From IMG/VR virus record IMGVR_UViG_3300034073_001408: DNA of 64,000 nucleotides. One strand, written 5' to 3'. This stretch comes from an uncultured virus (IMG/VR IMGVR_UViG_3300034073_001408) (lineage: Duplodnaviria; Heunggongvirae; Uroviricota; Caudoviricetes). Within the stretch, counting starts at the first letter, position 1, and each line of letters opens with the position of its first letter. A model generated the notes under the pieces. It did no database searches, was not told the DNA's origin, and worked only from the letters and a program-made list of their open reading frames with translations. The translations under genes were made by a program, and so were the position numbers. Below are positions 1 to 64,000 of the stretch, one piece after another.

Positions 1-185
1 ATGAAAAGAAACCATCTGTAAGTGTTTACGTAGAAAACATGAATGGTATATACTATGCATGGGAAGAGAACACGAAGTTTTTGTTCCAACATAAGGATCC
101 AGACGAAATGGCAAAACAATTGATTAGGCGATATCCTAAACACAACTTGACTATAAATGAAACTACATGCTGAGGAGCAATCTTT

Positions 186-788
186 ATGTTAGAAACGATA
201 TGTGATATTTTCAAAGAGGCATACAAAAGAAACTGGATCACAGCAAGGGACGGTAATGCGTCAATTCGATGGCACGATAGGGATCATTTTTATGTCACTC
301 CATCTGGCGTAAGAAAGCAGACTCTACAGCCAGAAATGTTCAAAAAGTGCGCTCTAGACGGAAACGTTCTACCATACACAGACATCAGCAAGGAACTTCA
401 TCCTAGTGGCGAATTTCCAATGCACTTGATGTTGCAGCGAAACATAAACACAGAAGTTAGAGTTGTTTTACATTTGCATCCAACATACACAGTAGCTGCA
501 ATGTATCAAGGAATTGATCTGCAAAATTTATTGAGTGAATTTCCAGAGCTAAGTAGATATACTAGCGTTGCACCTACGGTGCCGCTCGTTCCTCCCATCA
601 CTCAAGAGTTAGCTGATCACTGTGTTGAAAATTTAGATTACAGTAGTGATACTGGTCATGTACGATACAATATAGTCGGAATGGATAGGCATGGAGTTGT
701 ATCAATAGACACTTCACCATGGAGAGCATTTGAGCATATAGAACGTTTAGAACACATCTGTAAAATCATACTAGCAGGAAAAAAATGA
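186..788 (+). CDS. Class II aldolase/adducin family protein
   Basis: GNASIR, VTPSG, PSGEFPMH, HLHPTY and HGVV motifs typical of the Zn-dependent class II aldolase fold. Confidence 0.85.
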   Translation: MLETICDIFKEAYKRNWITARDGNASIRWHDRDHFYVTPSGVRKQTLQPEMFKKCALDGNVLPYTDISKELHPSGEFPMHLMLQRNINTEVRVVLHLHPTYTVAAMYQGIDLQNLLSEFPELSRYTSVAPTVPLVPPITQELADHCVENLDYSSDTGHVRYNIVGMDRHGVVSIDTSPWRAFEHIERLEHICKIILAGKK

Positions 789-1780
789 TCAAAAAAGCAA
801 AACTAAAACTAACCGATGAGCGTAACTACTTCAAGCCGTTCACGTATCCTTGGGCTTATGATGCGTGGTTGAAGCATGAACAAAGTCACTGGCTGCACTC
901 AGAAGTTCCGATGCTGGAAGACGTAAAAGACTGGAAGAATCGACTCTCTGACAGTGAGAAGAAATTTCTAACGAACATCTTCCGCTTCTTCACTCAAGGT
1001 GACATTGACGTCGCTGGTGGTTATGTGCGCAATTACTTGCCGCACTTTCCTCAGCCAGAAATTCGCATGATGTTGTCTGGCTTTGCTGCACGAGAAGCAT
1101 TGCACATTGCTGCATACAGTCACTTGATTGAAACTCTAGGTATGCCAGAGTCCACATACAATGAGTTTCTAGAATATGATGCGATGAGAGCAAAGCACGA
1201 TTACATCATGAATGGCTCTAATAGTCTAGTGAACACATCTACAATTGCGCAGAACATCGCGATGTTCTCTGCATTCACTGAAGGCATGCAACTTTTCTCA
1301 TCGTTCATCATGTTGTTGAATTTCCCACGCAACGGCAAGATGCGTGGCATGGGTCAAATCATCACTTGGTCAATCGTCGATGAAACGATTCACGCAGAGT
1401 CAATGATCAAGTTGTTCAGAACTTACATTGAAGAGAACAAGGAGATTTGGAATGATGAACTCAAGAGTAACATCTACCAAATCGCTGAACGAATGGTTGA
1501 ACTTGAAGATAAATTCATCGAGCTGGCTTTCAATCTCGGACCTATGGATAATCTCAGCGCTGACGACGTTAAACATTACATTCGTTATATCACTGATCGT
1601 CGTCTTATTTCACTTGGTCTAAAAGGCATTATGAAAGTAAAGAAGAACCCACTACCATGGGTCGAGGAGATGATAAACGCTCCGACGCATACAAACTTCT
1701 TTGAAAATCGAGCTACTGACTACGCTAAAGGATCACTCACTGGTACGTGGGAAGATGTCTGGGGCGGTAAAGCAGCATAA
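785..1780 (+). CDS. nrdB: Ribonucleotide reductase class Ia beta subunit
   Basis: FFTQGDIDV, REALH, EGMQLFSSF, DETIH diiron ligands and NFFENRATDY C-terminus. Confidence 0.97.
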   Translation: MIKKAKLKLTDERNYFKPFTYPWAYDAWLKHEQSHWLHSEVPMLEDVKDWKNRLSDSEKKFLTNIFRFFTQGDIDVAGGYVRNYLPHFPQPEIRMMLSGFAAREALHIAAYSHLIETLGMPESTYNEFLEYDAMRAKHDYIMNGSNSLVNTSTIAQNIAMFSAFTEGMQLFSSFIMLLNFPRNGKMRGMGQIITWSIVDETIHAESMIKLFRTYIEENKEIWNDELKSNIYQIAERMVELEDKFIELAFNLGPMDNLSADDVKHYIRYITDRRLISLGLKGIMKVKKNPLPWVEEMINAPTHTNFFENRATDYAKGSLTGTWEDVWGGKAA

Positions 1781-1800
1781 CATTTACGGGAGAACTAAAG

Positions 1801-2004
1801 ATGCCAACATACAGAGTCTATTGTAATGAATGTGATGATGAATTTACAGTTGACATGTATAGCAAGTGGCGCAAGAATCCACAATACTGCTGTGCATGCG
1901 GATCAGAAATCATCTATGGTGATCTAGTGTGCGAAGATTCGGAAGACGATGTTGTGCTTTCTGACGATCTTTCAGACATTGAAGACTGGAAAGTAGACGA
2001 ATGA
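1801..2004 (+). CDS. Small zinc-ribbon protein
   Basis: CxxC..CxxC pairs with acidic tail; GGAG RBS. Confidence 0.6.
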   Translation: MPTYRVYCNECDDEFTVDMYSKWRKNPQYCCACGSEIIYGDLVCEDSEDDVVLSDDLSDIEDWKVDE

Positions 2005-2558
2005 AATTCGCTGGGCTAGACTACTCGATGACAAGCCCAGCGATTTGTATATTTGATGACAAGAATTCGCCGTTCTCTTATACTTCTTGCAAGTTCTATT
2101 ACTTGACACAAAACAAGAAGTATGATATAGTCACATCTAACATCTGGGGAAAGTATTTCGACTACTCCACAGAGAATGATAGATATGATAAGATATCAAC
2201 TTTCTTTATTGATTTGATTCTAGAAGCTGACGTTGATCATGTTTTTATTGAAAACTACTCTATGGGATCTCGTGGTAGAGTTTTCAACATCGCAGAGAAC
2301 ACTGGCATATTCAAATATCGACTTTGGAAACACGGAAAAACATGTGAAGCTATAGCTCCTACAGTGATAAAGAAATTTGCTACTGGCAAGGGAAACGCAG
2401 ATAAGCAAAAGATGCAAGATGCGTTTCAGAGTGAAACGAATGTTGATTTGAAATTCGAACTTAAAATGACAGAAAAACAATGGAATCCATCATCCGACAT
2501 AATTGACGCATACTGGATCTGCAAGTATGCGCTACATACAATAAAGGAGAGCACGTAA
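2001..2558 (+). CDS. RuvC-like Holliday junction resolvase
   Basis: GLDYS, IENYS, KKFATGKGNADK and DIIDAYW RNase H-fold motifs. Confidence 0.85.
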   Translation: MKFAGLDYSMTSPAICIFDDKNSPFSYTSCKFYYLTQNKKYDIVTSNIWGKYFDYSTENDRYDKISTFFIDLILEADVDHVFIENYSMGSRGRVFNIAENTGIFKYRLWKHGKTCEAIAPTVIKKFATGKGNADKQKMQDAFQSETNVDLKFELKMTEKQWNPSSDIIDAYWICKYALHTIKEST

Positions 2559-3202
2559 TGCCACAAATTATGCCTGGCGGAAGACCAGAATTTGAATTGA
2601 TCGCTGGAGGCAAGATCAATTCACGCCCGATGGGTCAAATCTTCGACCTCTATATCTGCGGAGAGATTCTCGGACCAGAATCATATCTAGAATACTTTGA
2701 AGTCATTCGCAACGCAAATGAAACTGATGTGATTCGCATTCATATCAACTCAGTTGGCGGCGACATGTCAACTGCAATTCAATTCATCAGAGTCATTCAA
2801 GAGTCTGCTGCACATATCATTGCTTCAGTAGAGGGCTACTGTATGTCAGCAGCTACGATGATTTTCTTGACTGCTGAGTCTTATGAAATCTCAGAACACA
2901 GCATGTTCATGTTCCACAACTACAGTGGTGTAGCATTCGGCAAAGGCGGCGAGATGTATGATCACATCGTCAATGAGCGTCGTTGGTCTGAGAAGATCAT
3001 CAACTCAGTCTACAAAGACTTTCTAACTCCAGATGAGATCAAGTCGATTCTTGACAACAAAGACATCTGGATGGAAGGCGACGAAGTGAAAGTTCGTCTA
3101 GAAAAGAAGATCGAGAAGCTAACTGAAGAAGCCGAAAAAGCTGAAGAAGAGCAAGCGCCTTCACCAGCACGTAAGAAAGCGCCAGCTAAGAAGAAAGAGT
3201 AA
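2558..3202 (+). CDS. ClpP-like protease
   Basis: INSVGGD, CMSAAT catalytic Ser, FMFH and DIWM motifs. Confidence 0.85.
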   Translation: MPQIMPGGRPEFELIAGGKINSRPMGQIFDLYICGEILGPESYLEYFEVIRNANETDVIRIHINSVGGDMSTAIQFIRVIQESAAHIIASVEGYCMSAATMIFLTAESYEISEHSMFMFHNYSGVAFGKGGEMYDHIVNERRWSEKIINSVYKDFLTPDEIKSILDNKDIWMEGDEVKVRLEKKIEKLTEEAEKAEEEQAPSPARKKAPAKKKE

Positions 3203-3205
3203 TAC

Positions 3206-3874
3206 ATGACTGAAACTGCATTATGGACTGTGGTGACACCAACGATGGGAAGGGAATCTCTTCTTCATCTCAAGCAAGTGTTGAGAGAGGAGAGTGTTCC
3301 CTACGTTCATCTCGTGATGATGGACTCAAAGAAAGAAGAAAATGCTTTGAGTGCTGAAGAGATTGAGGATGATAGGACGTTCGTATATGACATCAAGCAT
3401 CCTCTTTATCCAAAGCCTCGTGCGAGAATGGACGTTTATCTTCGTGCTATCGGCATCATGATGGCACGAACAAAGTATATCAGGTGTTGCGACGATGATG
3501 TCTGGCCAGAAGCCGGTCATCTGAGTCGTGTCACTGAATTCATGGAACGAAACTCTCTAGACTATACTTGGTGTTTGCGTAGAATGCTAACTCGTGATCG
3601 CGAAGTGTTGGGCATTGATCGATTTGAAGCTATCGGAGAGATCAATCGCTTCGGTTATCATCTTCTTGACAATTCTAGTCTATTCTATAATCAAAAAGCT
3701 GCTATGATTCTAGCTCAAGTCTTTTTGATGAATCCGGTATATGGAGACGATAGATTGACTTGGGAACCGCTTCTTCGCTATTGTAAGGGCAAGTTCTTCA
3801 ATGCTGTTCTTACGAATCACATGGCGCAGCCGAATCTAACTGAGTTCTTCAGACAAAACTGTAGCCCGGAGTAA
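3206..3874 (+). CDS. GT-A fold glycosyltransferase
   Basis: VVTPT N-terminal strand, CDDD DxD motif, late GDD. Confidence 0.7.
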   Translation: MTETALWTVVTPTMGRESLLHLKQVLREESVPYVHLVMMDSKKEENALSAEEIEDDRTFVYDIKHPLYPKPRARMDVYLRAIGIMMARTKYIRCCDDDVWPEAGHLSRVTEFMERNSLDYTWCLRRMLTRDREVLGIDRFEAIGEINRFGYHLLDNSSLFYNQKAAMILAQVFLMNPVYGDDRLTWEPLLRYCKGKFFNAVLTNHMAQPNLTEFFRQNCSPE

Positions 3875-3876
3875 TC

Positions 3877-4605
3877 ATGAGCATTAGCCTAGTCATCATA
3901 GACACAGACTGTCACGTTTTAGCTAACGAGGCAGTGAAGATCAGTATGAGTCAGATGAAGTTCAATGAAGTGTTGATCTACTCTGATAAATCTGAATATT
4001 GGAACAACTTACCAGTAAAAAAAATAAATAAAATTGAAAGCCTTGGCGAATATAATAGACTTATAACAACAGAATTGCCAAAGCATTTGAATACTGACTA
4101 TTGTCTCATAATTCAATTTGACGGATTTGTTCTTAACTCATCAGAGTGGAATAATTTGTTTCTGCATTATGATTATATTGGCGCACCATGGCCAGTACAT
4201 AATCACGGAAAACATAATGTAGGAAATGGAGGTTTCTCTTTGAGAAGTAAGAAATTGTGTAATTTGATTTCTAGTTTTACTTATGACGATTATGATAAGT
4301 TTCCAGAAGACCTTCACATATGTCAAAGACTCAGGCCAGAATTAGAATCAAAGCATGGTATCCATTTTCCTAGCGAATCTATAGCAAGTCACTTTTCGTC
4401 AGAGTCCTATGTATATCGCTATCCAACTTTTGGATTTCATAACATTCGATTTCTTCCTCTTGTGTACTCAAGTAGACTAGATTTTATGTTAGATAATTTA
4501 TCTGATCGTGTTGTAAAAACGCATGGCAATTTAATAATGATGAATTTGAAAAATATAAGTGCATCTCACGCCAAAAAATTAAAAGAAAGAATGGAATCAT
4601 CATAA
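3877..4605 (+). CDS. DUF5672-like glycosyltransferase-related protein
   Basis: QFDG, YDYIGAPW, VGNGGFSLRS, PED and FGFH motifs. Confidence 0.8.
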   Translation: MSISLVIIDTDCHVLANEAVKISMSQMKFNEVLIYSDKSEYWNNLPVKKINKIESLGEYNRLITTELPKHLNTDYCLIIQFDGFVLNSSEWNNLFLHYDYIGAPWPVHNHGKHNVGNGGFSLRSKKLCNLISSFTYDDYDKFPEDLHICQRLRPELESKHGIHFPSESIASHFSSESYVYRYPTFGFHNIRFLPLVYSSRLDFMLDNLSDRVVKTHGNLIMMNLKNISASHAKKLKERMESS

Positions 4606-4892
4606 TGAAATTTATATTTAAAAATTTCGAATGGATATTAGAAGATTTTAGATCACATAAGATTAGATTTTGTGTTGAAGTCGTTGCTTGGGCAATCTCT
4701 ATCGGATGCGCAATTTCTATGGCTTTGACTGTACCGAATCCTCCGCTGATCGTTCTGTATCCTTTTTGGATTGCTGGATGCATGATGTATGCGTGGGCAG
4801 CATGGACCCGCAAGTCGTTCGGCATGCTAGCCAACTACTTGCTCCTAGTCACGATAGACACGACAGGATTGATTCGCATGCTTATCGCTTGA
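4605..4892 (+). CDS. Small membrane protein
   Basis: Three hydrophobic segments; coupled to the upstream stop. Confidence 0.65.
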   Translation: MKFIFKNFEWILEDFRSHKIRFCVEVVAWAISIGCAISMALTVPNPPLIVLYPFWIAGCMMYAWAAWTRKSFGMLANYLLLVTIDTTGLIRMLIA

Positions 4893-4952
4893 CATTCCAT
4901 GCGAACAGTGTTATGATATGTTCATCTAAACGCAGATTTACAGGAGTTTTTC

Positions 4953-5378
4953 ATGCAGCATACAGTCACAGTTGAATATAGCGATGAGATGGGATATTTT
5001 ATCACACTTCCAGACGCAGTTCTTGATGCTGTAGATTGGAAAGAGGGTGACACAATTGAGTGGAAAGAAAACGCGGACGGCTCTTACACTCTCACGAAGA
5101 AGACAACGAAGAAACTAGTTCTTGTCGAAGCTGTGTCTACGTTTAGGATGCGATATGTTGTCGAAGTGCCTGAAGGCAAAGAAGACTGGGCACTTGATAC
5201 TGTAGTGATGCAAGAAGCAAAAGATTTCTCTCAGAAACATCTAGATGAAACGATTTTGTCTCATCGTGTTGTAAGTAGAGAAGAAGTTTTAGCGATGTGT
5301 GATGAGGACAATGAATACGCACAAGACTGGAATGATTCACACAAAATGAAGGCGTTTGTAACAAGCTATGAAGACTGA
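4953..5378 (+). CDS. Protein with N-terminal AbrB/MazE-like domain
   Basis: ITLPDAVLDAVDWKEGDTIEW swapped-hairpin signature; AGGAG RBS. Confidence 0.65.
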   Translation: MQHTVTVEYSDEMGYFITLPDAVLDAVDWKEGDTIEWKENADGSYTLTKKTTKKLVLVEAVSTFRMRYVVEVPEGKEDWALDTVVMQEAKDFSQKHLDETILSHRVVSREEVLAMCDEDNEYAQDWNDSHKMKAFVTSYED

Positions 5379-5509
5379 AGACGTTGCAATTATTGCAGAA
5401 ATGAAATTGTGTCGTGCTATGTTTGCAGAGATAAGGCAAGTCATAGAACAATATGGAAACGTGATTCCACATCAAGTAATGTTGCATTACAACAAGCTGA
5501 AAGAATTTT

Positions 5510-6250
5510 ATGAAGGTCGTAATTGGTCCATATCGTAATTATTTCGGTCCTTATCAGTTGGCTGAAGCACTCTGTTTCTGGGTGAAGAAGCAGCCAGATA
5601 AGTATGGAACTTACAATAAGCCAGAATGGGTGCACACTTTTGGTGAATGGCTTGCTGGATACAAAGACGACGGCGAAGGCAACAACATCGGCAAAGACTC
5701 TCGTCTGTACAAGTTTCTTCTCTGGCTAGACAAATTCAAGAAGCGCAAAGTAAAGATTCGCATTGATAAGTATGATACTTGGAGCATGGATGCTACTTTA
5801 GCGATGATTGTTCTGCCGATGTTGAAGCAGTTGAAAGCCACGAAGCACGGCTCTGCATTTGTTGATCTAGAAGACGTTCCATCACATCTTCGTGCGACAA
5901 CTACTGAAGATTATGATGCTCAGATGACGTTTGAGTTCTATCAAGAACACGAGATCAAAGAGGGTGAGTGTGACATTCATGCTCGGTGGGATTGGGTTCT
6001 CGGTGAGATGATTTGGGCTTTTGAGCAACTTCAGCCAGACGTAGACTGGCAGTCTCAATACTCTACTGGCGAGATTGATTGGAAAACAAAGAAGTCAGAA
6101 AAGCTGTATAATGGTGAAGTCGTCTACGAAATGGTAGACGGACCTAAGCACACTTACAAAGTTGACTACGAAGCTGTGCAGAGACACGAAGATAGAATCA
6201 GAAACGGGCTTCGATTATTCGGAGTCTACTTTCAAGCACTTTGGGATTGA
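5510..6250 (+). CDS. Hypothetical phage protein
   Basis: 246-aa ORF in an operon context. Confidence 0.7.
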   Translation: MKVVIGPYRNYFGPYQLAEALCFWVKKQPDKYGTYNKPEWVHTFGEWLAGYKDDGEGNNIGKDSRLYKFLLWLDKFKKRKVKIRIDKYDTWSMDATLAMIVLPMLKQLKATKHGSAFVDLEDVPSHLRATTTEDYDAQMTFEFYQEHEIKEGECDIHARWDWVLGEMIWAFEQLQPDVDWQSQYSTGEIDWKTKKSEKLYNGEVVYEMVDGPKHTYKVDYEAVQRHEDRIRNGLRLFGVYFQALWD

Positions 6251-6255
6251 CCGAT

Positions 6256-6492
6256 ATGACATTACCATTTGAAAGAACATCATCTATCAACAGAACTAGA
6301 AAGTTTTTGATTGACTTGATGGATCCAAAAGAAACACCGCGAGTTCCAAAAGATATTCGTCAGCGGGCTAGATCGCTGCTGAGACACTATCCAAGCGAAT
6401 TTGAGATGGACATGGCATGCGAAAATGAAGATCGCGCAGCAGAAGCTGAAGATTCTCCGCTCATGTTTAGAGTGTTCAAGAAAACTTTCTAA
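6256..6492 (+). CDS. Small conserved protein (BPSL0761-like)
   Basis: MTLPFER..PRVPKDIRQRARSLLRHYP pattern. Confidence 0.6.
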   Translation: MTLPFERTSSINRTRKFLIDLMDPKETPRVPKDIRQRARSLLRHYPSEFEMDMACENEDRAAEAEDSPLMFRVFKKTF

Positions 6493-6572
6493 TGATGCAT
6501 TATAACAACACTGTTCTTGACTTCTTTCAGCATATGCGATAGACTATATACACATTAGAGAGGTATCAAATC

Positions 6573-7115
6573 ATGAAGTTCAAGACACTAATTTCATCCA
6601 TAGCACTGCTGCTGACAAGCTCTGTTGCACTTTCGCAACAAGATGTTGTCTATGCTCCAGTTATCTCAGTCACTCCGATTGAGCGCATGTTCAGTTCTTA
6701 TGAATTGAGTGAGCCGATTTGCACAATCGTGACAGTTCCAGTTGAGCGGCGTGTGCCAGTTTATCGCGAAGTCATCGAGCAGGGCAATCCAGCTCTTGGC
6801 ATGATCGTCGGCGCTGTCATTGGAAGTCAACTATTTCATGGTGGAGATGGCTCACGAACAGCGGGTGGATTCTTAGGCGCTGCTGTAGGCAATTCATTCG
6901 CTGGTGATCGTCGATACACTGTAGTCGAATACAGGAGCGAAATTCATTACGTTGAACAGCAAAAGTGTGAGCGGCAGAGTCAATTTGTGACTCGTCCAGT
7001 CATTGAAGGATACACAGTCGTGTATGAGTTTCAAGGAAGGCATCGTACAATCACAACGAAGCGACATCCTGGAGCACATATCAAGATCACCACGTCCTAT
7101 CGCATCGAACCATAA
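6573..7115 (+). CDS. Glycine-zipper 2TM exported protein
   Basis: Signal peptide plus GMIVGAVIG/GGFLGAAVG glycine zippers. Confidence 0.75.
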   Translation: MKFKTLISSIALLLTSSVALSQQDVVYAPVISVTPIERMFSSYELSEPICTIVTVPVERRVPVYREVIEQGNPALGMIVGAVIGSQLFHGGDGSRTAGGFLGAAVGNSFAGDRRYTVVEYRSEIHYVEQQKCERQSQFVTRPVIEGYTVVYEFQGRHRTITTKRHPGAHIKITTSYRIEP

Positions 7116-7438
7116 TGTTTTTCGTATACGGAGCAGAAAACAGCGCAGCATGTGACAAAGCAGAATTCGTTCTCTACTCATTCGGAGTAGAGTATCGTCT
7201 GTTCATTTATGGCAGAGACTACACACTCAGACAACTAGAAAAACTTGTACCAGGAGTGAAATCGGTTCCTCAAATATACCATGGAGCAAAATACATCGGA
7301 GGTCTTCGCGACCTTTATGAATACTTGAACACTGAAGGAGCATATCAAGATGGAAAAGACAGATTTGAACGATCTACGAAAATTTTTACTGGACGTTCTA
7401 AAAACAAACAAAGTGAAGGTGACGTTCCAAAAGACTGA
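7115..7438 (+). CDS. Glutaredoxin-like protein
   Basis: SVPQI..YIGG motif; single Cys (SAAC) in the active-site position. Confidence 0.75.
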   Translation: MFFVYGAENSAACDKAEFVLYSFGVEYRLFIYGRDYTLRQLEKLVPGVKSVPQIYHGAKYIGGLRDLYEYLNTEGAYQDGKDRFERSTKIFTGRSKNKQSEGDVPKD

Positions 7439-7661
7439 TGGGTCGATGCGAAAAATGTATTGCACTCTTGATGAGAATGTAATACAATCATACGAAAAGA
7501 AGACAGACAAGACTCGCAAAGAAAATCTTGGTGTCTTATCTGTATGGGACGTCGAGGCGAACGGATGGCGATCATTCCGCCTCGATTCTGTGAAGAAGAT
7601 TCAATTCTCACTGTTTGACGATGAACTAGAGGAAGATGATGAGGAAGTTGACTGCACTTGA
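7350..7661 (+). CDS. Sm-like/WYL_2 SH3 beta-barrel protein
   Basis: VTFQKTDGSMRKMYCTL..VWDVEANGWRSFRLDSV. Confidence 0.7.
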   Translation: MEKTDLNDLRKFLLDVLKTNKVKVTFQKTDGSMRKMYCTLDENVIQSYEKKTDKTRKENLGVLSVWDVEANGWRSFRLDSVKKIQFSLFDDELEEDDEEVDCT

Positions 7662-8754
7662 TCCTTCAATGATGGGACCAGAACCTACGTGGACTGATCC
7701 CAACAAGCAACCGACACTCAGTAATGCTCTGAATTGGTACAGCTACTCTTTCAACAACAAAGACGCGAAAGAGTTCGTGCTTGACTACATCAAGCTAGCC
7801 AAGCGACCAAAAGAAGAGATTGAACTAGTCAAGAGTGTTCCAGAGAACAAAATCGTGCGGCAACTCGGTTGGATTGCCCGCATGATTTCTGCTTGTGGAT
7901 ATAAGCCGGATGAGAGTTCGAAGAATTTTTTCATGCGCGAATACAAGAAAGTCATTGACTTCGCGAAGCAAAACAAGCAACTAGATTCAGTTGAAGAAGT
8001 CGTTGCGCAGCCGATTCAAAAGAAAGTGTCAATTCAAGACAGGATCTTGGACAAAGCACGAGAAGAAGTCGGTGACATTGAAGGCTTGATTGACGATTTC
8101 GTCGCATCACGATGCAAGAGCAACATTGATCTCCAAAACTATTTCAACGCAAAAAAGCTGTCTTCTGTCGTGCTGAATAAAATCTGCGACATCATGATCA
8201 AGCGATCTGCGCATCTTGCTGATGTGATGACTTCTAATGATCCTCAATATAAAGAAGCATATTCGAATTTCACCAAGCCTGAACTACGGAGACTGAAGGA
8301 GTTTGTAGATGGCATCATTTCTTTCGCGAACAAGGGAGCTATCGCAAACAAACCGGTTCGTAAGACTCGTAAGAAAAAGGAAAAACCAGCTAGTGTTCTG
8401 GTGGCGAAAGTATCGTATCTTGAAGAAGATCCAGAAACTAAACTCAAGAGTTTACGCCCAGAACGATTGATTGGTGCGACTCAAGCGTGGGTCTACAACG
8501 CCAAAACTCGCATGCTTGGAGTATACTTTTCAAGCGACGGTCGTGGCTTTTCAGTCAAGGGAATGACTCTCACTAATTTTGATCAAGAAAAATCTGTTGC
8601 GAAAAAACTGCGCAAGCCACAAGAAACTATTGATGTACTCATGAAAGCGGGTAAAATCAAACTTCGCCAACTAATGAACACACTAACAACTAAAGAATCT
8701 CAGTTGACAGGTCGGCTGAACTCTGATACACTTATTGCTCGTGTTGAAGCATAA
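7636..8754 (+). CDS. Conserved T4-like hypothetical protein upstream of RNase H
   Basis: 372-aa ORF; ALNWY and KKLRKP..GRLN motifs; synteny with rnh. Confidence 0.7.
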   Translation: MMRKLTALDPSMMGPEPTWTDPNKQPTLSNALNWYSYSFNNKDAKEFVLDYIKLAKRPKEEIELVKSVPENKIVRQLGWIARMISACGYKPDESSKNFFMREYKKVIDFAKQNKQLDSVEEVVAQPIQKKVSIQDRILDKAREEVGDIEGLIDDFVASRCKSNIDLQNYFNAKKLSSVVLNKICDIMIKRSAHLADVMTSNDPQYKEAYSNFTKPELRRLKEFVDGIISFANKGAIANKPVRKTRKKKEKPASVLVAKVSYLEEDPETKLKSLRPERLIGATQAWVYNAKTRMLGVYFSSDGRGFSVKGMTLTNFDQEKSVAKKLRKPQETIDVLMKAGKIKLRQLMNTLTTKESQLTGRLNSDTLIARVEA

Positions 8755-8767
8755 AGGCTAAGTAAAA

Positions 8768-9628
8768 ATGATTCTCGTTGATCTAAATCAAGTTCTCATT
8801 TCAAATCTGATGATGCAGCCAGATGTGCTGAAGTCTTTAGACGAGAATCTGATTCGGCACATGGTGATAAACACTCTGCGCAGTTTCAATGTCAAGTTCA
8901 GCCAAACTTACGGTGAGATGATCATCTGCGCAGATGATAAGAAGTATTGGCGCAAAGACATGTTCCCGTATTACAAAGCAAGTCGCAAGAAAGCTCGTGA
9001 AGAGTCTGCTTTCGACTGGAACGCGATCTTTGAAATTCTCAATCGAATTCGCGATGAATTGAAGCAAAACTTGCCCTACAAAGTCGTTCAAGTTGACAAG
9101 ACTGAAGCTGACGACATCATCGCTACGTTCTGCAACAAGCATGGCGTTTTACTGAAGTCTGCATCTACAGAGAAGATTCTAATCCTATCCAGCGACAAAG
9201 ACTTCATGCAGCTACAGAAGTTCGTCAACGTAGAACAATACAGCCCAATGGCTAAGAAGTTTCTTCGGGCTGATGATCCAGAAAAGTTTCTCAAGGAACA
9301 CATCATTCGCGGTGATCGTGGCGACGGCATCCCGAACATTCTCTCAAATGATGACACGTTTGTGTCAGACGCACGACAAAAACCAGTCACCGAGAAAAAG
9401 CTAAATAGTTGGTTGGAACAAGACTTTGAGTCATTCTGTGACTCAACTATGCTTAGGAATGTCAAGCGAAACGAAATGCTTATTGACTTGAGCAAAGTAC
9501 CAGATGAGTATCAAGAAAAGATTCTTAGTGCGTATGACACTGCTCCAAAAAATGGACGCGACAAACTGATGAACTACTTTATCAAGAATCGCATGAAACA
9601 ACTAATTCAACATCTACAGGAATTTTGA
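8768..9628 (+). CDS. rnh: T4-type RNase H (5'-3' exonuclease)
   Basis: MILVDLNQ, YYKASR, EADDIIA, SSDKDFMQL and GDRGDGIPN motifs. Confidence 0.95.
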   Translation: MILVDLNQVLISNLMMQPDVLKSLDENLIRHMVINTLRSFNVKFSQTYGEMIICADDKKYWRKDMFPYYKASRKKAREESAFDWNAIFEILNRIRDELKQNLPYKVVQVDKTEADDIIATFCNKHGVLLKSASTEKILILSSDKDFMQLQKFVNVEQYSPMAKKFLRADDPEKFLKEHIIRGDRGDGIPNILSNDDTFVSDARQKPVTEKKLNSWLEQDFESFCDSTMLRNVKRNEMLIDLSKVPDEYQEKILSAYDTAPKNGRDKLMNYFIKNRMKQLIQHLQEF

Positions 9629-9635
9629 TACAACT

Positions 9636-10091
9636 ATGGCTAAAATTGACGTTAGTAAAATGTCACTACCTGAAATCATGCAACATGTTTCAGACTTGAC
9701 TAATGAAGATCGACCAGTCGCGATGCAAGCGATTTCTAGACTAAGACCAGACTTCAAGGCTGCGATACAGCTAGTGTTCGTTGACGGCATTCAGATTGAC
9801 TTGCCAGCGGGTGCGCCGCCTTACAAGAAACTTGACATGCCAGAGAATTGGGGCTATAATCGTCTTCCACGAGAGTTGAAGAAGATGCATTACTTCATCA
9901 AAGGATCAACGAGTAATCTAACGAAAGCTAAGAAAGAATCAATGTTCATTGAAATGTTGGAGAGTTTGTCGCCTCAAGAAGCAAAGCTACTCATTCAAAT
10001 CAAGGACAAGAAACTTGAATACAAAGGCATCACAAAACGCTACGTAAAGAAAGCGTTTCCCGAATTTTTTCCAGGAGAAAAAGAAGAGTAA
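9636..10091 (+). CDS. Conserved T4-like protein (DUF6433-like)
   Basis: LPAGAPPY..KESMFIEMLESL..EAKLL..IKDKKL; follows rnh. Confidence 0.65.
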   Translation: MAKIDVSKMSLPEIMQHVSDLTNEDRPVAMQAISRLRPDFKAAIQLVFVDGIQIDLPAGAPPYKKLDMPENWGYNRLPRELKKMHYFIKGSTSNLTKAKKESMFIEMLESLSPQEAKLLIQIKDKKLEYKGITKRYVKKAFPEFFPGEKEE

Positions 10092-10097
10092 AGGACT

Positions 10098-10283
10098 ATG
10101 GCAAAAGATAAGACACGCAAGGGATTTCGTGAATACTATTACGAAGAAGATGATTTTCGCCCTAAGAAGAAGCGCATGGATGAAAGTGCCAAAGAAAAAA
10201 TGAGAGCGCGTGACAAGTTGAAGCGATTCGATCCGAAGAACTATGACGAAGATGAACTTTATGACGATGACTACTTGAACTAA
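10098..10283 (+). CDS. Small charged hypothetical protein
   Basis: AGGA RBS, operon context. Confidence 0.55.
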   Translation: MAKDKTRKGFREYYYEEDDFRPKKKRMDESAKEKMRARDKLKRFDPKNYDEDELYDDDYLN

Positions 10284-10292
10284 GGAAACACA

Positions 10293-10490
10293 ATGAACAA
10301 AACCACAGCAGCTATGATTTTGATTGTTGCGCTAATTGTTGCAATTGTCAGCCCACTTTTGCTGATCTGGAGTATAAATACTCTTTTCACAACTGACATT
10401 CAATATGGGTTCTATGAGTGGCTAGCCGCATTGTTCCTGATAGGATCACTGAAGGGCAGCATGTTGAAGTTCAAGCCGAATTCTGACTGA
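10293..10490 (+). CDS. Small membrane protein
   Basis: Two hydrophobic helices; AAGGA RBS. Confidence 0.6.
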   Translation: MNKTTAAMILIVALIVAIVSPLLLIWSINTLFTTDIQYGFYEWLAALFLIGSLKGSMLKFKPNSD

Positions 10491-10515
10491 AGAGTCTTCA
10501 AGACTCCAAAACAAG

Positions 10516-10543
10516 AAAGAGGCTCAAAGAAGCCTCTTTTTTT
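10516..10543 (+). terminator. Rho-independent terminator
   Basis: AAAGAGGCT-loop-AGCCTCTTT followed by a T run. Confidence 0.8.
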
Positions 10544-10578
10544 ATTGTTGTGAAAAAGAGACAAGACGAAAAAAACTC

Positions 10579-10707
10579 TTGACGGATCAGCATCATTCAA
10601 TGTATACTGTGTCTGTTGAGTGAGAGAAAGAAGAAGGAAAGACTGACTGACTAAATCAGTCAAGAATTCAAAAAGCTCTTGACAGTGTGCTGATTCTGAT
10701 GTATACT
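10579..10707 (+). promoter_or_regulatory. Tandem sigma70-type promoters for the tRNA cluster
   Basis: TTGACG-18-TATACT at 10579 and TTGACA-17-TATACT at 10679. Confidence 0.75.
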
Positions 10708-10760
10708 GTCTTCAACGCTGAGAAATCAGCACCGATCTTTAAAAAGTAGCGTAGTGTTTT

Positions 10761-10835
10761 GCCCTTATCGTCTAACGGTTAGGACGCCAGATTTTCATTC
10801 TGGTAATCGGAGTTCGATTCTCCGTAAGGGTACCA
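10761..10835 (+). tRNA. tRNA-Glu(TTC)
   Basis: Cloverleaf, CCAGA-TTTTCAT-TCTGG anticodon arm, encoded CCA. Confidence 0.92.
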
Positions 10836-10913
10836 TATTGAAGCGCATTGTTCGAACCCGAATCAGCAATGGCATTGCAAAGGTTTAATTGCATAGTGTG
10901 CTTCAATATGGTA
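10831..10913 (+). ncRNA. CCA-anchored stem element 1
   Basis: TACCATATTGAAGCGCATTG pairs with TAGTGTGCTTCAATATGGTA (20 bp, G-U wobbles only). Confidence 0.7.
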
Positions 10914-10922
10914 AGAATAATT

Positions 10923-11011
10923 GGGTTCTGCCCCTTACGGCGGACTGTAAATCCGTTGGCATTGTTTTGTAAGGAAGTTGCCTCGTGGAGCGTTACCATC
11001 AGAACCCACCA
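10923..11011 (+). tRNA. Non-canonical tRNA-Tyr(GTA)-like RNA lacking a D-arm
   Basis: GGGTTCTG/CAGAACCC-ACCA acceptor, GCGGA-CTGTAAA-TCCGT anticodon arm, long variable arm. Confidence 0.65.
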
Positions 11012-11021
11012 AGAAAATCGT

Positions 11022-11112
11022 ATCACCATAGTTTAACGGTAAAACAGCGGATTTATACCCCGTAGCGCCAGATAAGCGGCTGATCTGGGTTCGATTCCCG
11101 GTGGTGATACCA
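11022..11112 (+). tRNA. tRNA-Ile(TAT) with long variable region
   Basis: ATCACCA/TGGTGAT-ACCA acceptor, TTTATAC loop, TTCGATT T-loop. Confidence 0.75.
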
Positions 11113-11306
11113 TTTAGTTTGCTGATATCGAAAATACCTGTGCGATCCAGGTCAGTGCGTTGTCTATGTTGTGGATGGTACCTTACAAGCAACACGCAGT
11201 TCTCTCTGACGAAAAACGGAGTAGCTACCTAAAATAAGTCGGTGAGATGAAAAGCAAACAACTACGGGTTAACGTAGTTCATAAGATGTCAGCAAACTAA
11301 ATGGTA
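11108..11306 (+). ncRNA. CCA-anchored stem element 2 (~200 nt)
   Basis: TACCATTTAGTTTGCTGATATC pairs with GATGTCAGCAAACTAAATGGTA (22 bp); internal hairpins. Confidence 0.7.
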
Positions 11307-11308
11307 AA

Positions 11309-11385
11309 GGGCTGGTAACTCAGTTGGTCAGAGTAGCCGACTCATAATCGGTTAGTCGTCGGTTCGAGCCCGACCCAGCCTACCA
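11309..11385 (+). tRNA. tRNA(CAT), Ile2 or elongator Met
   Basis: GCCGA-CTCATAA-TCGGT anticodon arm, CCA. Confidence 0.88.
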
Positions 11386-11392
11386 AATATTT

Positions 11393-11467
11393 GGTCTCAA
11401 AGTGTTCATGGACGCACACGAGCCTGTCACGCTCGAAGAAGGGGATCGTTACCCCTTGGGACCGCCA
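11393..11467 (+). tRNA. tRNA-Asp(GTC)
   Basis: CGAGC-CTGTCAC-GCTCG, G discriminator, CCA. Confidence 0.88.
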
Positions 11468-11473
11468 GATTAT

Positions 11474-11547
11474 AGCGGGATAGAGAAACGGTAACTCAAG
11501 AGTCTCATAAGCTCTAGATCCTGGTTCGATTCCGGGTCCCGCAACCA
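11474..11547 (+). tRNA. tRNA-Met(CAT), initiator-like 1:72 mismatch
   Basis: AGCGGGA/TCCCGCA-ACCA acceptor; CTCATAA loop. Confidence 0.85.
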
Positions 11548-11548
11548 A

Positions 11549-11556
11549 TATAAATA
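11549..11556 (+). promoter_or_regulatory. T4-type late promoter
   Basis: TATAAATA directly upstream of tRNA-Phe. Confidence 0.5.
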
Positions 11557-11558
11557 TA

Positions 11559-11634
11559 GCCGCTATGGTGAAGGTGGTCCTCACGCTGGTCTGAAGAACC
11601 AGAGAACTCTGATCGTAACAGAGTGGCGGCACCA
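11559..11634 (+). tRNA. tRNA-Phe(GAA)
   Basis: CTGGT-CTGAAGA-ACCAG, CCA. Confidence 0.85.
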
Positions 11635-11641
11635 AGATTTA

Positions 11642-11715
11642 GGGTCTTTAGTTTAATGGTAGAACTCTTCTTTTACACGGAAGATACGGCAGTTCGATTC
11701 TGTCAAGACCCACCA
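11642..11715 (+). tRNA. tRNA-Val(TAC)
   Basis: CTTCT-TTTACAC-GGAAG, CCA. Confidence 0.9.
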
Positions 11716-11723
11716 AATACAAT

Positions 11724-11798
11724 AGGTCTTTAGTTCAACGGATAGAATAACAGGCTACGAACTTGTAGGTGGGAGTTCGATTCTCTCAAGACCTGCCA
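11724..11798 (+). tRNA. tRNA-Arg(ACG)
   Basis: ACAGG-CTACGAA-CTTGT, CCA. Confidence 0.9.
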
Positions 11799-11806
11799 AA
11801 GATTTT

Positions 11807-11883
11807 CGGAGTGTAGCACAGCCTGGTAGTGCGCCTGGTTTGGGACCAGGAGGTCCAAGGTTCGATTCCTTGTACTCCGACCA
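11807..11883 (+). tRNA. tRNA-Pro(TGG)
   Basis: CGGAGTG start, CCTGG-TTTGGGA-CCAGG, CCA. Confidence 0.93.
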
Positions 11884-11891
11884 GTATTATA

Positions 11892-11981
11892 GGAAGCGTG
11901 GCAGAGCCCGGTTTATTGCAACAGTCTTGAAAACTGTCGAACAGAAATGTTCCGTGTGTTCGAATCACACCGCTTCCGCCA
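11892..11981 (+). tRNA. tRNA-Ser(TGA)
   Basis: ACAGT-CTTGAAA-ACTGT, long V-arm, GCCA end. Confidence 0.92.
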
Positions 11982-12033
11982 ACAAGATAAATAGATGTAA
12001 ATTTTCAGAAAAACTAAAACAAAGGAAGCTAAA

Positions 12034-13620
12034 ATGGCTGTAGCAGACACCAAAGAACTTGCACAATGTTTGGCATTTGCTTACTTTGCTGAGTATCCAA
12101 ATTATCCAAAAGATGACAAGAAACTAACGTCTGAACATGCAACAATGTTTTTTGAGTTGTTTTCAAGAAAATCGTCTATAGCTACATTAAAGCAAAAATA
12201 TCTGTCAAAGAATTTCCCTACAGAAAAAGTTAAAGACGAGTTTAAATATACTAAAACGCAAGTCACTAAACAAATCAGTTATAGTGAAACTGCAAAAAAA
12301 GTATACAATGTCGTCAAAGAGTGTATACGCAAAAAAATGTTTAAGTATTCTATGGACGAATACGTCTTTCTTGATCAGGGTGATGATTTTACAATTAAGA
12401 TCAAGGACGAATTGATGAAGAGGGCTTTAAGAAATTTTGGTTTTGCTAACACCATAAAGCCAGATACACTGTCATCAATAGATGTATTTTGCGTCAGACG
12501 ATCTAAGAAAACAGAAATCATTAACGAATGCACTAAACTGTTTGGCGATGATGTCAGTATGATTAACAACTTCGTCAGCGGAACAGACTATGCAGAGTTT
12601 ATTGGCAAGCACATGGACTCTGGTAATTTGATTCCAGTGTCATTAAAGTTGCCGAGCACTATTTCTGGTAACATACACGTTAAAGAAATTCATGATATCA
12701 ACAAAAGACCGATATCAGAGAACACTGATCCTTACATAAAATTTCTAGCGACGATTTTGGACAATCCATCAAAAACCAAAAACATCATCGATAGCGTAAT
12801 CGATCTCAAGATAGATGATGTTGTTTCTTTTGAAAAGTTGAATTGGGAACTTCCAGTCTCGTTTAACTACACCAAATACATTGATCCGCAAACTAAGCAG
12901 AAGATAGCAGAATACAATTTAGAGTTTAATCTATTTGCGCAAGGATACGGAGCTGGATTTAATGGTCAGTTTGCAGCATCTACAAAAAAGTATAAAAATA
13001 CTCAGTGGGTAGGTGGAATAGGCGCAAATACATTTTATGTCATGGCAAAAAAATATGCGAAATTCAATGAATTCATGAGAAAATTGAGTGATCTTAGATT
13101 AGACTGTCTGAAATCTATAGCAGATAAGATGAGCAAAGCTGATGAAGAGGCGTTCAAAAAGTGCTCAGCATTATATGCCAATGCACAAAAAAATGTAAAA
13201 AATGATATGATACATTCATCGAATAAAGAAGAAATTCAGTTGTTAGCTTTCTTTGCCCAATTCGATAGATTGTACAATAATAAAGAAAACTTTCTAGAAA
13301 ACTATAGACTATCTGTCATAAATGCAATAAATGGAAAGAGTAAAATCCTAGCCAATTACACTGATATGAAAAGATTAAAAGCTCATTATGTTCATGCTCA
13401 ATTGTTTTATCTTTTTTTAATTGGTGGTAAAAATCTAGAGTTGTACTTTAAGCAAAAAATGTTTTTATCCATTTTTGGTTTGATAACAAAAATGGCACAC
13501 ATATATTTTGACGAGAGCGATTATGACAAGATGAAAACAATTGTGACTACTCAATTGAATAAGCAGAGAGAAGGTTTTTTTGCTGAATTTAGAACTGCTC
13601 CTCATTTTTTGATTTCTTGA
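12034..13620 (+). CDS. Hypothetical protein, possible PD-(D/E)xK endonuclease
   Basis: 528-aa AT-rich ORF within the tRNA cluster; SSIDVF..LIPVSLK motif; AAGGA RBS. Confidence 0.6.
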   Translation: MAVADTKELAQCLAFAYFAEYPNYPKDDKKLTSEHATMFFELFSRKSSIATLKQKYLSKNFPTEKVKDEFKYTKTQVTKQISYSETAKKVYNVVKECIRKKMFKYSMDEYVFLDQGDDFTIKIKDELMKRALRNFGFANTIKPDTLSSIDVFCVRRSKKTEIINECTKLFGDDVSMINNFVSGTDYAEFIGKHMDSGNLIPVSLKLPSTISGNIHVKEIHDINKRPISENTDPYIKFLATILDNPSKTKNIIDSVIDLKIDDVVSFEKLNWELPVSFNYTKYIDPQTKQKIAEYNLEFNLFAQGYGAGFNGQFAASTKKYKNTQWVGGIGANTFYVMAKKYAKFNEFMRKLSDLRLDCLKSIADKMSKADEEAFKKCSALYANAQKNVKNDMIHSSNKEEIQLLAFFAQFDRLYNNKENFLENYRLSVINAINGKSKILANYTDMKRLKAHYVHAQLFYLFLIGGKNLELYFKQKMFLSIFGLITKMAHIYFDESDYDKMKTIVTTQLNKQREGFFAEFRTAPHFLIS

Positions 13621-13628
13621 CGCTCACT

Positions 13629-13702
13629 TCCGGTGTAGTATAATGGCAGTGCGATGGTCTCCAAAACCATTAGTGGGAGTTCGATTCTCTCCACCGGAGC
13701 CA
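13629..13702 (+). tRNA. tRNA-Trp(CCA)
   Basis: ATGGT-CTCCAAA-ACCAT, GCCA end. Confidence 0.9.
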
Positions 13703-13713
13703 AACAACAACAT

Positions 13714-13791
13714 GCGCAGATGGCAGAGTGGTCCAATGCACGGGATTGCAAATCCCGAAAACCGTGGGTTCAAATCCCTCTCTGCGCTCCA
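13714..13791 (+). tRNA. tRNA-Cys(GCA)
   Basis: CGGGA-TTGCAAA-TCCCG, U discriminator, CCA. Confidence 0.88.
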
Positions 13792-13797
13792 AAGATT

Positions 13798-13871
13798 CCC
13801 TCTTTAGTTAAAAAGTATAACACTGTGCTGATAACGCAGAGTCGGAGGAGCGTTACCTCCCGGAGGGACCA
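13798..13871 (+). tRNA. tRNA-Ile(GAT)
   Basis: CTGTG-CTGATAA-CGCAG, atypical AGCGTTA T-loop, CCA. Confidence 0.8.
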
Positions 13872-13880
13872 AAATCTTGT

Positions 13881-13957
13881 GGTAGAATAGCATAGCGGTC
13901 TAATGCAGCACCTTCATACGGTGAAGATCGTAGGTTCAAATCCTACTTCTACTACCA
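13881..13957 (+). tRNA. tRNA-Met(CAT)
   Basis: CACC-TTCATAC-GGTG, TTCAAAT T-loop, CCA. Confidence 0.85.
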
Positions 13958-13958
13958 G

Positions 13959-13987
13959 TTGACATCTGAGCGTAAACTTTGTATAAT
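13959..13987 (+). promoter_or_regulatory. Consensus sigma70 promoter
   Basis: TTGACA-17 nt-TATAAT, 9 nt before tRNA-Lys. Confidence 0.85.
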
Positions 13988-13996
13988 GATTGCATT

Positions 13997-14071
13997 GGGA
14001 CTTTGGCGTAGCGGTAACGCAGCGGGCTTTTAACCCGTCAGTCTCGGGTTCGAATCCCGAAGGTCCTACCA
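13997..14071 (+). tRNA. tRNA-Lys(TTT)
   Basis: GCGGG-CTTTTAA-CCCGT, CCA. Confidence 0.92.
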
Positions 14072-14079
14072 AGAACATC

Positions 14080-14155
14080 CTGCCCGTCGTATAAGGGATG
14101 AATACACCGGTCTTCTAAACCGGCAATCCAGGTTCGAATCCTGGCGGGCGGACCA
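14080..14155 (+). tRNA. tRNA-Arg(TCT)
   Basis: CCGGT-CTTCTAA-ACCGG, CCA. Confidence 0.9.
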
Positions 14156-14250
14156 ATAAATAGCTTGATCGGTCGCCTCTTCTGCTGGAATGCATGAGAG
14201 AAGGTCTGAGAGTTCTCTGGCGGCAGCAACACCGGAGTATCGTAACCGGT

Positions 14251-14356
14251 TGCTATATTGAAGCGCATTGTAAAGAACCTCTATGAGGGGAATAAGACAC
14301 TAGGGTGCGGGTCGAGGCAACTCAGTAATAGCCCATCAGTGTGCTTCAATATGGCA
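14251..14356 (+). ncRNA. Stem element 3
   Basis: TGCTATATTGAAGCGCATTG / CAGTGTGCTTCAATATGGCA, 20 bp with three G-U pairs. Confidence 0.7.
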
Positions 14357-14446
14357 TGGTGTAATGAGAATGCACAGGATCGCCACATAAGTCTTCTTTA
14401 ATGTGAAGCAGTGGAACAAGGTTCAGGTACGGTAAAAACCCGTAAT

Positions 14447-14573
14447 GCCATATTGAAGCACACTAAATCGAAAGTATCCTCAGAACAGAAGTGACTGTCT
14501 GGTGAGTATGCAGGTAGAGAGATGTAAAAAGCCCCCGCTGGTCACGGTTATCTCAAGTGTGCTTCCATATGGT
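14447..14573 (+). ncRNA. Stem element 4
   Basis: GCCATATTGAAGCACACT / AGTGTGCTTCCATATGGT, 18 positions with one mismatch. Confidence 0.7.
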
Positions 14574-14703
14574 TAGAATTGATGGGTGGTTGTAGCGTCT
14601 CCCTTAACTGGTGGCTTGGTAATCAAGGAACTGCATATCTGAAATAGTGATATGAGAAATACAGGTGTAACAGTGATGCTATTGACAGTCAGGAAAGACT
14701 GAC

Positions 14704-14849
14704 ACCATATTGAAGCGCATTCTAAAATCCCGAAACTCTTTTGGCCAAGTCCGGAACTAACCAAAGAGCAACCTGTTGAGACAGGGTAAGATCCGCAAGG
14801 GTGGGATAGTCGTCGGTGCAAGTCCGAAGAGTGTGTGCTTCAATATGGT
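14704..14849 (+). ncRNA. Stem element 5
   Basis: ACCATATTGAAGCGCAT / GTGTGCTTCAATATGGT; four internal hairpins. Confidence 0.7.
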
Positions 14850-14896
14850 AATCATAACTGTGATACAATCCACTATCGGATTGGTAGAGATTGCCA

Positions 14897-15148
14897 TAGT
14901 TCCGAGTCCGAAAGGATTTCGTGTCATATGCCCGACGGCGAGCCAGCGAGTTCATTCTCGTTGCAGTAACCTAGGGCTTATTAATAAGCAGGTGCCATGC
15001 CTCTGACAGATGATCCCTATTCTGTCAAGCACAAATCGGCGAAAAATGGTTGCGTTTTAGTTGTCGGCGCATAACCATCCTCTCTCAAGGCACTCACGGG
15101 TCGTCGCCCTGAAAAAGAAGACACTAGAGTTCCACTTTAGGGAGTGGG
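14897..15148 (+). ncRNA. Candidate multibranched structured RNA
   Basis: Nested pairings GTGTC/GACAC, CGACGGC/GTCGTCG, GGTGCC/GGCACT, TGACAGA/TCTGTCA and a GAAA tetraloop; no credible ORF. Confidence 0.5.
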
Positions 15149-15261
15149 GCTATAGTTCAGCACATTTCTGATGCCTCAGCGAAGGAATTCTAGATGTCCA
15201 GTAGCAATTAATAACGAAGTCAGCAGATGGGTTCACTGAATGAAGTGTGTTGAACTATAGC
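15149..15261 (+). ncRNA. Stem element 6 (covariant)
   Basis: GCTATAGTTCAGCACATTTC / GAAGTGTGTTGAACTATAGC, 20 bp. Confidence 0.65.
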
Positions 15262-15283
15262 GAATTATATTAGGAGATGCATC

Positions 15284-15661
15284 ATGACATTGAAAAACTT
15301 TGAGATAGCTGAAGAATACTTGACACAAGTTGTAGTACATGAAGAGGTGAAGTTCACTAACTTCACGCCCATGGGATCTATGACTCAAGATCAGATTGAC
15401 GCCATGAATGAAATGATGGATAAGCCGCTCAAAGTTACTCGGTGGATTGATCATCCAGAATTCACTAAGCTGAGAGAGCAATTAGAAATTGAAGGATACA
15501 TCAAAATTCAACGTTCTTGGTGGAACGGAGACAGAGTTCTACGGTCGTTCAAAGTGAATGGAATAACTCTCAAGAAAGACGGCACGTTCTACTGTGCAGC
15601 AGCACTTGGAAACAGCATTTCTGTAGCACGTAGTATGGGCAGAAAAACGATTGGATTTTGA
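15284..15661 (+). CDS. Hypothetical protein
   Basis: AGGAG RBS, 125 aa. Confidence 0.65.
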   Translation: MTLKNFEIAEEYLTQVVVHEEVKFTNFTPMGSMTQDQIDAMNEMMDKPLKVTRWIDHPEFTKLREQLEIEGYIKIQRSWWNGDRVLRSFKVNGITLKKDGTFYCAAALGNSISVARSMGRKTIGF

Positions 15662-15669
15662 TTCTGTTG

Positions 15670-15677
15670 TATAAATA
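15670..15677 (+). promoter_or_regulatory. T4-type late promoter
   Basis: TATAAATA upstream of the lysis pair. Confidence 0.7.
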
Positions 15678-15709
15678 CATACACTATAAAACGTGTATGG
15701 GAGACAACA

Positions 15710-16204
15710 ATGGAATTTCTTGGAGAATTTCTTGGAAGCGGTATCATAGGAAGCATCTTCGGCGGCTTGTTCAGAATGTTTCCTGAAGTATTGAAGTTCT
15801 TTGATCGTAAAGATGAAAGAGCGCATGAACTAAAGATGTTCACACTTCAGACAGAAGTCGAGAAGATGAAAGGTGACTTCAAGCTAGAAGAACGATATGT
15901 AGATCATGGCATTGAACAAACAAAAGCAATCGCAGATGCGTTCAGAGGTCAGAGCGAAGAAGCGAGCAAGAGTTACAAGTGGGTCAGTGCACTAAGCGCA
16001 CTAGTTCGCCCGATGGTGACTTATACTCTATTTGGACTCTATGTCGCTTATAAAGTCATCATGGTAACTTATGCGATTCAGACAGGTGCTGGATGGCAAG
16101 AAGTCGCTAAAGAGAACTGGACAGTAGAAGATTTTGCAATGTTGAACATGATTCTAACTTTCTGGTTCGTTGGTAGAAGTATTGAGAAGCGCGAGAAGAC
16201 ATGA
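15710..16204 (+). CDS. Holin-like membrane protein
   Basis: Hydrophobic N-terminus, SALVRP..FWFVGR pattern; adjacent to lysozyme. Confidence 0.65.
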   Translation: MEFLGEFLGSGIIGSIFGGLFRMFPEVLKFFDRKDERAHELKMFTLQTEVEKMKGDFKLEERYVDHGIEQTKAIADAFRGQSEEASKSYKWVSALSALVRPMVTYTLFGLYVAYKVIMVTYAIQTGAGWQEVAKENWTVEDFAMLNMILTFWFVGRSIEKREKT

Positions 16205-16674
16205 AAGATGCCATTCGTATTGCAACAGACGCGCTAATAAAGCCATTTGAGGGTTATCATAGAAGACTACCAGACGGCTCTGCGCATGCGTATCCTGATC
16301 CAGGAACGGGCGGTGCGCCTTGGACAATTGGCTGGGGCACTACAGGATCTGGCATCGGACCAGACACAGTGTGGTCGCTAGATCAATGCGCAACAGCACT
16401 CGAAAAGCACGTTCAACAGTTTGCATTGGGAGTGCTTGATCTAAGTCCAAACTTAGAGTATGCGCTGCCGAGAAGATTTGCTGCGATCATTAGTTTCGCT
16501 TACAATTGTGGGCTTGGAAACTATCGCATAAGTACACTGCGCAAGAGAGTAAACGAAGAAGATTGGGAATCAGCAGGAAGAGAAATTCTACGCTGGAACA
16601 AAGCAGCGGGAAGAGTCTTGCCTGGTCTAACAAGACGCAGGAAAGCAGAGTCTTTGATGTTGATTTCCGTGTGA
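16201..16674 (+). CDS. Endolysin (GH24 lysozyme)
   Basis: FEG..AYPDP..WTIGWG, SFAYNCG and GLTRRR motifs. Confidence 0.92.
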   Translation: MKDAIRIATDALIKPFEGYHRRLPDGSAHAYPDPGTGGAPWTIGWGTTGSGIGPDTVWSLDQCATALEKHVQQFALGVLDLSPNLEYALPRRFAAIISFAYNCGLGNYRISTLRKRVNEEDWESAGREILRWNKAAGRVLPGLTRRRKAESLMLISV

Positions 16675-16697
16675 ATATATAGTATAATACAGATTAT

Positions 16698-16772
16698 TCC
16701 GGAGTAGCTCAGCGGTAGAGCAGTTGACTGTTAATCAATTGGTCGTTGGTTCGATCCCAGCCTTCGGAGCCA
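16698..16772 (+). tRNA. tRNA-Asn(GTT)
   Basis: GTTGA-CTGTTAA-TCAAT, GCCA. Confidence 0.93.
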
Positions 16773-16782
16773 TTTTTAAGTT

Positions 16783-16857
16783 GCCGACTTAGCACAGTGG
16801 TAGTGCAATCGCCTTGTAAGCGATAGGTCATCAGTTCGAATCCGATAGTCGGCACCA
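16783..16857 (+). tRNA. tRNA-Thr(TGT)
   Basis: ATCGC-CTTGTAA-GCGAT, CCA. Confidence 0.92.
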
Positions 16858-16870
16858 GTTTTATCATCAT

Positions 16871-16946
16871 GGGGGATTAGCTCATCTGGGAGAGCGCCTG
16901 TTTTGCAAGCAGGAGGTGATCGGTTCGAGTCCGATATCTTCCACCA
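16871..16946 (+). tRNA. tRNA-Ala(TGC)
   Basis: G3-U70 pair, TTTGCAA loop, CCA. Confidence 0.92.
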
Positions 16947-16968
16947 ACTTTTATCATAAGGAATGATC

Positions 16969-17112
16969 ATGGATAATAAACAATACGTATGTGAAGTCTG
17001 TGGGCACGTTCACGACGAAGCAACTATGGGTAAGCTAGAAGACTTGCCAAAGTTCGCTAACTGTCCAGAATGTGGTTCAGACGCAAGAGAAGTATACAAG
17101 CTATTCGAATAA
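16969..17112 (+). CDS. Rubredoxin-like protein (47 aa, absent from ORF track)
   Basis: MDNKQYVCEVCGHVHDE..DLP..CPECG; AAGGA RBS. Confidence 0.8.
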   Translation: MDNKQYVCEVCGHVHDEATMGKLEDLPKFANCPECGSDAREVYKLFE

Positions 17113-17140
17113 TTTAAATAATTGATTTTGAGGATAATAT

Positions 17141-17599
17141 ATGGCCACACAATCTCTAATCATAGCAAATACCAGTCCAACTGTTGAAGTTTATAGAATT
17201 ACAGATGGCGCAAACTCATATATTATCGCTCAAGATGGAGCATCTACAAGTAATCCTACTGCACTTTCAATACAAGTTGATTATACTGATGTTCTAGAAA
17301 GAATTGCTTCACATTTAGAATCTATTGCAACTTCAGCGCTATATCAAGCAACAGATGTTGGCATTATCAAAAATCAGATTTTAGAAATAACAACTAGCTT
17401 AGATACAGTTGCATCTAGCATAGACTTACTAAAAGATACTTCTAATACAAGTGCACAACATTTAGAAACTGTAGCTGCACATTTTGAAGTTGAAAGAGCG
17501 ATGAATGTTGCCGATTTGAAAGAACCAGACTTTTATGAAGAGAACTTCGACAAGTTCAATACAGTGAAAACAGAAATCAATAATCCGACACAATTCTAA
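17141..17599 (+). CDS. Hypothetical protein
   Basis: GAGGA RBS, 152 aa. Confidence 0.65.
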   Translation: MATQSLIIANTSPTVEVYRITDGANSYIIAQDGASTSNPTALSIQVDYTDVLERIASHLESIATSALYQATDVGIIKNQILEITTSLDTVASSIDLLKDTSNTSAQHLETVAAHFEVERAMNVADLKEPDFYEENFDKFNTVKTEINNPTQF

Positions 17600-17605
17600 C
17601 AAGTC

Positions 17606-17679
17606 GCGGGATTGGTATAGTGGTTGTGCCCTAGCCTTCCAAGCTAGTGAGACCAGTTCGATCCTGGTATCCCGCTCCA
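17606..17679 (+). tRNA. tRNA-Gly(TCC)
   Basis: GCGGGAT start, CTAGC-CTTCCAA-GCTAG, TCCA. Confidence 0.92.
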
Positions 17680-17692
17680 CTGAGATGCAATC

Positions 17693-18184
17693 ATGAACAT
17701 ACAAATTGATATAACCGAAGTGAAAGAGTTCATAGAAAGACAGTCTCCGGAGACTCGCATCTACATTGGTGGAGACTCTGAGCGTATTCTCATTAACAAT
17801 CAATGGTACGCCGATTACACACTTGCTGTAGTCGTCCACATTGACGGTAAGCATGGCTGTAAAATCTTCGGTGAAGTTCAGCGCGAACGGGACTTCGAGA
17901 AGAACAAGAATAAGCCAAGAATGCGGCTGATGACTGAAGTCTACAAAATTTCAGAGCTATATCTGAAACTTGCTGACGTTTTAGAAGATAGAGAAGTTGA
18001 AATTCACCTGGACATCAATCCCAACGAGCGCTACGGAAGCTCCTGCGTCGTGCAAGAAGCTATCGGTTACATCAGAGGAATGTGCAATGTTGTTCCTATG
18101 ATCAAGCCACGTGCGTTTGCTGCATCATATTGTGCAGATAGACTAAAAGAAATCATTGACATGCGCAACAAGATTGCGGCATGA
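17693..18184 (+). CDS. RNase H-like YkuK (DUF458) family protein
   Basis: IYIGGDS..RLMTEV..EIHLDIN..AASYCAD motifs. Confidence 0.8.
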   Translation: MNIQIDITEVKEFIERQSPETRIYIGGDSERILINNQWYADYTLAVVVHIDGKHGCKIFGEVQRERDFEKNKNKPRMRLMTEVYKISELYLKLADVLEDREVEIHLDINPNERYGSSCVVQEAIGYIRGMCNVVPMIKPRAFAASYCADRLKEIIDMRNKIAA

Positions 18185-18189
18185 GTGTT

Positions 18190-18274
18190 GCGAGTGTGGT
18201 GGAACGGTAGACACAGCGGGCTCAAAACTCGCCGCCTAAACAGCATGAGGGTTCGAATCCCTCCACTCGCACCA
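18190..18274 (+). tRNA. tRNA-Leu(CAA)
   Basis: GCGGG-CTCAAAA-CTCGC, long V-arm, ACCA. Confidence 0.92.
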
Positions 18275-18277
18275 GAG

Positions 18278-18640
18278 TCAGTCGTGACTTTGTTCTGAAC
18301 GTCTTTTGCGTCTTCCGATAATGTCTTTGAATACAGTATGGGCTAACATAGCCATAGCGATCAGAGAGACCATAAGATTTGAGAGCGTCTCTGAGAATAA
18401 GCTGATGTTCCAATAGCTGATAGGAAATTGTGGACCTATTATATACTGAAATAATATCGCGAATGCATTTAAAAGACTTGCTAAGCCGACGTACCATAGT
18501 GGAGTAACGTGCCAATGTGGTAAATGTCTAGCATGCATTGCGACATAAAATGCGCCTATAAATGTAAGCGAATGTGCAAAAAAATTGATTGGTAATTGTA
18601 AATTATGATTATTCAAAAGTAGTATTACGTCTGTAATCAT
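18278..18640 (-). CDS. Membrane protein (3 TM, basic C-terminus)
   Basis: Hydrophobic helices; coupled to the upstream gene. Confidence 0.65.
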   Translation of the reverse strand: MITDVILLLNNHNLQLPINFFAHSLTFIGAFYVAMHARHLPHWHVTPLWYVGLASLLNAFAILFQYIIGPQFPISYWNISLFSETLSNLMVSLIAMAMLAHTVFKDIIGRRKRRSEQSHD

Positions 18641-18957
18641 GATTTTATATCTTTTACTGCTTCTACTATATCTTTATCTTTATATTTCACAAGTAAATTT
18701 GCTACCATACCTAAAACGCTATATGCTAAAAAGCCTATAACAAATCCCATCATCAATTGATTTTCCCAATTATTATCAAAATTCAGCTTTTCTATAATCG
18801 GTGACGCGAACACTGTTGCACTACCAACTGAGACGCCTCCGCGAAGAAATGCTTCACCTATGGTTGTAGGTCGTATGTATGTTAGAATAGCAGCGCCGCC
18901 AAATAAACCACCCAACATTGACGCTACCTTTGCTGTTAGAAAACCTGGCTCGGGCAT
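18637..18957 (-). CDS. Membrane protein, holin-like
   Basis: Three TM segments; AGGAG RBS; TATAAATA on the minus strand at 18989-18996. Confidence 0.65.
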   Translation of the reverse strand: MPEPGFLTAKVASMLGGLFGGAAILTYIRPTTIGEAFLRGGVSVGSATVFASPIIEKLNFDNNWENQLMMGFVIGFLAYSVLGMVANLLVKYKDKDIVEAVKDIKS

Positions 18958-19299
18958 ATATGCAAACTCCTAAACGAAAAATCTCTGTTATTTATACAGA
19001 ACGAATTCTTGATTCCGTTGCCTTTTCGACACAAGCATAAAGACACTACGCTTTACTCAAGTATTGTTCTTTGATATACTGACTGTGTTGAGTTGATGAG
19101 GTGAACGAAATGCTTCCACGCTGCTACATGATGTTCCTTGAAGAAGTCTTCGGTTCAGTGAACGCTGAAAAGATCGCTCAAGTCTGGTATCGGTTCTCTC
19201 AGATCCAACTGTCTTCTGCATCTCGCGAAGAAATTGTTTTTGAAGCAAAATGTATTGCCCGACGCATGAGTCTGGCGTAAATTCTTAAAGGAGTTCGAC

Positions 19300-19506
19300 G
19301 TGCTTACTGCAAGTTTTATGTCTGCCGATTGGCAGTTTCGCGATGAATTTAAAGTGAAATCTGAATTTGAAAAAAGTTTCATTGGATTTGTTGGCATTGA
19401 TCCTATAGATGCTCCTAGCACGATTGCGGCGGGCTATCACATTAGCTGGAAGTATTTGCCCAACGAAGATAAGTATCTAGTTCTTCCCGCATGTGTGATG
19501 AGGTAA
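19300..19506 (+). CDS. Hypothetical early protein
   Basis: AAGGAG RBS, GTG start. Confidence 0.5.
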   Translation: MLTASFMSADWQFRDEFKVKSEFEKSFIGFVGIDPIDAPSTIAAGYHISWKYLPNEDKYLVLPACVMR

Positions 19507-19574
19507 AATTTCAGATTTTGTGGTACAATACAGTTCGAATGACAGTTTTCTAAACACAAACTTCGAACATCAAC

Positions 19575-19982
19575 ATGGTAAACGCAATCAAGATTAAATG
19601 TCGCCGCTGCAACGGCAACGGCTTTCTCAAAGGAATGGTTGTTGTTTATGCTGGTGCGCCCGGCGGATGTTTCGCTTGCGCTGGATTTGGAGAAGTCTAC
19701 AAAGACAAGTTCCATCGTGCATTTGGTGTTGGCAAGAAGTTCTATGGTATTACCTGGTCACGATATCTCAATCCCGACAATCCAAACAACGGCGTTTTCA
19801 AGATGATGTCAACCAAAGTTCCAGAATTCATCGGAGAGCGTACGGATTTTCGCGGCCGTGTGACTGAAATCATCGAGTACACAGAAATTACAGAAGAACA
19901 AGCTCGAAAGTTCTGGAGTCGATATGGAATCCTCACTCAACTCGGCGGAGTTCGTGTAGCTGATTTTGTTGTTGATCGTTAA
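19575..19982 (+). CDS. Hypothetical protein with two CxxCxGxG motifs
   Basis: CRRCNGNG and CFACAGFG. Confidence 0.6.
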   Translation: MVNAIKIKCRRCNGNGFLKGMVVVYAGAPGGCFACAGFGEVYKDKFHRAFGVGKKFYGITWSRYLNPDNPNNGVFKMMSTKVPEFIGERTDFRGRVTEIIEYTEITEEQARKFWSRYGILTQLGGVRVADFVVDR

Positions 19983-20058
19983 CTTCGATAAAACACTACG
20001 CTTTACTCAAGTATTGTTCTTTGATATACTGATTGTGTTGAGTTGATGAGGTGACAAG

Positions 20059-20286
20059 ATGATTGAAACAGTTCTCTTCGGCAAGCGCGCCCTTGTTCCT
20101 AGTGCCGAGTTTCTCAAGTTGATGAAGACTAAAGAAGCTCTCGTGGAAGAAGCGACAGCAGTTCAAAAAGCGGCTAAGCAAATGTGCGCCGCTGAGCATC
20201 TGGAAGCGACATGCAAAGTGTTCGCAAAGATCCAGCGAATCAATCGCAAGATTGCAAAGTCTGGGCAGTTCGTCACGTATCTGTAA
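20059..20286 (+). CDS. Hypothetical early protein
   Basis: Directly behind a cassette A RBS. Confidence 0.6.
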   Translation: MIETVLFGKRALVPSAEFLKLMKTKEALVEEATAVQKAAKQMCAAEHLEATCKVFAKIQRINRKIAKSGQFVTYL

Positions 20287-20503
20287 GGAGATCACATCAT
20301 GATGACCAAAGTAACGATTTTGCCGTATCGCGGTCCTCGCAAGTCTGAGAGGACTTGGCCCATGATACGCGGATCAGTATCTAGCGTAGGAGCTAAAGCT
20401 GTTGCTTTATCGCAACACGGAATAACAAAAAAGAAGCACGGATGAGTTGACAAGTCTTTCAGCCGTGTTATACTGACTATGTTGAATTGATGAGGTGACT
20501 GAA

Positions 20504-20743
20504 ATGATTAAGCGTTTTCCTGCTTCTAAGCGTTTTCGTGTGATCGTCGGCGCTGTCTGCGTCTATGCGACGGCTAAGCAAATTCGGTTCGGTCTCGGTG
20601 ACTTCACCGCATGTAATGCTGCTGTCCAGAAAGCCCTAGACGCACTTGAATATACTCGATCTGGAACGGGTCTTGCTGACCAGTGCGCATGCGGTATCGC
20701 CGGTGTCTGGGAAAGCATGAATGTTCAACTGGATATCGCATAA
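20504..20743 (+). CDS. Hypothetical early protein
   Basis: Behind a cassette A RBS. Confidence 0.6.
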   Translation: MIKRFPASKRFRVIVGAVCVYATAKQIRFGLGDFTACNAAVQKALDALEYTRSGTGLADQCACGIAGVWESMNVQLDIA

Positions 20744-20760
20744 TCTCTAAGGAGTTCATC

Positions 20761-20931
20761 ATGATCCGTCTTCTTGTTGGTCTTCTCATTATGTTCGGTG
20801 TTGCTGGAGGCATTGACACGATGCCCGCAGATCCGTCCTGGTCCTTCATCTTCTACATGACATCAACATTCTTCGCTGGTTTCGTTCTTGCGATCACTGG
20901 CGCATCAAAAGTAGCAAAGCAATATGAATGA
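20761..20931 (+). CDS. Small membrane protein
   Basis: AAGGAG RBS; two TM segments. Confidence 0.55.
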   Translation: MIRLLVGLLIMFGVAGGIDTMPADPSWSFIFYMTSTFFAGFVLAITGASKVAKQYE

Positions 20932-21130
20932 ATTCGTAGCAAAGCCTTCCATCTTCAACATGAACGGTTCACAATCTTTCTCCACAATCGCAGAAGCAAA
21001 AAAGTTTCTTGACGAGATGACTGGATATCAAATGAGATCGGCCGACTGGTCAATGATCGGCAAACTTCTGTTGCGAAAAAGCGACGGTAGTCTTGTTCCT
21101 GCACTTGACATTCCCAATGATTTGGACTAA
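20924..21130 (+). CDS. Hypothetical protein
   Basis: Overlapping start, operon context. Confidence 0.5.
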   Translation: MNEFVAKPSIFNMNGSQSFSTIAEAKKFLDEMTGYQMRSADWSMIGKLLLRKSDGSLVPALDIPNDLD

Positions 21131-21168
21131 ACTGTAGTTCTCTTAGATAAATACTGAAAGGAAAAATC

Positions 21169-21606
21169 ATGAGCAAGCTCTCCCATCAAGGTAAAGTCTA
21201 CACGATGCTGAAGGAATCACTTGGTTCTCCAGTCTCCGTTGAGAATCTTCTCGCAATTGAAGGCGTTCTAGCCTACAAGTTGTCTGCATACGTTCTGTAC
21301 GCAAAGATTGATTTCGGCGCAGTCATCGTTCCGATTCGCGATGGTCGCAAAGTTGTAGCCTATCAGATGAACGACGCTGGCATCGGGATTCCTGCTACAC
21401 AAAAGCGCGGTCGTAAAGCAAAAGCTGCCGGTGCTGCTAAGCCAGTGGCACCGATCGTAGTCAAGAGCGAAGTTGCTGACGTTGATCAAGATCCCATTGA
21501 AAATCTTAGCGCCAGCAAAGTTGCGGACATCATCTTCGATTCTGTCTATGAAGAATCTCCTTTCGAGGACCAGATGTTCGCTGAAGAATTTGTTCGCAGT
21601 CTGTAA
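21169..21606 (+). CDS. Hypothetical protein
   Basis: AAGGA RBS; basic linker and acidic tail. Confidence 0.65.
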   Translation: MSKLSHQGKVYTMLKESLGSPVSVENLLAIEGVLAYKLSAYVLYAKIDFGAVIVPIRDGRKVVAYQMNDAGIGIPATQKRGRKAKAAGAAKPVAPIVVKSEVADVDQDPIENLSASKVADIIFDSVYEESPFEDQMFAEEFVRSL

Positions 21607-21616
21607 AAGGTAAATC

Positions 21617-22111
21617 ATGGAGTACGCAATTAAGACGGTTTACTTAGACATGGATGGCGTTCTCGCTAACTTTGAGAAGCGCTGGCTAGAGTTGTTCGGA
21701 TCTTCGCCGACTGAAGCTCGTGCTACGAAGCGATTCGACCAGCGCTGGTACGATTTCATTGAAAGTGTGCAGTTCTCTACGCTAGAGCTTTTTCCTGGCG
21801 CAAATGAACTTGTGGCATATCTTCGTCAGAATCCAAACATCACTGTTGAAATTCTGTCGTCTAGTGGCGGTGAAAAGACTCACTCTCAAGTTGTACCGCA
21901 GAAGATTGCATGGCTCAAGGCGCATGGCTTTGACTTCAAGCCGAACATTGTTCCAGGAAAGAGCAAGAAGAAGTTTTACGCAAATCCAAACACCATCCTT
22001 ATTGACGACACTGAATCCGTGATCTTAGATTTCGTTGAAAACAACGGAAACGCAATTCTTCACACGGATGCACAATTGACGATTCAAGCACTAAAATCGT
22101 ATGGTATCTAG
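21617..22111 (+). CDS. HAD-family 5'(3')-deoxyribonucleotidase-like protein
   Basis: YLDMDGVLANF, ILSS, KxxWL and LIDD motifs. Confidence 0.85.
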   Translation: MEYAIKTVYLDMDGVLANFEKRWLELFGSSPTEARATKRFDQRWYDFIESVQFSTLELFPGANELVAYLRQNPNITVEILSSSGGEKTHSQVVPQKIAWLKAHGFDFKPNIVPGKSKKKFYANPNTILIDDTESVILDFVENNGNAILHTDAQLTIQALKSYGI

Positions 22112-22117
22112 CGTGGC

Positions 22118-22363
22118 ATGACCGATAGGAGACTACTACAAGAATGTTTAGATGAATTTCTGAAACTCAGATCATGGGTTTCGGCTGATTACTATCGTCA
22201 AAACATTTCTTCAGTAGTCGCAAAGCTAAGAGAACGTCTCGCAGCGATAGATGCAGAACAATTCAGAAGAACGAGAGATGATTTTTCTGACACAGTTCCT
22301 CTAGGTCTAGAAGACACAACATCAAGGTTCGGAATATTTCAAGGCATCGACGATGACACATGA
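22118..22363 (+). CDS. Hypothetical protein
   Basis: Operon context. Confidence 0.5.
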   Translation: MTDRRLLQECLDEFLKLRSWVSADYYRQNISSVVAKLRERLAAIDAEQFRRTRDDFSDTVPLGLEDTTSRFGIFQGIDDDT

Positions 22364-22547
22364 AGACAGACAAAACTTGGAGTTTATTCTAAACGCAAGC
22401 CCAGAAACACTGCAAGCGTGGCGTGAATCGCTATCTTTAGATGAATTGCAATATGCATACACGTTAATTGCAATCGCGATTCTCGAAGAATTTGACAAGA
22501 TAGAAGACACGGAGCTGGCAAAATCCTATCTGAGCGTCTACACGTAA
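22353..22547 (+). CDS. Hypothetical protein
   Basis: Overlapping start. Confidence 0.5.
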   Translation: MTHEDRQNLEFILNASPETLQAWRESLSLDELQYAYTLIAIAILEEFDKIEDTELAKSYLSVYT

Positions 22548-22617
22548 AAGACACTATGCTTTACTCAACTATTGATTCTTGCTATACTGGCTATGTTGAG
22601 TTGATGAGGTGACTGAA

Positions 22618-22938
22618 ATGACGAATCCGGTGTTCAAGTTTGTGGGTCGTGTGCGAGGCAACCTTCAGGCTTCCTTTGTGTTCCAGAACAAGCGTGAACT
22701 GAACCAGTTCCTCAAGACTGAAATGCCCGAGTTGGAAGCAGAATACGGCAAGTTGACCTTCGAAGTAGAGAAGTTGCCCGGACTTAAGATGGGCGATTAT
22801 TGCCTTTGCTTGGGAGAAGGCATGGATGTATTGCAAGTGCAGACTCTCCGTCAAAACGGAGCCTACAGTTGGAGTTTTGGTTTGAGTCACGGTTGTTGGG
22901 AAGAAGTGGCTAAGTGCTGGAAGAAGGTAAAAGCCTAA
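22618..22938 (+). CDS. Hypothetical early protein
   Basis: Behind cassette A. Confidence 0.6.
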   Translation: MTNPVFKFVGRVRGNLQASFVFQNKRELNQFLKTEMPELEAEYGKLTFEVEKLPGLKMGDYCLCLGEGMDVLQVQTLRQNGAYSWSFGLSHGCWEEVAKCWKKVKA

Positions 22939-22968
22939 CAGTTATGTTGAGTTGATGAGGTGACTGAA

Positions 22969-23211
22969 ATGAACGGCAAAATCAAGTTTCACAAAGCAAC
23001 GGGTCCAGCTTTCAATGTTGGCGAAGTTTGGGTTAGTGTCACCGGTGTTCAAGTCGTGATCGTTGAAGTTGCCAAGTATCCTGGCGCAACCGAAGATCAC
23101 ACCGATGATTACAGCGTGACGTATCGTAACACTGTTGATGGCAGCATCCACGAAAAGGACGCTTGGAACTTTCAAGTTCGCTACAATCATCTGGCTGATA
23201 CCTTCGTGTGA
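22969..23211 (+). CDS. Hypothetical early protein (SH3-like strand pattern)
   Basis: Behind the partial cassette A. Confidence 0.55.
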   Translation: MNGKIKFHKATGPAFNVGEVWVSVTGVQVVIVEVAKYPGATEDHTDDYSVTYRNTVDGSIHEKDAWNFQVRYNHLADTFV

Positions 23212-23524
23212 ATAATAACACTACGGTTGACTCTGGTATTGATCCGTGTTATGATGTCTTCACTGAGTTGATAAAGAGGTGAAAAAAATGATGCGTAGAT
23301 TGATTCGCGGTAAGTTCGACAGTCGTTGGAAGAAGGCATTCAATGTGAACACCCTCAAGCCAACTGGTCGCCTTGAACTCGGCTACTTCATGTCAGGCAT
23401 GGCGTATGCTCGTTATACACGAGGCGGCGTGAAGATGATCGAGTCTGTTCGCAGGAAGCCCTGGGTCACTTGGAGAGCCAGGGGTTGATATAATCATCCT
23501 CAAGTCAAGTAAAGGAACACTGAA

Positions 23525-23875
23525 ATGAACACGAAACTCATGAACGCTATTGATTCCGACTTCGCATTTGCTGTTGAGGACTATCTCCAGCACATCATGG
23601 GCGACTATTGCGGCTGGAACAAGAACGATACCGCTGTAGGCGCCCAAATGCGCGAAGAGTTTATTCTCGGTGTCCGAGTTGATATCGGCAACAAGTACGC
23701 AAAGGTTGTCACCCGAGGCTCTGTTCATTCGTTCATCGTTCTGCGCGACGGTGGCAAGTTCCGCAAGGGTGACATTCTGAAAGCTAACACCTGGACTGCT
23801 CCTGCGACGAATTTTGTTCGCGGCAATGTGCTGACCAAGAACTACAAAAACGCTACCTGGACCGGGATTCTCTAA
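23525..23875 (+). CDS. Conserved phage early protein
   Basis: GNKYAKV..SVHSFI..GDILKA.W.APA..RGNV pattern. Confidence 0.7.
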   Translation: MNTKLMNAIDSDFAFAVEDYLQHIMGDYCGWNKNDTAVGAQMREEFILGVRVDIGNKYAKVVTRGSVHSFIVLRDGGKFRKGDILKANTWTAPATNFVRGNVLTKNYKNATWTGIL

Positions 23876-24180
23876 ATGGAAACGACGGCTGCTCTTCTTC
23901 TCTTTGGTCTTCCAGTTTGGATTGCAGCCTTTGTGTTTATCTGCAATCTCCTTTTCAATCGTAGAAAGTAAAAATGAAAATCACATTAAAAACACCTCGG
24001 CCGCGAGACTACGTGGGTCGAGACTTGCGGTCACCGAAATATCGCATGCGAGTCGTTGACGACAAACGTCGCAAAGAATCGAAATATCCTAAGCAGGAGC
24101 TGATGTCTGAAATGTCACTATAGTTTACTCAACTATTGTTTTTTGATATACTGACTATGTTGAGTTGATGAGGTAACGAA

Positions 24181-24495
24181 ATGTCCAAGCTGCTGATCAC
24201 CACCCAAGTCTACGAAAACTACGCCGTGTATGCCGATGGTACTTTCGGTACCGGCGCTAACGCATACTGGAAGCCAAAAGGCGGCAACGATTATGTCGTG
24301 AAGAACGTTGATGAAACTCGCATCGACGATATCATAGTCGCGGTATCAGAAAAGATTCAGTGCGACAATGATGCGTATCGCGAAACTGTGATGTACGCCG
24401 AGGTCGTTGAAGATGACTTTCTGACCGACTTTGAGCTTAGTCAGCTTGAGTATGACGGTCGTATCGCTTATCCTGCCACAGAAGTTGAGGTGTGA
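24181..24495 (+). CDS. Conserved phage early protein
   Basis: TQVYENY..YWKPKGG; behind cassette A. Confidence 0.7.
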   Translation: MSKLLITTQVYENYAVYADGTFGTGANAYWKPKGGNDYVVKNVDETRIDDIIVAVSEKIQCDNDAYRETVMYAEVVEDDFLTDFELSQLEYDGRIAYPATEVEV

Positions 24496-25020
24496 TATGA
24501 AGTTTCGTGTCTGGTGTCAAGAAAAATGGTATGATCATTGCTGTGAATTCGAGGCTTGGTTTCGCAGAAAACCAGAATACAGTTCTAAAGAATACTTTGC
24601 CAAATACAAATATTGGTTGAAGCGTCAATATCGATATGAGGTTCAAAATGCTGTATAACTTCACTCAAGAACAATTGCACAAGATTCAAGACGTTATGGA
24701 ATTTAGCGGAGAGTTCGGTCCTCGTGCTGCTTTCCGATACTTTCACAAACTGAAAGAAGACACTACGATTCCGACCGACGATGTTGAAGACTTCGCAATC
24801 GCATTCATGAGCCAATACAACCGACAAATTCGTAACGTCTACTGAAAGGACATACAATGAACGAAGAAATCAAGCTATTTCTACAAGAATACAACAAAAT
24901 TCAGCTAGACTGTGATGCGCGAGTGCAGAACGGCACGGCAAGCGTGACAGACAATCTGATTTGGCTTCAGACGATCTCAGAATTTTGGGTTGACGACACA
25001 ATGACGCGAAAGGATGCGCA

Positions 25021-25425
25021 GTGACTTTACCTGCTGGAACTTATTGGATCGGCGATCTCTGCTATGTCATGGACGCAGAATGGGACGAAGTGTGTGATCT
25101 GACAATCTCAGATGACAATCCTTGCGAATGCGTTGAAGGAGAGTTCACTCTAAACGATGGGCGACGTTTCGCGATTTACAACACCATGTACGGTGACGGT
25201 ATGTATCCTGATCAATACGGATTCAAATACGGAGTCGATTCTGGTTCGATCGGATGCATTCGCGCAGAAGACATCCGTGGAGAAGTCTCAGAAGAAGGAT
25301 CAATTGTTGTTTTTTCAGACCAATTTGAGACTGGCGAAAAAGACGGTGTGATCCGAATTGGTCACATCGAGATCGACACTGATCCACAGGAAGAGCAAGA
25401 AGACTTTGACGAGGAATACGAATAA
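25021..25425 (+). CDS. Acidic hypothetical protein
   Basis: YWIGDLCYV..TMYGDG.Y..VDSGSIG pattern. Confidence 0.7.
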   Translation: MTLPAGTYWIGDLCYVMDAEWDEVCDLTISDDNPCECVEGEFTLNDGRRFAIYNTMYGDGMYPDQYGFKYGVDSGSIGCIRAEDIRGEVSEEGSIVVFSDQFETGEKDGVIRIGHIEIDTDPQEEQEDFDEEYE

Positions 25426-25492
25426 CACTACGCTTTACTCAACTACTAGTCCGTGCTATACTATCTATGTTGAGTTGATGAGGTGAGAAAAA

Positions 25493-25705
25493 ATGAGCAA
25501 GAAGTTTGAGTTCGGTCCAGAAGAAGCTAGCTTTCTTCTGCGCCACATTTCGATGCGAAGCGAAAAGTTCTCGGGTGAGCGTCTTTCGCCCTTCGCTGTC
25601 GGTTATTTGTCGTCGCTTCTGAAGAAGTTAGCAGACATTTCGCCAGCAGTGCGCCGTGAACTAGCTAGTGACATTGAATACATCAAGAGTGTTGAGGCCG
25701 CATAA
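25493..25705 (+). CDS. Hypothetical early protein
   Basis: Behind cassette A. Confidence 0.55.
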   Translation: MSKKFEFGPEEASFLLRHISMRSEKFSGERLSPFAVGYLSSLLKKLADISPAVRRELASDIEYIKSVEAA

Positions 25706-25941
25706 TGGCTAAAATGAAAGAAATCATGATAGACATCGAGTCTATGCATGTGTCCGGCTACTCTGCTGAGCAAATTGCAAAAGAAGTGGACATGAGCATT
25801 GAATCGGTGAAAGCTGCAATTCGAGACTTTGAAAACGAGATCATTGGTGTTGCTTTCTCGCAATACTCAGAATAACACTACGCTTGACTCTGGTATTGTT
25901 CTTTGATATACTGTGTATGTTGAGTTGATGAGGTGACTGAA

Positions 25942-26166
25942 ATGTCTTTCGAAAAAGTTGTTCTGAGTGTTGTGAAATGTGTGACTAGTGTTCCTGCGTA
26001 TTTCTACGAAGGCACAATGTTTCTTGAATCTCAAGACTCAAAGATTGCGACACAAGTTTTCAATGCTCTGTGTGAAGAAATTACGCCAGCGATTGTTTAC
26101 AGCAAAGTCGGCGCGATAGAAACTTCATACGATTTTGTTTACGAAGCCCCATACTTCAAGGAGTAA
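25942..26166 (+). CDS. Hypothetical early protein
   Basis: Behind cassette A. Confidence 0.55.
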   Translation: MSFEKVVLSVVKCVTSVPAYFYEGTMFLESQDSKIATQVFNALCEEITPAIVYSKVGAIETSYDFVYEAPYFKE

Positions 26167-26170
26167 AACC

Positions 26171-26581
26171 ATGGCTTACGTTTCTCAATCCCTCAAGACC
26201 GAACTTGCTCCCGCCATCAAGGCTGTCTGCAAAAAGTACGGCGTCAAAGCATCTCTCGCGGTTCGTAACCACTCCACTCTGTGCCTGAACATCAAGTCTG
26301 GCAAGATTGACTTCATCGGCAATGTCAACGAGGTTTGCGGTCGAGATCACTACCAAGTCTCGCGTGGATTTACTCCGATCAAGGACTACACTGATGTAAA
26401 TCCGTATCACTACAAGAGCCACTTCGACGGTGTTGCTCTGAAGTTTCTGTCTGAAGTGATTCCTCTGATGAACAAGGGCAATCACGACAACAGCGACCTA
26501 CAAACCGACTATTTTGATGTGGGCTGGTATACTGACATCAACATCGGCAAGTGGGACAAGCCCTACGTTGTTGAAAAGTGA
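26171..26581 (+). CDS. Conserved phage early protein
   Basis: AAGGAG RBS; DNSDLQTDYFDVGWY motif. Confidence 0.7.
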   Translation: MAYVSQSLKTELAPAIKAVCKKYGVKASLAVRNHSTLCLNIKSGKIDFIGNVNEVCGRDHYQVSRGFTPIKDYTDVNPYHYKSHFDGVALKFLSEVIPLMNKGNHDNSDLQTDYFDVGWYTDINIGKWDKPYVVEK

Positions 26582-26886
26582 GTAAAAAGCACTCTGTCAC
26601 CGCGCTGATCTATGACCGGCGCGGTCGTGTCATTTCTGTCGGTCAAAACTCTTACATCAAGACACATCCGCTTCAAGCGAAGCATGCCAAAAAAGTTGGA
26701 GAAGACGAAAAGATTTATCTACATGCAGAAATTTCAGCGATAAGTAAGTGTAAAGACTTGACAAAAGCGCATAGGATCTTTATAATTCGTTATGATGCGA
26801 ACGGCAATCCTACGCTAGCAAAGCCATGCGAAGTTTGTCAGAGTGCTATTTCAGAAACCCCTATCAAAATTGTTGAGCACACATAA
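26578..26886 (+). CDS. Zn-dependent cytidine/dCMP deaminase-fold protein
   Basis: HAE and PCxxC (KPCEVC) motifs. Confidence 0.8.
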   Translation: MSKKHSVTALIYDRRGRVISVGQNSYIKTHPLQAKHAKKVGEDEKIYLHAEISAISKCKDLTKAHRIFIIRYDANGNPTLAKPCEVCQSAISETPIKIVEHT

Positions 26887-27076
26887 TGAAAGAATACATT
26901 GATACCCTACTCCAGTCCTGTTTTGGCAACAAGGCTCTAGTTGACAACTGGTGGAATTCAGAAAACTATGTGTTCAATTTCAAAACACCGCTAGACGCTT
27001 GGTATGAAAATGAAGATGTTGTGATTGATTACGTCATGGGCATGCTTTGCGGACACTACGGGAACGGAGAATAACC

Positions 27077-27418
27077 ATGAATCTAACAACTTTCAAAGCA
27101 GTCATTGATGATTTTTACACAACGACAAATGAAGCTCCATACAACGGATCTGACGATTGGCGCGTAGCCGTTCGCGTAGTCACAGAGGCAAACGAAGTTG
27201 AGTCGCGAGACATCATTGGAATTGAGTTTGGTAAAGACTGGAACAGCGGCAAGATCATCCTATATCTGAACGACGACATTTACGCAACGAAGCAAATTGA
27301 AGAAGCTCCAGCGCAAGATCCAGTCGGTGTGTCTGATTCTAATGACAAAGATCGAATTGCCGAACTTGAAATTCAAGTGAAAGAACTTCAAGACGTCATC
27401 AACCAGCTAAAAGGATAA
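27077..27418 (+). CDS. Hypothetical protein
   Basis: GGAG RBS; C-terminal coiled coil. Confidence 0.55.
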   Translation: MNLTTFKAVIDDFYTTTNEAPYNGSDDWRVAVRVVTEANEVESRDIIGIEFGKDWNSGKIILYLNDDIYATKQIEEAPAQDPVGVSDSNDKDRIAELEIQVKELQDVINQLKG

Positions 27419-27453
27419 TCATGCGCGAAGACCTAGACAAAAAACTGTGTGAG

Positions 27454-28128
27454 CTAGATCAATCCTTTTTTCAATATTGACCTAAAATGAACAGCATATC
27501 CTCCAGGATCCATCATTTTATTGCAATGAACACACAGAATCGATTTCTTCTCTCTCATTTCAGCGATACTTTGAATATGCTTATTTCTAATCTCTTCATC
27601 AAACATAGGATTCTGAACTTTCATTCTTTCAGAACTCGCCCGTGATCTATCGTATTCACATTCAAACTTTTTATGTTCTCTCAATTTACTTATTCCGTCG
27701 CGCCAATTAGGATTTTTATCGCCCCTCTTGTCTGGCTGATTATGTTTCATTTTTTGTTTAGTTTCTTCTGAGTGTTTTTTTCCATAAAATGGATTATTTG
27801 ATCCAGAATTTCTCTCTGAGTTTGCTAATCTATGTTCTTCTGTGCATATCCAACTTCCACCATCACCGTGTTCTGGTTTTAGATTAGCCCAATTTTTTGA
27901 ATTTACAACATCCCACAGTTCACTATAAAATTTTCCCCAATATGCAATTTCATCATTCGTATCACACTCTTTCAAAATTTCAGTCGTTACATCATAGCCA
28001 TGATGCTTGATATGATTATTCCAATATGTGCCAGAACCTTTATACAGATGCGGATTTTTTGAAGATGTTTTGCCCAAATACTTTAGTCCAGTTATGTTAT
28101 GTGTCTTTACGTATAGATATATAGACAT
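27454..28128 (-). mobile_element. GIY-YIG (Seg-like) homing endonuclease with NUMOD3-like repeats
   Basis: IYLY..GLKYLGKT..YKGSG; NPFYGKKHSEETKQKM; AT-rich and antisense to its neighbours. Confidence 0.88.
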
Positions 28129-28189
28129 GCTGATTGCTCCTTGTAAGCGTTAGAGTAGTTGGGAATCCCCATTCCGCGAACTACACTTC

Positions 28190-28197
28190 TATTTATA
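28190..28197 (-). promoter_or_regulatory. Late promoter of the homing endonuclease
   Basis: TATAAATA on the minus strand ~60 nt before the ATG. Confidence 0.7.
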
Positions 28198-28225
28198 TAT
28201 TATTTGTCAAAAATGAGGAAATAAC

Positions 28226-28750
28226 ATGAATGAAAAATTGACTTTAGACCTTGTATCTAAGTATCCAAAACTCTTTAGAGACATAAATGCTCCAGTAACA
28301 AACTCGTTGATGGCTTTTGGATTTGAGTGTGGCGACGGATGGTACGATATCATCGACGTTCTTTGTGGGCTACTCACATCAGATTTTCAACAAGCCAAAG
28401 CACGCTATGAGTCGGTTAAGATGTACTACGAAACTGACGGCCGCTATCCGTGGCTAGGCTGCAAAGAAATCACTTCAGAGATGGTAGAAGAGCTAAGACT
28501 CGCAATGGAAGATGAGTGTCAGAAAGTTCCTGTCGCGGTTCAGGTGAAAGAGAAATTCGGTGGGCTACGTTTCTACGTTCATGGCGCTACGAATGAAGCC
28601 CACAACTATATCGATTTCGCTGAAAGAATGAGCTACAGAACATGCGAGACTTGTGGCAAGCCTGGCAAGACAATCAGGAACGGCTGGCATTACACAGCAT
28701 GTGAAGAACACACACGAGAGGAAGATAAAGATGCGGAAGATAGTGATTAA
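28226..28750 (+). CDS. Conserved phage hypothetical protein
   Basis: ECGDGW..QVKEKFGGLRFY..CETCG motifs. Confidence 0.75.
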   Translation: MNEKLTLDLVSKYPKLFRDINAPVTNSLMAFGFECGDGWYDIIDVLCGLLTSDFQQAKARYESVKMYYETDGRYPWLGCKEITSEMVEELRLAMEDECQKVPVAVQVKEKFGGLRFYVHGATNEAHNYIDFAERMSYRTCETCGKPGKTIRNGWHYTACEEHTREEDKDAEDSD

Positions 28751-29012
28751 CCGAGTCCACGGCGGCTTTGGTCTTGTAGATTCTGTAAAAGAAGAGTATA
28801 ATCGCATCAAGAAAACAGGATTGGAATGGGATCATGAGTTTCCACGGGATGATCCAGTTCTGATTGAGATCATAGAGCGAATCGGTCTAGACAAATCAGC
28901 AGACAGATACGCGGAGTTGAAGATCGTGGAAATCCCTGACGATGTTGAATGGACCATTGATGAGTATGACGGGCTTGAATGGGTCGCAGAAAAACATCGC
29001 ACTTGGCGTTAA
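28731..29012 (+). CDS. Conserved phage hypothetical protein
   Basis: KIVIN..GGFGL..RDDPVL..EIPDDV..EYDGLEW. Confidence 0.7.
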   Translation: MRKIVINRVHGGFGLVDSVKEEYNRIKKTGLEWDHEFPRDDPVLIEIIERIGLDKSADRYAELKIVEIPDDVEWTIDEYDGLEWVAEKHRTWR

Positions 29013-29022
29013 GGAGTTCATC

Positions 29023-29238
29023 ATGTACAAACCTGGTCCTGGCGTGAGCATTGACTACGAGACGGCCGACAGAATTACTCTGTTGACTCTCGTTGATGCG
29101 AAAGAATCTCTAGAAAAAGAGTGGCAAGATTATGAAAACGGGCAGTATCTGCATCCAGATGATGTCGCCGCAAACAGGAAATATCTAGCCGCACTCAAAG
29201 AAGTCATTCATTACTTCGGCGGAGAAAACTCTCTATGA
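29023..29238 (+). CDS. Hypothetical protein
   Basis: AAGGAG RBS. Confidence 0.55.
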   Translation: MYKPGPGVSIDYETADRITLLTLVDAKESLEKEWQDYENGQYLHPDDVAANRKYLAALKEVIHYFGGENSL

Positions 29239-29595
29239 AGCGTGATCTTGTAAATGTGATGATTGAACAATCTACAGAATACACGACAGATGTGTCTAGG
29301 TATTCTTCTGATGTAAAATTACCGCATCTCGATAGAGAAAAGTTGATAAAACTTATCGTGAGTGAATGTGCAAACGTAGCTTGGGATGAGGTGCAGTATT
29401 CGATCAATTTTGAAATCGCTGACGCAGTGAAGAAGCGCGTCCTAGATCACTTCGGCATATGATAACTTTCATTCTGAGAACTCTAGGCATAATTTTTGGT
29501 CTTCTGACTCTCTTCGCAATTTTTATTCTAGGTGCAGTCATCGTCGGAATCGTCGGTGGTGTTCTTCTTGCATAACTGATTTATTGGAGAATTTT

Positions 29596-29850
29596 ATGCG
29601 TAATCGATATGGCGTGAATTATGATTTTGTCAAGGTAAGTGAGAACACTTATCGATTTGACATGGATGAAAAAGAAATGAACTACTGCCGCTTCGGCGGC
29701 CTTGAAGGTCAACAAACTTTGGACTACAACGAACTAGGATTCTTTGATCCTAGCGGTGGTCCGTTCGTGAGTGTCGGCGGCGAGATTGAAGGCAAGAAAA
29801 TCTCTCGCATCTTTCTTGAGGAACAGAAAATCTTTTTGGAGGTAGCGTGA
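29596..29850 (+). CDS. Hypothetical protein
   Basis: GGAG RBS; FDPSGGPF motif. Confidence 0.6.
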   Translation: MRNRYGVNYDFVKVSENTYRFDMDEKEMNYCRFGGLEGQQTLDYNELGFFDPSGGPFVSVGGEIEGKKISRIFLEEQKIFLEVA

Positions 29851-30397
29851 AGTTCCGCTCTTCAATCTTAGACCAGTGTGTCACTGTATACACTGTAGAC
29901 AATCGATCTTTCAGAGTCTGGAAATCCACTATGATTGAAGAGTGGAACGAACGGAATCGTGTCTGGAAATACGCATACGATCTCGAAGAACAAGACAAGA
30001 AAGAACTCTTGGATTATGCTGATTCTTATTTTTTTGAAATGAAAGACAAACGTTCATCTCAATATAGTGATCAATACACTGACATTATTTCCGATGGTGG
30101 AATGGATCCAAGAGGTAGAAAATGATAGTTTGTTCTTGTGGATGCAAAGTGTCTAATTTTGACGACACAATCACTTGTAGTCTCGCTTCATATGATAGAA
30201 TCGGTGAAAAGTCTGTCACATTCACAACACTCTGCAAAAAATGCTATGACAGGGCATATCATGCGGGCGAAGTTCTTGAGAAAGACGAAGACATCGATGA
30301 TTGGCTGAGTAGTTGACTAAAAAACTCTGAAATCTATTGATCTACGATTTCATTTCGATATAATGTCTACATAGACAGTAAAGAAGGAGTTCTTGAA

Positions 30398-30646
30398 ATG
30401 AGTAATTATCCAAACATGAGCTACTGCATGAACGAAAATACGCTTCTAGCTCTAAGTCAGGTCATCGATGCTATGCGAGAAGATGGTGTGAGCTTTCTTC
30501 GCGAATTGAGTCGGCAAGAGCGCCGCGCGTTTAATGAACTCTTCACCTCGTGCGAAGAGTTTATGACTATCGCAGAGGAACTTGAAACCGAGTTAGAATG
30601 TGAAGATGAATCTGACGAAGAAGAGGAGTATTGCGATGAATGCTGA
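30398..30646 (+). CDS. Acidic hypothetical protein
   Basis: Behind cassette B; NMSYC..ENT motif. Confidence 0.65.
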   Translation: MSNYPNMSYCMNENTLLALSQVIDAMREDGVSFLRELSRQERRAFNELFTSCEEFMTIAEELETELECEDESDEEEEYCDEC

Positions 30647-30823
30647 ACTTACCTGGACTCAATTCGGCACGGCTGCTTTTCCGATTTATTCCGTTTGCAT
30701 AGACTATACGGACGAACAAGGATTTCTTCTTGAGCATTTGACAAAAGAACTTGCTAGATTTCCATCGCGAATGATGGCAGAGAAGTTTATTTCTGAAAAT
30801 CAACATTCTATGTTGGATTAAAC

Positions 30824-31120
30824 ATGCACTACGAAATTCGAAATTATCGAACGGGCGAAAATTACTTTGAATATGTAAACGACGACAGTGGAGATGTTCC
30901 AGAAATTTGGACAACATTTTGTCCACTTGGAGGACCAACTGCTGATGCACTAGAAGTTCCACCAGCTCCAAAAAAGTATTCAACTAGGGCTCAAGCAAAA
31001 CTTGTGTGTGATGCGCTATCGAATGCTCGATACACTGAATACATGAAAAATTACACTCAATACAAAATTTTGGGTCGACCACAACCTAAATGGATGGTTT
31101 ACAAGTTCGATCAAGATTGA
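30824..31120 (+). CDS. Hypothetical protein
   Basis: Operon context. Confidence 0.55.
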   Translation: MHYEIRNYRTGENYFEYVNDDSGDVPEIWTTFCPLGGPTADALEVPPAPKKYSTRAQAKLVCDALSNARYTEYMKNYTQYKILGRPQPKWMVYKFDQD

Positions 31121-31259
31121 CTCATCTTTGCTTCCGATGTATAATACACACATGATGAAAAAACTACTAAACGAACTACGTACCTGGAACTGGGAAGCAA
31201 TAGCCGCACTGGTCTTTTGCTGGGCTGTGGTGTTCTATCAATTTCTGTAAGGATCCAAA

Positions 31260-31496
31260 ATGAACGAACGAATCAAACGAATTCTAGAACATGCTGATAT
31301 CAGCATGTCAATGACAGAATTCAGTGGTTGCCTTGAGGGACAAGACTATTTGGTAACTGATAGCAATCTTTCAGAAATGCAATTAGAGAAGTTCGCCGAG
31401 TTGATTGTGCGGGAATGTGCCCAGTTCGTGGATCGTGAGATCAGCGAGGGTGGTGTAGATGGTCAAATGCTGAAAGAATATTTCGGAGTTGAATAA
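31260..31496 (+). CDS. MNERI-family small protein
   Basis: All three conserved boxes. Confidence 0.8.
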   Translation: MNERIKRILEHADISMSMTEFSGCLEGQDYLVTDSNLSEMQLEKFAELIVRECAQFVDREISEGGVDGQMLKEYFGVE

Positions 31497-31747
31497 TGAA
31501 CGAACGATTTGAAGAACAAATCTTTGAACTTGCCAAGCAGGCTGGTATGTCGCGAGACAAATTTGGTTTGTATTTTGACACTCGCGATCACGATGAAGGT
31601 GTTGATTTGGAAATGTTCGCCCTGTTGATTGTTCGGGACGCACTAAAAGTAATCAATGAAGTTGGATATAAGTCATCTAATGACATTCCTTTTTCTACTA
31701 CCGAACTCTTTGAACGAATGGTAAGACAACATTTCGGAGTTGAATGA
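31496..31747 (+). CDS. MNERI-family small protein
   Basis: All three conserved boxes. Confidence 0.8.
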   Translation: MNERFEEQIFELAKQAGMSRDKFGLYFDTRDHDEGVDLEMFALLIVRDALKVINEVGYKSSNDIPFSTTELFERMVRQHFGVE

Positions 31748-31923
31748 TGAACGAACGAATTCAAGAACTAATGACGCAATGTGAGACCAAGTATTCCACT
31801 GCGTCTGAACCAACTTATGATATGGAAAAGTTCGCCGAGTTGATTCTTCGGGAAACTTTGAGAGTTACTGGAGCACCACCTAGTATGGCTGAAACTGCTA
31901 AGAAACATTTCGGAGTTGAATAA
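31747..31923 (+). CDS. MNERI-family small protein (58 aa, absent from ORF track)
   Basis: MNERIQELMTQ..EKFAELILRET..KKHFGVE. Confidence 0.8.
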   Translation: MNERIQELMTQCETKYSTASEPTYDMEKFAELILRETLRVTGAPPSMAETAKKHFGVE

Positions 31924-32082
31924 TGATTGGCGAAATTTGGTTCTCTGGCGAAGATAGACCTCGCATTGTCATACAAGATTGTCTAAGAATAGAAGGCGGC
32001 ACAATGGATAAGATCACCATTACCGACCTTGACGGTCACGAAATTACAATCAATTGTGAGTATGCATTTTGGAGATTGAAGA

Positions 32083-32454
32083 ATGAAGCTAAATGATTGG
32101 ACCGAACGCGGCTATCGTCGTTACGAAGTCGCACACAACAACCGCGAGATGAACAAGCTAGCCGACTTCATTTTGCAGAAGCGCATCGACGACAAGCGTG
32201 GCAAGAAATACTTCATCACCGTGTATTGTTATGATCGCACGAAGTATCCAGATCCTCATCGAGAGTTCTTCAAAGATCGTCCAATTGGCTACATGCCCAC
32301 CGTGCAGATGGTCTTGGGTGACGACAAACCACACTTCAACATCGAGATGAATGGAGATTTCTTCTTCGTTGATGAAGTTGAAGCATACTTTGAGAAGTTC
32401 TGGAACTTGCTAGAACGGCCGTACTATGAGGAGTTCGAACATGAAGCGAATTAA
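32083..32454 (+). CDS. Hypothetical protein
   Basis: GGAG RBS, 123 aa. Confidence 0.65.
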   Translation: MKLNDWTERGYRRYEVAHNNREMNKLADFILQKRIDDKRGKKYFITVYCYDRTKYPDPHREFFKDRPIGYMPTVQMVLGDDKPHFNIEMNGDFFFVDEVEAYFEKFWNLLERPYYEEFEHEAN

Positions 32455-33212
32455 ACTGACAGCAGACGATCTAGAGTATTTGCTGGCGCTGGTGAATGAC
32501 TTGAATCCTCTAGACGAAGACAATAGTATGTCTGGCTGGCTTTTCTTGGTTGCTGACAACAGCAGCGGAATCGGACAGTCTCTAGACGCGGAGATTCCAA
32601 TGAAGTGCGTTGAACATGAAGGAATGTTTAGGATCAATGTTTCTGGCGTTGAAGACTGGTAAATTAGTTGACTAAAACACTCAGATATCTATTGACATGC
32701 TCACTGAGTGAGGTATAATGAACGCATAGACAGTAAAAGAGGTAAACGAAATGGAGATCACAGTCAATCCTTTCCAAACTCGTCAAATCGGCAGCAAGAA
32801 TGGTTGACAAATTATCCAACAGACTGTATAATACACACATGGACAGCAGAGAAATACTCAACTTTGGTGAACGGCACTACGAGGTCTGGGACTACTGGGG
32901 CAACAGGTTGTTCGAAGCAGAGACCTTGGAAGAGTGCGAAGATTGGCTATGCGACAATCCCTCGGAGGACGAAGAATGAATATCACAGTCAATCCTTTCC
33001 AAACTCGTCAAATCGGCAGCAACATAGTAGAAGTTTGGGTTGGCAAGCCCGGCGAAGCCGAAAGCGAATTTGTCTGTTCCGTTGGCATCAATCTGCTGCC
33101 TCAACTGATCGCCACGCTCCGTAAGGTGCAAGAGCAATAACCAACCACTTGACAGGGTCTTTGTTTGAGCACATAATACACACATAGACAGCAGCAACAA
33201 GGAGTAAACGAA

Positions 33213-33437
33213 ATGAACGAACGACTAGAGGAACTATCTTCCCAAGCCCGTGACATTGCCCGTGAATATGTGGCAGACTGTGAGAAATACGGTCATTATA
33301 TGGAGCACAATGAGTATGATTTACAGTTTGAGTCAAAGTTCGCTGAGTTGATTGTTCTGGAATGTATTCCGTTTGTAGGCGATCCTGATAGCGTCAAGGT
33401 CAAACAAATGTTAGAACATTTCGGAGTTGACCCATGA
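33213..33437 (+). CDS. MNERI-family small protein
   Basis: Conserved boxes; behind cassette B. Confidence 0.8.
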   Translation: MNERLEELSSQARDIAREYVADCEKYGHYMEHNEYDLQFESKFAELIVLECIPFVGDPDSVKVKQMLEHFGVDP

Positions 33438-33643
33438 ACGAACGAATCCGTGAATTTGCCATACAATCTGGGATACTTGATGTTGCCGATAGAAAGTATA
33501 TGACTGATGCCGAAAAGTTCGCCGAATTGATTGTCAAGGAATGCGCCAAACTTACTCGCTGGCAAGAGTATGATATGTCAGTTGAACAGCGTATTCGTCT
33601 TGGAATCTATCAAGAGATCAAAGAACATTTCGGAGTGGAATAG
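33434..33643 (+). CDS. MNERI-family small protein
   Basis: Conserved boxes. Confidence 0.8.
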   Translation: MNERIREFAIQSGILDVADRKYMTDAEKFAELIVKECAKLTRWQEYDMSVEQRIRLGIYQEIKEHFGVE

Positions 33644-33712
33644 CCCACCACTTGACAGGGTCTTTGTTTGAGCACATAATACACACATAGACAGCAACAA
33701 GGAGTAAACGAA

Positions 33713-34066
33713 ATGAGCATGAACATCTTCATCACCGCAAACCGTAAGATCACCTTCAAGAAGAAGAACGGTAAGCGTGGTGGTGGCATCCAGACTGTTG
33801 AGTTCCGTGCGTTCCAAACTCCTACCCGTGTCACACACGAAATCCTCGCTAGCAAAGATCCTGCGCAAACCTACATTGATTGGGTCCTTGCTGAATGTAG
33901 TCGTGATGAGATTGAACCGGTCTTCCACGAAGATGACATCTGGCAAGAAGGCGAACCCATTGGCACCACTACCTGGAATGCCGGCAAGGAGCATGTGGAA
34001 GAGTTCAAGGCATGGATTGCCCAAGTGGAAGAGGATGGCTTTACTCTCAATTTTGAAATGATTTAA
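33713..34066 (+). CDS. Hypothetical early protein
   Basis: Behind cassette B. Confidence 0.65.
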   Translation: MSMNIFITANRKITFKKKNGKRGGGIQTVEFRAFQTPTRVTHEILASKDPAQTYIDWVLAECSRDEIEPVFHEDDIWQEGEPIGTTTWNAGKEHVEEFKAWIAQVEEDGFTLNFEMI

Positions 34067-34077
34067 GGAAACAAATC

Positions 34078-34602
34078 ATGAATCGTAGGTCTACTGATGT
34101 TGATGGCTGGGTCAACTTTCCAGTCAATGATCCTCGCTGGGTCAACAGTAATCAAGGCGGCATGTTCGTCAAGCTGGTTGTCGTTGATCCTCGCGAGTTT
34201 GACGACCAGTTCGGCGTATGCACTGGCGTCGGTGTCTATGATATGCTGCAAGAATGTCTAGTCGGTGATGATCTTCGTCCGAAGCCTGTGAGTCCTTCAG
34301 CGGAAGACTGCACCCAAGAAGATTGGGAAGAGTATGATCGCAAGATGCGTAAGTGGGAAGAGTATCACTTTCCTCACATCAATGCACACCTTGACGGCGA
34401 TCAGGACGAATACTTTTCTCGTGTGTATCTTTGCTCTATGGTGTTGGGATCTACTGGTTGGAGCGGATGGTCTGAAGAACACTCTGAAAACTGGACTTGC
34501 AAGTACGATGACTTGACAGAACAAGGCAAAGCGCTGTACAATCAAATCAAGCAACTGTACCCAGGTTGTGATCTTCATCTTTTGACTTTTCTGGATACCT
34601 GA
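34078..34602 (+). CDS. Hypothetical protein
   Basis: AAGGA RBS, 174 aa. Confidence 0.65.
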   Translation: MNRRSTDVDGWVNFPVNDPRWVNSNQGGMFVKLVVVDPREFDDQFGVCTGVGVYDMLQECLVGDDLRPKPVSPSAEDCTQEDWEEYDRKMRKWEEYHFPHINAHLDGDQDEYFSRVYLCSMVLGSTGWSGWSEEHSENWTCKYDDLTEQGKALYNQIKQLYPGCDLHLLTFLDT

Positions 34603-34604
34603 TT

Positions 34605-36357
34605 ATGACGAAAATTCTTGTTGATGTGACTGTGTTGGAGCAGGCTCTGGAGGCTCTGGAAAGCCTGTTCACGTTGCAGGTGGACTATAACCGTCCCAAG
34701 CAATGCGGAGACGCCATCACCGCCCTCCGCGCCGCGCTGGAGCAGCCGGAGCAGGAGCCGGTGGCTTGGTTTGTTGAAGGATCGACATATCACTCACATG
34801 AGGTTGCGCTCAAGATGAATGGCAATGTCCAGCAAGGGATCTTGCCTCTCTACGCCCACCCACCCCGCCGCGAGTGGCGCGGGCTGACGGATGAGGAAGC
34901 CAAAGACATAGCCTACGAGGTAGATGCGAATGGCGGTTACGTAATTGATTTTTACCGCGCCGTCGAGGCCAAGCTGAAGGAGCTAAATCATGATTGAACA
35001 ACCAGAAGAAGCCTTGCGGCTGGCTGGCGTGCTTGAACTGCTTTGGCTAGACGGACAAACACCGAGAAAAGCCGCCGCCGAACTGCGCCGCCTGCACGCG
35101 GCGAATGCGGAACTGCTGGAGGCGTTGAAAGAGGCAGCCTTTGCTATTGAATATTGGGGCAGCTATGCCTCTAAGTACTTCCAAGAAAAACACGACCTGC
35201 AAAGTGACATCAATTCGGCCCGCTCCGCCATAGCCAAAGCAGAAGGAAAATAACCTATGAATAAGCTCAATTTTTATCTTGGTCTACTTCTATTTTTGCT
35301 AGGGCTATGGGGAGGATCGTACCTCTTGAGTTTGTTTCACGACACATGGGCAGGCTTTCCTATATTAATAACGTCTTTTGTTATGGGTGCGATGGGCGCA
35401 GCAGGCATGGGTATGGGTATTGCGACTAAGGAGAAGAATCATGAGTAACAATACAGGCGGGCCAGCGTTCCCTGCATGGGAGCAAGACGAATATGGCTCA
35501 AAATTTTTCAACGAAGGCATCACCCTGCGCGACTACTTTGCTGCAAAGGCATTGCAAGGTCTTTTAGCAAATCAAAACCTAAACGCATATTGCGAAGATG
35601 CTAAAATAGCTAAGAGCGCATATATTATTGCTGATGCGATGTTGAATGAGAAGAATCATGAATGAAAAATCTGAAACCGTGAAACTGGCTGACGTGCTTG
35701 AACAAGGCAATTACAATCACTATGACGTCATGAAAGCAGCAGCCGAACTGCGCCGCCTGAGTGCTGAGAATCAAGTTCTTCAAAGTGCATTAGATGCTGT
35801 ACTTGACTTTGCAGGGACAATCGGTGGAGGATCTTCATGGTGGGAAGATGTTTGGTCAGAGCATCAAGCAGCAATTGATAAAGTGGAGAAGCAACCATGA
35901 ACCGTGATGACATCATTCGCATGGCGCGGGAGGCTGACCAATACGCTGACGATCACGCTCCAGCGTGGACTCAAATTCCGCAAGAATGGCAGCAATTGCG
36001 TGATTATCGATTTGCCACTCTTGTCGCCGCTGCTGAGCGCGAGGCGTGTCTTGCGCTCGTTAAGCAGTACGGCAAAGGCTACATCATAACCGCAGCCATC
36101 CTCGCAAGGAGCCAACCATGAACCGCGATGACATCATCCGCACAATAGACTGGATTTTAGATTTGTGTCCAGAAATTCAGCAATGGCAAGCTGAGATCAT
36201 TGCTGAGTATGCCAGTAATCTAGTCAAGAATGAGCGTGAAGAGTGTGCGATGGAATGCATAAAACTCGCACACAATTGGACACGTTTGGGTACTTGGGGT
36301 GAGAACAACGACTTTCACGAATGCGCCGCAGCCATCCGCGCAAGGAGTCAACAATGA
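34605..36357 (+). other. GC-richer block of seven small genes resembling temperate-phage early genes
   Basis: ORFs at 34605 (EQEPVAW..PLYAHP), 34990 and 35658 (AAAELRRL), 35257, 35441 (GPAFP..GITLRDYFAAKAL), 35897 and 36118 (MNRDDIIR..EREAC..ARS). Confidence 0.65.
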
Positions 36358-36623
36358 CTGACATCTGGAGCCGTCGCAGCGAAATTGATCGTGATCGTCG
36401 CAATAAAATGAAAGAACTCATGGATGAGTATGATCGAACTGTCTACTATCCAGCAAGAAAAGCACTGGTGCGAGAATGTTTTCTTGAAGGTCATCGTGGA
36501 GGCAAGTACCACGACAATGGCTTTGGATGGAGCTGGTTCTACTGCGGCAAGTGCGGCGGAAGATATGACATCACTGGACCAGACGGCAAAAAGAATACAT
36601 CAGACGGCGAAGTAGTTGACTAA
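36354..36623 (+). CDS. Hypothetical Zn-finger-like protein
   Basis: C..H..CxxC; AAGGAG RBS. Confidence 0.55.
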   Translation: MTDIWSRRSEIDRDRRNKMKELMDEYDRTVYYPARKALVRECFLEGHRGGKYHDNGFGWSWFYCGKCGGRYDITGPDGKKNTSDGEVVD

Positions 36624-37511
36624 AACAGTCAACTGCTAGTTTACACAAATTCCTTCCTAGTATATAATGTCTACATAGACAGTAAAGAAGGAGTAAACGA
36701 AATGCGCAACAAGACCTACAGCATCCAATTCACCAGCCCTACACATTATGGTGCCATATGTGTGACAGCCCGCTCTGCTCGTGAGGCCCTTGCTTATGTG
36801 CGAAAGAACTATCCTGGTGCTGTGATTGATTCATTTGCCGTTGAAGTTGAATAAGGAGCACATGATGACCTATCAAGAAGCACTCTGGCAAGGCAAGTAT
36901 GTGTGGATCGTCAGCCTGATGAGCAAGTCTGGCAAGATGCATCGCTATGTTCGCAAGTATGTTGGACGCGGTGGCAAGGTCATCAGTGAAGCCAAGAACG
37001 GTATGCTCTTGATCGAGTTCAAGAATCACACTCGTGCGATCCCAGCAGGCTGTGTAGTTGACTACGCAGTGCCAAAGTCTGGTGTTCCTGTGAAGAATGG
37101 TTGACTAAAACAGTCAGGTACTAGTTTACACAAATTCCTTCCTAGTATATAATGTCTACATAGACAGTAAGGAGCAAGAGATGAAGAAATGGAAGCCTTC
37201 GAGTCAAAAACGAGCAGACAACCGGCTACTCAAAAAACTCAAGCGCGAACGCAACAAGATCAACACTGAAGCAGAAAAGAAGAAGCAAGAAAAGAAGAAT
37301 GTTGACACAATAGTAAGCGAATCATGATGCAAAACTGGATCGTCTCAGTCTACAAAGCAGACAAGCGTTACTCTAGCGGTGAGCGGTTTGTTGCTAAGTA
37401 TCCGTTCTTAGGTGCTGATCGTGATGCGATTGAGCGTCAGCTTCTTGAACTCACATACGAACTGTATCCCAAGAAAGATGGCTGGCGCTTTGATGTGCAG
37501 GAGCTAACGAA

Positions 37512-37751
37512 ATGACTAACGGAATGAACGAACGAATTAAGGAACTCGCGGCACAAGTTGAAAAGTATATTTCAACGACCAATTTTGAGGGCATGCCGGA
37601 AGACGAAATGACCTATGACGAAATCTTCCAAAAGAAATTCGCCGAGTTGATTGTGCGGGAATGTACTAACATGTTGCCGCCGGATAGTATTCGTGATAAA
37701 AACGGCGTACATATGTTCTATGTGATCCGTAAACATTTCGGAGTTGAATGA
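37512..37751 (+). CDS. MNERI-family small protein
   Basis: Conserved boxes. Confidence 0.8.
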   Translation: MTNGMNERIKELAAQVEKYISTTNFEGMPEDEMTYDEIFQKKFAELIVRECTNMLPPDSIRDKNGVHMFYVIRKHFGVE

Positions 37752-38017
37752 TGGCTCTTACCGTACACTACTATAATCGTAATGGTGAACAGATAATTGA
37801 TTGCAAAAATGTTTGCCCAAATGACGTTGAGTTCTTCCGTAAGAACGATATCAAAGTAAGCATGGAAGAACTGAATGGAGAAATTATTGTTTATGGATGC
37901 CCTTACAGTGATGTTTCGGAAGAAAGTGAAGTAATCGTATTTGCTAAAAACAGACCATGTGAAGAAACACTTTCGGAATTGGTTTCAGAGTGTAAGAAAC
38001 ATTTCGGAGTCAAGTAA
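37748..38017 (+). CDS. Hypothetical protein ending in the family C-box (ECKKHFGVK)
   Basis: Unrelated body joined to the HFGV terminus. Confidence 0.6.
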   Translation: MMALTVHYYNRNGEQIIDCKNVCPNDVEFFRKNDIKVSMEELNGEIIVYGCPYSDVSEESEVIVFAKNRPCEETLSELVSECKKHFGVK

Positions 38018-38476
38018 TGAACGAAGTTTTTGTAGTCTATTACGATGAATCTTATTGGGGCGTAGGTGAGCGTGGTCCAAGTCAGCGTAGAATCGACGGT
38101 GTGTTCGCCAGTGCTGAAGCAGCAAGAGCAAGAATTCGAGAGTTAGAATCAATGACTCATGTAGATTATGCTGACTTTGAATCTTTTGTGGTTGAATCAT
38201 GAAAGAAAAACTAGGACCTTATTTTTTAGAAATTATAATGGCGGTGGCTATTGTGTATCTTGTTGTTTTATTTGCTTTTTGGAGTTGAATGATGTTTCTA
38301 TACAAAGTATTTTATGGACAAGTTCCATTTAAAAACAAGACGTTTAAGTCCTGGAAAGACGCAAGCACATTCATAAAAGAACAACTGGATACTGATGGTA
38401 TTGTGCGATCAATATCTAAAGAGCATATTGATGTTGAAAATCGTCGTGATGATATTGAATCTTTCGAAACTGAATC

Positions 38477-38800
38477 ATGACTAACGTTCTTGATGAGTAT
38501 GGATATCCCACTGACGAAGCTCTGACAATGATCGCAGAGTGGTCATTGGACGATTCTCGTGGGTGGTTCAACTTCATTGAATCTCTTTGGTATCTCAGCG
38601 GATGGGGATGGCTAGAGGAAGAAGCCACACACGATTTGTTTGACGACAAAAAAGTTATTCGTTATAATATCTCTACTGCGGGTTGGAGTGGCAACGAGAG
38701 CATCATTGCAGCTATGCAGAAGAATCGCATCCTTTGGTCTACTACGTGGGTTCAGAGTCGGCGCGGCGGGCACTATATCTTTGAGGATGCTATAGAATGA
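38477..38800 (+). CDS. Conserved phage hypothetical protein
   Basis: GYPT..STAGWSGNE..SRRGGHY. Confidence 0.7.
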   Translation: MTNVLDEYGYPTDEALTMIAEWSLDDSRGWFNFIESLWYLSGWGWLEEEATHDLFDDKKVIRYNISTAGWSGNESIIAAMQKNRILWSTTWVQSRRGGHYIFEDAIE

Positions 38801-39468
38801 AATACCTTTTACAGAAAGGTGATTTTATGATGAAGGAGAAACGAAGCATAAAAATGCTGAACCTCTCCTTTGATCTTGTTGCCTATGAAGATTTAGAAAA
38901 ATACACTGAACCATATGTTCCTGTCGGCACAGTTGAATTCACTAATCACTACTGCGCACTGAACAAAATCTCACTGCCCGAAAACATTTCATATCCACCT
39001 GAATTGACAAAATATCTTGGTAGAAATATTAGACAGGATATTTTTGAAAATGTCAAAGATGAAGAATTTGTAAAACCAATTCAAACTAAACTATTCACTG
39101 GTGCCATTAAGCGTGACCTCACTGAACGAGTAGAAAACAATACTAAAGTTTGGGTATCTGATCCAGTGGAATTTGCGGCTGAATATCGTTGCTATGTTAT
39201 TGATGGCAAAGTTGTAGCACATTCACGATATGATGATGGCGATGATGAGATACTTTTTGACTACTATGTAGTTGACGAGATGACGAAATCGTATTATAAT
39301 CAACCTATAGGCTACAGCATTGATGTAGGAGTAAGTAATGGGAAAACCGTTCTCGTGGAAGTCAATGATGGTTGGTCGCTTGGTTTATATCGTTGGGGTA
39401 ATATGACCGATTCTTTGTATGTTGAATTGATTAGCCGAAGATGGCAGCAGATTATGGAGACTCAATAA
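38797..39468 (+). CDS. ATP-grasp (R2K/DUF4343-like) protein
   Basis: PVGTVEF, FVKP..KLFTG, EYRCYV, IDVG..LVEVNDGWSLG. Confidence 0.8.
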   Translation: MKYLLQKGDFMMKEKRSIKMLNLSFDLVAYEDLEKYTEPYVPVGTVEFTNHYCALNKISLPENISYPPELTKYLGRNIRQDIFENVKDEEFVKPIQTKLFTGAIKRDLTERVENNTKVWVSDPVEFAAEYRCYVIDGKVVAHSRYDDGDDEILFDYYVVDEMTKSYYNQPIGYSIDVGVSNGKTVLVEVNDGWSLGLYRWGNMTDSLYVELISRRWQQIMETQ

Positions 39469-39469
39469 T

Positions 39470-39697
39470 ATGAACGAACGAATTCGAGAACTTGCTGAAC
39501 AGACTAATTGGTGGAAACCTCTTGGATTGCCAAGTAACTGGAACGAGGGTGATTATGTTGTTAGTCCAGAACAGATGAAAAAGTTTGCCGAGTTGATTGT
39601 AAAGGAAACCATGCGGGTTGTAGCAAATAATGTCGCATGGAATAGTTATCTAAATGCTGCGGAAGCAGTAATTGAACATTTCGGAGTGGAAGAATGA
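39470..39697 (+). CDS. MNERI-family small protein
   Basis: Conserved boxes. Confidence 0.8.
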   Translation: MNERIRELAEQTNWWKPLGLPSNWNEGDYVVSPEQMKKFAELIVKETMRVVANNVAWNSYLNAAEAVIEHFGVEE

Positions 39698-39924
39698 ACG
39701 AACGAATCCGTGAATTTGCCATACAATCTGGGATTCTTGATGTTGCCGATAGAAAGTATATGACTGATGCCGAAAAGTTCGCCGAATTGATTGTTCGGGA
39801 ATGTATCAATATCGCATGCGAGTATGATAAACCTAAACTGTCTGGACCAGGACTTGCAATTGCCCTCAATATTGAATCACATTTTGATATTTACATTGAA
39901 GAAGACGGTAGATTTGTAAAATGA
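39694..39924 (+). CDS. MNERI-family small protein
   Basis: N-terminal half identical in protein to 33434. Confidence 0.8.
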   Translation: MNERIREFAIQSGILDVADRKYMTDAEKFAELIVRECINIACEYDKPKLSGPGLAIALNIESHFDIYIEEDGRFVK

Positions 39925-40118
39925 ACTCACAAATAAAGACTATGTTAAGTAAAGGCTATTCACCAGCAGCAATTGCTATGGAGTGTGGCGGTCCTGTTGG
40001 TACCCAAGAATACTATAGTGTGCTTAACGAGTTAGATCCCAATCGTCCTATAGGATGCCCCTATTGTGGAGAACTTTGTTTTGGTACTGGTGATTGTAAT
40101 TGTAGGGATGATTAAACA

Positions 40119-40406
40119 ATGAACGAACTAATTAAAGAACTTGCTGAACAGGCTAATTGGTGGAAACCTCTTGGATTGCCAAGTGACTGGAACGAAGGCG
40201 ACTATGTTGTTAGCCCAGAACAGATGGAAAAGTTTGCCGAGTTGATCAAACAGGCAATCTATGATATAGTTAAGGAAGAACTTATTCCAGATGATATCAT
40301 TGCTGAAGAAACTCCTCAATTACAAGAATACCTTAAGGGCTGTAATGGTGGTACGGTAGACGCTCTATGTCATATTAAAAACTTTGGAGTTGATCGTGAT
40401 GAATGA
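40119..40406 (+). CDS. MNERI-family small protein
   Basis: N-terminal half nearly identical to 39470. Confidence 0.8.
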   Translation: MNELIKELAEQANWWKPLGLPSDWNEGDYVVSPEQMEKFAELIKQAIYDIVKEELIPDDIIAEETPQLQEYLKGCNGGTVDALCHIKNFGVDRDE

Positions 40407-40611
40407 ACGCATTAAAGAGTTAATAGCAGAGTGCCAGGAATACAGGCCGGGTTTTGATGGGCAAGAGGATTGGTACACCGTGTTTAACAAACAAAAGTTC
40501 GCCGAGTTGATTGTTCGGGAATGTGCCCATATTGCCGAAGTGAATCAAGCAGAAAACATGGGCTGGAATATTGGTGAGATTATCAAAGAACATTTCGGAG
40601 TTGAACAATGA
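40399..40611 (+). CDS. MNERI-family small protein
   Basis: Conserved boxes. Confidence 0.8.
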   Translation: MNERIKELIAECQEYRPGFDGQEDWYTVFNKQKFAELIVRECAHIAEVNQAENMGWNIGEIIKEHFGVEQ

Positions 40612-40768
40612 AAGAAATTAATATTGAGCAATACTATGACGGATGGTCAGTAAAAGTGGATGGCAAAAGTTTCTCGTGGAACCACAATGACGAAGACATG
40701 GGAACAGAATCTATCAAAGCACTATTAGATTATCTTGGGCATGATGTGGAAATTGAGGATTGTTATTA

Positions 40769-40975
40769 ATGACCGAACAAATTCGAACATTGGCTGAACA
40801 AGCAGGTATGAACAAAATGAACCAGCGTAGTGATGGTTTCTTTGTTGTGGATGAAAAGGTATTTGAAAAGTTCGCCCTGTTGATTGTCAAGGAAGTATTG
40901 GATGTAATTGATCGTGAAAGATTTGAAATATATCCGCCTGTATTACAACGGGTCCGAGAACATTTCGGAGGTTGA
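40769..40975 (+). CDS. MNERI-family small protein
   Basis: KFALLIVKE..EHFGG. Confidence 0.75.
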   Translation: MTEQIRTLAEQAGMNKMNQRSDGFFVVDEKVFEKFALLIVKEVLDVIDRERFEIYPPVLQRVREHFGG

Positions 40976-41230
40976 ATCGTGAGTAAAAACCTATTCATAT
41001 TCCACACCTACGAAAACGCAAAGCGAAAGTTCAAAGAGTTCTTGACATTACACGATCCAAATGCTATAGTAGCAAGCGTTAGTCCCCAACAACTAAAGAT
41101 TGAAATGAATGGAGATACTTACGAATTTACTTGGATAGGCGATGTTCCAAATAAGATTTTGGGAAGAACATTTACTGATATCGTTATCGATGAATATGCG
41201 ACGATATCTCCAGAACAATGGTCACTTATA

Positions 41231-41481
41231 CAATCACGCAAAAGGGCAGAATGATGAACGAACGAATTCAATCACTCTACAAGCAAGTTTGTGGCAAAGA
41301 GTGGGCTTATGACTTTGATATAGACAAGGCTGAACAGTTTGCTCTGCTGATTGTTCAAGAGTGTATCGGTATTGTAGACATCTTGCCTAATGGGTACAAG
41401 GACTATCGCAATACCGTTGAAAATGAATTTCGTGAAGATTGTATCAATACAATGAAGAAACATTTCGGAGTTGAATCGTGA
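41231..41481 (+). CDS. MNERI-family small protein
   Basis: Conserved boxes. Confidence 0.75.
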
Positions 41482-41630
41482 GTTTTAGAACAGCATACCA
41501 TAGCGTCAAGAGTGGGCGTGGAGCAAGTAAGCCACAAGGTTCCTTTCGTGATCCAACGCCTGAAGAATGGAAACGGCGTATGGACGAATACTATATTCAA
41601 CAACAGCGTAGAAAGAATGGCGGTTAAACA

Positions 41631-41858
41631 ATGAACGAAAGACTTCTAAACATTTGCAAGAAACTTGAGGCTGAGTCAAAGTTATACTGCGTTGATGGAA
41701 CTGAATTTGACTTGCAGAAAGACTCGCACAAATTTTTTGCTGAATTCTTCTACGAAGAGATTGTAAATGAGTGCGTTAATGTTATAATGAATAGCACAGA
41801 TAGGCATAGGAAAGAATACTTCGCTGGTCTGCTGAGAAAAGAACTAGGAGAAACTTGA
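41631..41858 (+). CDS. Divergent MNERI-family protein
   Basis: MNERL..FFAE..IVNEC. Confidence 0.6.
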   Translation: MNERLLNICKKLEAESKLYCVDGTEFDLQKDSHKFFAEFFYEEIVNECVNVIMNSTDRHRKEYFAGLLRKELGET

Positions 41859-42712
41859 TTGAAAGAACTGTTATGTTTAAGCTAAAAGAATACCACAAAG
41901 ATCAACATTGGAACCGCTATGCATTCAATGTGTCCAATCCATATGAATACTATGAGGGTCGCGATGGTGAACGCGGCACTAATTGGTGTATGCTAAACAT
42001 CGCCTTTGGTAAACACTCTTGGTGGTGGCAGATTCCCGAAATCTTCAAGCCACGCAAGAAGTGGGTAGATACCAGCAAATATGAGTGGTCAAAGAATCCT
42101 CGTGGTGGATATTGGGAACACATTCGCCGTGAGTACGGGTTCACTATCTCAGAAGATAACATCCATCTGCACTACGGCATTCAACCTGGATGCTGGTCTT
42201 CAAGAGACAAGAAGAACTCCGACCATACCAAGCTGTTTGGTATTCCTTGGTTGCAAAAGCGATACATCCATGAGAAGTTCTACACACCAGACTGGAGAGT
42301 ATTTGGTGTCTGCACGCCTCTGAAGAGTGGCGGACTGGACTTTGATTTGCTCCATAAGATCAAAGACATGGTTCCGAAGATCAAGTTTCGGTTCAATGAC
42401 TTTGACGGTGAAGAAATCATCGCCACTTGCTACATCAGCGAGATGCGGCACGAACACGGAACTAGTTGGTTCAAGTGGTTGAAATATTTCGTAAAGCCTC
42501 TAATTACTCGCCGACTTGATCTTGAGTTCAGCAAAGAGATTGGATACGAAAAAGGTAGCTGGAAGGGCGGCACTATGGGCCACTCTGTTGAGATTGAATA
42601 TGGAGAAGATCCAATGCAAGCATTCATTCGATATGGAACATCTGAAGATAGTTACAAGAATCATGGAACGAAGAATCGTGGATTCACTAACATTATGAGG
42701 ATTGAGTTATGA
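41855..42712 (+). CDS. Hypothetical protein (aromatic-rich)
   Basis: 285-aa ORF; AGGAG RBS. Confidence 0.7.
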   Translation: MIERTVMFKLKEYHKDQHWNRYAFNVSNPYEYYEGRDGERGTNWCMLNIAFGKHSWWWQIPEIFKPRKKWVDTSKYEWSKNPRGGYWEHIRREYGFTISEDNIHLHYGIQPGCWSSRDKKNSDHTKLFGIPWLQKRYIHEKFYTPDWRVFGVCTPLKSGGLDFDLLHKIKDMVPKIKFRFNDFDGEEIIATCYISEMRHEHGTSWFKWLKYFVKPLITRRLDLEFSKEIGYEKGSWKGGTMGHSVEIEYGEDPMQAFIRYGTSEDSYKNHGTKNRGFTNIMRIEL

Positions 42713-42899
42713 GCAGTGAAATATATGCATTCTGCGCTGGCATATTTGCTGGTGTAATGTTATTTGTTGGAGTGTCTTCTGCCATGTATGATAGAACATC
42801 ATTCTATAAGCAAGGGCAGATTGATGCGCTATCAGGTAAAGTTGTCTTTGAGCTAAAGAAGCAAGAAGATGGATCTACAAAATGGCAAAGGATTGAAAA

Positions 42900-43310
42900 A
42901 TGAGTCAAGTAGTAAGAGCAATTGAAGCGCACGATACGGGTAATCGTAAAGTTATCAGAGATGGGTTTTCTCCATTGTTTCAAGATGTCTTTAGTGTAAA
43001 ATCAGAAATTCGCGAAGATCCAATGCCCTTGGCTACGGAGTATCGTATCGGTGTGACTATTGGTTCTAAGGTGATGGTTGAACAATCGTCAATGCGTGAA
43101 CATCGTAATGAGTTGGTGCCGAACAATAAAAACTTCAACTGGGAACTTCATGAAGCAATCTTACGAACAAAGAGACAAGTTATTGAAGCAATCTTTGGTG
43201 AGTTTCGCACAGACTTCAAGATGATTGAACGTGCCCTCTATGATCGTGATTATCAGAAAGCACGAGATTATCTTCGTGTTTTTGAAGACAAAATGTATAA
43301 TGGAGTATAA
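42900..43310 (+). CDS. Hypothetical protein
   Basis: Coupled start. Confidence 0.6.
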   Translation: MSQVVRAIEAHDTGNRKVIRDGFSPLFQDVFSVKSEIREDPMPLATEYRIGVTIGSKVMVEQSSMREHRNELVPNNKNFNWELHEAILRTKRQVIEAIFGEFRTDFKMIERALYDRDYQKARDYLRVFEDKMYNGV

Positions 43311-43311
43311 T

Positions 43312-43833
43312 ATGAGTAACTACAAATTTCACGCTATCAACGAGTTCAAGGCTTGCGGCTGGACTGAAGACGGCGTAACATTCAAAGACGAAATGCAAGG
43401 AGCAATCTGCGCCCATGTTCTTGATCTACTAGATACATTTGCCAGTGAAGGACATTCGGGTAGCAGCGCACCGTATGCAATCAATCTGTTCAAGAAACTG
43501 GCGATGTTTGAGCCGCTTGCGCCGTTGACTGGTGAAGACTGGGAATGGAACGAAATCGCAGATGATCGTACTAACGGCGTGACAGTCTATCAGAACAATC
43601 GCCTGAGTTCAGTGTTCAAGCAATCTGATCGATTTGATGGTAAGCCTTACTGGCTAGATGCAAAAGTCTTTTGGAGCTGGGTGGCATATCCCGACGTTGA
43701 TGAAGGTAAGCCGTACAAAAGCTACTACACGAGTTATGCCTCCAGTCAAGTTATTGAGTTTCCGTGGATCAAGCCAGAACATCCAGAATATGTATTTGTG
43801 CCTACAGATGAATTTCCTAATGAGGTGTTATAA
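43312..43833 (+). CDS. Conserved phage hypothetical protein
   Basis: F..EGHSGSSA..PLAPLTGEDWEW..QNNR.S.VFK. Confidence 0.7.
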   Translation: MSNYKFHAINEFKACGWTEDGVTFKDEMQGAICAHVLDLLDTFASEGHSGSSAPYAINLFKKLAMFEPLAPLTGEDWEWNEIADDRTNGVTVYQNNRLSSVFKQSDRFDGKPYWLDAKVFWSWVAYPDVDEGKPYKSYYTSYASSQVIEFPWIKPEHPEYVFVPTDEFPNEVL

Positions 43834-44147
43834 TGAACGTAAGACGTAATTTTCTAAAGAACTTTGGTCTGCTGGGCGCCCTTGTTGGCGGTGCTGCATC
43901 AGCTAAGATTGTCATTGAAGAGCAAAAGAAGCCGGCAGAAGACATCAGTCATCTTGCGCCCGAGGATACAACTGCTTTCATTCTGCAAGGAAATCGAAAG
44001 CCGAGACCGCAAGAGTCACAATATCCGGGCGGATATTATATTGATTACTCACCAGAATATCAGAACAAAGTAAGTCTATCGGTCGGCAAAGATGATCGAC
44101 TGTGGATCAAAGTCGGTGATCAGTGGAAGCGAGTTTCAGTAGAGTAA
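43833..44147 (+). CDS. Protein with twin-arginine (Tat-like) N-terminus
   Basis: MNVRRNFLKNFGLLGALVGGAA. Confidence 0.6.
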   Translation: MNVRRNFLKNFGLLGALVGGAASAKIVIEEQKKPAEDISHLAPEDTTAFILQGNRKPRPQESQYPGGYYIDYSPEYQNKVSLSVGKDDRLWIKVGDQWKRVSVE

Positions 44148-44151
44148 TATC

Positions 44152-44496
44152 ATGAAAAACACATACACGCCCGACATCTGGCGAGTTGTCAGTGTCACTA
44201 ACGAAGCTGGAGAATCTCATCATCGTGTTCTCGCTGGATGGTACGGTGGATTTGCACATGGAGACTCATGGAAACTCTCCTCCGGCATCGAACAGATCAT
44301 CAACAAGAATACATACTGGGAGATGCCTCAGACAAGTGGTAGCGTCTATTTTTGCTACAAAGGCAACGAAAGACTGTCTAGCTATACACAAAGTGTTCTA
44401 AATAACTTGACACAGAACACAAAAGATGTTACCATAGAGATGGTAGAGATTGAAACACTTCTGGAGCAATACAAGCATGAGCGACAAACTGTCTGA
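44152..44496 (+). CDS. Conserved phage hypothetical protein
   Basis: YTPD.W..VLAGWYGG..GDSWKLSSGI..SGSVY.C. Confidence 0.7.
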   Translation: MKNTYTPDIWRVVSVTNEAGESHHRVLAGWYGGFAHGDSWKLSSGIEQIINKNTYWEMPQTSGSVYFCYKGNERLSSYTQSVLNNLTQNTKDVTIEMVEIETLLEQYKHERQTV

Positions 44497-44890
44497 TGAA
44501 GAAATCGAAAAGCGAAAAAGCGCACTAGACGCACTTCACGAGTTCGGTAATATGTTTCAAGATGCAATGGAGCAGATTGAGAAAGAAGAAGAATCCTGGT
44601 GGTCTTCTCTAACTGAAGATCAGCAGATTTCTGCACTTTGCTGCGTTTCTCGGCGCATTCACAAAGGAGACATTGAAGAAAATGGTTCATATCGCTATGT
44701 TCTCTATAATGTATTTGGTTTCGGTCCTGAAGCATACGCCCGTGCGCAGATGGCAGGATACCTTGCAATTCACAACGCAATCGTGACAGCCAGCACAGAA
44801 CGTGTTATACTAGAACGGTTCTGCAAGATGCATGGCATTGATAATGCAACAGAAAAGATTGACTCTTACATAGAGAAGACATACCTATGA
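44477..44890 (+). CDS. Hypothetical protein
   Basis: GSYRYVLYNVFGFGPEAY motif. Confidence 0.65.
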   Translation: MSDKLSDEEIEKRKSALDALHEFGNMFQDAMEQIEKEEESWWSSLTEDQQISALCCVSRRIHKGDIEENGSYRYVLYNVFGFGPEAYARAQMAGYLAIHNAIVTASTERVILERFCKMHGIDNATEKIDSYIEKTYL

Positions 44891-45092
44891 GATACTACTC
44901 TTACGATGAATACGTTGAAAACGGCGACACAACAATAACCGTTTCTGAAGATGAGATTCGTAAAGAGTTTTTTCCTTATTGGTATAAGAAAATGTGCATC
45001 AAGTATGAACAAGCATATGTCGATGAACATTATTGTTTTGAAGACTGCCTCGAAGACTGGATGATAATTCACTACGCACGAGAAGTAAAATC

Positions 45093-45692
45093 ATGAACAT
45101 CTTTTATCTGCATGAAGCCCCAAAAACCTGCGCACAAATGCACTGCGACAAACACGTGGTGAAGATGATTGTCGAATATGCCCAACTTCTTTCTACTGCC
45201 CATCGTATGCTTGATGGTCATCTCACTGTTGGTTTGTCTAAAACTGGCAGAAAACAAACGCGATATGTTCTTCCTGACAGCCGTGAATCTATTTTGTATC
45301 ATGCTACTCACGCTAATCATCCATCGACAAAGTGGGTGAGGGATTCTTACGAAAATTACGTTTGGCTCTATCGCATGTGGTTTTGTCTTCTTCGCGAATA
45401 CACGCATCGCTATGGCAAGATCCACAAATCACAAGCTCTTGCTGATGAACTATACGTTCCGCCAGGAAACCTTCAGCGTAAAGCGTTCGAACAACCTTGG
45501 CGCGCAATGCCCGACGAGTTCAAAGTTGGCAAAGACAGTCTTGCATCGTATCGTAACTACTACGTTGGCGCTAAAGCACGATTCGCGAAGTGGACCAAGC
45601 GTGAAACTCCAGCATGGTTCACAGAGATGCTACATACAAAAGACAGCACTCTAAACAACGAGGAGGTGAAAACACAATATGCCGAAGTATGA
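45093..45692 (+). CDS. Pyrimidine-dimer DNA glycosylase/endonuclease V family protein
   Basis: MNIFYL..HCDKHVVKMIVEYAQLLSTAHR..NHPS..EYTHRYGK.H. Confidence 0.75.
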   Translation: MNIFYLHEAPKTCAQMHCDKHVVKMIVEYAQLLSTAHRMLDGHLTVGLSKTGRKQTRYVLPDSRESILYHATHANHPSTKWVRDSYENYVWLYRMWFCLLREYTHRYGKIHKSQALADELYVPPGNLQRKAFEQPWRAMPDEFKVGKDSLASYRNYYVGAKARFAKWTKRETPAWFTEMLHTKDSTLNNEEVKTQYAEV

Positions 45693-45915
45693 CTTTAGAC
45701 ACAAAGAGACTGGTGAAATCTTAGAGAAGACACTTAGAATCAGTGAAAAACAAGAATGGTTAGATGCTAATCCCGAGTATGAAGCTGTGATTCTAGGTGC
45801 ACCGTCACTTGGTGATCCAGTCCGCTTGGGTTTACGCAAGCCAGATCAAGGATTCCGCGAAGTTTTGCAGAAAGCAAAAGCAGCGCATCCTCTGGGTAAC
45901 ATCAACACATTCTAA
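45679..45915 (+). CDS. FmdB-like small protein
   Basis: MPKYDF..GDPVRLG..KPDQGFREVL. Confidence 0.6.
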   Translation: MPKYDFRHKETGEILEKTLRISEKQEWLDANPEYEAVILGAPSLGDPVRLGLRKPDQGFREVLQKAKAAHPLGNINTF

Positions 45916-45923
45916 TAAATGTT

Positions 45924-46700
45924 ATGGCACGAAAAGCAGCAGCAAAAACATCAGACATACACGGAGAATCACACGAAAATCAACAGCGCGGGCAGACAAC
46001 AAACGCACTCAAGCTGAGAATTGACAATCTGAAAACTTTTGATCCACTCACAGACAATCAGAAGTTATTCTTTGAGTCATACAAGCGTGGAGATTACTTC
46101 ATCGCACTACACGGCGTAGCAGGCACAGGTAAAACATTCTGCGCACTCTACAAAGCACTAGAAGAAGTTCTAGACAAAGCAAATCCATTCAATAAGATCA
46201 TCGTAGTTCGCTCTGCGGTACAGTCACGAGAGATCGGTCACTTGCCTGGTGACGCATCTGAGAAGATGGAGATTTATCAACAGCCATACAGACAAATTTG
46301 TCATACACTCTTTGATCGCAAAGATGCATGGGATCGCTTAGAAGAGCAAGGGCACATTGAATTCATCTCAACATCATTCATTCGTGGCATGTCATTTGAC
46401 GACGCAATCATCATCGTGGACGAATGTCAGAATTGCAATTATCAAGAACTTCAAACTGTTATAACACGAGTTGGATATAGATCAAAAATCATATTCTGTG
46501 GAGATTACAGACAAACTGATTTGAATAGAAATAAGAACGATGTATCTGGAATAAAAAAATTCTTAGAAATAGCATCCACGATGAGTTCTCACACTAGAAT
46601 TGAATTTGGAATTGAAGACATTATCAGATCAAGTTTAGTTAGAGATTGGATTATCGCAGAAACTATGTATGATGATAAAGAGTATTTCAATAAAAAATGA
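45924..46700 (+). CDS. phoH: PhoH-like ATPase
   Basis: GVAGTGKT Walker A, IGHLPG, RGMSFD, DECQN and GDYRQ.D. Confidence 0.92.
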   Translation: MARKAAAKTSDIHGESHENQQRGQTTNALKLRIDNLKTFDPLTDNQKLFFESYKRGDYFIALHGVAGTGKTFCALYKALEEVLDKANPFNKIIVVRSAVQSREIGHLPGDASEKMEIYQQPYRQICHTLFDRKDAWDRLEEQGHIEFISTSFIRGMSFDDAIIIVDECQNCNYQELQTVITRVGYRSKIIFCGDYRQTDLNRNKNDVSGIKKFLEIASTMSSHTRIEFGIEDIIRSSLVRDWIIAETMYDDKEYFNKK

Positions 46701-46754
46701 TCTCATCAAAAGTTAGATTTTGATATATAGTAGTGTATAATAAAGGAGATTTTT

Positions 46755-47474
46755 ATGCACTACACAATATACGAAACAACAAATATCATAACTGGTAAAA
46801 AATACATTGGAAAACATGTAACCAAAGATATTGATGATGATTATTTGGGATCCGGAATGATCTTAGTCAAAGCAATAGAAAAGTATGGAAAAGAGAATTT
46901 TTATAAAAAAATACTATTTGTATTTGACAATGAACATGACATGAATCAAAAAGAAATAGAGTTGGTAAACGAAGATGTTGTAAATAGCAACGAGTATTAC
47001 AACATCGCATATGGTGGTCATGGCGGAAATATAGTATTACGCCATGACCACGAGCTATATGAATCAACAAGAAAAAAAATTTCAGAAGCTCAAAAGGCAA
47101 GATCATCTCATATGAGTGAGATAACTAAAGAAAATCACAAGTCTAAAAAAGTTGGAATGTATGGCAAATCTCAAAGTGAATATCAAAAAATGAGAGTTAG
47201 TGAGAGTATGAGAGGAAAGAAGAAGAAAAGAGAGTCTGTAGAGAAACAAATAAAATCTCTTTTAGAAAAACTCAATTCTCCTGACTATATACATCCAAAC
47301 AAAAATAAGAAGCGAACAGATGAGATGATAGAAAAAATGAGAGAGATAACAAAAAACAGACCTCGCAAAATTTGCCCACATTGTGGTAAAGACATGGATG
47401 AAAGAAATTATGCGAGATATCACGGTGAAAAATGCAAGTTGAAATACGAAGATCATGTACCTCACCCACAATAA
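46755..47474 (+). mobile_element. GIY-YIG (Seg-like) homing endonuclease
   Basis: TIYETTN..KYIGKH..YLGSG..YGKENF..YYNIAYGG; C-terminal CPHCGK; AT-rich. Confidence 0.88.
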
Positions 47475-48237
47475 TTTCAAGAAACTGAATGAAAAGATAA
47501 ACTCAAACGAGCACGTAAAGTCTTTCTTTCAGAATCTAAAAAATTATAAGTTTGATTTCATAGAAAATTCTGTGAAAGTAACTAAAGACAGAGTGTATAC
47601 TGATAGACATTTGATTGGTCAGAATAAATCTGATCATGCAAAAAATGATATGTTGACTGTATTGTCTAGAATAACTACAAATTCTAATCTAATACAGAAA
47701 TGCAAAAGTCAGTATTCACTCTGCGATAGATACGGATTTGCTATTGAAGTCGGCGATAAAGTAAATTACAGAATCTATTTTGAAACTGAAATGACTCCTT
47801 ACAGAAAAGAAGTTGTCGCAAAAGACGGAAGAGATAGAACTGTAACTATTACTGGATATAGATGGGACTCAGGAGAAGATCACAACTATGTGACAACAGA
47901 ATATAGTCATTTACTTGACATAAGCAAGAGTAATATAAAGAGCGAACTATCTAAGCTGGAATTGAAATATGTTCCAGCTTATTTTGACAAGCACGAGCTA
48001 CTGAGATTCTATACAGTAAAAGAAGACAAGACAAAGCGCAATTCACTGTGCTTTCAATTGAGAAATTTTACTGTAGATTCTTTGCGCGAAGAAATGACAA
48101 GTTTGAATAAAGATGCTACAATACACATTGACGAATACGGAAAAACAAAGACAAGCAACATCTCATACGGTATAGACAAAAACGGAAATCTATTCTACAC
48201 ACACTACTTCCTATTATATAATGCAGTTTACTCATAA
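47455..48237 (+). CDS. Hypothetical AT-rich protein
   Basis: 260-aa ORF. Confidence 0.6.
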   Translation: MYLTHNNFKKLNEKINSNEHVKSFFQNLKNYKFDFIENSVKVTKDRVYTDRHLIGQNKSDHAKNDMLTVLSRITTNSNLIQKCKSQYSLCDRYGFAIEVGDKVNYRIYFETEMTPYRKEVVAKDGRDRTVTITGYRWDSGEDHNYVTTEYSHLLDISKSNIKSELSKLELKYVPAYFDKHELLRFYTVKEDKTKRNSLCFQLRNFTVDSLREEMTSLNKDATIHIDEYGKTKTSNISYGIDKNGNLFYTHYFLLYNAVYS

Positions 48238-48880
48238 AGAAATAGCTCTGTCTGAACTCAGCACAAAGTCGCTTGACGGAAAGCGCTTTTATCAAACACC
48301 AGATGGAAAGCTCTATCCGTCAGTGACTACAGTAATGTCTTTATACAACAAGAAAGAGATCATGGAGTGGCGGCAGCGAGTTGGTGCTGAAGAAGCAAAT
48401 AAGATTGCAAGCAAAGCCGCGCGAAGAGGAACGAATCTACACACTGTCTGCGAGAACTATCTGCGCAACAACGTAGACATGAGCAAAGTAATGCCAACAA
48501 CTTTGCAATTGTTCAAATCAATTCAGCCTTGGATTGATAAATATATCAACAACGTGTATGCAATTGAAGCTCCACTGTATTCGGATCATCTTCGCGTCGG
48601 TGGGCGCGTCGATTGCGTCGCAGAGTTTGATGGTCAGATGGCTATCATAGATTACAAGACCTCAAGCCGACAAAAAGAAGAAAGCAAGATTCAGAATTAC
48701 TTTATGCAGTGCGCAGCGTATGCTGTGATGTTTGAAGAACGAACTGGAATTGCAGTGCCACGCATCGCAATCGTCATGGCAGTAGAGAACTCAGAGCCTT
48801 TGCTGTTCGTGAAGAAGCGAGACGATTACATTGAAAAATTCATCTCCTTGAGGAACAAATACGCAAAACTCAATCCGTAA
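48221..48880 (+). CDS. PD-(D/E)xK exonuclease
   Basis: YPSVTTV, RGT.LH, GRVDC..IIDYKTS, Q..AYA. Confidence 0.9.
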   Translation: MQFTHKEIALSELSTKSLDGKRFYQTPDGKLYPSVTTVMSLYNKKEIMEWRQRVGAEEANKIASKAARRGTNLHTVCENYLRNNVDMSKVMPTTLQLFKSIQPWIDKYINNVYAIEAPLYSDHLRVGGRVDCVAEFDGQMAIIDYKTSSRQKEESKIQNYFMQCAAYAVMFEERTGIAVPRIAIVMAVENSEPLLFVKKRDDYIEKFISLRNKYAKLNP

Positions 48881-48893
48881 AGGAGAAACATCA

Positions 48894-49214
48894 ATGAACA
48901 TAAACAGAATAGCCGTCGCAATCATTGTCACTATCACGTTGACAATGATGTTCTATATGAAAAATGCTAAGGCCGAGCCTATGCAGTTGCAAAAGATTGT
49001 TTTTTGTGATAAACTAGAGAAAGTGGTATCAACTTTATCAAAAGAGTATGATGAAAAACCACTGTGGGCAGGCAAAGATGATGCGACTCAGTATGCTATT
49101 ACATATAATGAAAAAACAAAATCTTGGACTATCATTCAATTTGACAAAGACATAGCATGCATTCTAGGTACAGGTGAAGCTGGTCATCTGATATATTTTC
49201 CAAACTCAGTTTGA
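48894..49214 (+). CDS. Exported hypothetical protein
   Basis: Signal/TM N-terminus; C..CILGTG. Confidence 0.6.
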   Translation: MNINRIAVAIIVTITLTMMFYMKNAKAEPMQLQKIVFCDKLEKVVSTLSKEYDEKPLWAGKDDATQYAITYNEKTKSWTIIQFDKDIACILGTGEAGHLIYFPNSV

Positions 49215-49220
49215 TAAATA

Positions 49221-49530
49221 GTCACTTATGATCGTATGAAGCGAAGAGAAAAGTGTTGCGGACGGCGGTTCGATTCCGCCCAGCTCCACCAAAAGCATTC
49301 TATCTCAACCTGACGAGGAAGGATCGAAAGAACTAAAAAGAATGCTTCTGATGGGGCTGACCTGGTTTCGACGTGGCAAAGAGTAACAGAGTGGACGATC
49401 CGGTAGATGACGACCGTAAATCGCATAAAACTATAAATGCAAATGATGCATATTTTGGAGACCTTCGCCTAGCGGCGTAAACTCCATGGGGTTTCGCTGG
49501 CTGTCCTTATTATCCAATCAGCCAGCACTA
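49221..49530 (+). ncRNA. ssrA: Circularly permuted (two-piece) tmRNA
   Basis: T-arm and CAGCTCC-ACCA (ends 49291) precede GGGGCTGA..GGTTTCGAC (49353); G3-U70; tag ANDAYFGDLRLAA* at 49439-49480; outer ends approximate. Confidence 0.9.
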
Positions 49531-49553
49531 ACAACGAATGAGAGAATATCAAA

Positions 49554-50096
49554 ATGGCACATCCTGAACAAAGACAATTTCTCAGAGAAATTAGGCAAAA
49601 GTTTCCTCAAGCATTCAAAACAAACTCTGTTCTTGAAGTGGGAAGTCTAAACATTAACGGAACTGTTCGCGACTTCATCATTGCAAACAAATACATTGGT
49701 ATTGATGTTGGCGCTGGCAGAGACGTTGACGTCGTGTGTGAGGGTCACAGATACGATGATCCAGACGACAGTTTTGACACAGTAATCTCATGTGAATGCT
49801 TTGAACACAATCCGCACTGGAAAGAAACGTTCTCCAACATGCACAGATTGTGCAAGTCATCTGGATATGTTATAATGACATGTGCGACAGACGGAAGAAA
49901 AGAACACGGCACAACAGCATCACATCCGAACGATTCTCCACTGACAATCGCGAACGGATGGAATTACTACAAGAATTTGAATGAAGCAGATTTTCGTGAA
50001 GCATTTCAGTTAGATGAGATGTTCTCTGAGTATGAATTTTCAGTCAACACAAAGAGTCATGACCTTTACTTTTGGGGCATTAAAAAGCCTGTTTAG
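49554..50096 (+). CDS. Class I SAM-dependent methyltransferase
   Basis: VLEVGS..GID..FDTVISCECFEH. Confidence 0.85.
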   Translation: MAHPEQRQFLREIRQKFPQAFKTNSVLEVGSLNINGTVRDFIIANKYIGIDVGAGRDVDVVCEGHRYDDPDDSFDTVISCECFEHNPHWKETFSNMHRLCKSSGYVIMTCATDGRKEHGTTASHPNDSPLTIANGWNYYKNLNEADFREAFQLDEMFSEYEFSVNTKSHDLYFWGIKKPV

Positions 50097-50589
50097 GGCA
50101 ACGTTCATTTGCGCAGCAATTGCATTACCAACACTACTGGATTATGAAGAAACTGAGTTTTACTCATATGATTTTATCCAGAGAGAAGTAAAAGTTGCGC
50201 AAAATGATTTGTATTGGCTTGCACTCAACATCTATCACGAAGCGCGAAATCAACACTTTTTTGGCAAGCTAGCAGTCGGCATAGTCACACTGAATCGAGT
50301 GCATAGTCCAAGATATGAAGACACAATTGAAAAAGTTGTCAAAGAGCATAAGCAATTTTCTTGGTATCACACGAAGAAAAAACATGCTCCAAAAGACATG
50401 GCTGCATGGAAAGACTGTCTTCGTATCGCAAAGCTGATATTGACAAGAAGTTCAGAGATTGATATAATGAAACATCATCTCAAATCGGTGACACACTATC
50501 ATGCAACTTATGTGAGGCCAAAATGGAGCAAATCTTATCAGCGCGTAATTCAGATCGGAGATCACATCTTCTACAGGCAGAAAAAGTGA
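50059..50589 (+). CDS. Cell wall hydrolase (SleB/Hydrolase_2)
   Basis: LALNIYHEAR..V.LNRV..QFSW..THYHATYV.P.W..IGDHIFY; start uncertain. Confidence 0.88.
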   Translation: MTFTFGALKSLFRATFICAAIALPTLLDYEETEFYSYDFIQREVKVAQNDLYWLALNIYHEARNQHFFGKLAVGIVTLNRVHSPRYEDTIEKVVKEHKQFSWYHTKKKHAPKDMAAWKDCLRIAKLILTRSSEIDIMKHHLKSVTHYHATYVRPKWSKSYQRVIQIGDHIFYRQKK

Positions 50590-50837
50590 TGACGACACAA
50601 AAAGAATTCACCGGCTTATCAATCATCACATCAAATGAGTTTGAGACACGAATCAAAACTATAATGAAAGACAGATCATCAACAATGATCGAGTCTATCG
50701 TGATGTATTGTGAGATGAACAATATTGAAATAGAGACTGCTGCTGCGCTGATTTCGCCTAGAATGAAGAGTGAGATTGAATCTGAAGCAATCAGTTCACG
50801 AATGATTATCAGTAAGAAGGCAAGACTACCAATCTAA
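50589..50837 (+). CDS. 33: Late transcription coactivator gp33
   Basis: YCEMNNIEIETAAALIS..K.EIE.EA; gene order 33-59-32. Confidence 0.8.
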   Translation: MTTQKEFTGLSIITSNEFETRIKTIMKDRSSTMIESIVMYCEMNNIEIETAAALISPRMKSEIESEAISSRMIISKKARLPI

Positions 50838-50848
50838 CGCATCAGCAC

Positions 50849-51448
50849 ATGGAAGCACTTGACGCATACAAAACATATGTCGCACTGAAAAATCACTTTA
50901 CACTTGACACATACGATTACTTCAAGTATAATAAGAAAGCGAGAGTAAGTCATGACTCTTTCATGAAGAGACGAGACAAAATCTTCTTCGCTAAGCTAGG
51001 TTCAAAGAAGTCAGATAATCTAGAATCGTTTCTAGTCGCAAACCTTGTTCAGAATCCAAAAGTTTGGATCGGAGAACTTCTCTCAGAAGATGCTGAGTCG
51101 CGATACTTAGATTGGAAACGCAAGCAAGAGTCACTGACGTATTTGTTCAAGAGCGAGATTGATTTTCTTTCTGAGTATGACACTGAAGAAAAGTTGAATG
51201 AGTTCTTCTCTGTACCCAAAGATGGTTCACATCCACGCATCTTTGTCATGCTAATGAGAAATGAAATCTCAGTAGAAACTTTTATAATTCTTGATAGAAT
51301 ATTGAATTTCTGCAAGAAGTATGATAGAATCTACAGTGATCCACTATACAAAGAGATAAGGAATAAATGCAAAAAGTACCAGCCATTCTTAGAAGTAGAT
51401 ATGCAGAAGATGAAGACTCATCTGAAGCAAGTGATAGGAATAAGCTAA
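50849..51448 (+). CDS. 59: Helicase loader gp59
   Basis: Y.ALKNHF..YDYFKY..RRDK.FF..ISVET..KY.PFL. Confidence 0.88.
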   Translation: MEALDAYKTYVALKNHFTLDTYDYFKYNKKARVSHDSFMKRRDKIFFAKLGSKKSDNLESFLVANLVQNPKVWIGELLSEDAESRYLDWKRKQESLTYLFKSEIDFLSEYDTEEKLNEFFSVPKDGSHPRIFVMLMRNEISVETFIILDRILNFCKKYDRIYSDPLYKEIRNKCKKYQPFLEVDMQKMKTHLKQVIGIS

Positions 51449-51597
51449 ATAATAGCACACAGAGTAGCAAATCTAAGATTTGCGCACTTCTCTTACCAAA
51501 AAAGAGTGAAGATAAGAGAAGCATACATAATGAATCATATGATGCAGTAAGTGGATAAGTCGTTTCATACATCGTAACATATAAAGGAAATACACAA

Positions 51598-52518
51598 ATG
51601 GCAATAAATTTCTCAGAACTAAAACGCGCACGTAATCGTGATCTAGAAAAACTAACCGCTCAAGTGACTAAACTTCAAGAGGGCGGTAACGAAAAGAAGA
51701 GCTACGAAGACACGCGATTCTGGAAGCCACAAGTAGACAAAGCTGGCAATGGCTTCGCTACAATTCGATTCCTACCCGCAGCGGGTGGCGAAGACATGCC
51801 TTGGGTTCAAGTCTTTTCCCATGGCTTTCAAGGTCCCACTGGGAAGTGGTACATTGAGAACTCTCTCACAACACTAAACAAGAAAGATCCAGTCTCTGAG
51901 TACAACTCAAAGCTCTGGAATTCTGGTCTAGATTCAGACAAAGAGATTGCGCGAAAGCAAAAGCGCAAGCTCCAGTATATCTCTAACGTCTATGTTGTGA
52001 AGGATCCAGCTAACCCATCAAATGAGGGTAAAGTCTTTCTCTTCAAGTTTGGTAAGAAAATCTTTGATAAACTTAATGATCTAATGAATCCAGAGTTTGA
52101 AGATGAGACTCCAATCAATCCATTTGACATGTGGGAAGGCGCAAACTTCAAGCTAAAGATTCGTAAAGTAGAAGGTTATCCTAACTACGATAAGTCAGAG
52201 TTTGATAAGCAAGCAGCGCTATCAGATGACGACGAAGAACTAGAGCGTATTTGGAAGAGCCAACACGCACTCAGCGAGTTCATCAGCGAATCTAACTTCA
52301 AGTCATATGACGAATTGAAGCAGAAGCTGTATGATGTTCTTGAGCTAGAAAATGATGACGTTGCTACAGTCAAGCCAACTGAGTCAATTTCACGCAAGCC
52401 TGACATTCAGAAGCCTGCGCCAGCTCAGAAAAAGAAGACAGTAGAAGACGAGAAGCCTTGGAAAGATGACGATGACGACGAAAGTCTGAGTTACTTCGAA
52501 AAGCTAGCTGAAGAGTAA
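51598..52518 (+). CDS. 32: Single-stranded DNA-binding protein gp32
   Basis: GNG.A.IRFLP, WYIENSLTTL, GKKIFDK, GANFKLKIR, NYDKSEF; acidic tail. Confidence 0.96.
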   Translation: MAINFSELKRARNRDLEKLTAQVTKLQEGGNEKKSYEDTRFWKPQVDKAGNGFATIRFLPAAGGEDMPWVQVFSHGFQGPTGKWYIENSLTTLNKKDPVSEYNSKLWNSGLDSDKEIARKQKRKLQYISNVYVVKDPANPSNEGKVFLFKFGKKIFDKLNDLMNPEFEDETPINPFDMWEGANFKLKIRKVEGYPNYDKSEFDKQAALSDDDEELERIWKSQHALSEFISESNFKSYDELKQKLYDVLELENDDVATVKPTESISRKPDIQKPAPAQKKKTVEDEKPWKDDDDDESLSYFEKLAEE

Positions 52519-52520
52519 GC

Positions 52521-52552
52521 AAAAGGGGATCGCAAGATCTCCTTTCTCTTTG
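52521..52552. terminator. Probable bidirectional terminator between convergent genes
   Basis: AAAAGGGGATC-GCAA-GATCTCCTTT hairpin. Confidence 0.75.
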
Positions 52553-52556
52553 TGCA

Positions 52557-55500
52557 TCAGAACATTCTAGGTCTAGTCACTGAGCGAGTAAACGCACCTG
52601 TGATTGGATTGTCACTGCGAACACCACCAGAAGACTGATTGACGATGTTAGTCTGTGGGCTTGACACATTGTTCACTGTCTGATTGATCATAGAATTGTT
52701 GACTGAAGTCACAATTTCTTTCTCAGCTTGCAGAACTCGGTTCATCTCTTGTTGTTGCATGTATGCGCTTGAGACTGGAGATGAAGATGCTTGTACGTTC
52801 TGTATCACAACTTCAGGTTTCTTTGTCGCGACGACAGCCTCAATTGCATTGCGTGCCATAGAATCATATGGAGAAGCATTCTTTAGTGCTTCAAAAATCT
52901 TGTGTGTTGGTATGACAGTTCCGCCTTGATTTGGAACAACGATTTCTGGTCCAGCTTCACCGACGAGCATAGGATGATTGCCAGCAAACTTACCGCCAGA
53001 AGCCCAACCTCCACCGTCACCGCCACCACCACCTCCTCCTGTATCTGATATTCCTTCCATTCCTGCGATGCCGCCGCCGTCAGATATTCCAACTCCAGCG
53101 GCAGCCGCAGCAGCCGAGTCAGCCGCGGCTTGTCCACCAGCATCAGCAGAAGCAGCAGCTAGCGCTGCGTCCATAGACGCAACTGAAATTCCAGCGGTAG
53201 TTTCTGCCGCAGTTACTGAAACAGTTCCATCTGCGGCTACAGCAACAGATCCTCCAATAGCAGCAGCCGCTTCTGCCATAGACGATATGGCTTCAGCTTG
53301 AGCACTAATAGCATCCATTTGAGCATCGACAACAGCTTGTCCAGCAAGACCGATGACGGCACCAGTAACTCCGCCGAGAATACCTAAGCTCTCAGATATT
53401 CCCATCATGCCGAGACCCATTGATATTGCGGCTTCGCTGACAGCGGTAGAAACACCATCAGTTCCGGCAGAAACTGCATCACCGAGGCCACCTTCACCAC
53501 CAATAACTTCATATACAGTATTAGCTAAACTAGACGCAGCATTATTGACAAGCAGTGTAGTTTGCTCTGTTGTCAAATTCATTGCCGTGGCATAAGATGC
53601 AATAGCAGTTCCTGTCGCAGCAGTCAAAGCGTCAATAGAATTTGATGTAAAATCTTCGACTGTGTATAGAGCAGAAGTTACAGTGTTTGCGGATGTAGTT
53701 AGACCGTCGATAACGCCTGAAGAAGATGATGTGACTGCATTGGTAACAACTTGACTTGTATATTCAGCAGCATTAGACAATGAATTTATGTTATCTGCGA
53801 GAATTGCTTCTGGAGTATCTATATTAGAATATGCAGGATCAAAACTTAGTTCTCCAGCAGGACCAGCTCCAATTCCACGCTCTCTCTGAGTAAATACAAT
53901 TTCAACTGGTTCAGTGTTTGCGCCAGATGCAGTAATTTGATCCTGCACTACTCCAGCTTGCAAGAATTTGGTAGCAGCAATCATCACATCTGACAATGTT
54001 TCAGCAGCTTCTGCGGTTTGTCCAGAAGCATTATACTGTTCTCTAGCAGTAGCTACCATTTGCTGCGCAATATCTTGACGCTCTTCTAAACTCATCTTGA
54101 ACATGTCTTCACTGAAAGCAACGCCAGAATCTTTGAGTTCCATCTGAGCAACTCTGAGATCCTGTTTCAAATTATCAAGACGAATTTGATTTCTTTCTTC
54201 TTCACTAAAAGCTAGTTGCTCAAATGTTCCCATCGTCTGCTGAAACATTTCAGCACCACCGAAGCCTTCAACTAACTTGTCCATCAAATCAGATGTATAA
54301 ACTTTCAAATAGTCGGCAGACATTCCCTCAATACTCTCTGGCAATGCGAAGAATGTCTTAGGATCAATGAATCCCAATGCACGAATTGATGGTTCGGCAA
54401 TCGTAAATGCATTACCAAGTCTTGCTAGTGCATCTGACGCACCCTCTCCGTCTTTCACGAATTGATCCATGAAAGGTAAAACCTTCTTGATCATGTTATC
54501 ACTAAAGCCCTCAAATGCTTTAGTGATGATGTCCATTCTTTCCTGTTCAGTTTCTTTTCCAGTGAAACTTATCTTGATCGCTTCGGCGAATTCTGTAATG
54601 TCTTTTTTTCTATTGAATAATCCGAATATTCCTTTACCGCCGCCACCATAAGTGGTACTCAATCCCAAATTCTGAAGTAGCTTCTTATTTGATTCACCAA
54701 TATCTTTTGTTATATCACTAAATGCTTTTGCTGTTTCAGCATCAAGTGCTGAAACATTTACTCCACTCTTGTCGCTTCTGAGCCAACCGCCTTTTTGTGA
54801 CCATTCTTCAAACTGCTGTATATTATTTTGACCTGTTCCAGAAAGTGTTCCCTCAAATCCTCTAGCGCCAATCTTCTTCTCTCCCATGCCAAAAACACGA
54901 TTTGCGATACCTTTGATTCCTCCGGCAATTGCGCCGCCGATAGGACCAAATACAGCAGAAGCGACAGCAACACCAGCATCACCCAGTTTATCCACAAAGT
55001 TATTCATCTTATATTCACCACCAATAAGACCTTCGGCCATTTTGCCATACTGATAGCCCTGAAGAACATTTCCTGCTATTCCAGCAGCCGTTCCGAACAT
55101 GTGTGAAGTATTGCCAGATTGGAAAGCAGCGCTGATACCGTCCCAGCCCTGACCAGCAGCAGTTATACCTGTGCCAAAGTCCATGACTCCTTGTCTTGCG
55201 AAATTTGGCATCCAGTTACTCATTGCCATATTTGAGAACATGCCGCCGAGTTTATTCGGCAACGCTGACGCAGAAGAGCTAAAGAGTTGCCCCCATGACA
55301 TGACGTCGCCTAAACCGAACTGTTTTCCTATGCTGCCTGGTAGACTGAATCCTTTGCCTGTGACTAGAGACTGAATTAGATTGCCAGCTACGCCACTGAG
55401 TGCACCACCCATTAGATTGCCGCGTGATCTACCTCCAGTTAGTGCAGAAACAAGTGCAGCGCCAGCTAGATTACTTCCGATGCCAACAAGTCTTCCTCCA

Positions 55501-58500
55501 GCACCTGGTATTCCTCCGCCAGCTTGACTTTGTGCAAATGCAGGACCGCTGAATGGATCGTTTACTCCACCACCATACTGAGGTGCAGCAACAAGATTTC
55601 CGTTCTGATCGTAAACAACAGTGCCGCCTCCCGGCGTCGTTGTTGGTCTCTGAGAATCAAATCCTCGTTGAATTCCAGTTGTGACTGCGTTTTCTATTGC
55701 TGGAGTGATTGTCTTATCATATGCACTAGTAATAGCGTCAGCAGACATCTTAGCTTCTAGCTCACGCATTCTGACGACATCGCCAGCTTTCATCGCATAA
55801 GACTGTTTGTTCGTGCCAAACAGAGGATCAAACGGCGCTCCGAAAACTGAAGCAAGATCCTTAGTGAGAAGATCAGCGCCACCGTACTGGTCGATCATGT
55901 TTCTTGGCGTCAGTGCGATGCCAGTCATTCCGTAGAGAAGATCGCCTAGAGCAGATTGGTTGTATTGCTTCTTTAGATCAGCTAGCTGTCTTTTCTGCGC
56001 TTCTTGTTGCTCAACTGTAGCTTTTAGTTGATTGTATTGTTGAATGCGAGATAGTTGATCACCAGTAAAACCGCCCTTGCCCGCTGCGCGAATTATGTCA
56101 GCTTCAGTTACTTTGCCTTCTTTTTCAAACTTCTGAAGCTCTTCTCTTGATTGTGTCAACGATGCATTGATTTGCTTCAACTGAGGATCAACAACTTCAA
56201 TTCCCTTCATGTATGTGTTGATTGAGCGATTGAGTATGTCAGCTTTCATGCCCAATGTTGGAGCTAACGTCTCATTGATAAACTCATTTAGATACACGCC
56301 GGCTAGTTGTTGGAATGTCTGACCAATGCCAGCTCCGTATTGCTTGCCGAAAATGAATGTCCCTAGCTGTGTAAAATTCTTTTGCAGTGTGTTAGTGAGT
56401 GTTGTTCCTGCATTGATCATTGCTTCAGGACCGAACGTACCTGCGGGTCCAGACAAAGCATCGACAATTGGCCTGAAAATTCCTTGCATCTGAGAGTGAA
56501 ATTGCTCCTGAAGACGTCTTCTTTCATTTTCATATTCAGTTAATCTATTCAAACTCTCTTGATGATTTTTATTTTGATTTTCAATGTGTTTTCTGCTAAA
56601 TTCTTCATCATTCCTTAGCTGCATTTCCAATTTTTTATTTTCAATATCAACTATAGTTCTCTGATACTTCTCGCTTTCCCTTTCTAAATTGATAAGTCTT
56701 TCTAGCTCTTCTGAGCTTAATTTTTCTTCATTCGCAGCAAGATATGCGATCTCATTAGTTATATTTGTTAAATCATTCGTTAAACTTTCAATTGCAGATT
56801 CGTATGACGAGAATATTGAAATATCAACTAAACTTGTGTCAGCAGCTTCTTTAGGTAGTTTTTTACCAGTTACAGTAACGATTTGTTTAGCAGATGATGG
56901 CGCTGAAGATGAACTCGTCGGCATCGATGAAGATAATGCACTTTGTGACGATGCATTTTTTCCACCGAATGTTCCTTTTCCTAAATCTACTCCAGTCGAT
57001 CCATCAAGACTAACGTGAAAGTGCCCACCAGTTGAATTTGCAGATGGATTTGCATACTCATCTATAACTTTGCCGCCAGTTATGTTAGCTACAGCAGTCG
57101 CTATCGATTTTCTCACATCGTCATTCATCGCCATGTTTTGCGGAATGACGAAATCAAATGCTAAGCCCTTAGTATGTAAACTTGCTGGAGCTTTTTCTTC
57201 GTGGTATTTGTCATTAAATCCAGTGAAACTTGCATAAGGAAATGCAGCTTGAACGCTCTTTGCGCCCTCAATCGTTTGTGGTGCAATAAATGCGCCCGCC
57301 TTTTGAGCTTGTTCTGGACCTCTCTTTGGAACATTTATTCCTAAATCTCTCAAATCAGTTTCAGTATATCCTTTATTGCCTGATCTTGAAAGTCTTGCAG
57401 TTTCAGCAGCCGATTGATTATCGGCTTTGCCCATGACACTTGGCGTAGTGTCAGCTTTCATCGAAGACAAATCGGTTTTGCTTATGGAAAGTCTTTCTTT
57501 CCATCCAGCTTTCATCTCATCACTGATAAACTCTATAGTTCCAAATCTAGTCTCAAATCTGCTCGGTATTGAATCGATGGCGGCGGCAATCATTCCATTG
57601 ACGCCCTCTGTCATCCAATTAGCTATGCCCTCAATAAATGTTATTGCCGCATTATAAATTTTCTTCGCTGGATCTGAAATATATCTACTCAAAACATCAG
57701 TCAAATCACCTATCATACTGCTAAACGTGTTGCTCAGATCAACACCAGCTCTGTCTATTGTGCCTTTATCAAAGGTGATTAATCCCTTCAATAGTGTGAA
57801 TGTGCTTCCAATTATAGAGAATATGTCATTGAAGAAATTTGTCATGTATGCAGTCATTCTAGACTGCATACTCTCTTGACCATCAACTTTGAAATCGGTT
57901 CCGAATACTGAATTTATTATCCATTTAACTGCATCTATTAATCCACCAATGACAGAACCAATCAATCCGCCGAAGAACGCAGAGAGTCTATCCATCCAAG
58001 AAACATCTTCTTTTACTTTATTCAAATCTTTAGCAATTTGATCAGTATCAAATGAAGCAAAAATGCCTTCTACAGCAGATATGATCCATCCAATAAATGG
58101 TAGCTTTTTCAATACATTACTAAAGAGTGGTTTAGCTTTTTCTAAAATTACCATCAACTCTGGTATATCAAACAAAAACTTAAACACATCAGTTATTTTA
58201 GTAAATACTCCAGAAACAACTCCCCATGATTTACTGATATAAGCTAAAGCTCCGCCAGCGGCTGTAAATACTTTACCTAAGAATCCAGTTTCTCCAAACA
58301 GATATTTGAGTTCGTCAAATCCTTGAATTTGTTTACCTAAGTCAAACATCATTCCCAACTCAGCAAAGTTGGGCAATTTGATCAATCCCATCAAGTCTGT
58401 AGCTATAAGTTTAAATCCAACAAAAAACTCATCAGCTATTAGAGTAAATTTGCTCGTTCTAAAAGCAGCAAATAACTCAGTGAATGAAGTTGATACTTTT

Positions 58501-59549
58501 GTAGAAAACTCATCAGCAAGAGTAGCTAATTTAGATTCGCGTAATGATTTAAATATATCATCAAAAAAAGTTGATGTCTTACTTGCTACATCCGAAGATG
58601 CGCCAGCGACTTTAGTTGCATCTGTCAGTGCTGTTAGTCTATTCGATATAGATTCATTTAGACTCTTAAACGAAGATCCCACTTTGCTAAAACCAGCAGA
58701 AATATCATCCAATATTAATGAAAATGCTTTCGCTAAATTTGATTCGGAAAATACTTTAATAGCGTCAGATACTGTTCCAAAAATCTTAGTTTTTAGTTCA
58801 TTAAATCCTAGCTTCATCAGATCACGAACAAAATCTAATCCTTCACCAAACATGCGAATGAAGCTACGAATTCCATCTCCTATTTGATCAAATTTGAGTA
58901 ACTTACTCAACCCATCGAATTTAAAAAGTTTCTTTAGATTATCAATCCAACCACCCAAAAGGTCACTCAGTTTGGGGAATTTAATTTTTTGAAAATACTT
59001 GAGAATATCATCAAATATGTTTCCAAATTTACTTGGAATCTTCTTCAAAAAGTCTGGTATAGCTTTCAGAAAGTCTGGAATTTTCTTCAAAAAATCTGGT
59101 ATCGCTTTGACGAGATCAACAACTTTACCCAGACCACCTTTCAAAAAGTCCTTTACTGCTTGTAGCATTTTTCCTAGAGGAGAAAGCATATCAAACAAAG
59201 AACTCTTCTTAGTGAGTGCTTCTAGAATCTTAGCTACATCTTTTTGAATGAGTTCGAGATTAGACGCCATCGACTGAAATAGATCACGCACTGAGTCGTC
59301 ATACTTTTTCTTTTCATTCTGACGCTCTTCTTCAAAGCCGCGAGTTCTTTGCTCTCTTTGCTGCTCACTTTTTTCAGATGTTTGTTGACGCTTCTCTAAT
59401 CGTCTAAATCCACGCTCAAGTGCACCAACCATAGGAGTGAATCCAACAGCACCAGACATAGAAGATTTGATGCCGCTGGATACACTCTTGAGTGATGACT
59501 TGATTGACGATGAGATTGCTTCGCCTAGAGATTTTGCTTGATCAGCCAT
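52557..59549 (-). CDS. Tape-measure/baseplate hub protein (gp29-like) with internal Zn-peptidase-like domain
   Basis: 2330 aa, amphipathic repeats, LVGEAGPE motif, SLHTKGLAFD..HFHV; downstream of gp26/51. Confidence 0.75.
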   Translation of the reverse strand: MADQAKSLGEAISSSIKSSLKSVSSGIKSSMSGAVGFTPMVGALERGFRRLEKRQQTSEKSEQQREQRTRGFEEERQNEKKKYDDSVRDLFQSMASNLELIQKDVAKILEALTKKSSLFDMLSPLGKMLQAVKDFLKGGLGKVVDLVKAIPDFLKKIPDFLKAIPDFLKKIPSKFGNIFDDILKYFQKIKFPKLSDLLGGWIDNLKKLFKFDGLSKLLKFDQIGDGIRSFIRMFGEGLDFVRDLMKLGFNELKTKIFGTVSDAIKVFSESNLAKAFSLILDDISAGFSKVGSSFKSLNESISNRLTALTDATKVAGASSDVASKTSTFFDDIFKSLRESKLATLADEFSTKVSTSFTELFAAFRTSKFTLIADEFFVGFKLIATDLMGLIKLPNFAELGMMFDLGKQIQGFDELKYLFGETGFLGKVFTAAGGALAYISKSWGVVSGVFTKITDVFKFLFDIPELMVILEKAKPLFSNVLKKLPFIGWIISAVEGIFASFDTDQIAKDLNKVKEDVSWMDRLSAFFGGLIGSVIGGLIDAVKWIINSVFGTDFKVDGQESMQSRMTAYMTNFFNDIFSIIGSTFTLLKGLITFDKGTIDRAGVDLSNTFSSMIGDLTDVLSRYISDPAKKIYNAAITFIEGIANWMTEGVNGMIAAAIDSIPSRFETRFGTIEFISDEMKAGWKERLSISKTDLSSMKADTTPSVMGKADNQSAAETARLSRSGNKGYTETDLRDLGINVPKRGPEQAQKAGAFIAPQTIEGAKSVQAAFPYASFTGFNDKYHEEKAPASLHTKGLAFDFVIPQNMAMNDDVRKSIATAVANITGGKVIDEYANPSANSTGGHFHVSLDGSTGVDLGKGTFGGKNASSQSALSSSMPTSSSSAPSSAKQIVTVTGKKLPKEAADTSLVDISIFSSYESAIESLTNDLTNITNEIAYLAANEEKLSSEELERLINLERESEKYQRTIVDIENKKLEMQLRNDEEFSRKHIENQNKNHQESLNRLTEYENERRRLQEQFHSQMQGIFRPIVDALSGPAGTFGPEAMINAGTTLTNTLQKNFTQLGTFIFGKQYGAGIGQTFQQLAGVYLNEFINETLAPTLGMKADILNRSINTYMKGIEVVDPQLKQINASLTQSREELQKFEKEGKVTEADIIRAAGKGGFTGDQLSRIQQYNQLKATVEQQEAQKRQLADLKKQYNQSALGDLLYGMTGIALTPRNMIDQYGGADLLTKDLASVFGAPFDPLFGTNKQSYAMKAGDVVRMRELEAKMSADAITSAYDKTITPAIENAVTTGIQRGFDSQRPTTTPGGGTVVYDQNGNLVAAPQYGGGVNDPFSGPAFAQSQAGGGIPGAGGRLVGIGSNLAGAALVSALTGGRSRGNLMGGALSGVAGNLIQSLVTGKGFSLPGSIGKQFGLGDVMSWGQLFSSSASALPNKLGGMFSNMAMSNWMPNFARQGVMDFGTGITAAGQGWDGISAAFQSGNTSHMFGTAAGIAGNVLQGYQYGKMAEGLIGGEYKMNNFVDKLGDAGVAVASAVFGPIGGAIAGGIKGIANRVFGMGEKKIGARGFEGTLSGTGQNNIQQFEEWSQKGGWLRSDKSGVNVSALDAETAKAFSDITKDIGESNKKLLQNLGLSTTYGGGGKGIFGLFNRKKDITEFAEAIKISFTGKETEQERMDIITKAFEGFSDNMIKKVLPFMDQFVKDGEGASDALARLGNAFTIAEPSIRALGFIDPKTFFALPESIEGMSADYLKVYTSDLMDKLVEGFGGAEMFQQTMGTFEQLAFSEEERNQIRLDNLKQDLRVAQMELKDSGVAFSEDMFKMSLEERQDIAQQMVATAREQYNASGQTAEAAETLSDVMIAATKFLQAGVVQDQITASGANTEPVEIVFTQRERGIGAGPAGELSFDPAYSNIDTPEAILADNINSLSNAAEYTSQVVTNAVTSSSSGVIDGLTTSANTVTSALYTVEDFTSNSIDALTAATGTAIASYATAMNLTTEQTTLLVNNAASSLANTVYEVIGGEGGLGDAVSAGTDGVSTAVSEAAISMGLGMMGISESLGILGGVTGAVIGLAGQAVVDAQMDAISAQAEAISSMAEAAAAIGGSVAVAADGTVSVTAAETTAGISVASMDAALAAASADAGGQAAADSAAAAAAGVGISDGGGIAGMEGISDTGGGGGGGDGGGWASGGKFAGNHPMLVGEAGPEIVVPNQGGTVIPTHKIFEALKNASPYDSMARNAIEAVVATKKPEVVIQNVQASSSPVSSAYMQQQEMNRVLQAEKEIVTSVNNSMINQTVNNVSSPQTNIVNQSSGGVRSDNPITGAFTRSVTRPRMF

Positions 59550-59574
59550 GTTGCTTTGCTACGCCTATGTGAGT

Positions 59575-59784
59575 TTATCTTCGTCTAGCTGAAGAACGCA
59601 TTCTCGCTTCTTGTTCGCGAATTCGTTCATTCTCTTCTTTGATATGTTGAGCTAGAAGAGTCACGTAGATGTCTCTTTCAAATGGGATCATTTCTTCCAG
59701 TTCAGTCAGACTGTATTTATGATGCTGAACTAATGCGAAGTTCGTCTTGTAATGATTTATGATGTTCTCATGAGAGAGAATCAG
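59575..59784 (-). CDS. 51: Baseplate assembly protein gp51-like ORF lacking an ATG at its conserved start
   Basis: HYKTNFALVQHHKYSLTELEEMIPFERDIYVTLL; in the -1 frame relative to gp26. Confidence 0.75.
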   Translation of the reverse strand: MILSHENIINHYKTNFALVQHHKYSLTELEEMIPFERDIYVTLLAQHIKEENERIREQEARMRSSARRR

Positions 59785-60521
59785 CCGAAAAAATTCGCCA
59801 TGCCTTCAATCGTTACAGATTCATCACATCCGCACTCTGCGCAGCGCCATTTCAGCGTATGCTTTAGCTTTGGCATGTCATTGAAGAATTCTGTCAACTT
59901 CTTGAATTGATCTTGAGATAGATCATTGACAAACTCTAGAAGTTCTTTCTTTGATGAATCTTTAGCTGGATATACATTCTCTGCGTCATAGATGTAATCA
60001 ATGCTATCTGAAACTAGATCAAGCACAGACTCAATTTGAGTTTTCTGACTAGCAATTTGCATTTTGTCTGCTAAACCCATCGTTGGATACTTGAGACAAA
60101 CGCCTACACCAGTCTTCTCATCTAGTGTGATCTTGTTAGTATGATTCTCAGGCTTTTCAACTTCAACGCTCATTAGATTGAGCTTGAATTTAGTCACATG
60201 AGAGCATTCTTGAGATTCAGAATTTACACCGCCTGGATGCATTAGTTGAAGATCAATCTCTTCACCAACAGACTTTGCGCGAAGTTTGATGAAGAAATAC
60301 TCCAAGTCAAACATTGGCATCGCATCGACATCAACTTTGTCTAGTGCGCAGTTATTGATGATTTGCTTCATCGCGCGAAGCATTTCTTTTTGTTCTTTGC
60401 TTTCTAGTGCCATCAGCAAAAGTTTCTGCTCTTTCACTAGAAACGGTCTGTATTTGACTTCTTTACCGCTTGATGGTAGCGTCAATTCAAAAATTGGTGA
60501 ACTTAGTTTTGGTAAAGCCAT
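59781..60521 (-). CDS. 26: Baseplate hub assembly protein gp26
   Basis: MALPKL..LPSSG..YRPFLVKE.K.LL..DLEY.F.KLRAKSVGE..IEG..NFF. Confidence 0.88.
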   Translation of the reverse strand: MALPKLSSPIFELTLPSSGKEVKYRPFLVKEQKLLLMALESKEQKEMLRAMKQIINNCALDKVDVDAMPMFDLEYFFIKLRAKSVGEEIDLQLMHPGGVNSESQECSHVTKFKLNLMSVEVEKPENHTNKITLDEKTGVGVCLKYPTMGLADKMQIASQKTQIESVLDLVSDSIDYIYDAENVYPAKDSSKKELLEFVNDLSQDQFKKLTEFFNDMPKLKHTLKWRCAECGCDESVTIEGMANFFG

Positions 60522-60555
60522 GATTTTATCACTCCTTTATTATGTTGATGCGTTT

Positions 60556-61107
60556 TCAAAAGAAAACATACGTGTAGTATCTATACGTCATTGTTACTGC
60601 AAATCTTTGATATGTGTCAAATTCAGCCCAGCTTAGATTCATTGGGCTAACTTGAATTGGATATGCGCTGTGCATCGTGTATTCTGCAATAACTTTATCG
60701 CCATTGCTATTTAGATGAGAAATTGTTAGAACGCCTTTTGCGTAGTCATCGTAGTATTTGACAAGACCACCGCTGCCGTTTGGACTATTATGTGAACTCG
60801 GATTGACTATGTTGTTTATCCACTTCTCAAATATTCTTCTCTCTTTCATGTCTTCAGATGCAATAATAGTCAAATTGATATCATTGTAAGTGACATCATA
60901 TGCTAGTTTCTTAGTAGTGCCAGTTGACTGATCATCATATGTCGCGACAGTTCTGCCAGGCAACTCAGTAGTTTCGCATCTAAATTCTAACTTAGATATA
61001 TCATCGCTTCTACTAAAAATTGCGCTTGGCAAAGTCAATCTAGCATAGAAGAGATTTGGTCTTAGAACATTGATATTAGTTCTGAATGAATCTATGTTTA
61101 GTGACAT
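60556..61107 (-). CDS. Tail tube initiator gp54-like protein
   Basis: RPNLF..C..ELPGR..FEKW..YYDDY..AYP..Y.Y tube-fold pattern. Confidence 0.75.
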   Translation of the reverse strand: MSLNIDSFRTNINVLRPNLFYARLTLPSAIFSRSDDISKLEFRCETTELPGRTVATYDDQSTGTTKKLAYDVTYNDINLTIIASEDMKERRIFEKWINNIVNPSSHNSPNGSGGLVKYYDDYAKGVLTISHLNSNGDKVIAEYTMHSAYPIQVSPMNLSWAEFDTYQRFAVTMTYRYYTYVFF

Positions 61108-61710
61108 TTATTTTACTTTCAGTAGAGAATCTACCCAAACGTCTTGCGCAGAAGCCTTCTTGAAATTTTCTGTTGGTAAAAAGATTGCAATATCCCACTC
61201 TCTTGAAGTAATCTCTAGATAAGGCGATCTTACATGTTGCTTTAAGTATCTTTTCACGGTTGGTCTGAAGAACTTAAACTTAGATGATGCTGACAGCACT
61301 TTGTATGTAGCTAGAACTTTTGTCTTCTCGTCAAATCGTTTATCTGTAGATATTGTATAAAGAGCATTCATCAGCTTAGCTCTACCCATAGGCGGAAGAT
61401 AGTGAAAATTTATACCCAAGAAACTGTCGCTATCAATGTCTATGGGAAATATTAACGGAAACGTGTCATAATAAGGAAGCGTCTTTTTATGCTTCGGATC
61501 ATATCTGAACATATACATCATGCCTGGTTCCATCTGAGAAACTTTTCTCTTTGGTTCCCATTGTTTCTCAGCAGCGCTCGGACTCAAGCCTCGAGTGCCG
61601 CTGAGAACTTGACTCGCAGCATTTCTATACCATTCCCTGGCAAATTTTGTTTTAGCTGGTATCTGAGCCGTCGCTAGTCCGTTGCGAATTATTTCCTTGA
61701 AAATAAGCAT
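61108..61710 (-). CDS. 2: DNA end protector gp2
   Basis: YDPKHK.TLPYYD.FPL..FLGINFHYLP..KRYL. Confidence 0.9.
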   Translation of the reverse strand: MLIFKEIIRNGLATAQIPAKTKFAREWYRNAASQVLSGTRGLSPSAAEKQWEPKRKVSQMEPGMMYMFRYDPKHKKTLPYYDTFPLIFPIDIDSDSFLGINFHYLPPMGRAKLMNALYTISTDKRFDEKTKVLATYKVLSASSKFKFFRPTVKRYLKQHVRSPYLEITSREWDIAIFLPTENFKKASAQDVWVDSLLKVK

Positions 61711-61745
61711 AGATGCATTTTCCTAGTTGTGCGTTGATTGTATAT

Positions 61746-62180
61746 TTATGTCAGTTCTTTCTCAGTGATGATCTTGAATTCCCATTTTCTGTCTGTGCAA
61801 TATTCGTTAGCTGCTTTCCACTTTGCGCTGTTGACGCCCCACGTTTTGACTTCGTTGATAAAACGGCGCGTAGGCTTGCCCTCAGGTCGTTTGGGTGGTG
61901 CAGTCTGACTCTTCGGCTTTACTTCAATCAGCACTGTTCTGAGCGCTCCTGAAGCGTCTCTGTATTGAATCATGAAGTCAACAAAGTAGCGATGCACTCT
62001 GTTATCTAGCGGCGACACGTACGGTATGACAACTTCTTCTGAAGACCACTTGATGATGTTGGCGTGTGTGTCACAATACACCATGAAGCGGCGTTCGAGT
62101 AGACTGCGATATATGATGTTCGTTGGATCTCCATCATACTTTTGTGGATTCTGTGGTTTGTATTTTCCTTTATAAGACAT
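61746..62180 (-). CDS. 4: Head completion nuclease gp4
   Basis: YKGKY.P.NP.KY.GD..YRS..WSSEE..HRYFVDF..IEVKP..KW.AA. Confidence 0.92.
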   Translation of the reverse strand: MSYKGKYKPQNPQKYDGDPTNIIYRSLLERRFMVYCDTHANIIKWSSEEVVIPYVSPLDNRVHRYFVDFMIQYRDASGALRTVLIEVKPKSQTAPPKRPEGKPTRRFINEVKTWGVNSAKWKAANEYCTDRKWEFKIITEKELT

Positions 62181-62187
62181 ATAAATA
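62180..62187 (+). promoter_or_regulatory. T4-type late promoter
   Basis: TATAAATA before gp48. Confidence 0.7.
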
Positions 62188-62210
62188 GCTAAAGTAAAAC
62201 AGGAGAAGAA

Positions 62211-63242
62211 ATGGCTACAACAAGCATATTTGGTCTAACATCTAATTCAAACTCAGCAATACCCGGTGACGTAAGTCTTAGTGGATGGCCATCTAGTAGA
62301 TACGAACCACACTCAGCAAGTGATAGATATGCCCGTGCAGGCTTGACTGGAAGATATTCATATCCACACGAAGCATGGGATGAAGGATTCAACATTCCAT
62401 CTATTTATTTCAAATTCACAGATGCATTTGGCGGTAGAATATCAACAGCGCCAAAGTTAGCATTGAAAATGCCACCTAATTTCAACTTGACTGGATTCTC
62501 AGACTATGCAAGAACAGAGAACATATTTGCTACTAGTAGTGAAGTTTACAACAACATACTAGATACGGCAATCAAGTCAAAGCAACAAGAAATCAAAGAC
62601 ACTAATACAGGAGGCGACGCTACTGGAGTTCAAAAGCTAGTCGATCAAGTTGCTAAAGTCGGACTATCTGCTGCTGAAGCATTCAAGTATTCGTGGCAAA
62701 AAGCATTTGCAAATCTTGAAGGCTGGGGAGCATCTGCTGGTTTGTCTAATCTAAATCAGTATGAGTTCATGAATAGACAAGCTGTCAATCCAATGGCTCA
62801 GTTATTGTATCGTGGTCCTCAAATGCGCAGATATCAACTTCCATTCGTAATGCATCCGAAAAGTAGTATAGAAAGCAACAATATTCAAAAAATATTATCT
62901 GTGTTTAGATTAGCATCTTCGCCGTCAGTTCCTAGCACTAGTGGAACATCTATCGCTGGCATCAACATCGGCGCGGGCAATGCATTCACTTTCGGTTATC
63001 CGCACCTCACACAGTTTGACGTATTGTTCACTAATAGAAACAATAACGTCACTACAATTTATAGAAGCAAACTATGTGCAATTGAATCTGTATCTATAGA
63101 TTACGGATCACAGAAAATGACATTCTTTGAAGATGGTCGACCAACAGAAGTAACGCTAACAGTTCAATTGACTGAAGTCACGCCACGCACACTCGGTGAC
63201 GAATACGGCACAGCAATGAACTCTCAGATAACACTCAAGTAA
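62211..63242 (+). CDS. 48: Baseplate tail tube cap gp48
   Basis: NP..QLLY.GP..R..F...PKS..E; C....SIDY..DG.P...L...E; precedes gp53. Confidence 0.8.
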   Translation: MATTSIFGLTSNSNSAIPGDVSLSGWPSSRYEPHSASDRYARAGLTGRYSYPHEAWDEGFNIPSIYFKFTDAFGGRISTAPKLALKMPPNFNLTGFSDYARTENIFATSSEVYNNILDTAIKSKQQEIKDTNTGGDATGVQKLVDQVAKVGLSAAEAFKYSWQKAFANLEGWGASAGLSNLNQYEFMNRQAVNPMAQLLYRGPQMRRYQLPFVMHPKSSIESNNIQKILSVFRLASSPSVPSTSGTSIAGINIGAGNAFTFGYPHLTQFDVLFTNRNNNVTTIYRSKLCAIESVSIDYGSQKMTFFEDGRPTEVTLTVQLTEVTPRTLGDEYGTAMNSQITLK

Positions 63243-63249
63243 AACTAAA

Positions 63250-63798
63250 ATGCTGAAATTTTATCCTAAGATTCTGTACAAAATAAATGATTATGATTAT
63301 TTGAAAGTCTCAGACATTTCATTTTATGCAAAGATAAGAGACTTCGTTCGCACGTTCGGTCTGTCTAACGGTCGACCATACACCGTAGAAGATGGTGATG
63401 CTCCAGCTATAGTTTCAAATAAAATTTACGATACTCCTAGATTTGATTATTCTATACTTGTTCTGAACAACATTAGAAACATATACGATGAATGGCCGCG
63501 CAGCGACTTAGCGTTCAAAGAATACATAGAAGCTAAGTACGGAAGCGTCGATACAGCTAAAAACACTCAGTTAAATTTCTACAGATCAGACAGAAAACAA
63601 GTTTCACGCGAAACTTGGTTTCAACTCACAGATAGCGGTAAATACTTCGAAACTATCTATGACTATGAATTGAAACTAAACGATCAAAAAGCTAAGATAA
63701 GATTGTTAGACTACACAACAATTCTTTCATTTGAAGTAGAGCTACGTCAACTCACTTCTAAACTAATTGCAGAAGAAATTCAGAGAGATCAGAGTTAA
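63250..63798 (+). CDS. 53: Baseplate wedge protein gp53
   Basis: YPKI.Y, LysM-like Y.VEDGD.P..Y, NNI....EWP, KYGS, YDYE...N..K.KI.LL. Confidence 0.85.
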   Translation: MLKFYPKILYKINDYDYLKVSDISFYAKIRDFVRTFGLSNGRPYTVEDGDAPAIVSNKIYDTPRFDYSILVLNNIRNIYDEWPRSDLAFKEYIEAKYGSVDTAKNTQLNFYRSDRKQVSRETWFQLTDSGKYFETIYDYELKLNDQKAKIRLLDYTTILSFEVELRQLTSKLIAEEIQRDQS

Positions 63799-63803
63799 AA
63801 ATT

Positions 63804-64000
63804 ATGGCAACTACAATATTTGATCTAATTGATCGTCAAGGCGGCTTAGGTGGTTCTGGATACATACCCAATGACGATGATTACACTAATGCTAGACAGA
63901 TATCAAATTCATATTTTCTGTCGAACTTAGCGATCAAAATCAAAGATGGAACTTGGATTTCTATGACTGAAGTATTTCAAGACATGGAAATCTTTGAAGA
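63804..64000 (+). CDS. Partial structural protein (5' end only)
   Basis: Frame open to the window edge after gp53. Confidence 0.5.
   Translation, partial: MATTIFDLIDRQGGLGGSGYIPNDDDYTNARQISNSYFLSNLAIKIKDGTWISMTEVFQDMEIFE

Follow-up and report, generated by a model that had tools for sequence, protein, structure and literature searches.

The tRNA cluster of an uncultured virus (IMGVR_UViG_3300034073_001408) contains long inverted repeats, some of which open in the CCA end of a tRNA, and this raises the question what kind of element they form. The DNA analysed here, referred to as the window, comprises 64,000 nucleotides. An earlier note had listed six inverted-repeat pairs in the cluster, and each of them was found where it had been placed (Table 1). 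Base-by-base reading revealed stems of 18–24 pairs each (n = 6) with, in sum, 108 Watson-Crick pairs, 13 G-U, 1 A-C and 3 other positions. Hence, nearly all arm differences are indeed G-U wobbles, which make up 13 of the 17 non-Watson-Crick positions on the tRNA strand. As the ends of tRNA-Glu and tRNA-Ile(tat) assigned by ARAGORN agree with the proposal that two stems begin within the NCCA of these tRNAs, both stems start at the discriminator base plus CCA.

Table 1. Features of the tRNA cluster in the window, with positions counted from its first nucleotide.
Feature	Position	Strand	Inverted repeat (arms)	Details
Terminator-like site	10513–10542			Ends upstream unit; consensus match only
Promoter-like site TTGACG-18-TATACT	10579–10608	+		Sigma-70-type consensus match only, 10/12
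Promoter-like site TTGACA-17-TATACT	10679–10707	+		Sigma-70-type consensus match only, 11/12
tRNA-Glu(ttc)	10761–10835	+		ARAGORN; Rfam tRNA 63.3 bits; ACCA forms first pairs of hairpin A
Hairpin A, major-class stalk	10831–10913	+	I12 (10831–10847 / 10897–10913)	UACCAUAUUGAAGCGCAUUG... / ...UAGUGUGCUUCAAUAUGGUA; MFE −35.4, z −6.07; 19 Watson-Crick, 4 G-U, 0 A-C; cargo about 45 nt, no relative among compared phage loci
CCA-ended tRNA-Tyr-like RNA	10922–11012	+		Weak reading by eye; GUA in 7-nt loop, odd T loop AGCGUUA; fold gives 9-bp closing stem, z only −1.0; no ARAGORN or Rfam call
tRNA-Ile(tat)	11022–11112	+		ARAGORN, 91 nt; Rfam 56.6 bits; ACCA end opens stalk of 11108–11306
F200 family member	11108–11306	+	I1 (11108–11129 / 11285–11306)	21-bp closing stalk, ACCA to UGGU
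tRNA-Met	11309–11385	+		ARAGORN; begins 2 nt past F200 stalk
Non-tRNA spacer RNA	14156–14250	+		Between tRNA-Arg(tct) and hairpin B; fold z +0.13; no tRNA or Rfam call, no relative among compared phage loci
Hairpin B, major-class stalk	14251–14356	+	I8 (14251–14270 / 14337–14356)	Opens GCUA instead of NCCA; z −5.07; 17 Watson-Crick, 3 G-U; 66-nt cargo
Between-hairpin piece	14357–14446	+		3′ end ...AAUGCCA, its CCA opening hairpin C; fold z +0.47; no relative among compared phage loci
Hairpin C, major-class stalk	14447–14573	+	I19 (14448–14464 / 14556–14572)	Conserved 91-nt cargo; 5 homologues (window, L046, L126, L086, L014); 39 consensus pairs, 6 with compensatory changes
Conserved RNA module, about 125 nt	14574–14703	+		Between hairpins; terminal hairpin (5 bp, 7-nt loop) and ACACCA opening hairpin E; fold z +0.18; identity 91% in L068 (there tRNA-Asp before, different-cargo stalk after), 84% in L106
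Hairpin E, major-class stalk	14703–14850	+	I21 (14704–14719 / 14834–14849)	114-nt multi-helix cargo, terminal T-arm-like hairpin adjoining 3′ arm; z −4.53; L058 homologue 72.5% identical, both-side changes in 6/39 pairs
Stretch between hairpins E and V, 298 nt	14851–15148	+		Without tRNA or long ORF; likeness to other loci confined to short patches
Hairpin V, stalk variant	15149–15261	+	I6 (15149–15168 / 15242–15261)	GCUAUAGUUCAGCACAUUUC / GAAGUGUGUUGAACUAUAGC; outer-part changes compensated; z −3.82; 18 Watson-Crick, 2 G-U; cargo partly resembles one L051 cargo
DUF458/YkuK RNase H-like protein gene	17693–18184	+		Pfam PF04308, E 3e-18; inside tRNA cluster

The five hairpins other than 11108–11306 were folded singly, and their minimum free energies were below those of 200 of 200 shuffled sequences (z −3.6 to −6.1). 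When 14156–15270 was folded as a whole, its four hairpins were present in both the minimum-energy and the centroid structures. Between 14251 and 14849 the arms alternate, so that the pieces between the hairpins are likewise bounded by complementary arms; this alternative pairing includes a 20-nt repeat with 100% complementarity (I3), but the relatives and the long fold favour pairing of each 5′ arm with the 3′ arm that follows it. The hairpins lie inside units with sigma-70-like promoters (consensus matches), and the two sites of this type stand in tandem shortly 5′ of the first tRNA of the cluster. Intrinsic terminators, in which a G+C-rich stem is followed by a run of U, were ruled out, as no terminator-like site was found on the + strand at any of the six hairpins and no U tract lies behind them.

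The stalks form a large, phage-only family which resides in the tRNA clusters of a group of T4-like uncultured phages. A search with the 16-mer arm yielded hairpins with paired arms at 91 of 122 viral loci but at none of 120 bacterial loci; homologues, proposed as a check, exist elsewhere. Anchoring at tRNA CCA ends, likewise suggested beforehand, was evident from the 1717 phage tRNAs that end in an encoded CCA: 117 had at least 17 of 18 pairs starting from it, compared to 0 of 1717 controls with reversed arms. In 112–116 of these 117 stems CCA pairs with UGG, and N73 faces a U in 94. At all 86 loci that could be oriented by their tRNAs the pairing arms run 5′ arm then 3′ arm, some arms being unpaired, and in five complete relatives paired arms are restricted to the tRNA cluster. 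Sorted by the preceding tRNA, stalks were found at 30 of 90 tRNA-Glu(ttc), 27 of 50 tRNA-Gln(ttg) and 21 of 57 tRNA-Lys(ttt) genes. Genes for tRNA-His can themselves be enclosed, 15 of 52 being situated within a leader/trailer helix of at least 11/12 pairs. None of five tRNA regions from cultured phages contained a CCA-anchored stalk, and in T4 a long one was found at none of the four CCA-ending tRNAs.

Selection acts on the + strand RNA rather than on DNA palindromes, as the earlier note had supposed from the wobbles; both the G-U bias and compensatory changes argue for this. In a set of 43 hairpins from loci located via a protein and not via the stem motif, 11 of the 18 stalk pairs showed changes on both sides, which provides the covariation across relatives that was to be looked for. 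The covariation score of 0.380 compares to 0.179 for shuffled alignments and was reached by 0 of 500 shuffles; with the partners slid by 1–3 columns, just 34–52% were paired. The 117 CCA-anchored stems comprise 2006 Watson-Crick, 215 G-U, 43 A-C and 76 other positions. As both sets were selected by complementarity, their percentage of paired positions is circular, and the weight lies on the both-side changes and on the asymmetry between G-U and A-C.

The stem is not the constant handle it had been taken for: in relatives the outer 7 nt covary freely, and only CCA/UGG and an inner part, RCACAYU/ARUGUGY, are held, the inner part being the more conserved. Among 84 major-class stems we counted 21 distinct outer 7-mers, while 40 carried GCACAUU or ACACAUU as inner sequence. 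The commonest 5′ arm is CCAUAUUGAAGCACAUU, variants include CCAAACAAAAGCACAUU, and phages that are otherwise diverged have the arm sequence in common. At a fixed place, 99 of 123 stems of one set and 59 of the 117 CCA-anchored stems have a U-G wobble. Other stalk classes (F200, F190, F87 and F115) have no inner motif in common. In particular, the element at 11108–11306 had been described as a differing handle of the same series, but its stem is the helix that closes the members of a distinct, conserved family of RNAs, F200, of about 200 nt and with 10 members. Compensatory change was found in 22 of 33 F200 consensus pairs and in 15 of the 21 pairs of its closing stalk; ACCA/UGGU is retained in 8–10 of the 10 members, and the unpaired blocks GGAAAAUUCC, AAUAAG, UAAAAGCAAAC and AUAAC are conserved. 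No Rfam family matched F200.

The enclosed RNAs, here called cargos, are of several kinds: some conserved structured RNAs, among them the F200 RNA at 11109–11305, occur beside a few that derive from tRNAs and many that are short and fast-changing. The contents of the stalks are interchangeable. One junction has completely different cargos in phages whose flanking tRNAs are 80–100% identical, gaps of 13–14, 92, 109–111, 134 and 304 nt are found at the same tRNA-tRNA junction of related phages, and copies inside one genome share their arms and not their interiors. Cargo length varies from 23 to 128 nt (123 elements). The notion that cargos are rich in hairpins holds weakly for the class, as 232 cargos folded alone gave a mean z of −0.57 compared to −0.40 for their reverse complements, with 78 values above zero. 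Structured, as they had also been called, applies to those conserved with compensatory changes, whereas many look like arbitrary fast-changing loops. A strict rule identified 19 T-arm-like hairpins in 17 of 237 cargos, several of these 17 being real tRNAs caught in over-long pairs; none was found on the reverse strand, 0.1 were expected from shuffles, and the cargos of the window contained none. About 10 of the 19 are located in genuine non-tRNA cargos, six of them 0–1 nt from the 3′ arm.

We give roughly an even chance to the explanation that the hairpin acts as a processing stalk of the leader/trailer kind: RNase III of the host would probably cut it, so that the 3′ end of the tRNA is freed and the RNA inside is excised or protected; the hairpins are probably cutting or boundary marks in a long tRNA precursor. 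The helix measures about 18–21 bp; its 5′ strand opens with the discriminator base and CCA of a tRNA, or of some other RNA ending in CCA, that precedes it, and its 3′ strand ends with UGG(U) right before the next gene or over its first two bases. It would serve as processing and boundary element in the manner of rRNA leader/trailer stems. A double-strand-specific endonuclease, most plausibly the host RNase III, may cut the stalk; the cut would detach the upstream tRNA, at its CCA end or close to it, and excise the loop RNA, which the leftover stem would shield from exonucleases. Where a tRNA follows, cutting by RNase P would set the other boundary. The loop contents are heterogeneous, comprising some conserved structured RNAs, some tRNA-derived pieces (in relatives even working tRNA-His) and many short fast-changing loops. 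We infer the cutting itself, the identity of the cutter and the maturation of the CCA end through the cut.

In 27 of 113 hairpins the 3′ end overlaps the opening bases of the following tRNA, and in 27 it lies 1–12 nt before it. For 59 of the 113, the 40 nt that follow contain no tRNA, which counts against a processing stalk. So does the absence of stalks from 11 of 45 DUF458-centred clusters with at least 10 tested tRNAs. Since many large clusters of related loci lack stalks, and since two relatives show a plain CCA-AT-tRNA at one junction, the stalk is dispensable for tRNA maturation as such. Furthermore, the inner RCACAYU/ARUGUGY motif and the U-G wobble suggest specific recognition that goes beyond the known requirements of RNase III. 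A phage RNase III (PF14622) was found in none of the five complete relatives (positive control: 8 of 14 known genomes), and the cutting enzyme would therefore be that of the host. The DUF458/YkuK protein is a possible RNA-processing partner. At 68 of 80 viral loci, genes for homologues with 72–100% identity occur together with at least 5 tRNAs, nearly all of which have the same orientation as the gene. Cultured phages carrying the DUF458 gene showed no CCA stalks.

Alternatively, though this seems rather unlikely, the hairpin may remain uncut and act as a clamp or insulator that sequesters the CCA until single-strand nucleases and RNase P act. Neighbouring RNAs would then fold independently, 3′-to-5′ exonucleases would be blocked and the loop contents would be largely irrelevant. 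The pairing of N73 and CCA in most stems is in agreement with such a role, as are the swapping of cargos between flanking tRNAs that are 80–100% identical, the wide spread of cargo length and the fact that cargos, taken together, scarcely exceed shuffles in structure. However, F200 and hairpins C and E have cargos conserved with compensatory changes, and stalk-free clusters reveal no need for an insulator, 814 of 1717 junctions being shorter than 15 nt. In bacterial tRNA maturation, a hairpin that holds the CCA would moreover hinder exonucleolytic 3′ trimming unless it is cut.

We regard it as unlikely, and slightly more so, that the inner part of the stalk docks a phage or host protein, as the Y RNA stem docks Ro60, and that the variable loops are effector modules acting as mimics of tRNA, as decoys or as sponges, possibly directed against host defences that target tRNAs. 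Conservation of the inner 7 bp next to variable outer 7 bp, the U-G wobble at its fixed place and the occurrence of T-arm-like hairpins in cargos and never on the reverse strand agree with a protein-binding handle. The stalks following tRNA-Glu(ttc), tRNA-Gln(ttg) and tRNA-Lys(ttt) point in the same direction, as these tRNAs are targets of several anticodon nucleases; this bias may nevertheless reflect inherited gene order and not independent events. No candidate protein emerged, TROVE/Ro60 genes being absent from the 66 ORFs of the window and from the five complete relatives (positive control: 2 of 14 genomes). The lack of a common inner motif among F200, F190, F87 and F115 and of the YrlA motif from the stalk variants also argues against docking.

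A palindromic element acting at the DNA level, with RNA folding as a side effect, is very improbable, whether as a mobile insert (MITE-like or homing-associated) or as a hot spot of recombination at which cassettes are shuffled between phages. It would account for presence or absence and cargo swaps at the same junction in related phages and for arm sequences common to otherwise diverged phages, and homing-endonuclease-type genes do occur (NUMOD3 at 27454–28128 in the window, a Seg-like gene in RHph_I1_18). Yet the strand-biased mismatches (G-U:A-C 215:43) and the confinement of pairs to the tRNA cluster in five complete genomes speak against dispersed REP/MITE-like palindromes, same-genome copies share arms and not interiors, no duplication of a target site was seen, and empty sites are an ordinary CCA-AT-tRNA spacer. 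Least probable of all is functionless drift of tRNA genes in decay, whose former leader/trailer stalks would correspond to those around tRNA-His today (15/52). In favour are fast cargo turnover and a few cargos with T-arm remnants that stack on the 3′ arm. Against it, compensatory change has maintained the stalks across wide divergence, non-tRNA cargos are conserved in several cases, and neither ARAGORN nor the Rfam tRNA model (E up to 5) detects a tRNA remnant in the window hairpins.

The stalks match no named family, as had been stated beforehand, neither in Rfam nor in the literature searched. Rfam at gathering score returned only tRNA and tmRNA, with nothing overlapping the hairpins at E up to 5, and neither ARAGORN nor RF00005 called a cloverleaf over 10836–10913, 11113–11306 or 14156–15261. 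In the tRNA-pre-miRNA units of murine gammaherpesvirus 68, a hairpin right after a tRNA-like gene is freed by the tRNA 3′-end machinery. These units would share with the stalks the use of a tRNA as processing handle for a passenger RNA, but the virus is eukaryotic and its system involves pol III transcripts, tRNase Z and Dicer, whereas the setting here is bacterial, the hairpin includes the CCA and its contents are not miRNA-like. Y RNAs of the YrlA type, as described in PMC4201824, combine a long stem, in which the 5′ and 3′ ends pair, with a variable module that sometimes mimics tRNA, and they occur in phages; the stalks resemble them in joining a long stem to variable contents. In contrast to YrlA, the stalk is anchored at the CCA of a tRNA and its duplex is perfect, and the motif GNCGAAN0-1G, in the form given in that account (PMC4201824), is absent from the stalk variants; the Y-RNA models of Rfam did not match the window hairpins.

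The T4 tRNA cluster is one precursor and also the source of the non-tRNA species I and II RNAs, according to the account in PMC2330249. Like these (rnaC and rnaD; PMC2330249), the RNAs described here are small non-tRNA species on the tRNA strand of a tRNA cluster and would come from the same precursor, a likeness judged by position and presuming co-transcription in the window. In a predicted fold of rnaC, a T-arm adjoins the 3′ strand of the closing stem, as in some cargos here. Homology to rnaC or rnaD was not detected by blastn (word size 7, E up to 0.01) in loci L001–L202 and positions 9001–20000 of the window, and unlike the stalks both T4 RNAs close with short stems, T4 having no long CCA-anchored stalk. 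Among RNase III processing stems are the R sites in the early RNA of phage T7 and the leader/trailer helices that surround 16S and 23S rRNA. They differ from the stalks, which start at the CCA of the preceding tRNA and end in UGG(U), enclose many unrelated small RNAs within one helix type and have an inner 7-bp part conserved in sequence. Processing stems formed by rRNA leader and trailer are stated for RNase III in PMC6582327, and the stalks resemble such stems in a helix of about 20 bp made by flanks on both sides of an RNA in a polycistronic precursor, a helix that covaries while the enclosed RNA is what matters. A duplex of about two helical turns, of the leader/trailer type and around an RNA, is present here with 18–24 pairs and compensatory changes.

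The long helices in the tRNA cluster of the window belong to a large family that lies in phage tRNA clusters only. We use the term stalk for a long RNA helix that starts on the CCA end of a tRNA, arms for its two strands and cargo for the RNA enclosed in its loop. The window itself comes from a T4-like phage: Pfam matches include gp32, gp59, T4 RNase H, T4 baseplate protein and PhoH, ARAGORN called 20 tRNAs and a permuted tmRNA, and the closest cultured relatives by gp32 (~55% identical) are Methylophilales phage Melnitz, Pelagibacter phage Mosig and cyanomyophages. Two sigma-70-like promoter matches precede the start of the tRNA cluster, and no terminator-like site was found after any hairpin of the window.

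An earlier note on this DNA had described six inverted repeats as modular stems, and their positions were borne out (I12, I1, I8, I19, I21 and I6). Base-by-base reading gave stems of 18–24 pairs, which pooled contain 108 Watson-Crick, 13 G-U, 1 A-C and 3 other positions. The five hairpins folded singly (11108-11306 left out) each beat 200 of 200 shuffles, with z values from −3.6 to −6.1, and the four hairpins of 14251-15261 were present in both the minimum-energy and the centroid folds of the entire 1115-nt stretch. As ARAGORN places the ends of tRNA-Glu and tRNA-Ile(tat) at 10835 and 11112, respectively, the stems at 10831 and 11108 start on the discriminator base and CCA of these tRNAs, as the note had claimed. 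The arms alternate across the array 14251-14849, and therefore the pieces between hairpins also have complementary flanking arms (I3, 20 nt, 100%). In the other arrangement, each 3′ arm would pair with the 5′ arm that follows it and enclose the piece in between. The 1.1-kb fold does not favour this; relatives also argue against it because the module between hairpins C and E occurs in L068 without an upstream arm. Both lines favour the arm pairing proposed originally. This module is itself conserved, with 91% identity in L068 and 84% in L106.

Coordinates of hairpins, genes and compared junctions (window positions unless a related viral locus, L, is named)
Feature	Location	Remarks
Hairpin A	10831-10913	
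Odd T-loop RNA	10922-11012	resembles Tyr(GUA) tRNA without normal D arm; no ARAGORN or Rfam call
Long tRNA called Ile(tat)	11022-11112	88-97 nt; also in many related clusters and cultured phage DLP6
F200 member	11109-11305	stem pair 11108-11306
Odd T-loop RNA	11393-11467	
528-aa ORF	12034-13620	splits tRNA cluster; low G+C (35.6% over 12001-14000)
Odd T-loop RNA	13798-13868	
Odd T-loop RNA	14225-14250	
Hairpin B	14251-14356	
Hairpin C	14447-14573	
Conserved module	14574-14703	
Hairpin E	14703-14850	
Hairpin V	15149-15261	
DUF458/YkuK gene (RNase H-like)	17693-18184	
NUMOD3 homing-endonuclease-type ORF	27454-28128	
ORF, Pfam family named CBASS inhibitor Acb3	41855-42712	E 9e-48
ORF, Pfam family named Thoeris inhibitor Tad3	43225-43833	E 2e-32
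Permuted (two-piece type) tmRNA gene	49187-49571	ARAGORN tag ANDAYFGDLRLAA; Rfam tmRNA_permuted 143.5 bits, beta_tmRNA 102.7 bits
DUF458/YkuK gene (RNase H-like)	L327 97-645	
Mini-ORF, 3′ of tRNA-Gln hairpin	L148 ~1690-1740	equivalent place in L143 and L142
tRNA-Thr/tRNA-Met junction	L153	no insert (CCA-AT-tRNA)
tRNA-Thr/tRNA-Met junction	L166	short spacer similar to that of L153
tRNA-Thr/tRNA-Met junction	other relatives	hairpin with different outer stalk
tRNA-Thr/tRNA-Met junction	other relatives	hairpins with different cargos
tRNA-Thr/tRNA-Met junction	other relatives	two extra tRNAs, then different stalk hairpin

A 16-mer arm pattern matched at least 122 viral contig stretches. Among the matches listed, a partner arm lay at most 260 nt away in 91 of 122 viral stretches and in none of 120 bacterial and archaeal genome stretches, only three of which held any tRNA. 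Some arms were unpaired; where paired, the 5′ arm preceded the 3′ arm on the tRNA strand in all 86 tRNA-orientable viral loci listed, and 48 of the 123 distinct elements among these matches began on the CCA of a called tRNA. Independently of the motif, a partner arm was sought for the first 18 positions from the CCA of 1717 distinct tRNAs ending in encoded CCA. At least 16 of 18 pairs were found at 137 of these tRNAs and at least 17 at 117, while among the reversed-arm controls 11 reached 16 pairs and none exceeded that number. In a second locus set, found via the DUF458 protein and not via the arm motif, 68 of 1091 tRNAs carried a CCA-anchored stem, and at least one stalk was present in 34 of the 45 clusters with ten or more tested tRNAs. 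Paired arms were confined to the tRNA cluster in five complete relatives (160–171 kb, terminal repeats), in which other arm matches were single and at control level. With the 5.2-kb region as query, megablast matched the collection of cultured phages in tRNA-Pro patches only; with hairpin C, blastn (E up to 10) returned three hits at chance level. Among the sequencing runs listed as containing the region, none was of RNA. No cultured model phage with a stalk was found: T4 had none at its four CCA-ending tRNAs, and Mosig and Melnitz, with three and four tRNAs, had none at the six tested of these seven ends.

The composition of the stems reveals selection at the RNA level, as the earlier note had read from its arm differences. 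The 117 CCA-anchored stems pooled contain 2006 Watson-Crick, 215 G-U, 43 A-C and 76 other positions, and each of stem positions 4–17 shows three or four Watson-Crick pair types. For 43 hairpins from protein-found loci, changes on both sides occurred at 11 of 18 pairs (84 cells); their covariation score was 0.380, compared to 0.179 in shuffles, none of 500 of which reached it. Sliding the partners by 1–3 columns reduced pairing to 34–52%. The percentage paired as such is circular because stems were picked for complementarity; what carries weight is the change on both sides of pairs, the excess of G-U over A-C and the reversed-arm control.

The CCA is opposed by UGG in 112–116 of the 117 stems and N73 by U in 94, and a recurrent U-G wobble adjoins the last pair in 59. 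Sequence conservation is otherwise uneven. The 84 stems of the major class show 21 different outer 7-nt forms, with UAUUGAA occurring 37 times and AACAAAA, UAUAAAA, UAUUAAA, AAUAAAA and others accounting for the remainder; the inner 7 nt read GCACAUU or ACACAUU in 40. The variant that stands behind tRNA-Lys carries a fixed A-C mismatch (15/117), and in other classes ACCA...UGGU is the sole common sequence. A stalk stands behind 30 of 90 tRNA-Glu(ttc), 27 of 50 tRNA-Gln(ttg) and 21 of 57 tRNA-Lys(ttt), a bias not separable from inherited gene order. Among 113 hairpins, 27 overlapped the start of the following tRNA by its first bases and 27 ended 1–12 nt before it; 59 had no tRNA within 40 nt.

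The stalk is modular with respect to its cargo. The window member of F200, a separate family of ~200-nt RNAs, is one of ten, seven of which lie 3′ of tRNA-Glu; in this family the stalk measures 21 bp, blocks that stay unpaired are conserved, and 22 of 33 pairs show compensatory change. Its AAAAGCAAACGA block was considered as a tmRNA-like tag and rejected, as frame and first codon are not conserved across the ten members. Hairpin C has four homologues and hairpin E one distant homologue (72.5% identity), each with 6 of 39 pairs compensatory, and additional cargo families in relatives have 7, 5 and 4 members; 61 of 137 hairpins are without a relative among the others (E up to 1e-3). Strict T-arm hairpins were found in 17 of 237 cargos, none on the reverse strand and with 0.1 expected from shuffles; six genuine ones lie 0–1 nt from the 3′ arm. 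The claim that cargos are rich in hairpins held only weakly for the class, which is little more structured than shuffles: the mean z was −0.57, versus −0.40 for reverse complements, and 23 of 232 cargos had z < −2 when folded alone. A hammerhead-like reading of the CCGAAC...GAUGAG cargos was discarded, as the motifs, judged by eye, flank the hairpin in the wrong order and Rfam gave no match.

In relatives, a working tRNA-His is found within a leader/trailer helix 3′ of tRNA-Lys for 15 of 52 tRNA-His genes. This helix of 12–16 bp includes the CCA of the tRNA-His itself (tRNA-Lys/tRNA-His junctions of L131, L135, L156 and L166, for example), and such enclosure is rare for other tRNAs (Asn 3/77, Met 2/151, Tyr 2/59). 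The tRNA-His of relatives also shows the T loop A(G/U)CGU(U/A)A, which replaces UUCGAAU in four tRNAs or tRNA-like RNAs of the window. The 528-aa ORF has neither a Pfam nor a PHROG match, nor a homologue among the 122 motif-found loci listed. The conserved mini-ORF of relatives has 6–7 codons (MKRSGKR or MKRAKR) and a strong Shine-Dalgarno-like AAGGAG, and downstream of it come a non-coding stretch, also conserved, and a tRNA.

Cargos turn over at fixed places. At the tRNA-Thr/tRNA-Met junction, flanks are 80–100% identical among relatives and the inserts differ widely; 3′ of tRNA-Gln, cargos of 30–76 nt are mostly without mutual similarity. Elsewhere the usual spacer is short and AU-rich; of 1717 junctions, 814 measure <15 nt. 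These short spacers and the stalk-free junctions indicate that the stalk is optional for tRNA maturation.

The DUF458/YkuK gene was accompanied by at least five tRNAs in 68 of 80 loci, nearly all of them co-oriented with it, and in Rhizobium phage RHph_I1_18 it adjoins genes annotated as CCA-adding enzyme, tRNA-His guanylyltransferase, RNA ligase and polynucleotide kinase. The family is termed uncharacterised in one report (PMC3985635); its protein may be a tRNA-processing or repair nuclease. As a dedicated partner of the stalk it was rejected: the consensus hairpin occurs in only 29 of 80 DUF458 loci, and the cultured phages DLP6, BUCT-ZZ01 and BUDD, which carry the gene in their tRNA clusters, have stalks at none of 90 CCA-ending tRNAs.

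The best-supported reading is that the stalk is a processing or boundary element of a polycistronic tRNA precursor. A double-strand-specific nuclease would cut it, the obvious candidate being host RNase III; neither an RNase III nor a Ro60/TROVE gene was found in the five complete relatives or among the 66 ORFs of the window. Such a cut would release the upstream CCA end and would excise and shield the enclosed RNA. Four rival readings are less likely: that the stalk clamps the CCA and is left uncut, that it is a handle for a binding protein and its loops are effectors, that the repeats act as palindromes in DNA, and that the hairpins are fossils of tRNAs. What keeps the handle reading alive is the motif conserved in the inner part of the stem, together with cargos that mimic tRNA.

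Beyond the processing or boundary element, one can speculate, with considerable doubt, that the stalk is a standard plug-in cassette. A single leader/trailer helix, anchored on CCA and recognised through its conserved inner part, might let phages of this clade express and mature a changing set of small RNAs, such as tRNA mimics and conserved folded RNAs like F200, via tRNA processing. The turnover would then arise from conflict with host systems by which tRNAs are attacked or sensed. Such conflict, if true, would explain why stalks stand mainly behind tRNA-Glu, -Gln and -Lys. Should the cargos turn out to be decoys or mimics of tRNA, phage counter-defence would gain a layer made of RNA.

The common view of a phage tRNA cluster is that of a list of tRNAs. 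In the cluster of the window, ~1.1 kb (14156-15261) and two more elements are RNA other than tRNA, arranged by a helix that recurs and takes hold of the CCA end of tRNAs. The family, with 117 stems in the loci examined, is large, kept by compensatory change and absent from Rfam. It provides a testable handle on how non-tRNA RNAs mature from phage tRNA precursors and on the purpose of the long-unexplained small RNAs in T4-type tRNA clusters. The earlier statement that no named family is involved agrees with Rfam searches, run both at gathering score and with E relaxed to 5, which returned tRNAs and tmRNA only. No account of hairpins that are anchored on CCA within the tRNA clusters of phages was found in the literature covered, with subscription-journal work on T4 tRNA processing outside its scope. 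Y RNAs have the plan of long stem and module in common with the stalk hairpins but differ in that their defining motif is absent from the stalk variants and Ro60 from the five complete relatives and the ORFs of the window. According to a study on T4, its tRNA precursor is also the source of the non-tRNA species I and II RNAs (PMC2330249). Although these RNAs have no sequence in common with the stalk loci and T4 is without a CCA-anchored stalk, they are non-tRNA RNAs made from a tRNA precursor, as proposed for the stalk cargos.

Follow-up and report, generated by a model that had tools for sequence, protein, structure and literature searches.

A repeated stem that fits RNase III rules, and the candidate small RNAs around it, in the tRNA operon of an uncultured phage

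An RNase III substrate contains a helix of 11 bp, within which lie two boxes, one distal (U-A, U-G) and one proximal (G-C, W, A-U, W) (PMC1540722, in part). In sites cut in vivo, G is preferred at the distal-box position, and position D is the most constrained pair of the E. coli sites (PMC6212723, in part). RNase III also participates in T4 tRNA maturation (PMC4810235, a review, in part). Among the described systems, T7 R1.1 and the 16S-23S rRNA stalks resemble the locus reported here, in that a long stem of distant complementary arms carries the boxes at the right spacing. A T7 hairpin at about 5860-5886, which we take to be R1.1 from a GCAA loop named in print (it is unannotated in the RefSeq record), has the same arm polarity, with U-G and then U-A pairs near the loop. 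T4 species 1 and 2 RNAs (rnaC, rnaD) likewise lie in the tRNA cluster of a T4-like phage and are non-coding, with lengths of 100-140 nt; in rnaC, a T-arm accompanies an imperfect acceptor-like stem, and the gene has no CCA. The YrlA Y RNAs of bacteria join a long terminal stem to tRNA-like modules and lie near tRNAs in some phages. The roles of T4 species 1 and 2 are unknown (PMC3014915, PMC9697503, both in part), and those of the T4 tRNA-region RNAs have been open for decades.

Here we analysed an array within 64,000 nucleotides of DNA from an uncultured virus (IMG/VR record IMGVR_UViG_3300034073_001408; this whole stretch is called the window). As far as sequence can tell, the array most likely combines RNase III-type processing stalks with uncatalogued RNAs like T4 species 1 and 2, the mechanism itself being of a known kind; new here are the register and predicted cut positions, and the S2, S3, E2 and E3 families. 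Unlike the T7 and rRNA stalks, a single conserved stem recurs many times within a genome, flanking small RNAs that are unrelated; it overlaps the CCA ends of tRNAs, has G-C at proximal-box position 4, and its cleavage is a prediction. Unlike T4, which has two such RNAs and no repeated arm, the array repeats its arms, and S2 keeps a D-like arm. No homology to rnaC or rnaD was obtained by blastn of 14160-14860 at E 10 against 50,697 phage records, where one 27-nt match was at chance level, and a search with 13990-15300 gave only tRNA matches among the best 40 of 326 records of isolated phages. We found no description of the stem family in the literature, including the available parts of PMC1524935, PMC10690425, PMC9964418 and PMC5371410, nor the arm motif in six supplementary files of PMC10690425 (files 1, 2 and 4 fell outside the search); parts of it may stand as unnamed candidates in the incompletely searched supplements of PMC10690425 and PMC5737381. 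A relationship to bacterial Y RNA is not supported, as no part of the array matched YrlA in Rfam, a conserved bulge is lacking in the stem, and TROVE/Ro60 was absent from 67 window ORFs and five related records.

Setting and layout of the array

Judged from its gene families, the phage of the window is T4-like: the 67 scanned window ORFs include gp32, gp59, a gp33-type late coactivator, RNase H, baseplate and tail-tube families. ARAGORN called 20 tRNAs in the window, and the array lies within a tRNA cluster as in T4-like phages, downstream of a predicted promoter and two tRNAs (Table 1). The array region is absent from the nearest virus record (G001). A 10-kb IMG/VR contig (L246; also L032 and L134) was identical to the window wherever compared and was excluded as an independent sequence.

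The cluster and its surroundings hold further features. A tRNA-Tyr(GUA)-like gene with CCA (10922-11011, + strand) combines a tiny D-arm, a long anticodon stem and a variant T-loop; it was missed by default ARAGORN and by Rfam, and had 14 nhmmer matches among the loci described below, some with canonical T-loops. Another tRNA with a variant T-loop (13798-13868, +) was called by Rfam and not by ARAGORN. A 528-aa ORF without a Pfam match (12034-13620, +) sits inside the tRNA cluster, and a 2330-aa ORF (52557-59549, -), also without a Pfam match, adjoins baseplate and tail genes. Matches to the Acb3 (CBASS inhibitor) and Tad3 (Thoeris inhibitor) families above curated cut-offs were found at 41855-42712 and 43225-43833 (+), respectively. 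A permuted two-piece tmRNA gene (49187-49571, +) also matches the betaproteobacterial model, which is a weak hint at the host group.

Table 1. Positions of the promoter, tRNAs, stem arms and predicted RNAs in the window
Feature	Position	Strand	Remark
Predicted sigma-70-type promoter	13959..13987	+	12/12 consensus match only; upstream of tRNA-Lys, tRNA-Arg and the array
tRNA-Lys(UUU) 13997-14071 and tRNA-Arg(UCU) 14080-14155	13997..14155	+	head of the predicted transcript
S1, inter-stem	14161..14259	+	imperfect terminal stem; loop of 3' hairpin resembles this phage's variant T-loops; not called as tRNA
L1, left arm, begins CTA	14253..14269	+	predicted cut after 14259
E1, predicted product	14260..14349	+	11-bp terminal stem, 2-nt 3' overhang, two inner hairpins
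R1, right arm	14338..14354	+	predicted cut after 14349
S2, conserved cloverleaf-like RNA	14350..14454	+	acceptor-like stem; D-like arm 14359-14375
S2 anticodon-like stem	14377-81/14420-24	+	capped by an inserted helix; no anticodon loop
S2 T-like arm	14428-14444	+	non-canonical loop
L2, left arm	14448..14464	+	predicted cut after 14454
E2, predicted product, two-domain RNA	14455..14567	+	13 distinct sequences
R2, right arm, one U-C mismatch	14556..14572	+	predicted cut after 14567
S3, conserved non-tRNA RNA	14568..14711	+	long-range covarying helix 14590-14599/14675-14684; inner covarying hairpins; 3' hairpin
L3, left arm	14705..14721	+	predicted cut after 14711
E3, predicted product, multi-branch RNA	14712..14843	+	7 distinct sequences
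R3, right arm	14832..14848	+	predicted cut after 14843
E0, fourth stem copy	10833..10911	+	starts on CCA of tRNA-Glu (10761-10835)
Diverged stem copy, 20 bp, arm-closed	15149..15261	+	best RNase III register same as array's
22-bp stem of different sequence	11108..11306	+	starts on CCA of tRNA-Ile; encloses 155 nt

An earlier note on this DNA, made from the letters alone, had described an array of arms in alternating orientation. This was borne out as six arms in the order L(14253)-R(14354)-L(14448)-R(14572)-L(14705)-R(14848), and each of the five strings quoted with it is present once, at 14341, 14445, 14232, 14428 and 14686. Allowing up to three mismatches, we found 11 occurrences of the 17-nt arm pattern in the window against 2.87 expected; none of 100 shuffles reached 11, and eight of the occurrences have 0-1 mismatch and belong to four elements. 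Compared with shuffles, the arm-closed elements E0-E3 gave much more stable folds (z -3.8 to -6.4), and the three inter-stem segments did not (z -1.23, -1.18 and -0.37). The stem at 11108-11306, homologs of which stand behind tRNA-Val in three relatives, fitted the RNase III rules no better than permuted pairs.

The stem as a conserved family and its fit to RNase III rules

Three pattern scans of viral contigs returned 54, at least 122 and 47 loci, some of which overlap one another. At least 223 loci were compiled, of which 209 of 223 carried a tRNA call and were oriented by it. A relaxed rescan of these loci and the window yielded at least 314 distinct stem copies of about 17-20 bp, among which the relaxed matching may admit a few false ones; at least 199 remained after removal of similar interiors. 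The copies share ancestry, and counts over them are not independent. Arm positions 1-17 were paired in 91-100% of copies, and pairing dropped beyond position 18 and before -1. On the tRNA-sense strand of the 314 elements, 467 G-U pairs stood against 43 A-C mismatches (120 against 39 with positions 11 and 16 excluded), as expected of selection on the fold of that strand. The stem is a conserved RNA stem selected on the tRNA-sense strand.

The left arm abuts the 3' end of a called tRNA in 121 of 314 elements, 119 of these with CCA, and 119 of the 193 left arms without a called tRNA also start with CCA; a T-arm at tRNA spacing was present in only 27 of 192 uncalled slots. Since arms elsewhere start on the CCA ends of real tRNAs, the proposal that the inter-stem segments fill a slot of tRNAs held good. 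A tRNA begins within 30 nt 3' of the right arm in 107 cases, in 39 of which it overlaps the last bases of that arm. The gaps between neighbouring elements (n=108) contained a called tRNA in 12 cases; 88 were 40-199 nt long without one, and eight were shorter than 40 nt. Both tRNA order and element positions differed between the window and six to eight close relatives identified through a flanking protein.

What the earlier note had missed is the match of the arms to the RNase III site rules. All rules used are those of E. coli. No RNase III family match was found in 10 related virus records (three at least 90% complete) by a search that detected its positive controls in 8 of 14 genomes, and so the enzyme would be that of the host. 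At one register, the cut in the stem is flanked by proximal boxes on either side, with a distal box on the inner side. The distal-box positions, which lay outside every search pattern, were U-G in 238 and U-A in 288 of 314 elements, and a 3'-strand G occupied the U-G position in 294. The outer proximal box read G-C (257), U-A (309), A-U (310) and U-A (310 of 314). Positions 2-3 of both proximal boxes, inside the search pattern, were of the A-U type in 314, 300, 309 and 310 of 314. With 17 core pairs and 1-4 flanking ones the helix is long enough for a site, and slightly under 22 bp in many copies; inward of the cut, 10 pairs were kept at 94% or more and the 11th in 259 of 314.

The box score was best at one register in 190 of 199 representatives, and permuted stems matched the box scores of the window elements in 5-38 of 5000 trials. 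We also scored the stems with an in vivo matrix (Table S4 of PMC6212723, in part; threshold -25.5), whose orientation was taken from its row labels. E0-E3 scored -21.7 to -22.8, above the threshold and best at the box-score register, and 170 of 199 representatives passed. Permuted pairs reached the in vivo score in 2-25 of 20000 trials at the fixed register, and in 11-70 of 3000 when the best of all registers was taken. In the non-anchor elements (n=118), the sole invariant pair was position D. Thus, the base-pair pattern fits the E. coli RNase III rules at one register.

The fit has its exceptions. Inner proximal-box position 4 was G-C in 254 of 314, while the outer one was free of G-C in 310; such a pair reduces E. 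coli cleavage 14-fold in vitro with binding unlowered (PMC1540722, in part), and is seen at 14 of the 85 sites cut in vivo in E. coli (PMC6212723, in part). The pairs between the two cuts were U-A, where in vivo sites favour G-C/C-G (PMC6212723, in part), and proximal-box position 1 was G-C in just 85 of 314. With the central 12 positions alone, the proposed register was best in 140 of 199 and one two positions further in was best in 48. The R1/L2 duplex scored best one position off the proposed register, and for 17 CCA-starting stems of other or offset sequence the median permutation p of the RNase III fit was 0.18. The sole RNA run found, X1 (share 0.05), gave only contigs cross-mapping onto tRNAs at low identity.

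The RNAs between and within the stems

The RNAs within and between the stems are conserved and structured, and their order is shuffled between phages. The S2 family, collected by an independent pattern scan and iterative nhmmer, has 11 distinct sequences, three of them nearly identical; the scan gave 20 loci in 17 distinct contexts, seven of which were dropped as unrelated chance matches. Paired cells amounted to 44/44 in the D-like arm, 55/55 in the anticodon-like stem, 44/44 in the insert and 54/55 in the T-like arm. Two-sided changes were seen in 1, 2, 1 and 0 pairs of these helices, respectively, counted over related sequences with no tree correction. The acceptor-like stem was paired in 51/66 cells, a value partly due to two misaligned rows. 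Like a canonical tRNA, S2 has four tRNA-like helices in tRNA order; unlike one, it has an acceptor-like stem of 5-6 bp, no anticodon loop and no default ARAGORN or Rfam call. The place of the seven-base anticodon loop was taken by an internal loop and a helix of variable length. Relaxed ARAGORN called S2 with its insert (2 of 300 shuffles were called), and 7 of 11 family members, none of which was called at default. The T-loop was non-canonical in 10 of 11 sequences; one homolog (L096/L232) has a canonical T-loop and an encoded CCA. Nine of the ten arm-free S2 homologs begin a few bases past a CCA, as ordinary tRNA genes do. On this comparison, S2 appears to be a maintained tRNA-shaped RNA without an anticodon loop.

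S3 is represented by 13 distinct cores. Each position of the 9-bp long-range helix was paired in 11-13 of them, and several two-sided changes were seen; a stem of 3 bp that does not vary (14584-86/14601-03) may form a pseudoknot. In the 16 evaluable S3 loci, a left arm came next in 14, with CCA in nine. S1 had no homolog besides the identical copy of this phage in nhmmer searches of all loci and in the viral and metagenome scans: the three viral matches were the identical phage and two others, the one inspected being a coding-like chance sequence, and all four metagenome matches were due to chance. E1 has two distinct sequences, its one homolog (L149) standing behind tRNA-Glu. E2, searched without its arms, had both arms in 22 of 22 evaluable loci, where the neighbours in front differed; a 5-bp loop-loop pairing is possible (14491-95/14541-45; 64/65 cells paired, no compensatory change). 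In E3, a covarying T-loop-like hairpin (14813-14827) adjoins the terminal stem.

The earlier note had taken the three segments for decayed tRNAs or tRNA mimics with CCA-like ends. The ends CTA, CCA and CCA are present as described, but they are positions 1-3 of the left arms and therefore not an independent feature of the segments. Nor is CCA a conserved segment end: it was encoded in 2 of 11 S2 sequences, the others ending in ACA or ACG, and S1 ends in CTA. The likeness to tRNA applies to S2; S1 and S3 received no call even at relaxed settings, including 0 of 7 S3 members. Decay is contradicted by the conservation of S2 and S3 across phages with compensatory changes. That note had also looked to conservation of the segments in relatives, which was found for S2 (n=11) and S3 (n=13) and not for S1, and to intact tRNAs in the corresponding slots of relatives, where neither the relatives nor the homologous loci held one homologous to S1, S2 or S3.

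Rfam gave no match over the array at gathering score or at E up to 10, and only tRNA matches in 15 homologous loci. Self-cleaving ribozymes were discarded as a candidate, as known cores were not recognised by eye and Rfam, which holds those families, gave no match. The mitochondrial mode of ARAGORN called 18 overlapping genes on both strands and was set aside as noise. More non-coding sequence follows the array (14849-15261, +); parts of it are conserved in three loci (L005, L019, L196), and it ends in the diverged element of Table 1.

Predicted processing and other explanations

We consider it probable that the conserved stem, which matches an RNase III site, chops one long transcript into several conserved small RNAs. 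The region would then be a run of small non-coding RNA genes in the phage tRNA operon, punctuated by a predicted cutting site for host RNase III. One precursor would be transcribed from the promoter at 13959, and each stem would be cut on both strands with a stagger, the left strand behind arm position 7 and the right one ahead of position 5. An upstream tRNA would then keep its CCA and a 4-nt trailer to be trimmed by exonucleases, a downstream one would carry a short leader to be removed by RNase P, and the enclosed RNA would end in an 11-bp stem with a 2-nt overhang. The CA of the tRNA's CCA would double as part of the outer proximal box, and the segments before the left arms would look CCA-ended for this reason; if true, the phage makes the CCA tails of its tRNAs serve in the box that a nuclease recognises. 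The array would release six RNAs, S1, E1, S2, E2, S3 and E3, presumably stable RNAs of the T4 species-1/2 kind, with S2 tRNA-derived in shape. Our best guess is that they are protein-binding RNAs which act on host translation or RNA-handling proteins. A wider reading is speculative and rather unlikely, though worth stating: these phages would keep a stock of interchangeable structured non-coding RNAs (at least 199 dissimilar interiors, together with S2/S3-like families), all inserted in the tRNA operon by way of the same RNase III junction; some of the RNAs would be counter-defence or host-takeover effectors, and S2 would be an anticodon-less tRNA mimic that sequesters proteins binding the acceptor end or the elbow. 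With the junction fixed and its cut sites predictable, exact boundaries would be at hand for many unannotated phage RNAs, which could then be synthesised and assayed one by one.

The earlier observation that the right arm of one element pairs with the left arm of the next was confirmed and extended, as 14338-14357 and 14445-14464 are 100% complementary over 20 nt, beyond the 17 reported. Both of the alternative registers proposed from it are feasible, at -236.6 kcal/mol for the cognate and -231.4 for the alternative fold of the array. In the full array at equilibrium, cognate pairs had a probability of 0.92-1.00, and transcripts ending just past a left arm favoured the alternative (1.00 at 14470; 0.85 and 0.78 at 14725). 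Over 112 neighbouring pairs, 16.8 of 17 core pairs formed in the cognate and 16.0 in the cross pairing, the cognate being better in 77, equal in nine and worse in 26. All left arms share a consensus, as do all right arms, and cross-pairing is therefore automatic. Pairing of a right arm with the next left arm would rebuild the same duplex with essentially the same cuts; the cut bonds of the two registers coincide or differ by one base at most, and hence no switch is needed. A regulatory switch between release of the enclosed and of the inter-stem RNAs could draw on the gap of just 5.2 kcal/mol, on the dominance of the alternative at equilibrium in some partial transcripts and on R1/L2 being the strongest single duplex (-34.8 kcal/mol). 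It is highly improbable in view of the shared or adjacent cut bonds, of the better cognate pairing across loci, of 10 of 11 S2 sequences being without any arms, and of the additional R1/L2 pairs belonging to the acceptor-like stem of S2 itself. We read the alternative register as a by-product and not a switch.

RNase III processing has also to be weighed against a stem that is bound but uncut or slowly cut, serving as a protective clamp, a handle for a dsRNA-binding protein, an RNase III sink or a site for a different, possibly phage-coded, nuclease, with the tRNA ends made by RNase P and exonucleases alone. The G-C pair at proximal-box position 4, a catalytic antideterminant that spares binding, agrees with such a role, as do the E2 RNA that never occurs without arms and an arm sequence conserved more tightly than RNase III sites generally need (PMC5371410, in part). 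We hold it unlikely, since in the 121 elements that abut a real tRNA its CCA is locked in the stem, which must be opened or cut for that tRNA to work. Moreover, position 8 is the most variable core pair in the non-anchor elements (G-C in 58 of 118), and the block is thus not strictly kept, and proximal boxes stand on both sides, spaced as for a double cut. Less likely again is the explanation of the earlier note, which sees the inter-stem segments as tRNAs in decay or as tRNA mimics with CCA ends, serving as decoys for tRNA-targeting defences. The cloverleaf-like shape of S2, the T-loop and CCA of its homolog L096/L232, the position of its arm-free homologs past a CCA and the CCA starts of left arms without a called tRNA all speak for it; CCA could also be added post-transcriptionally, and the phage has other counter-defence genes (the Acb3 and Tad3 families). 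Some toxins active in defence against phages are reported to modify the CCA ends of tRNAs. Against it, only one of three segments has a tRNA shape and none an anticodon loop, S2 is without the loop recognised by PrrC-type nucleases (PMC3014915, in part), CCA is encoded in few S2 sequences and in nine of 16 S3 loci, a T-arm is rare in uncalled slots, the compensatory changes speak against decay, and no intact tRNA is homologous to any segment.

Insertion behind the CCA ends of tRNAs is typical of mobile elements. The arms might be DNA-level ends of a mobile or recombining cassette, either a miniature inverted-repeat element or attC-like folded ssDNA, with RNA processing secondary. The location of stem copies behind tRNA CCA ends, the freely differing interiors (199 dissimilar), modules that swap neighbours and order between relatives, and the tolerance of ssDNA hairpins for G-T are in keeping with this. 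We consider it very unlikely, as the wobble pairs are specific to the tRNA-sense strand, the interiors are structured conserved RNAs, and the 67 window ORFs include no integrase or transposase family, the only TnsA-like match (61746) lying among structural genes; the RNase III register fit would moreover be a coincidence. Ordinary homologous recombination between repeated arms may still favour shuffling, and this would not conflict with RNase III processing. In prokaryote genomes, the arm pattern had no match at spacers of 45-75 and one at spacers of 76-106. This lone match (L317, 1-400) lies on a 4.9-kb contig with tRNAs from a metagenome-assembled genome, probably a phage fragment, on which arm-closed elements stand back-to-back with spacers of just a few bases.
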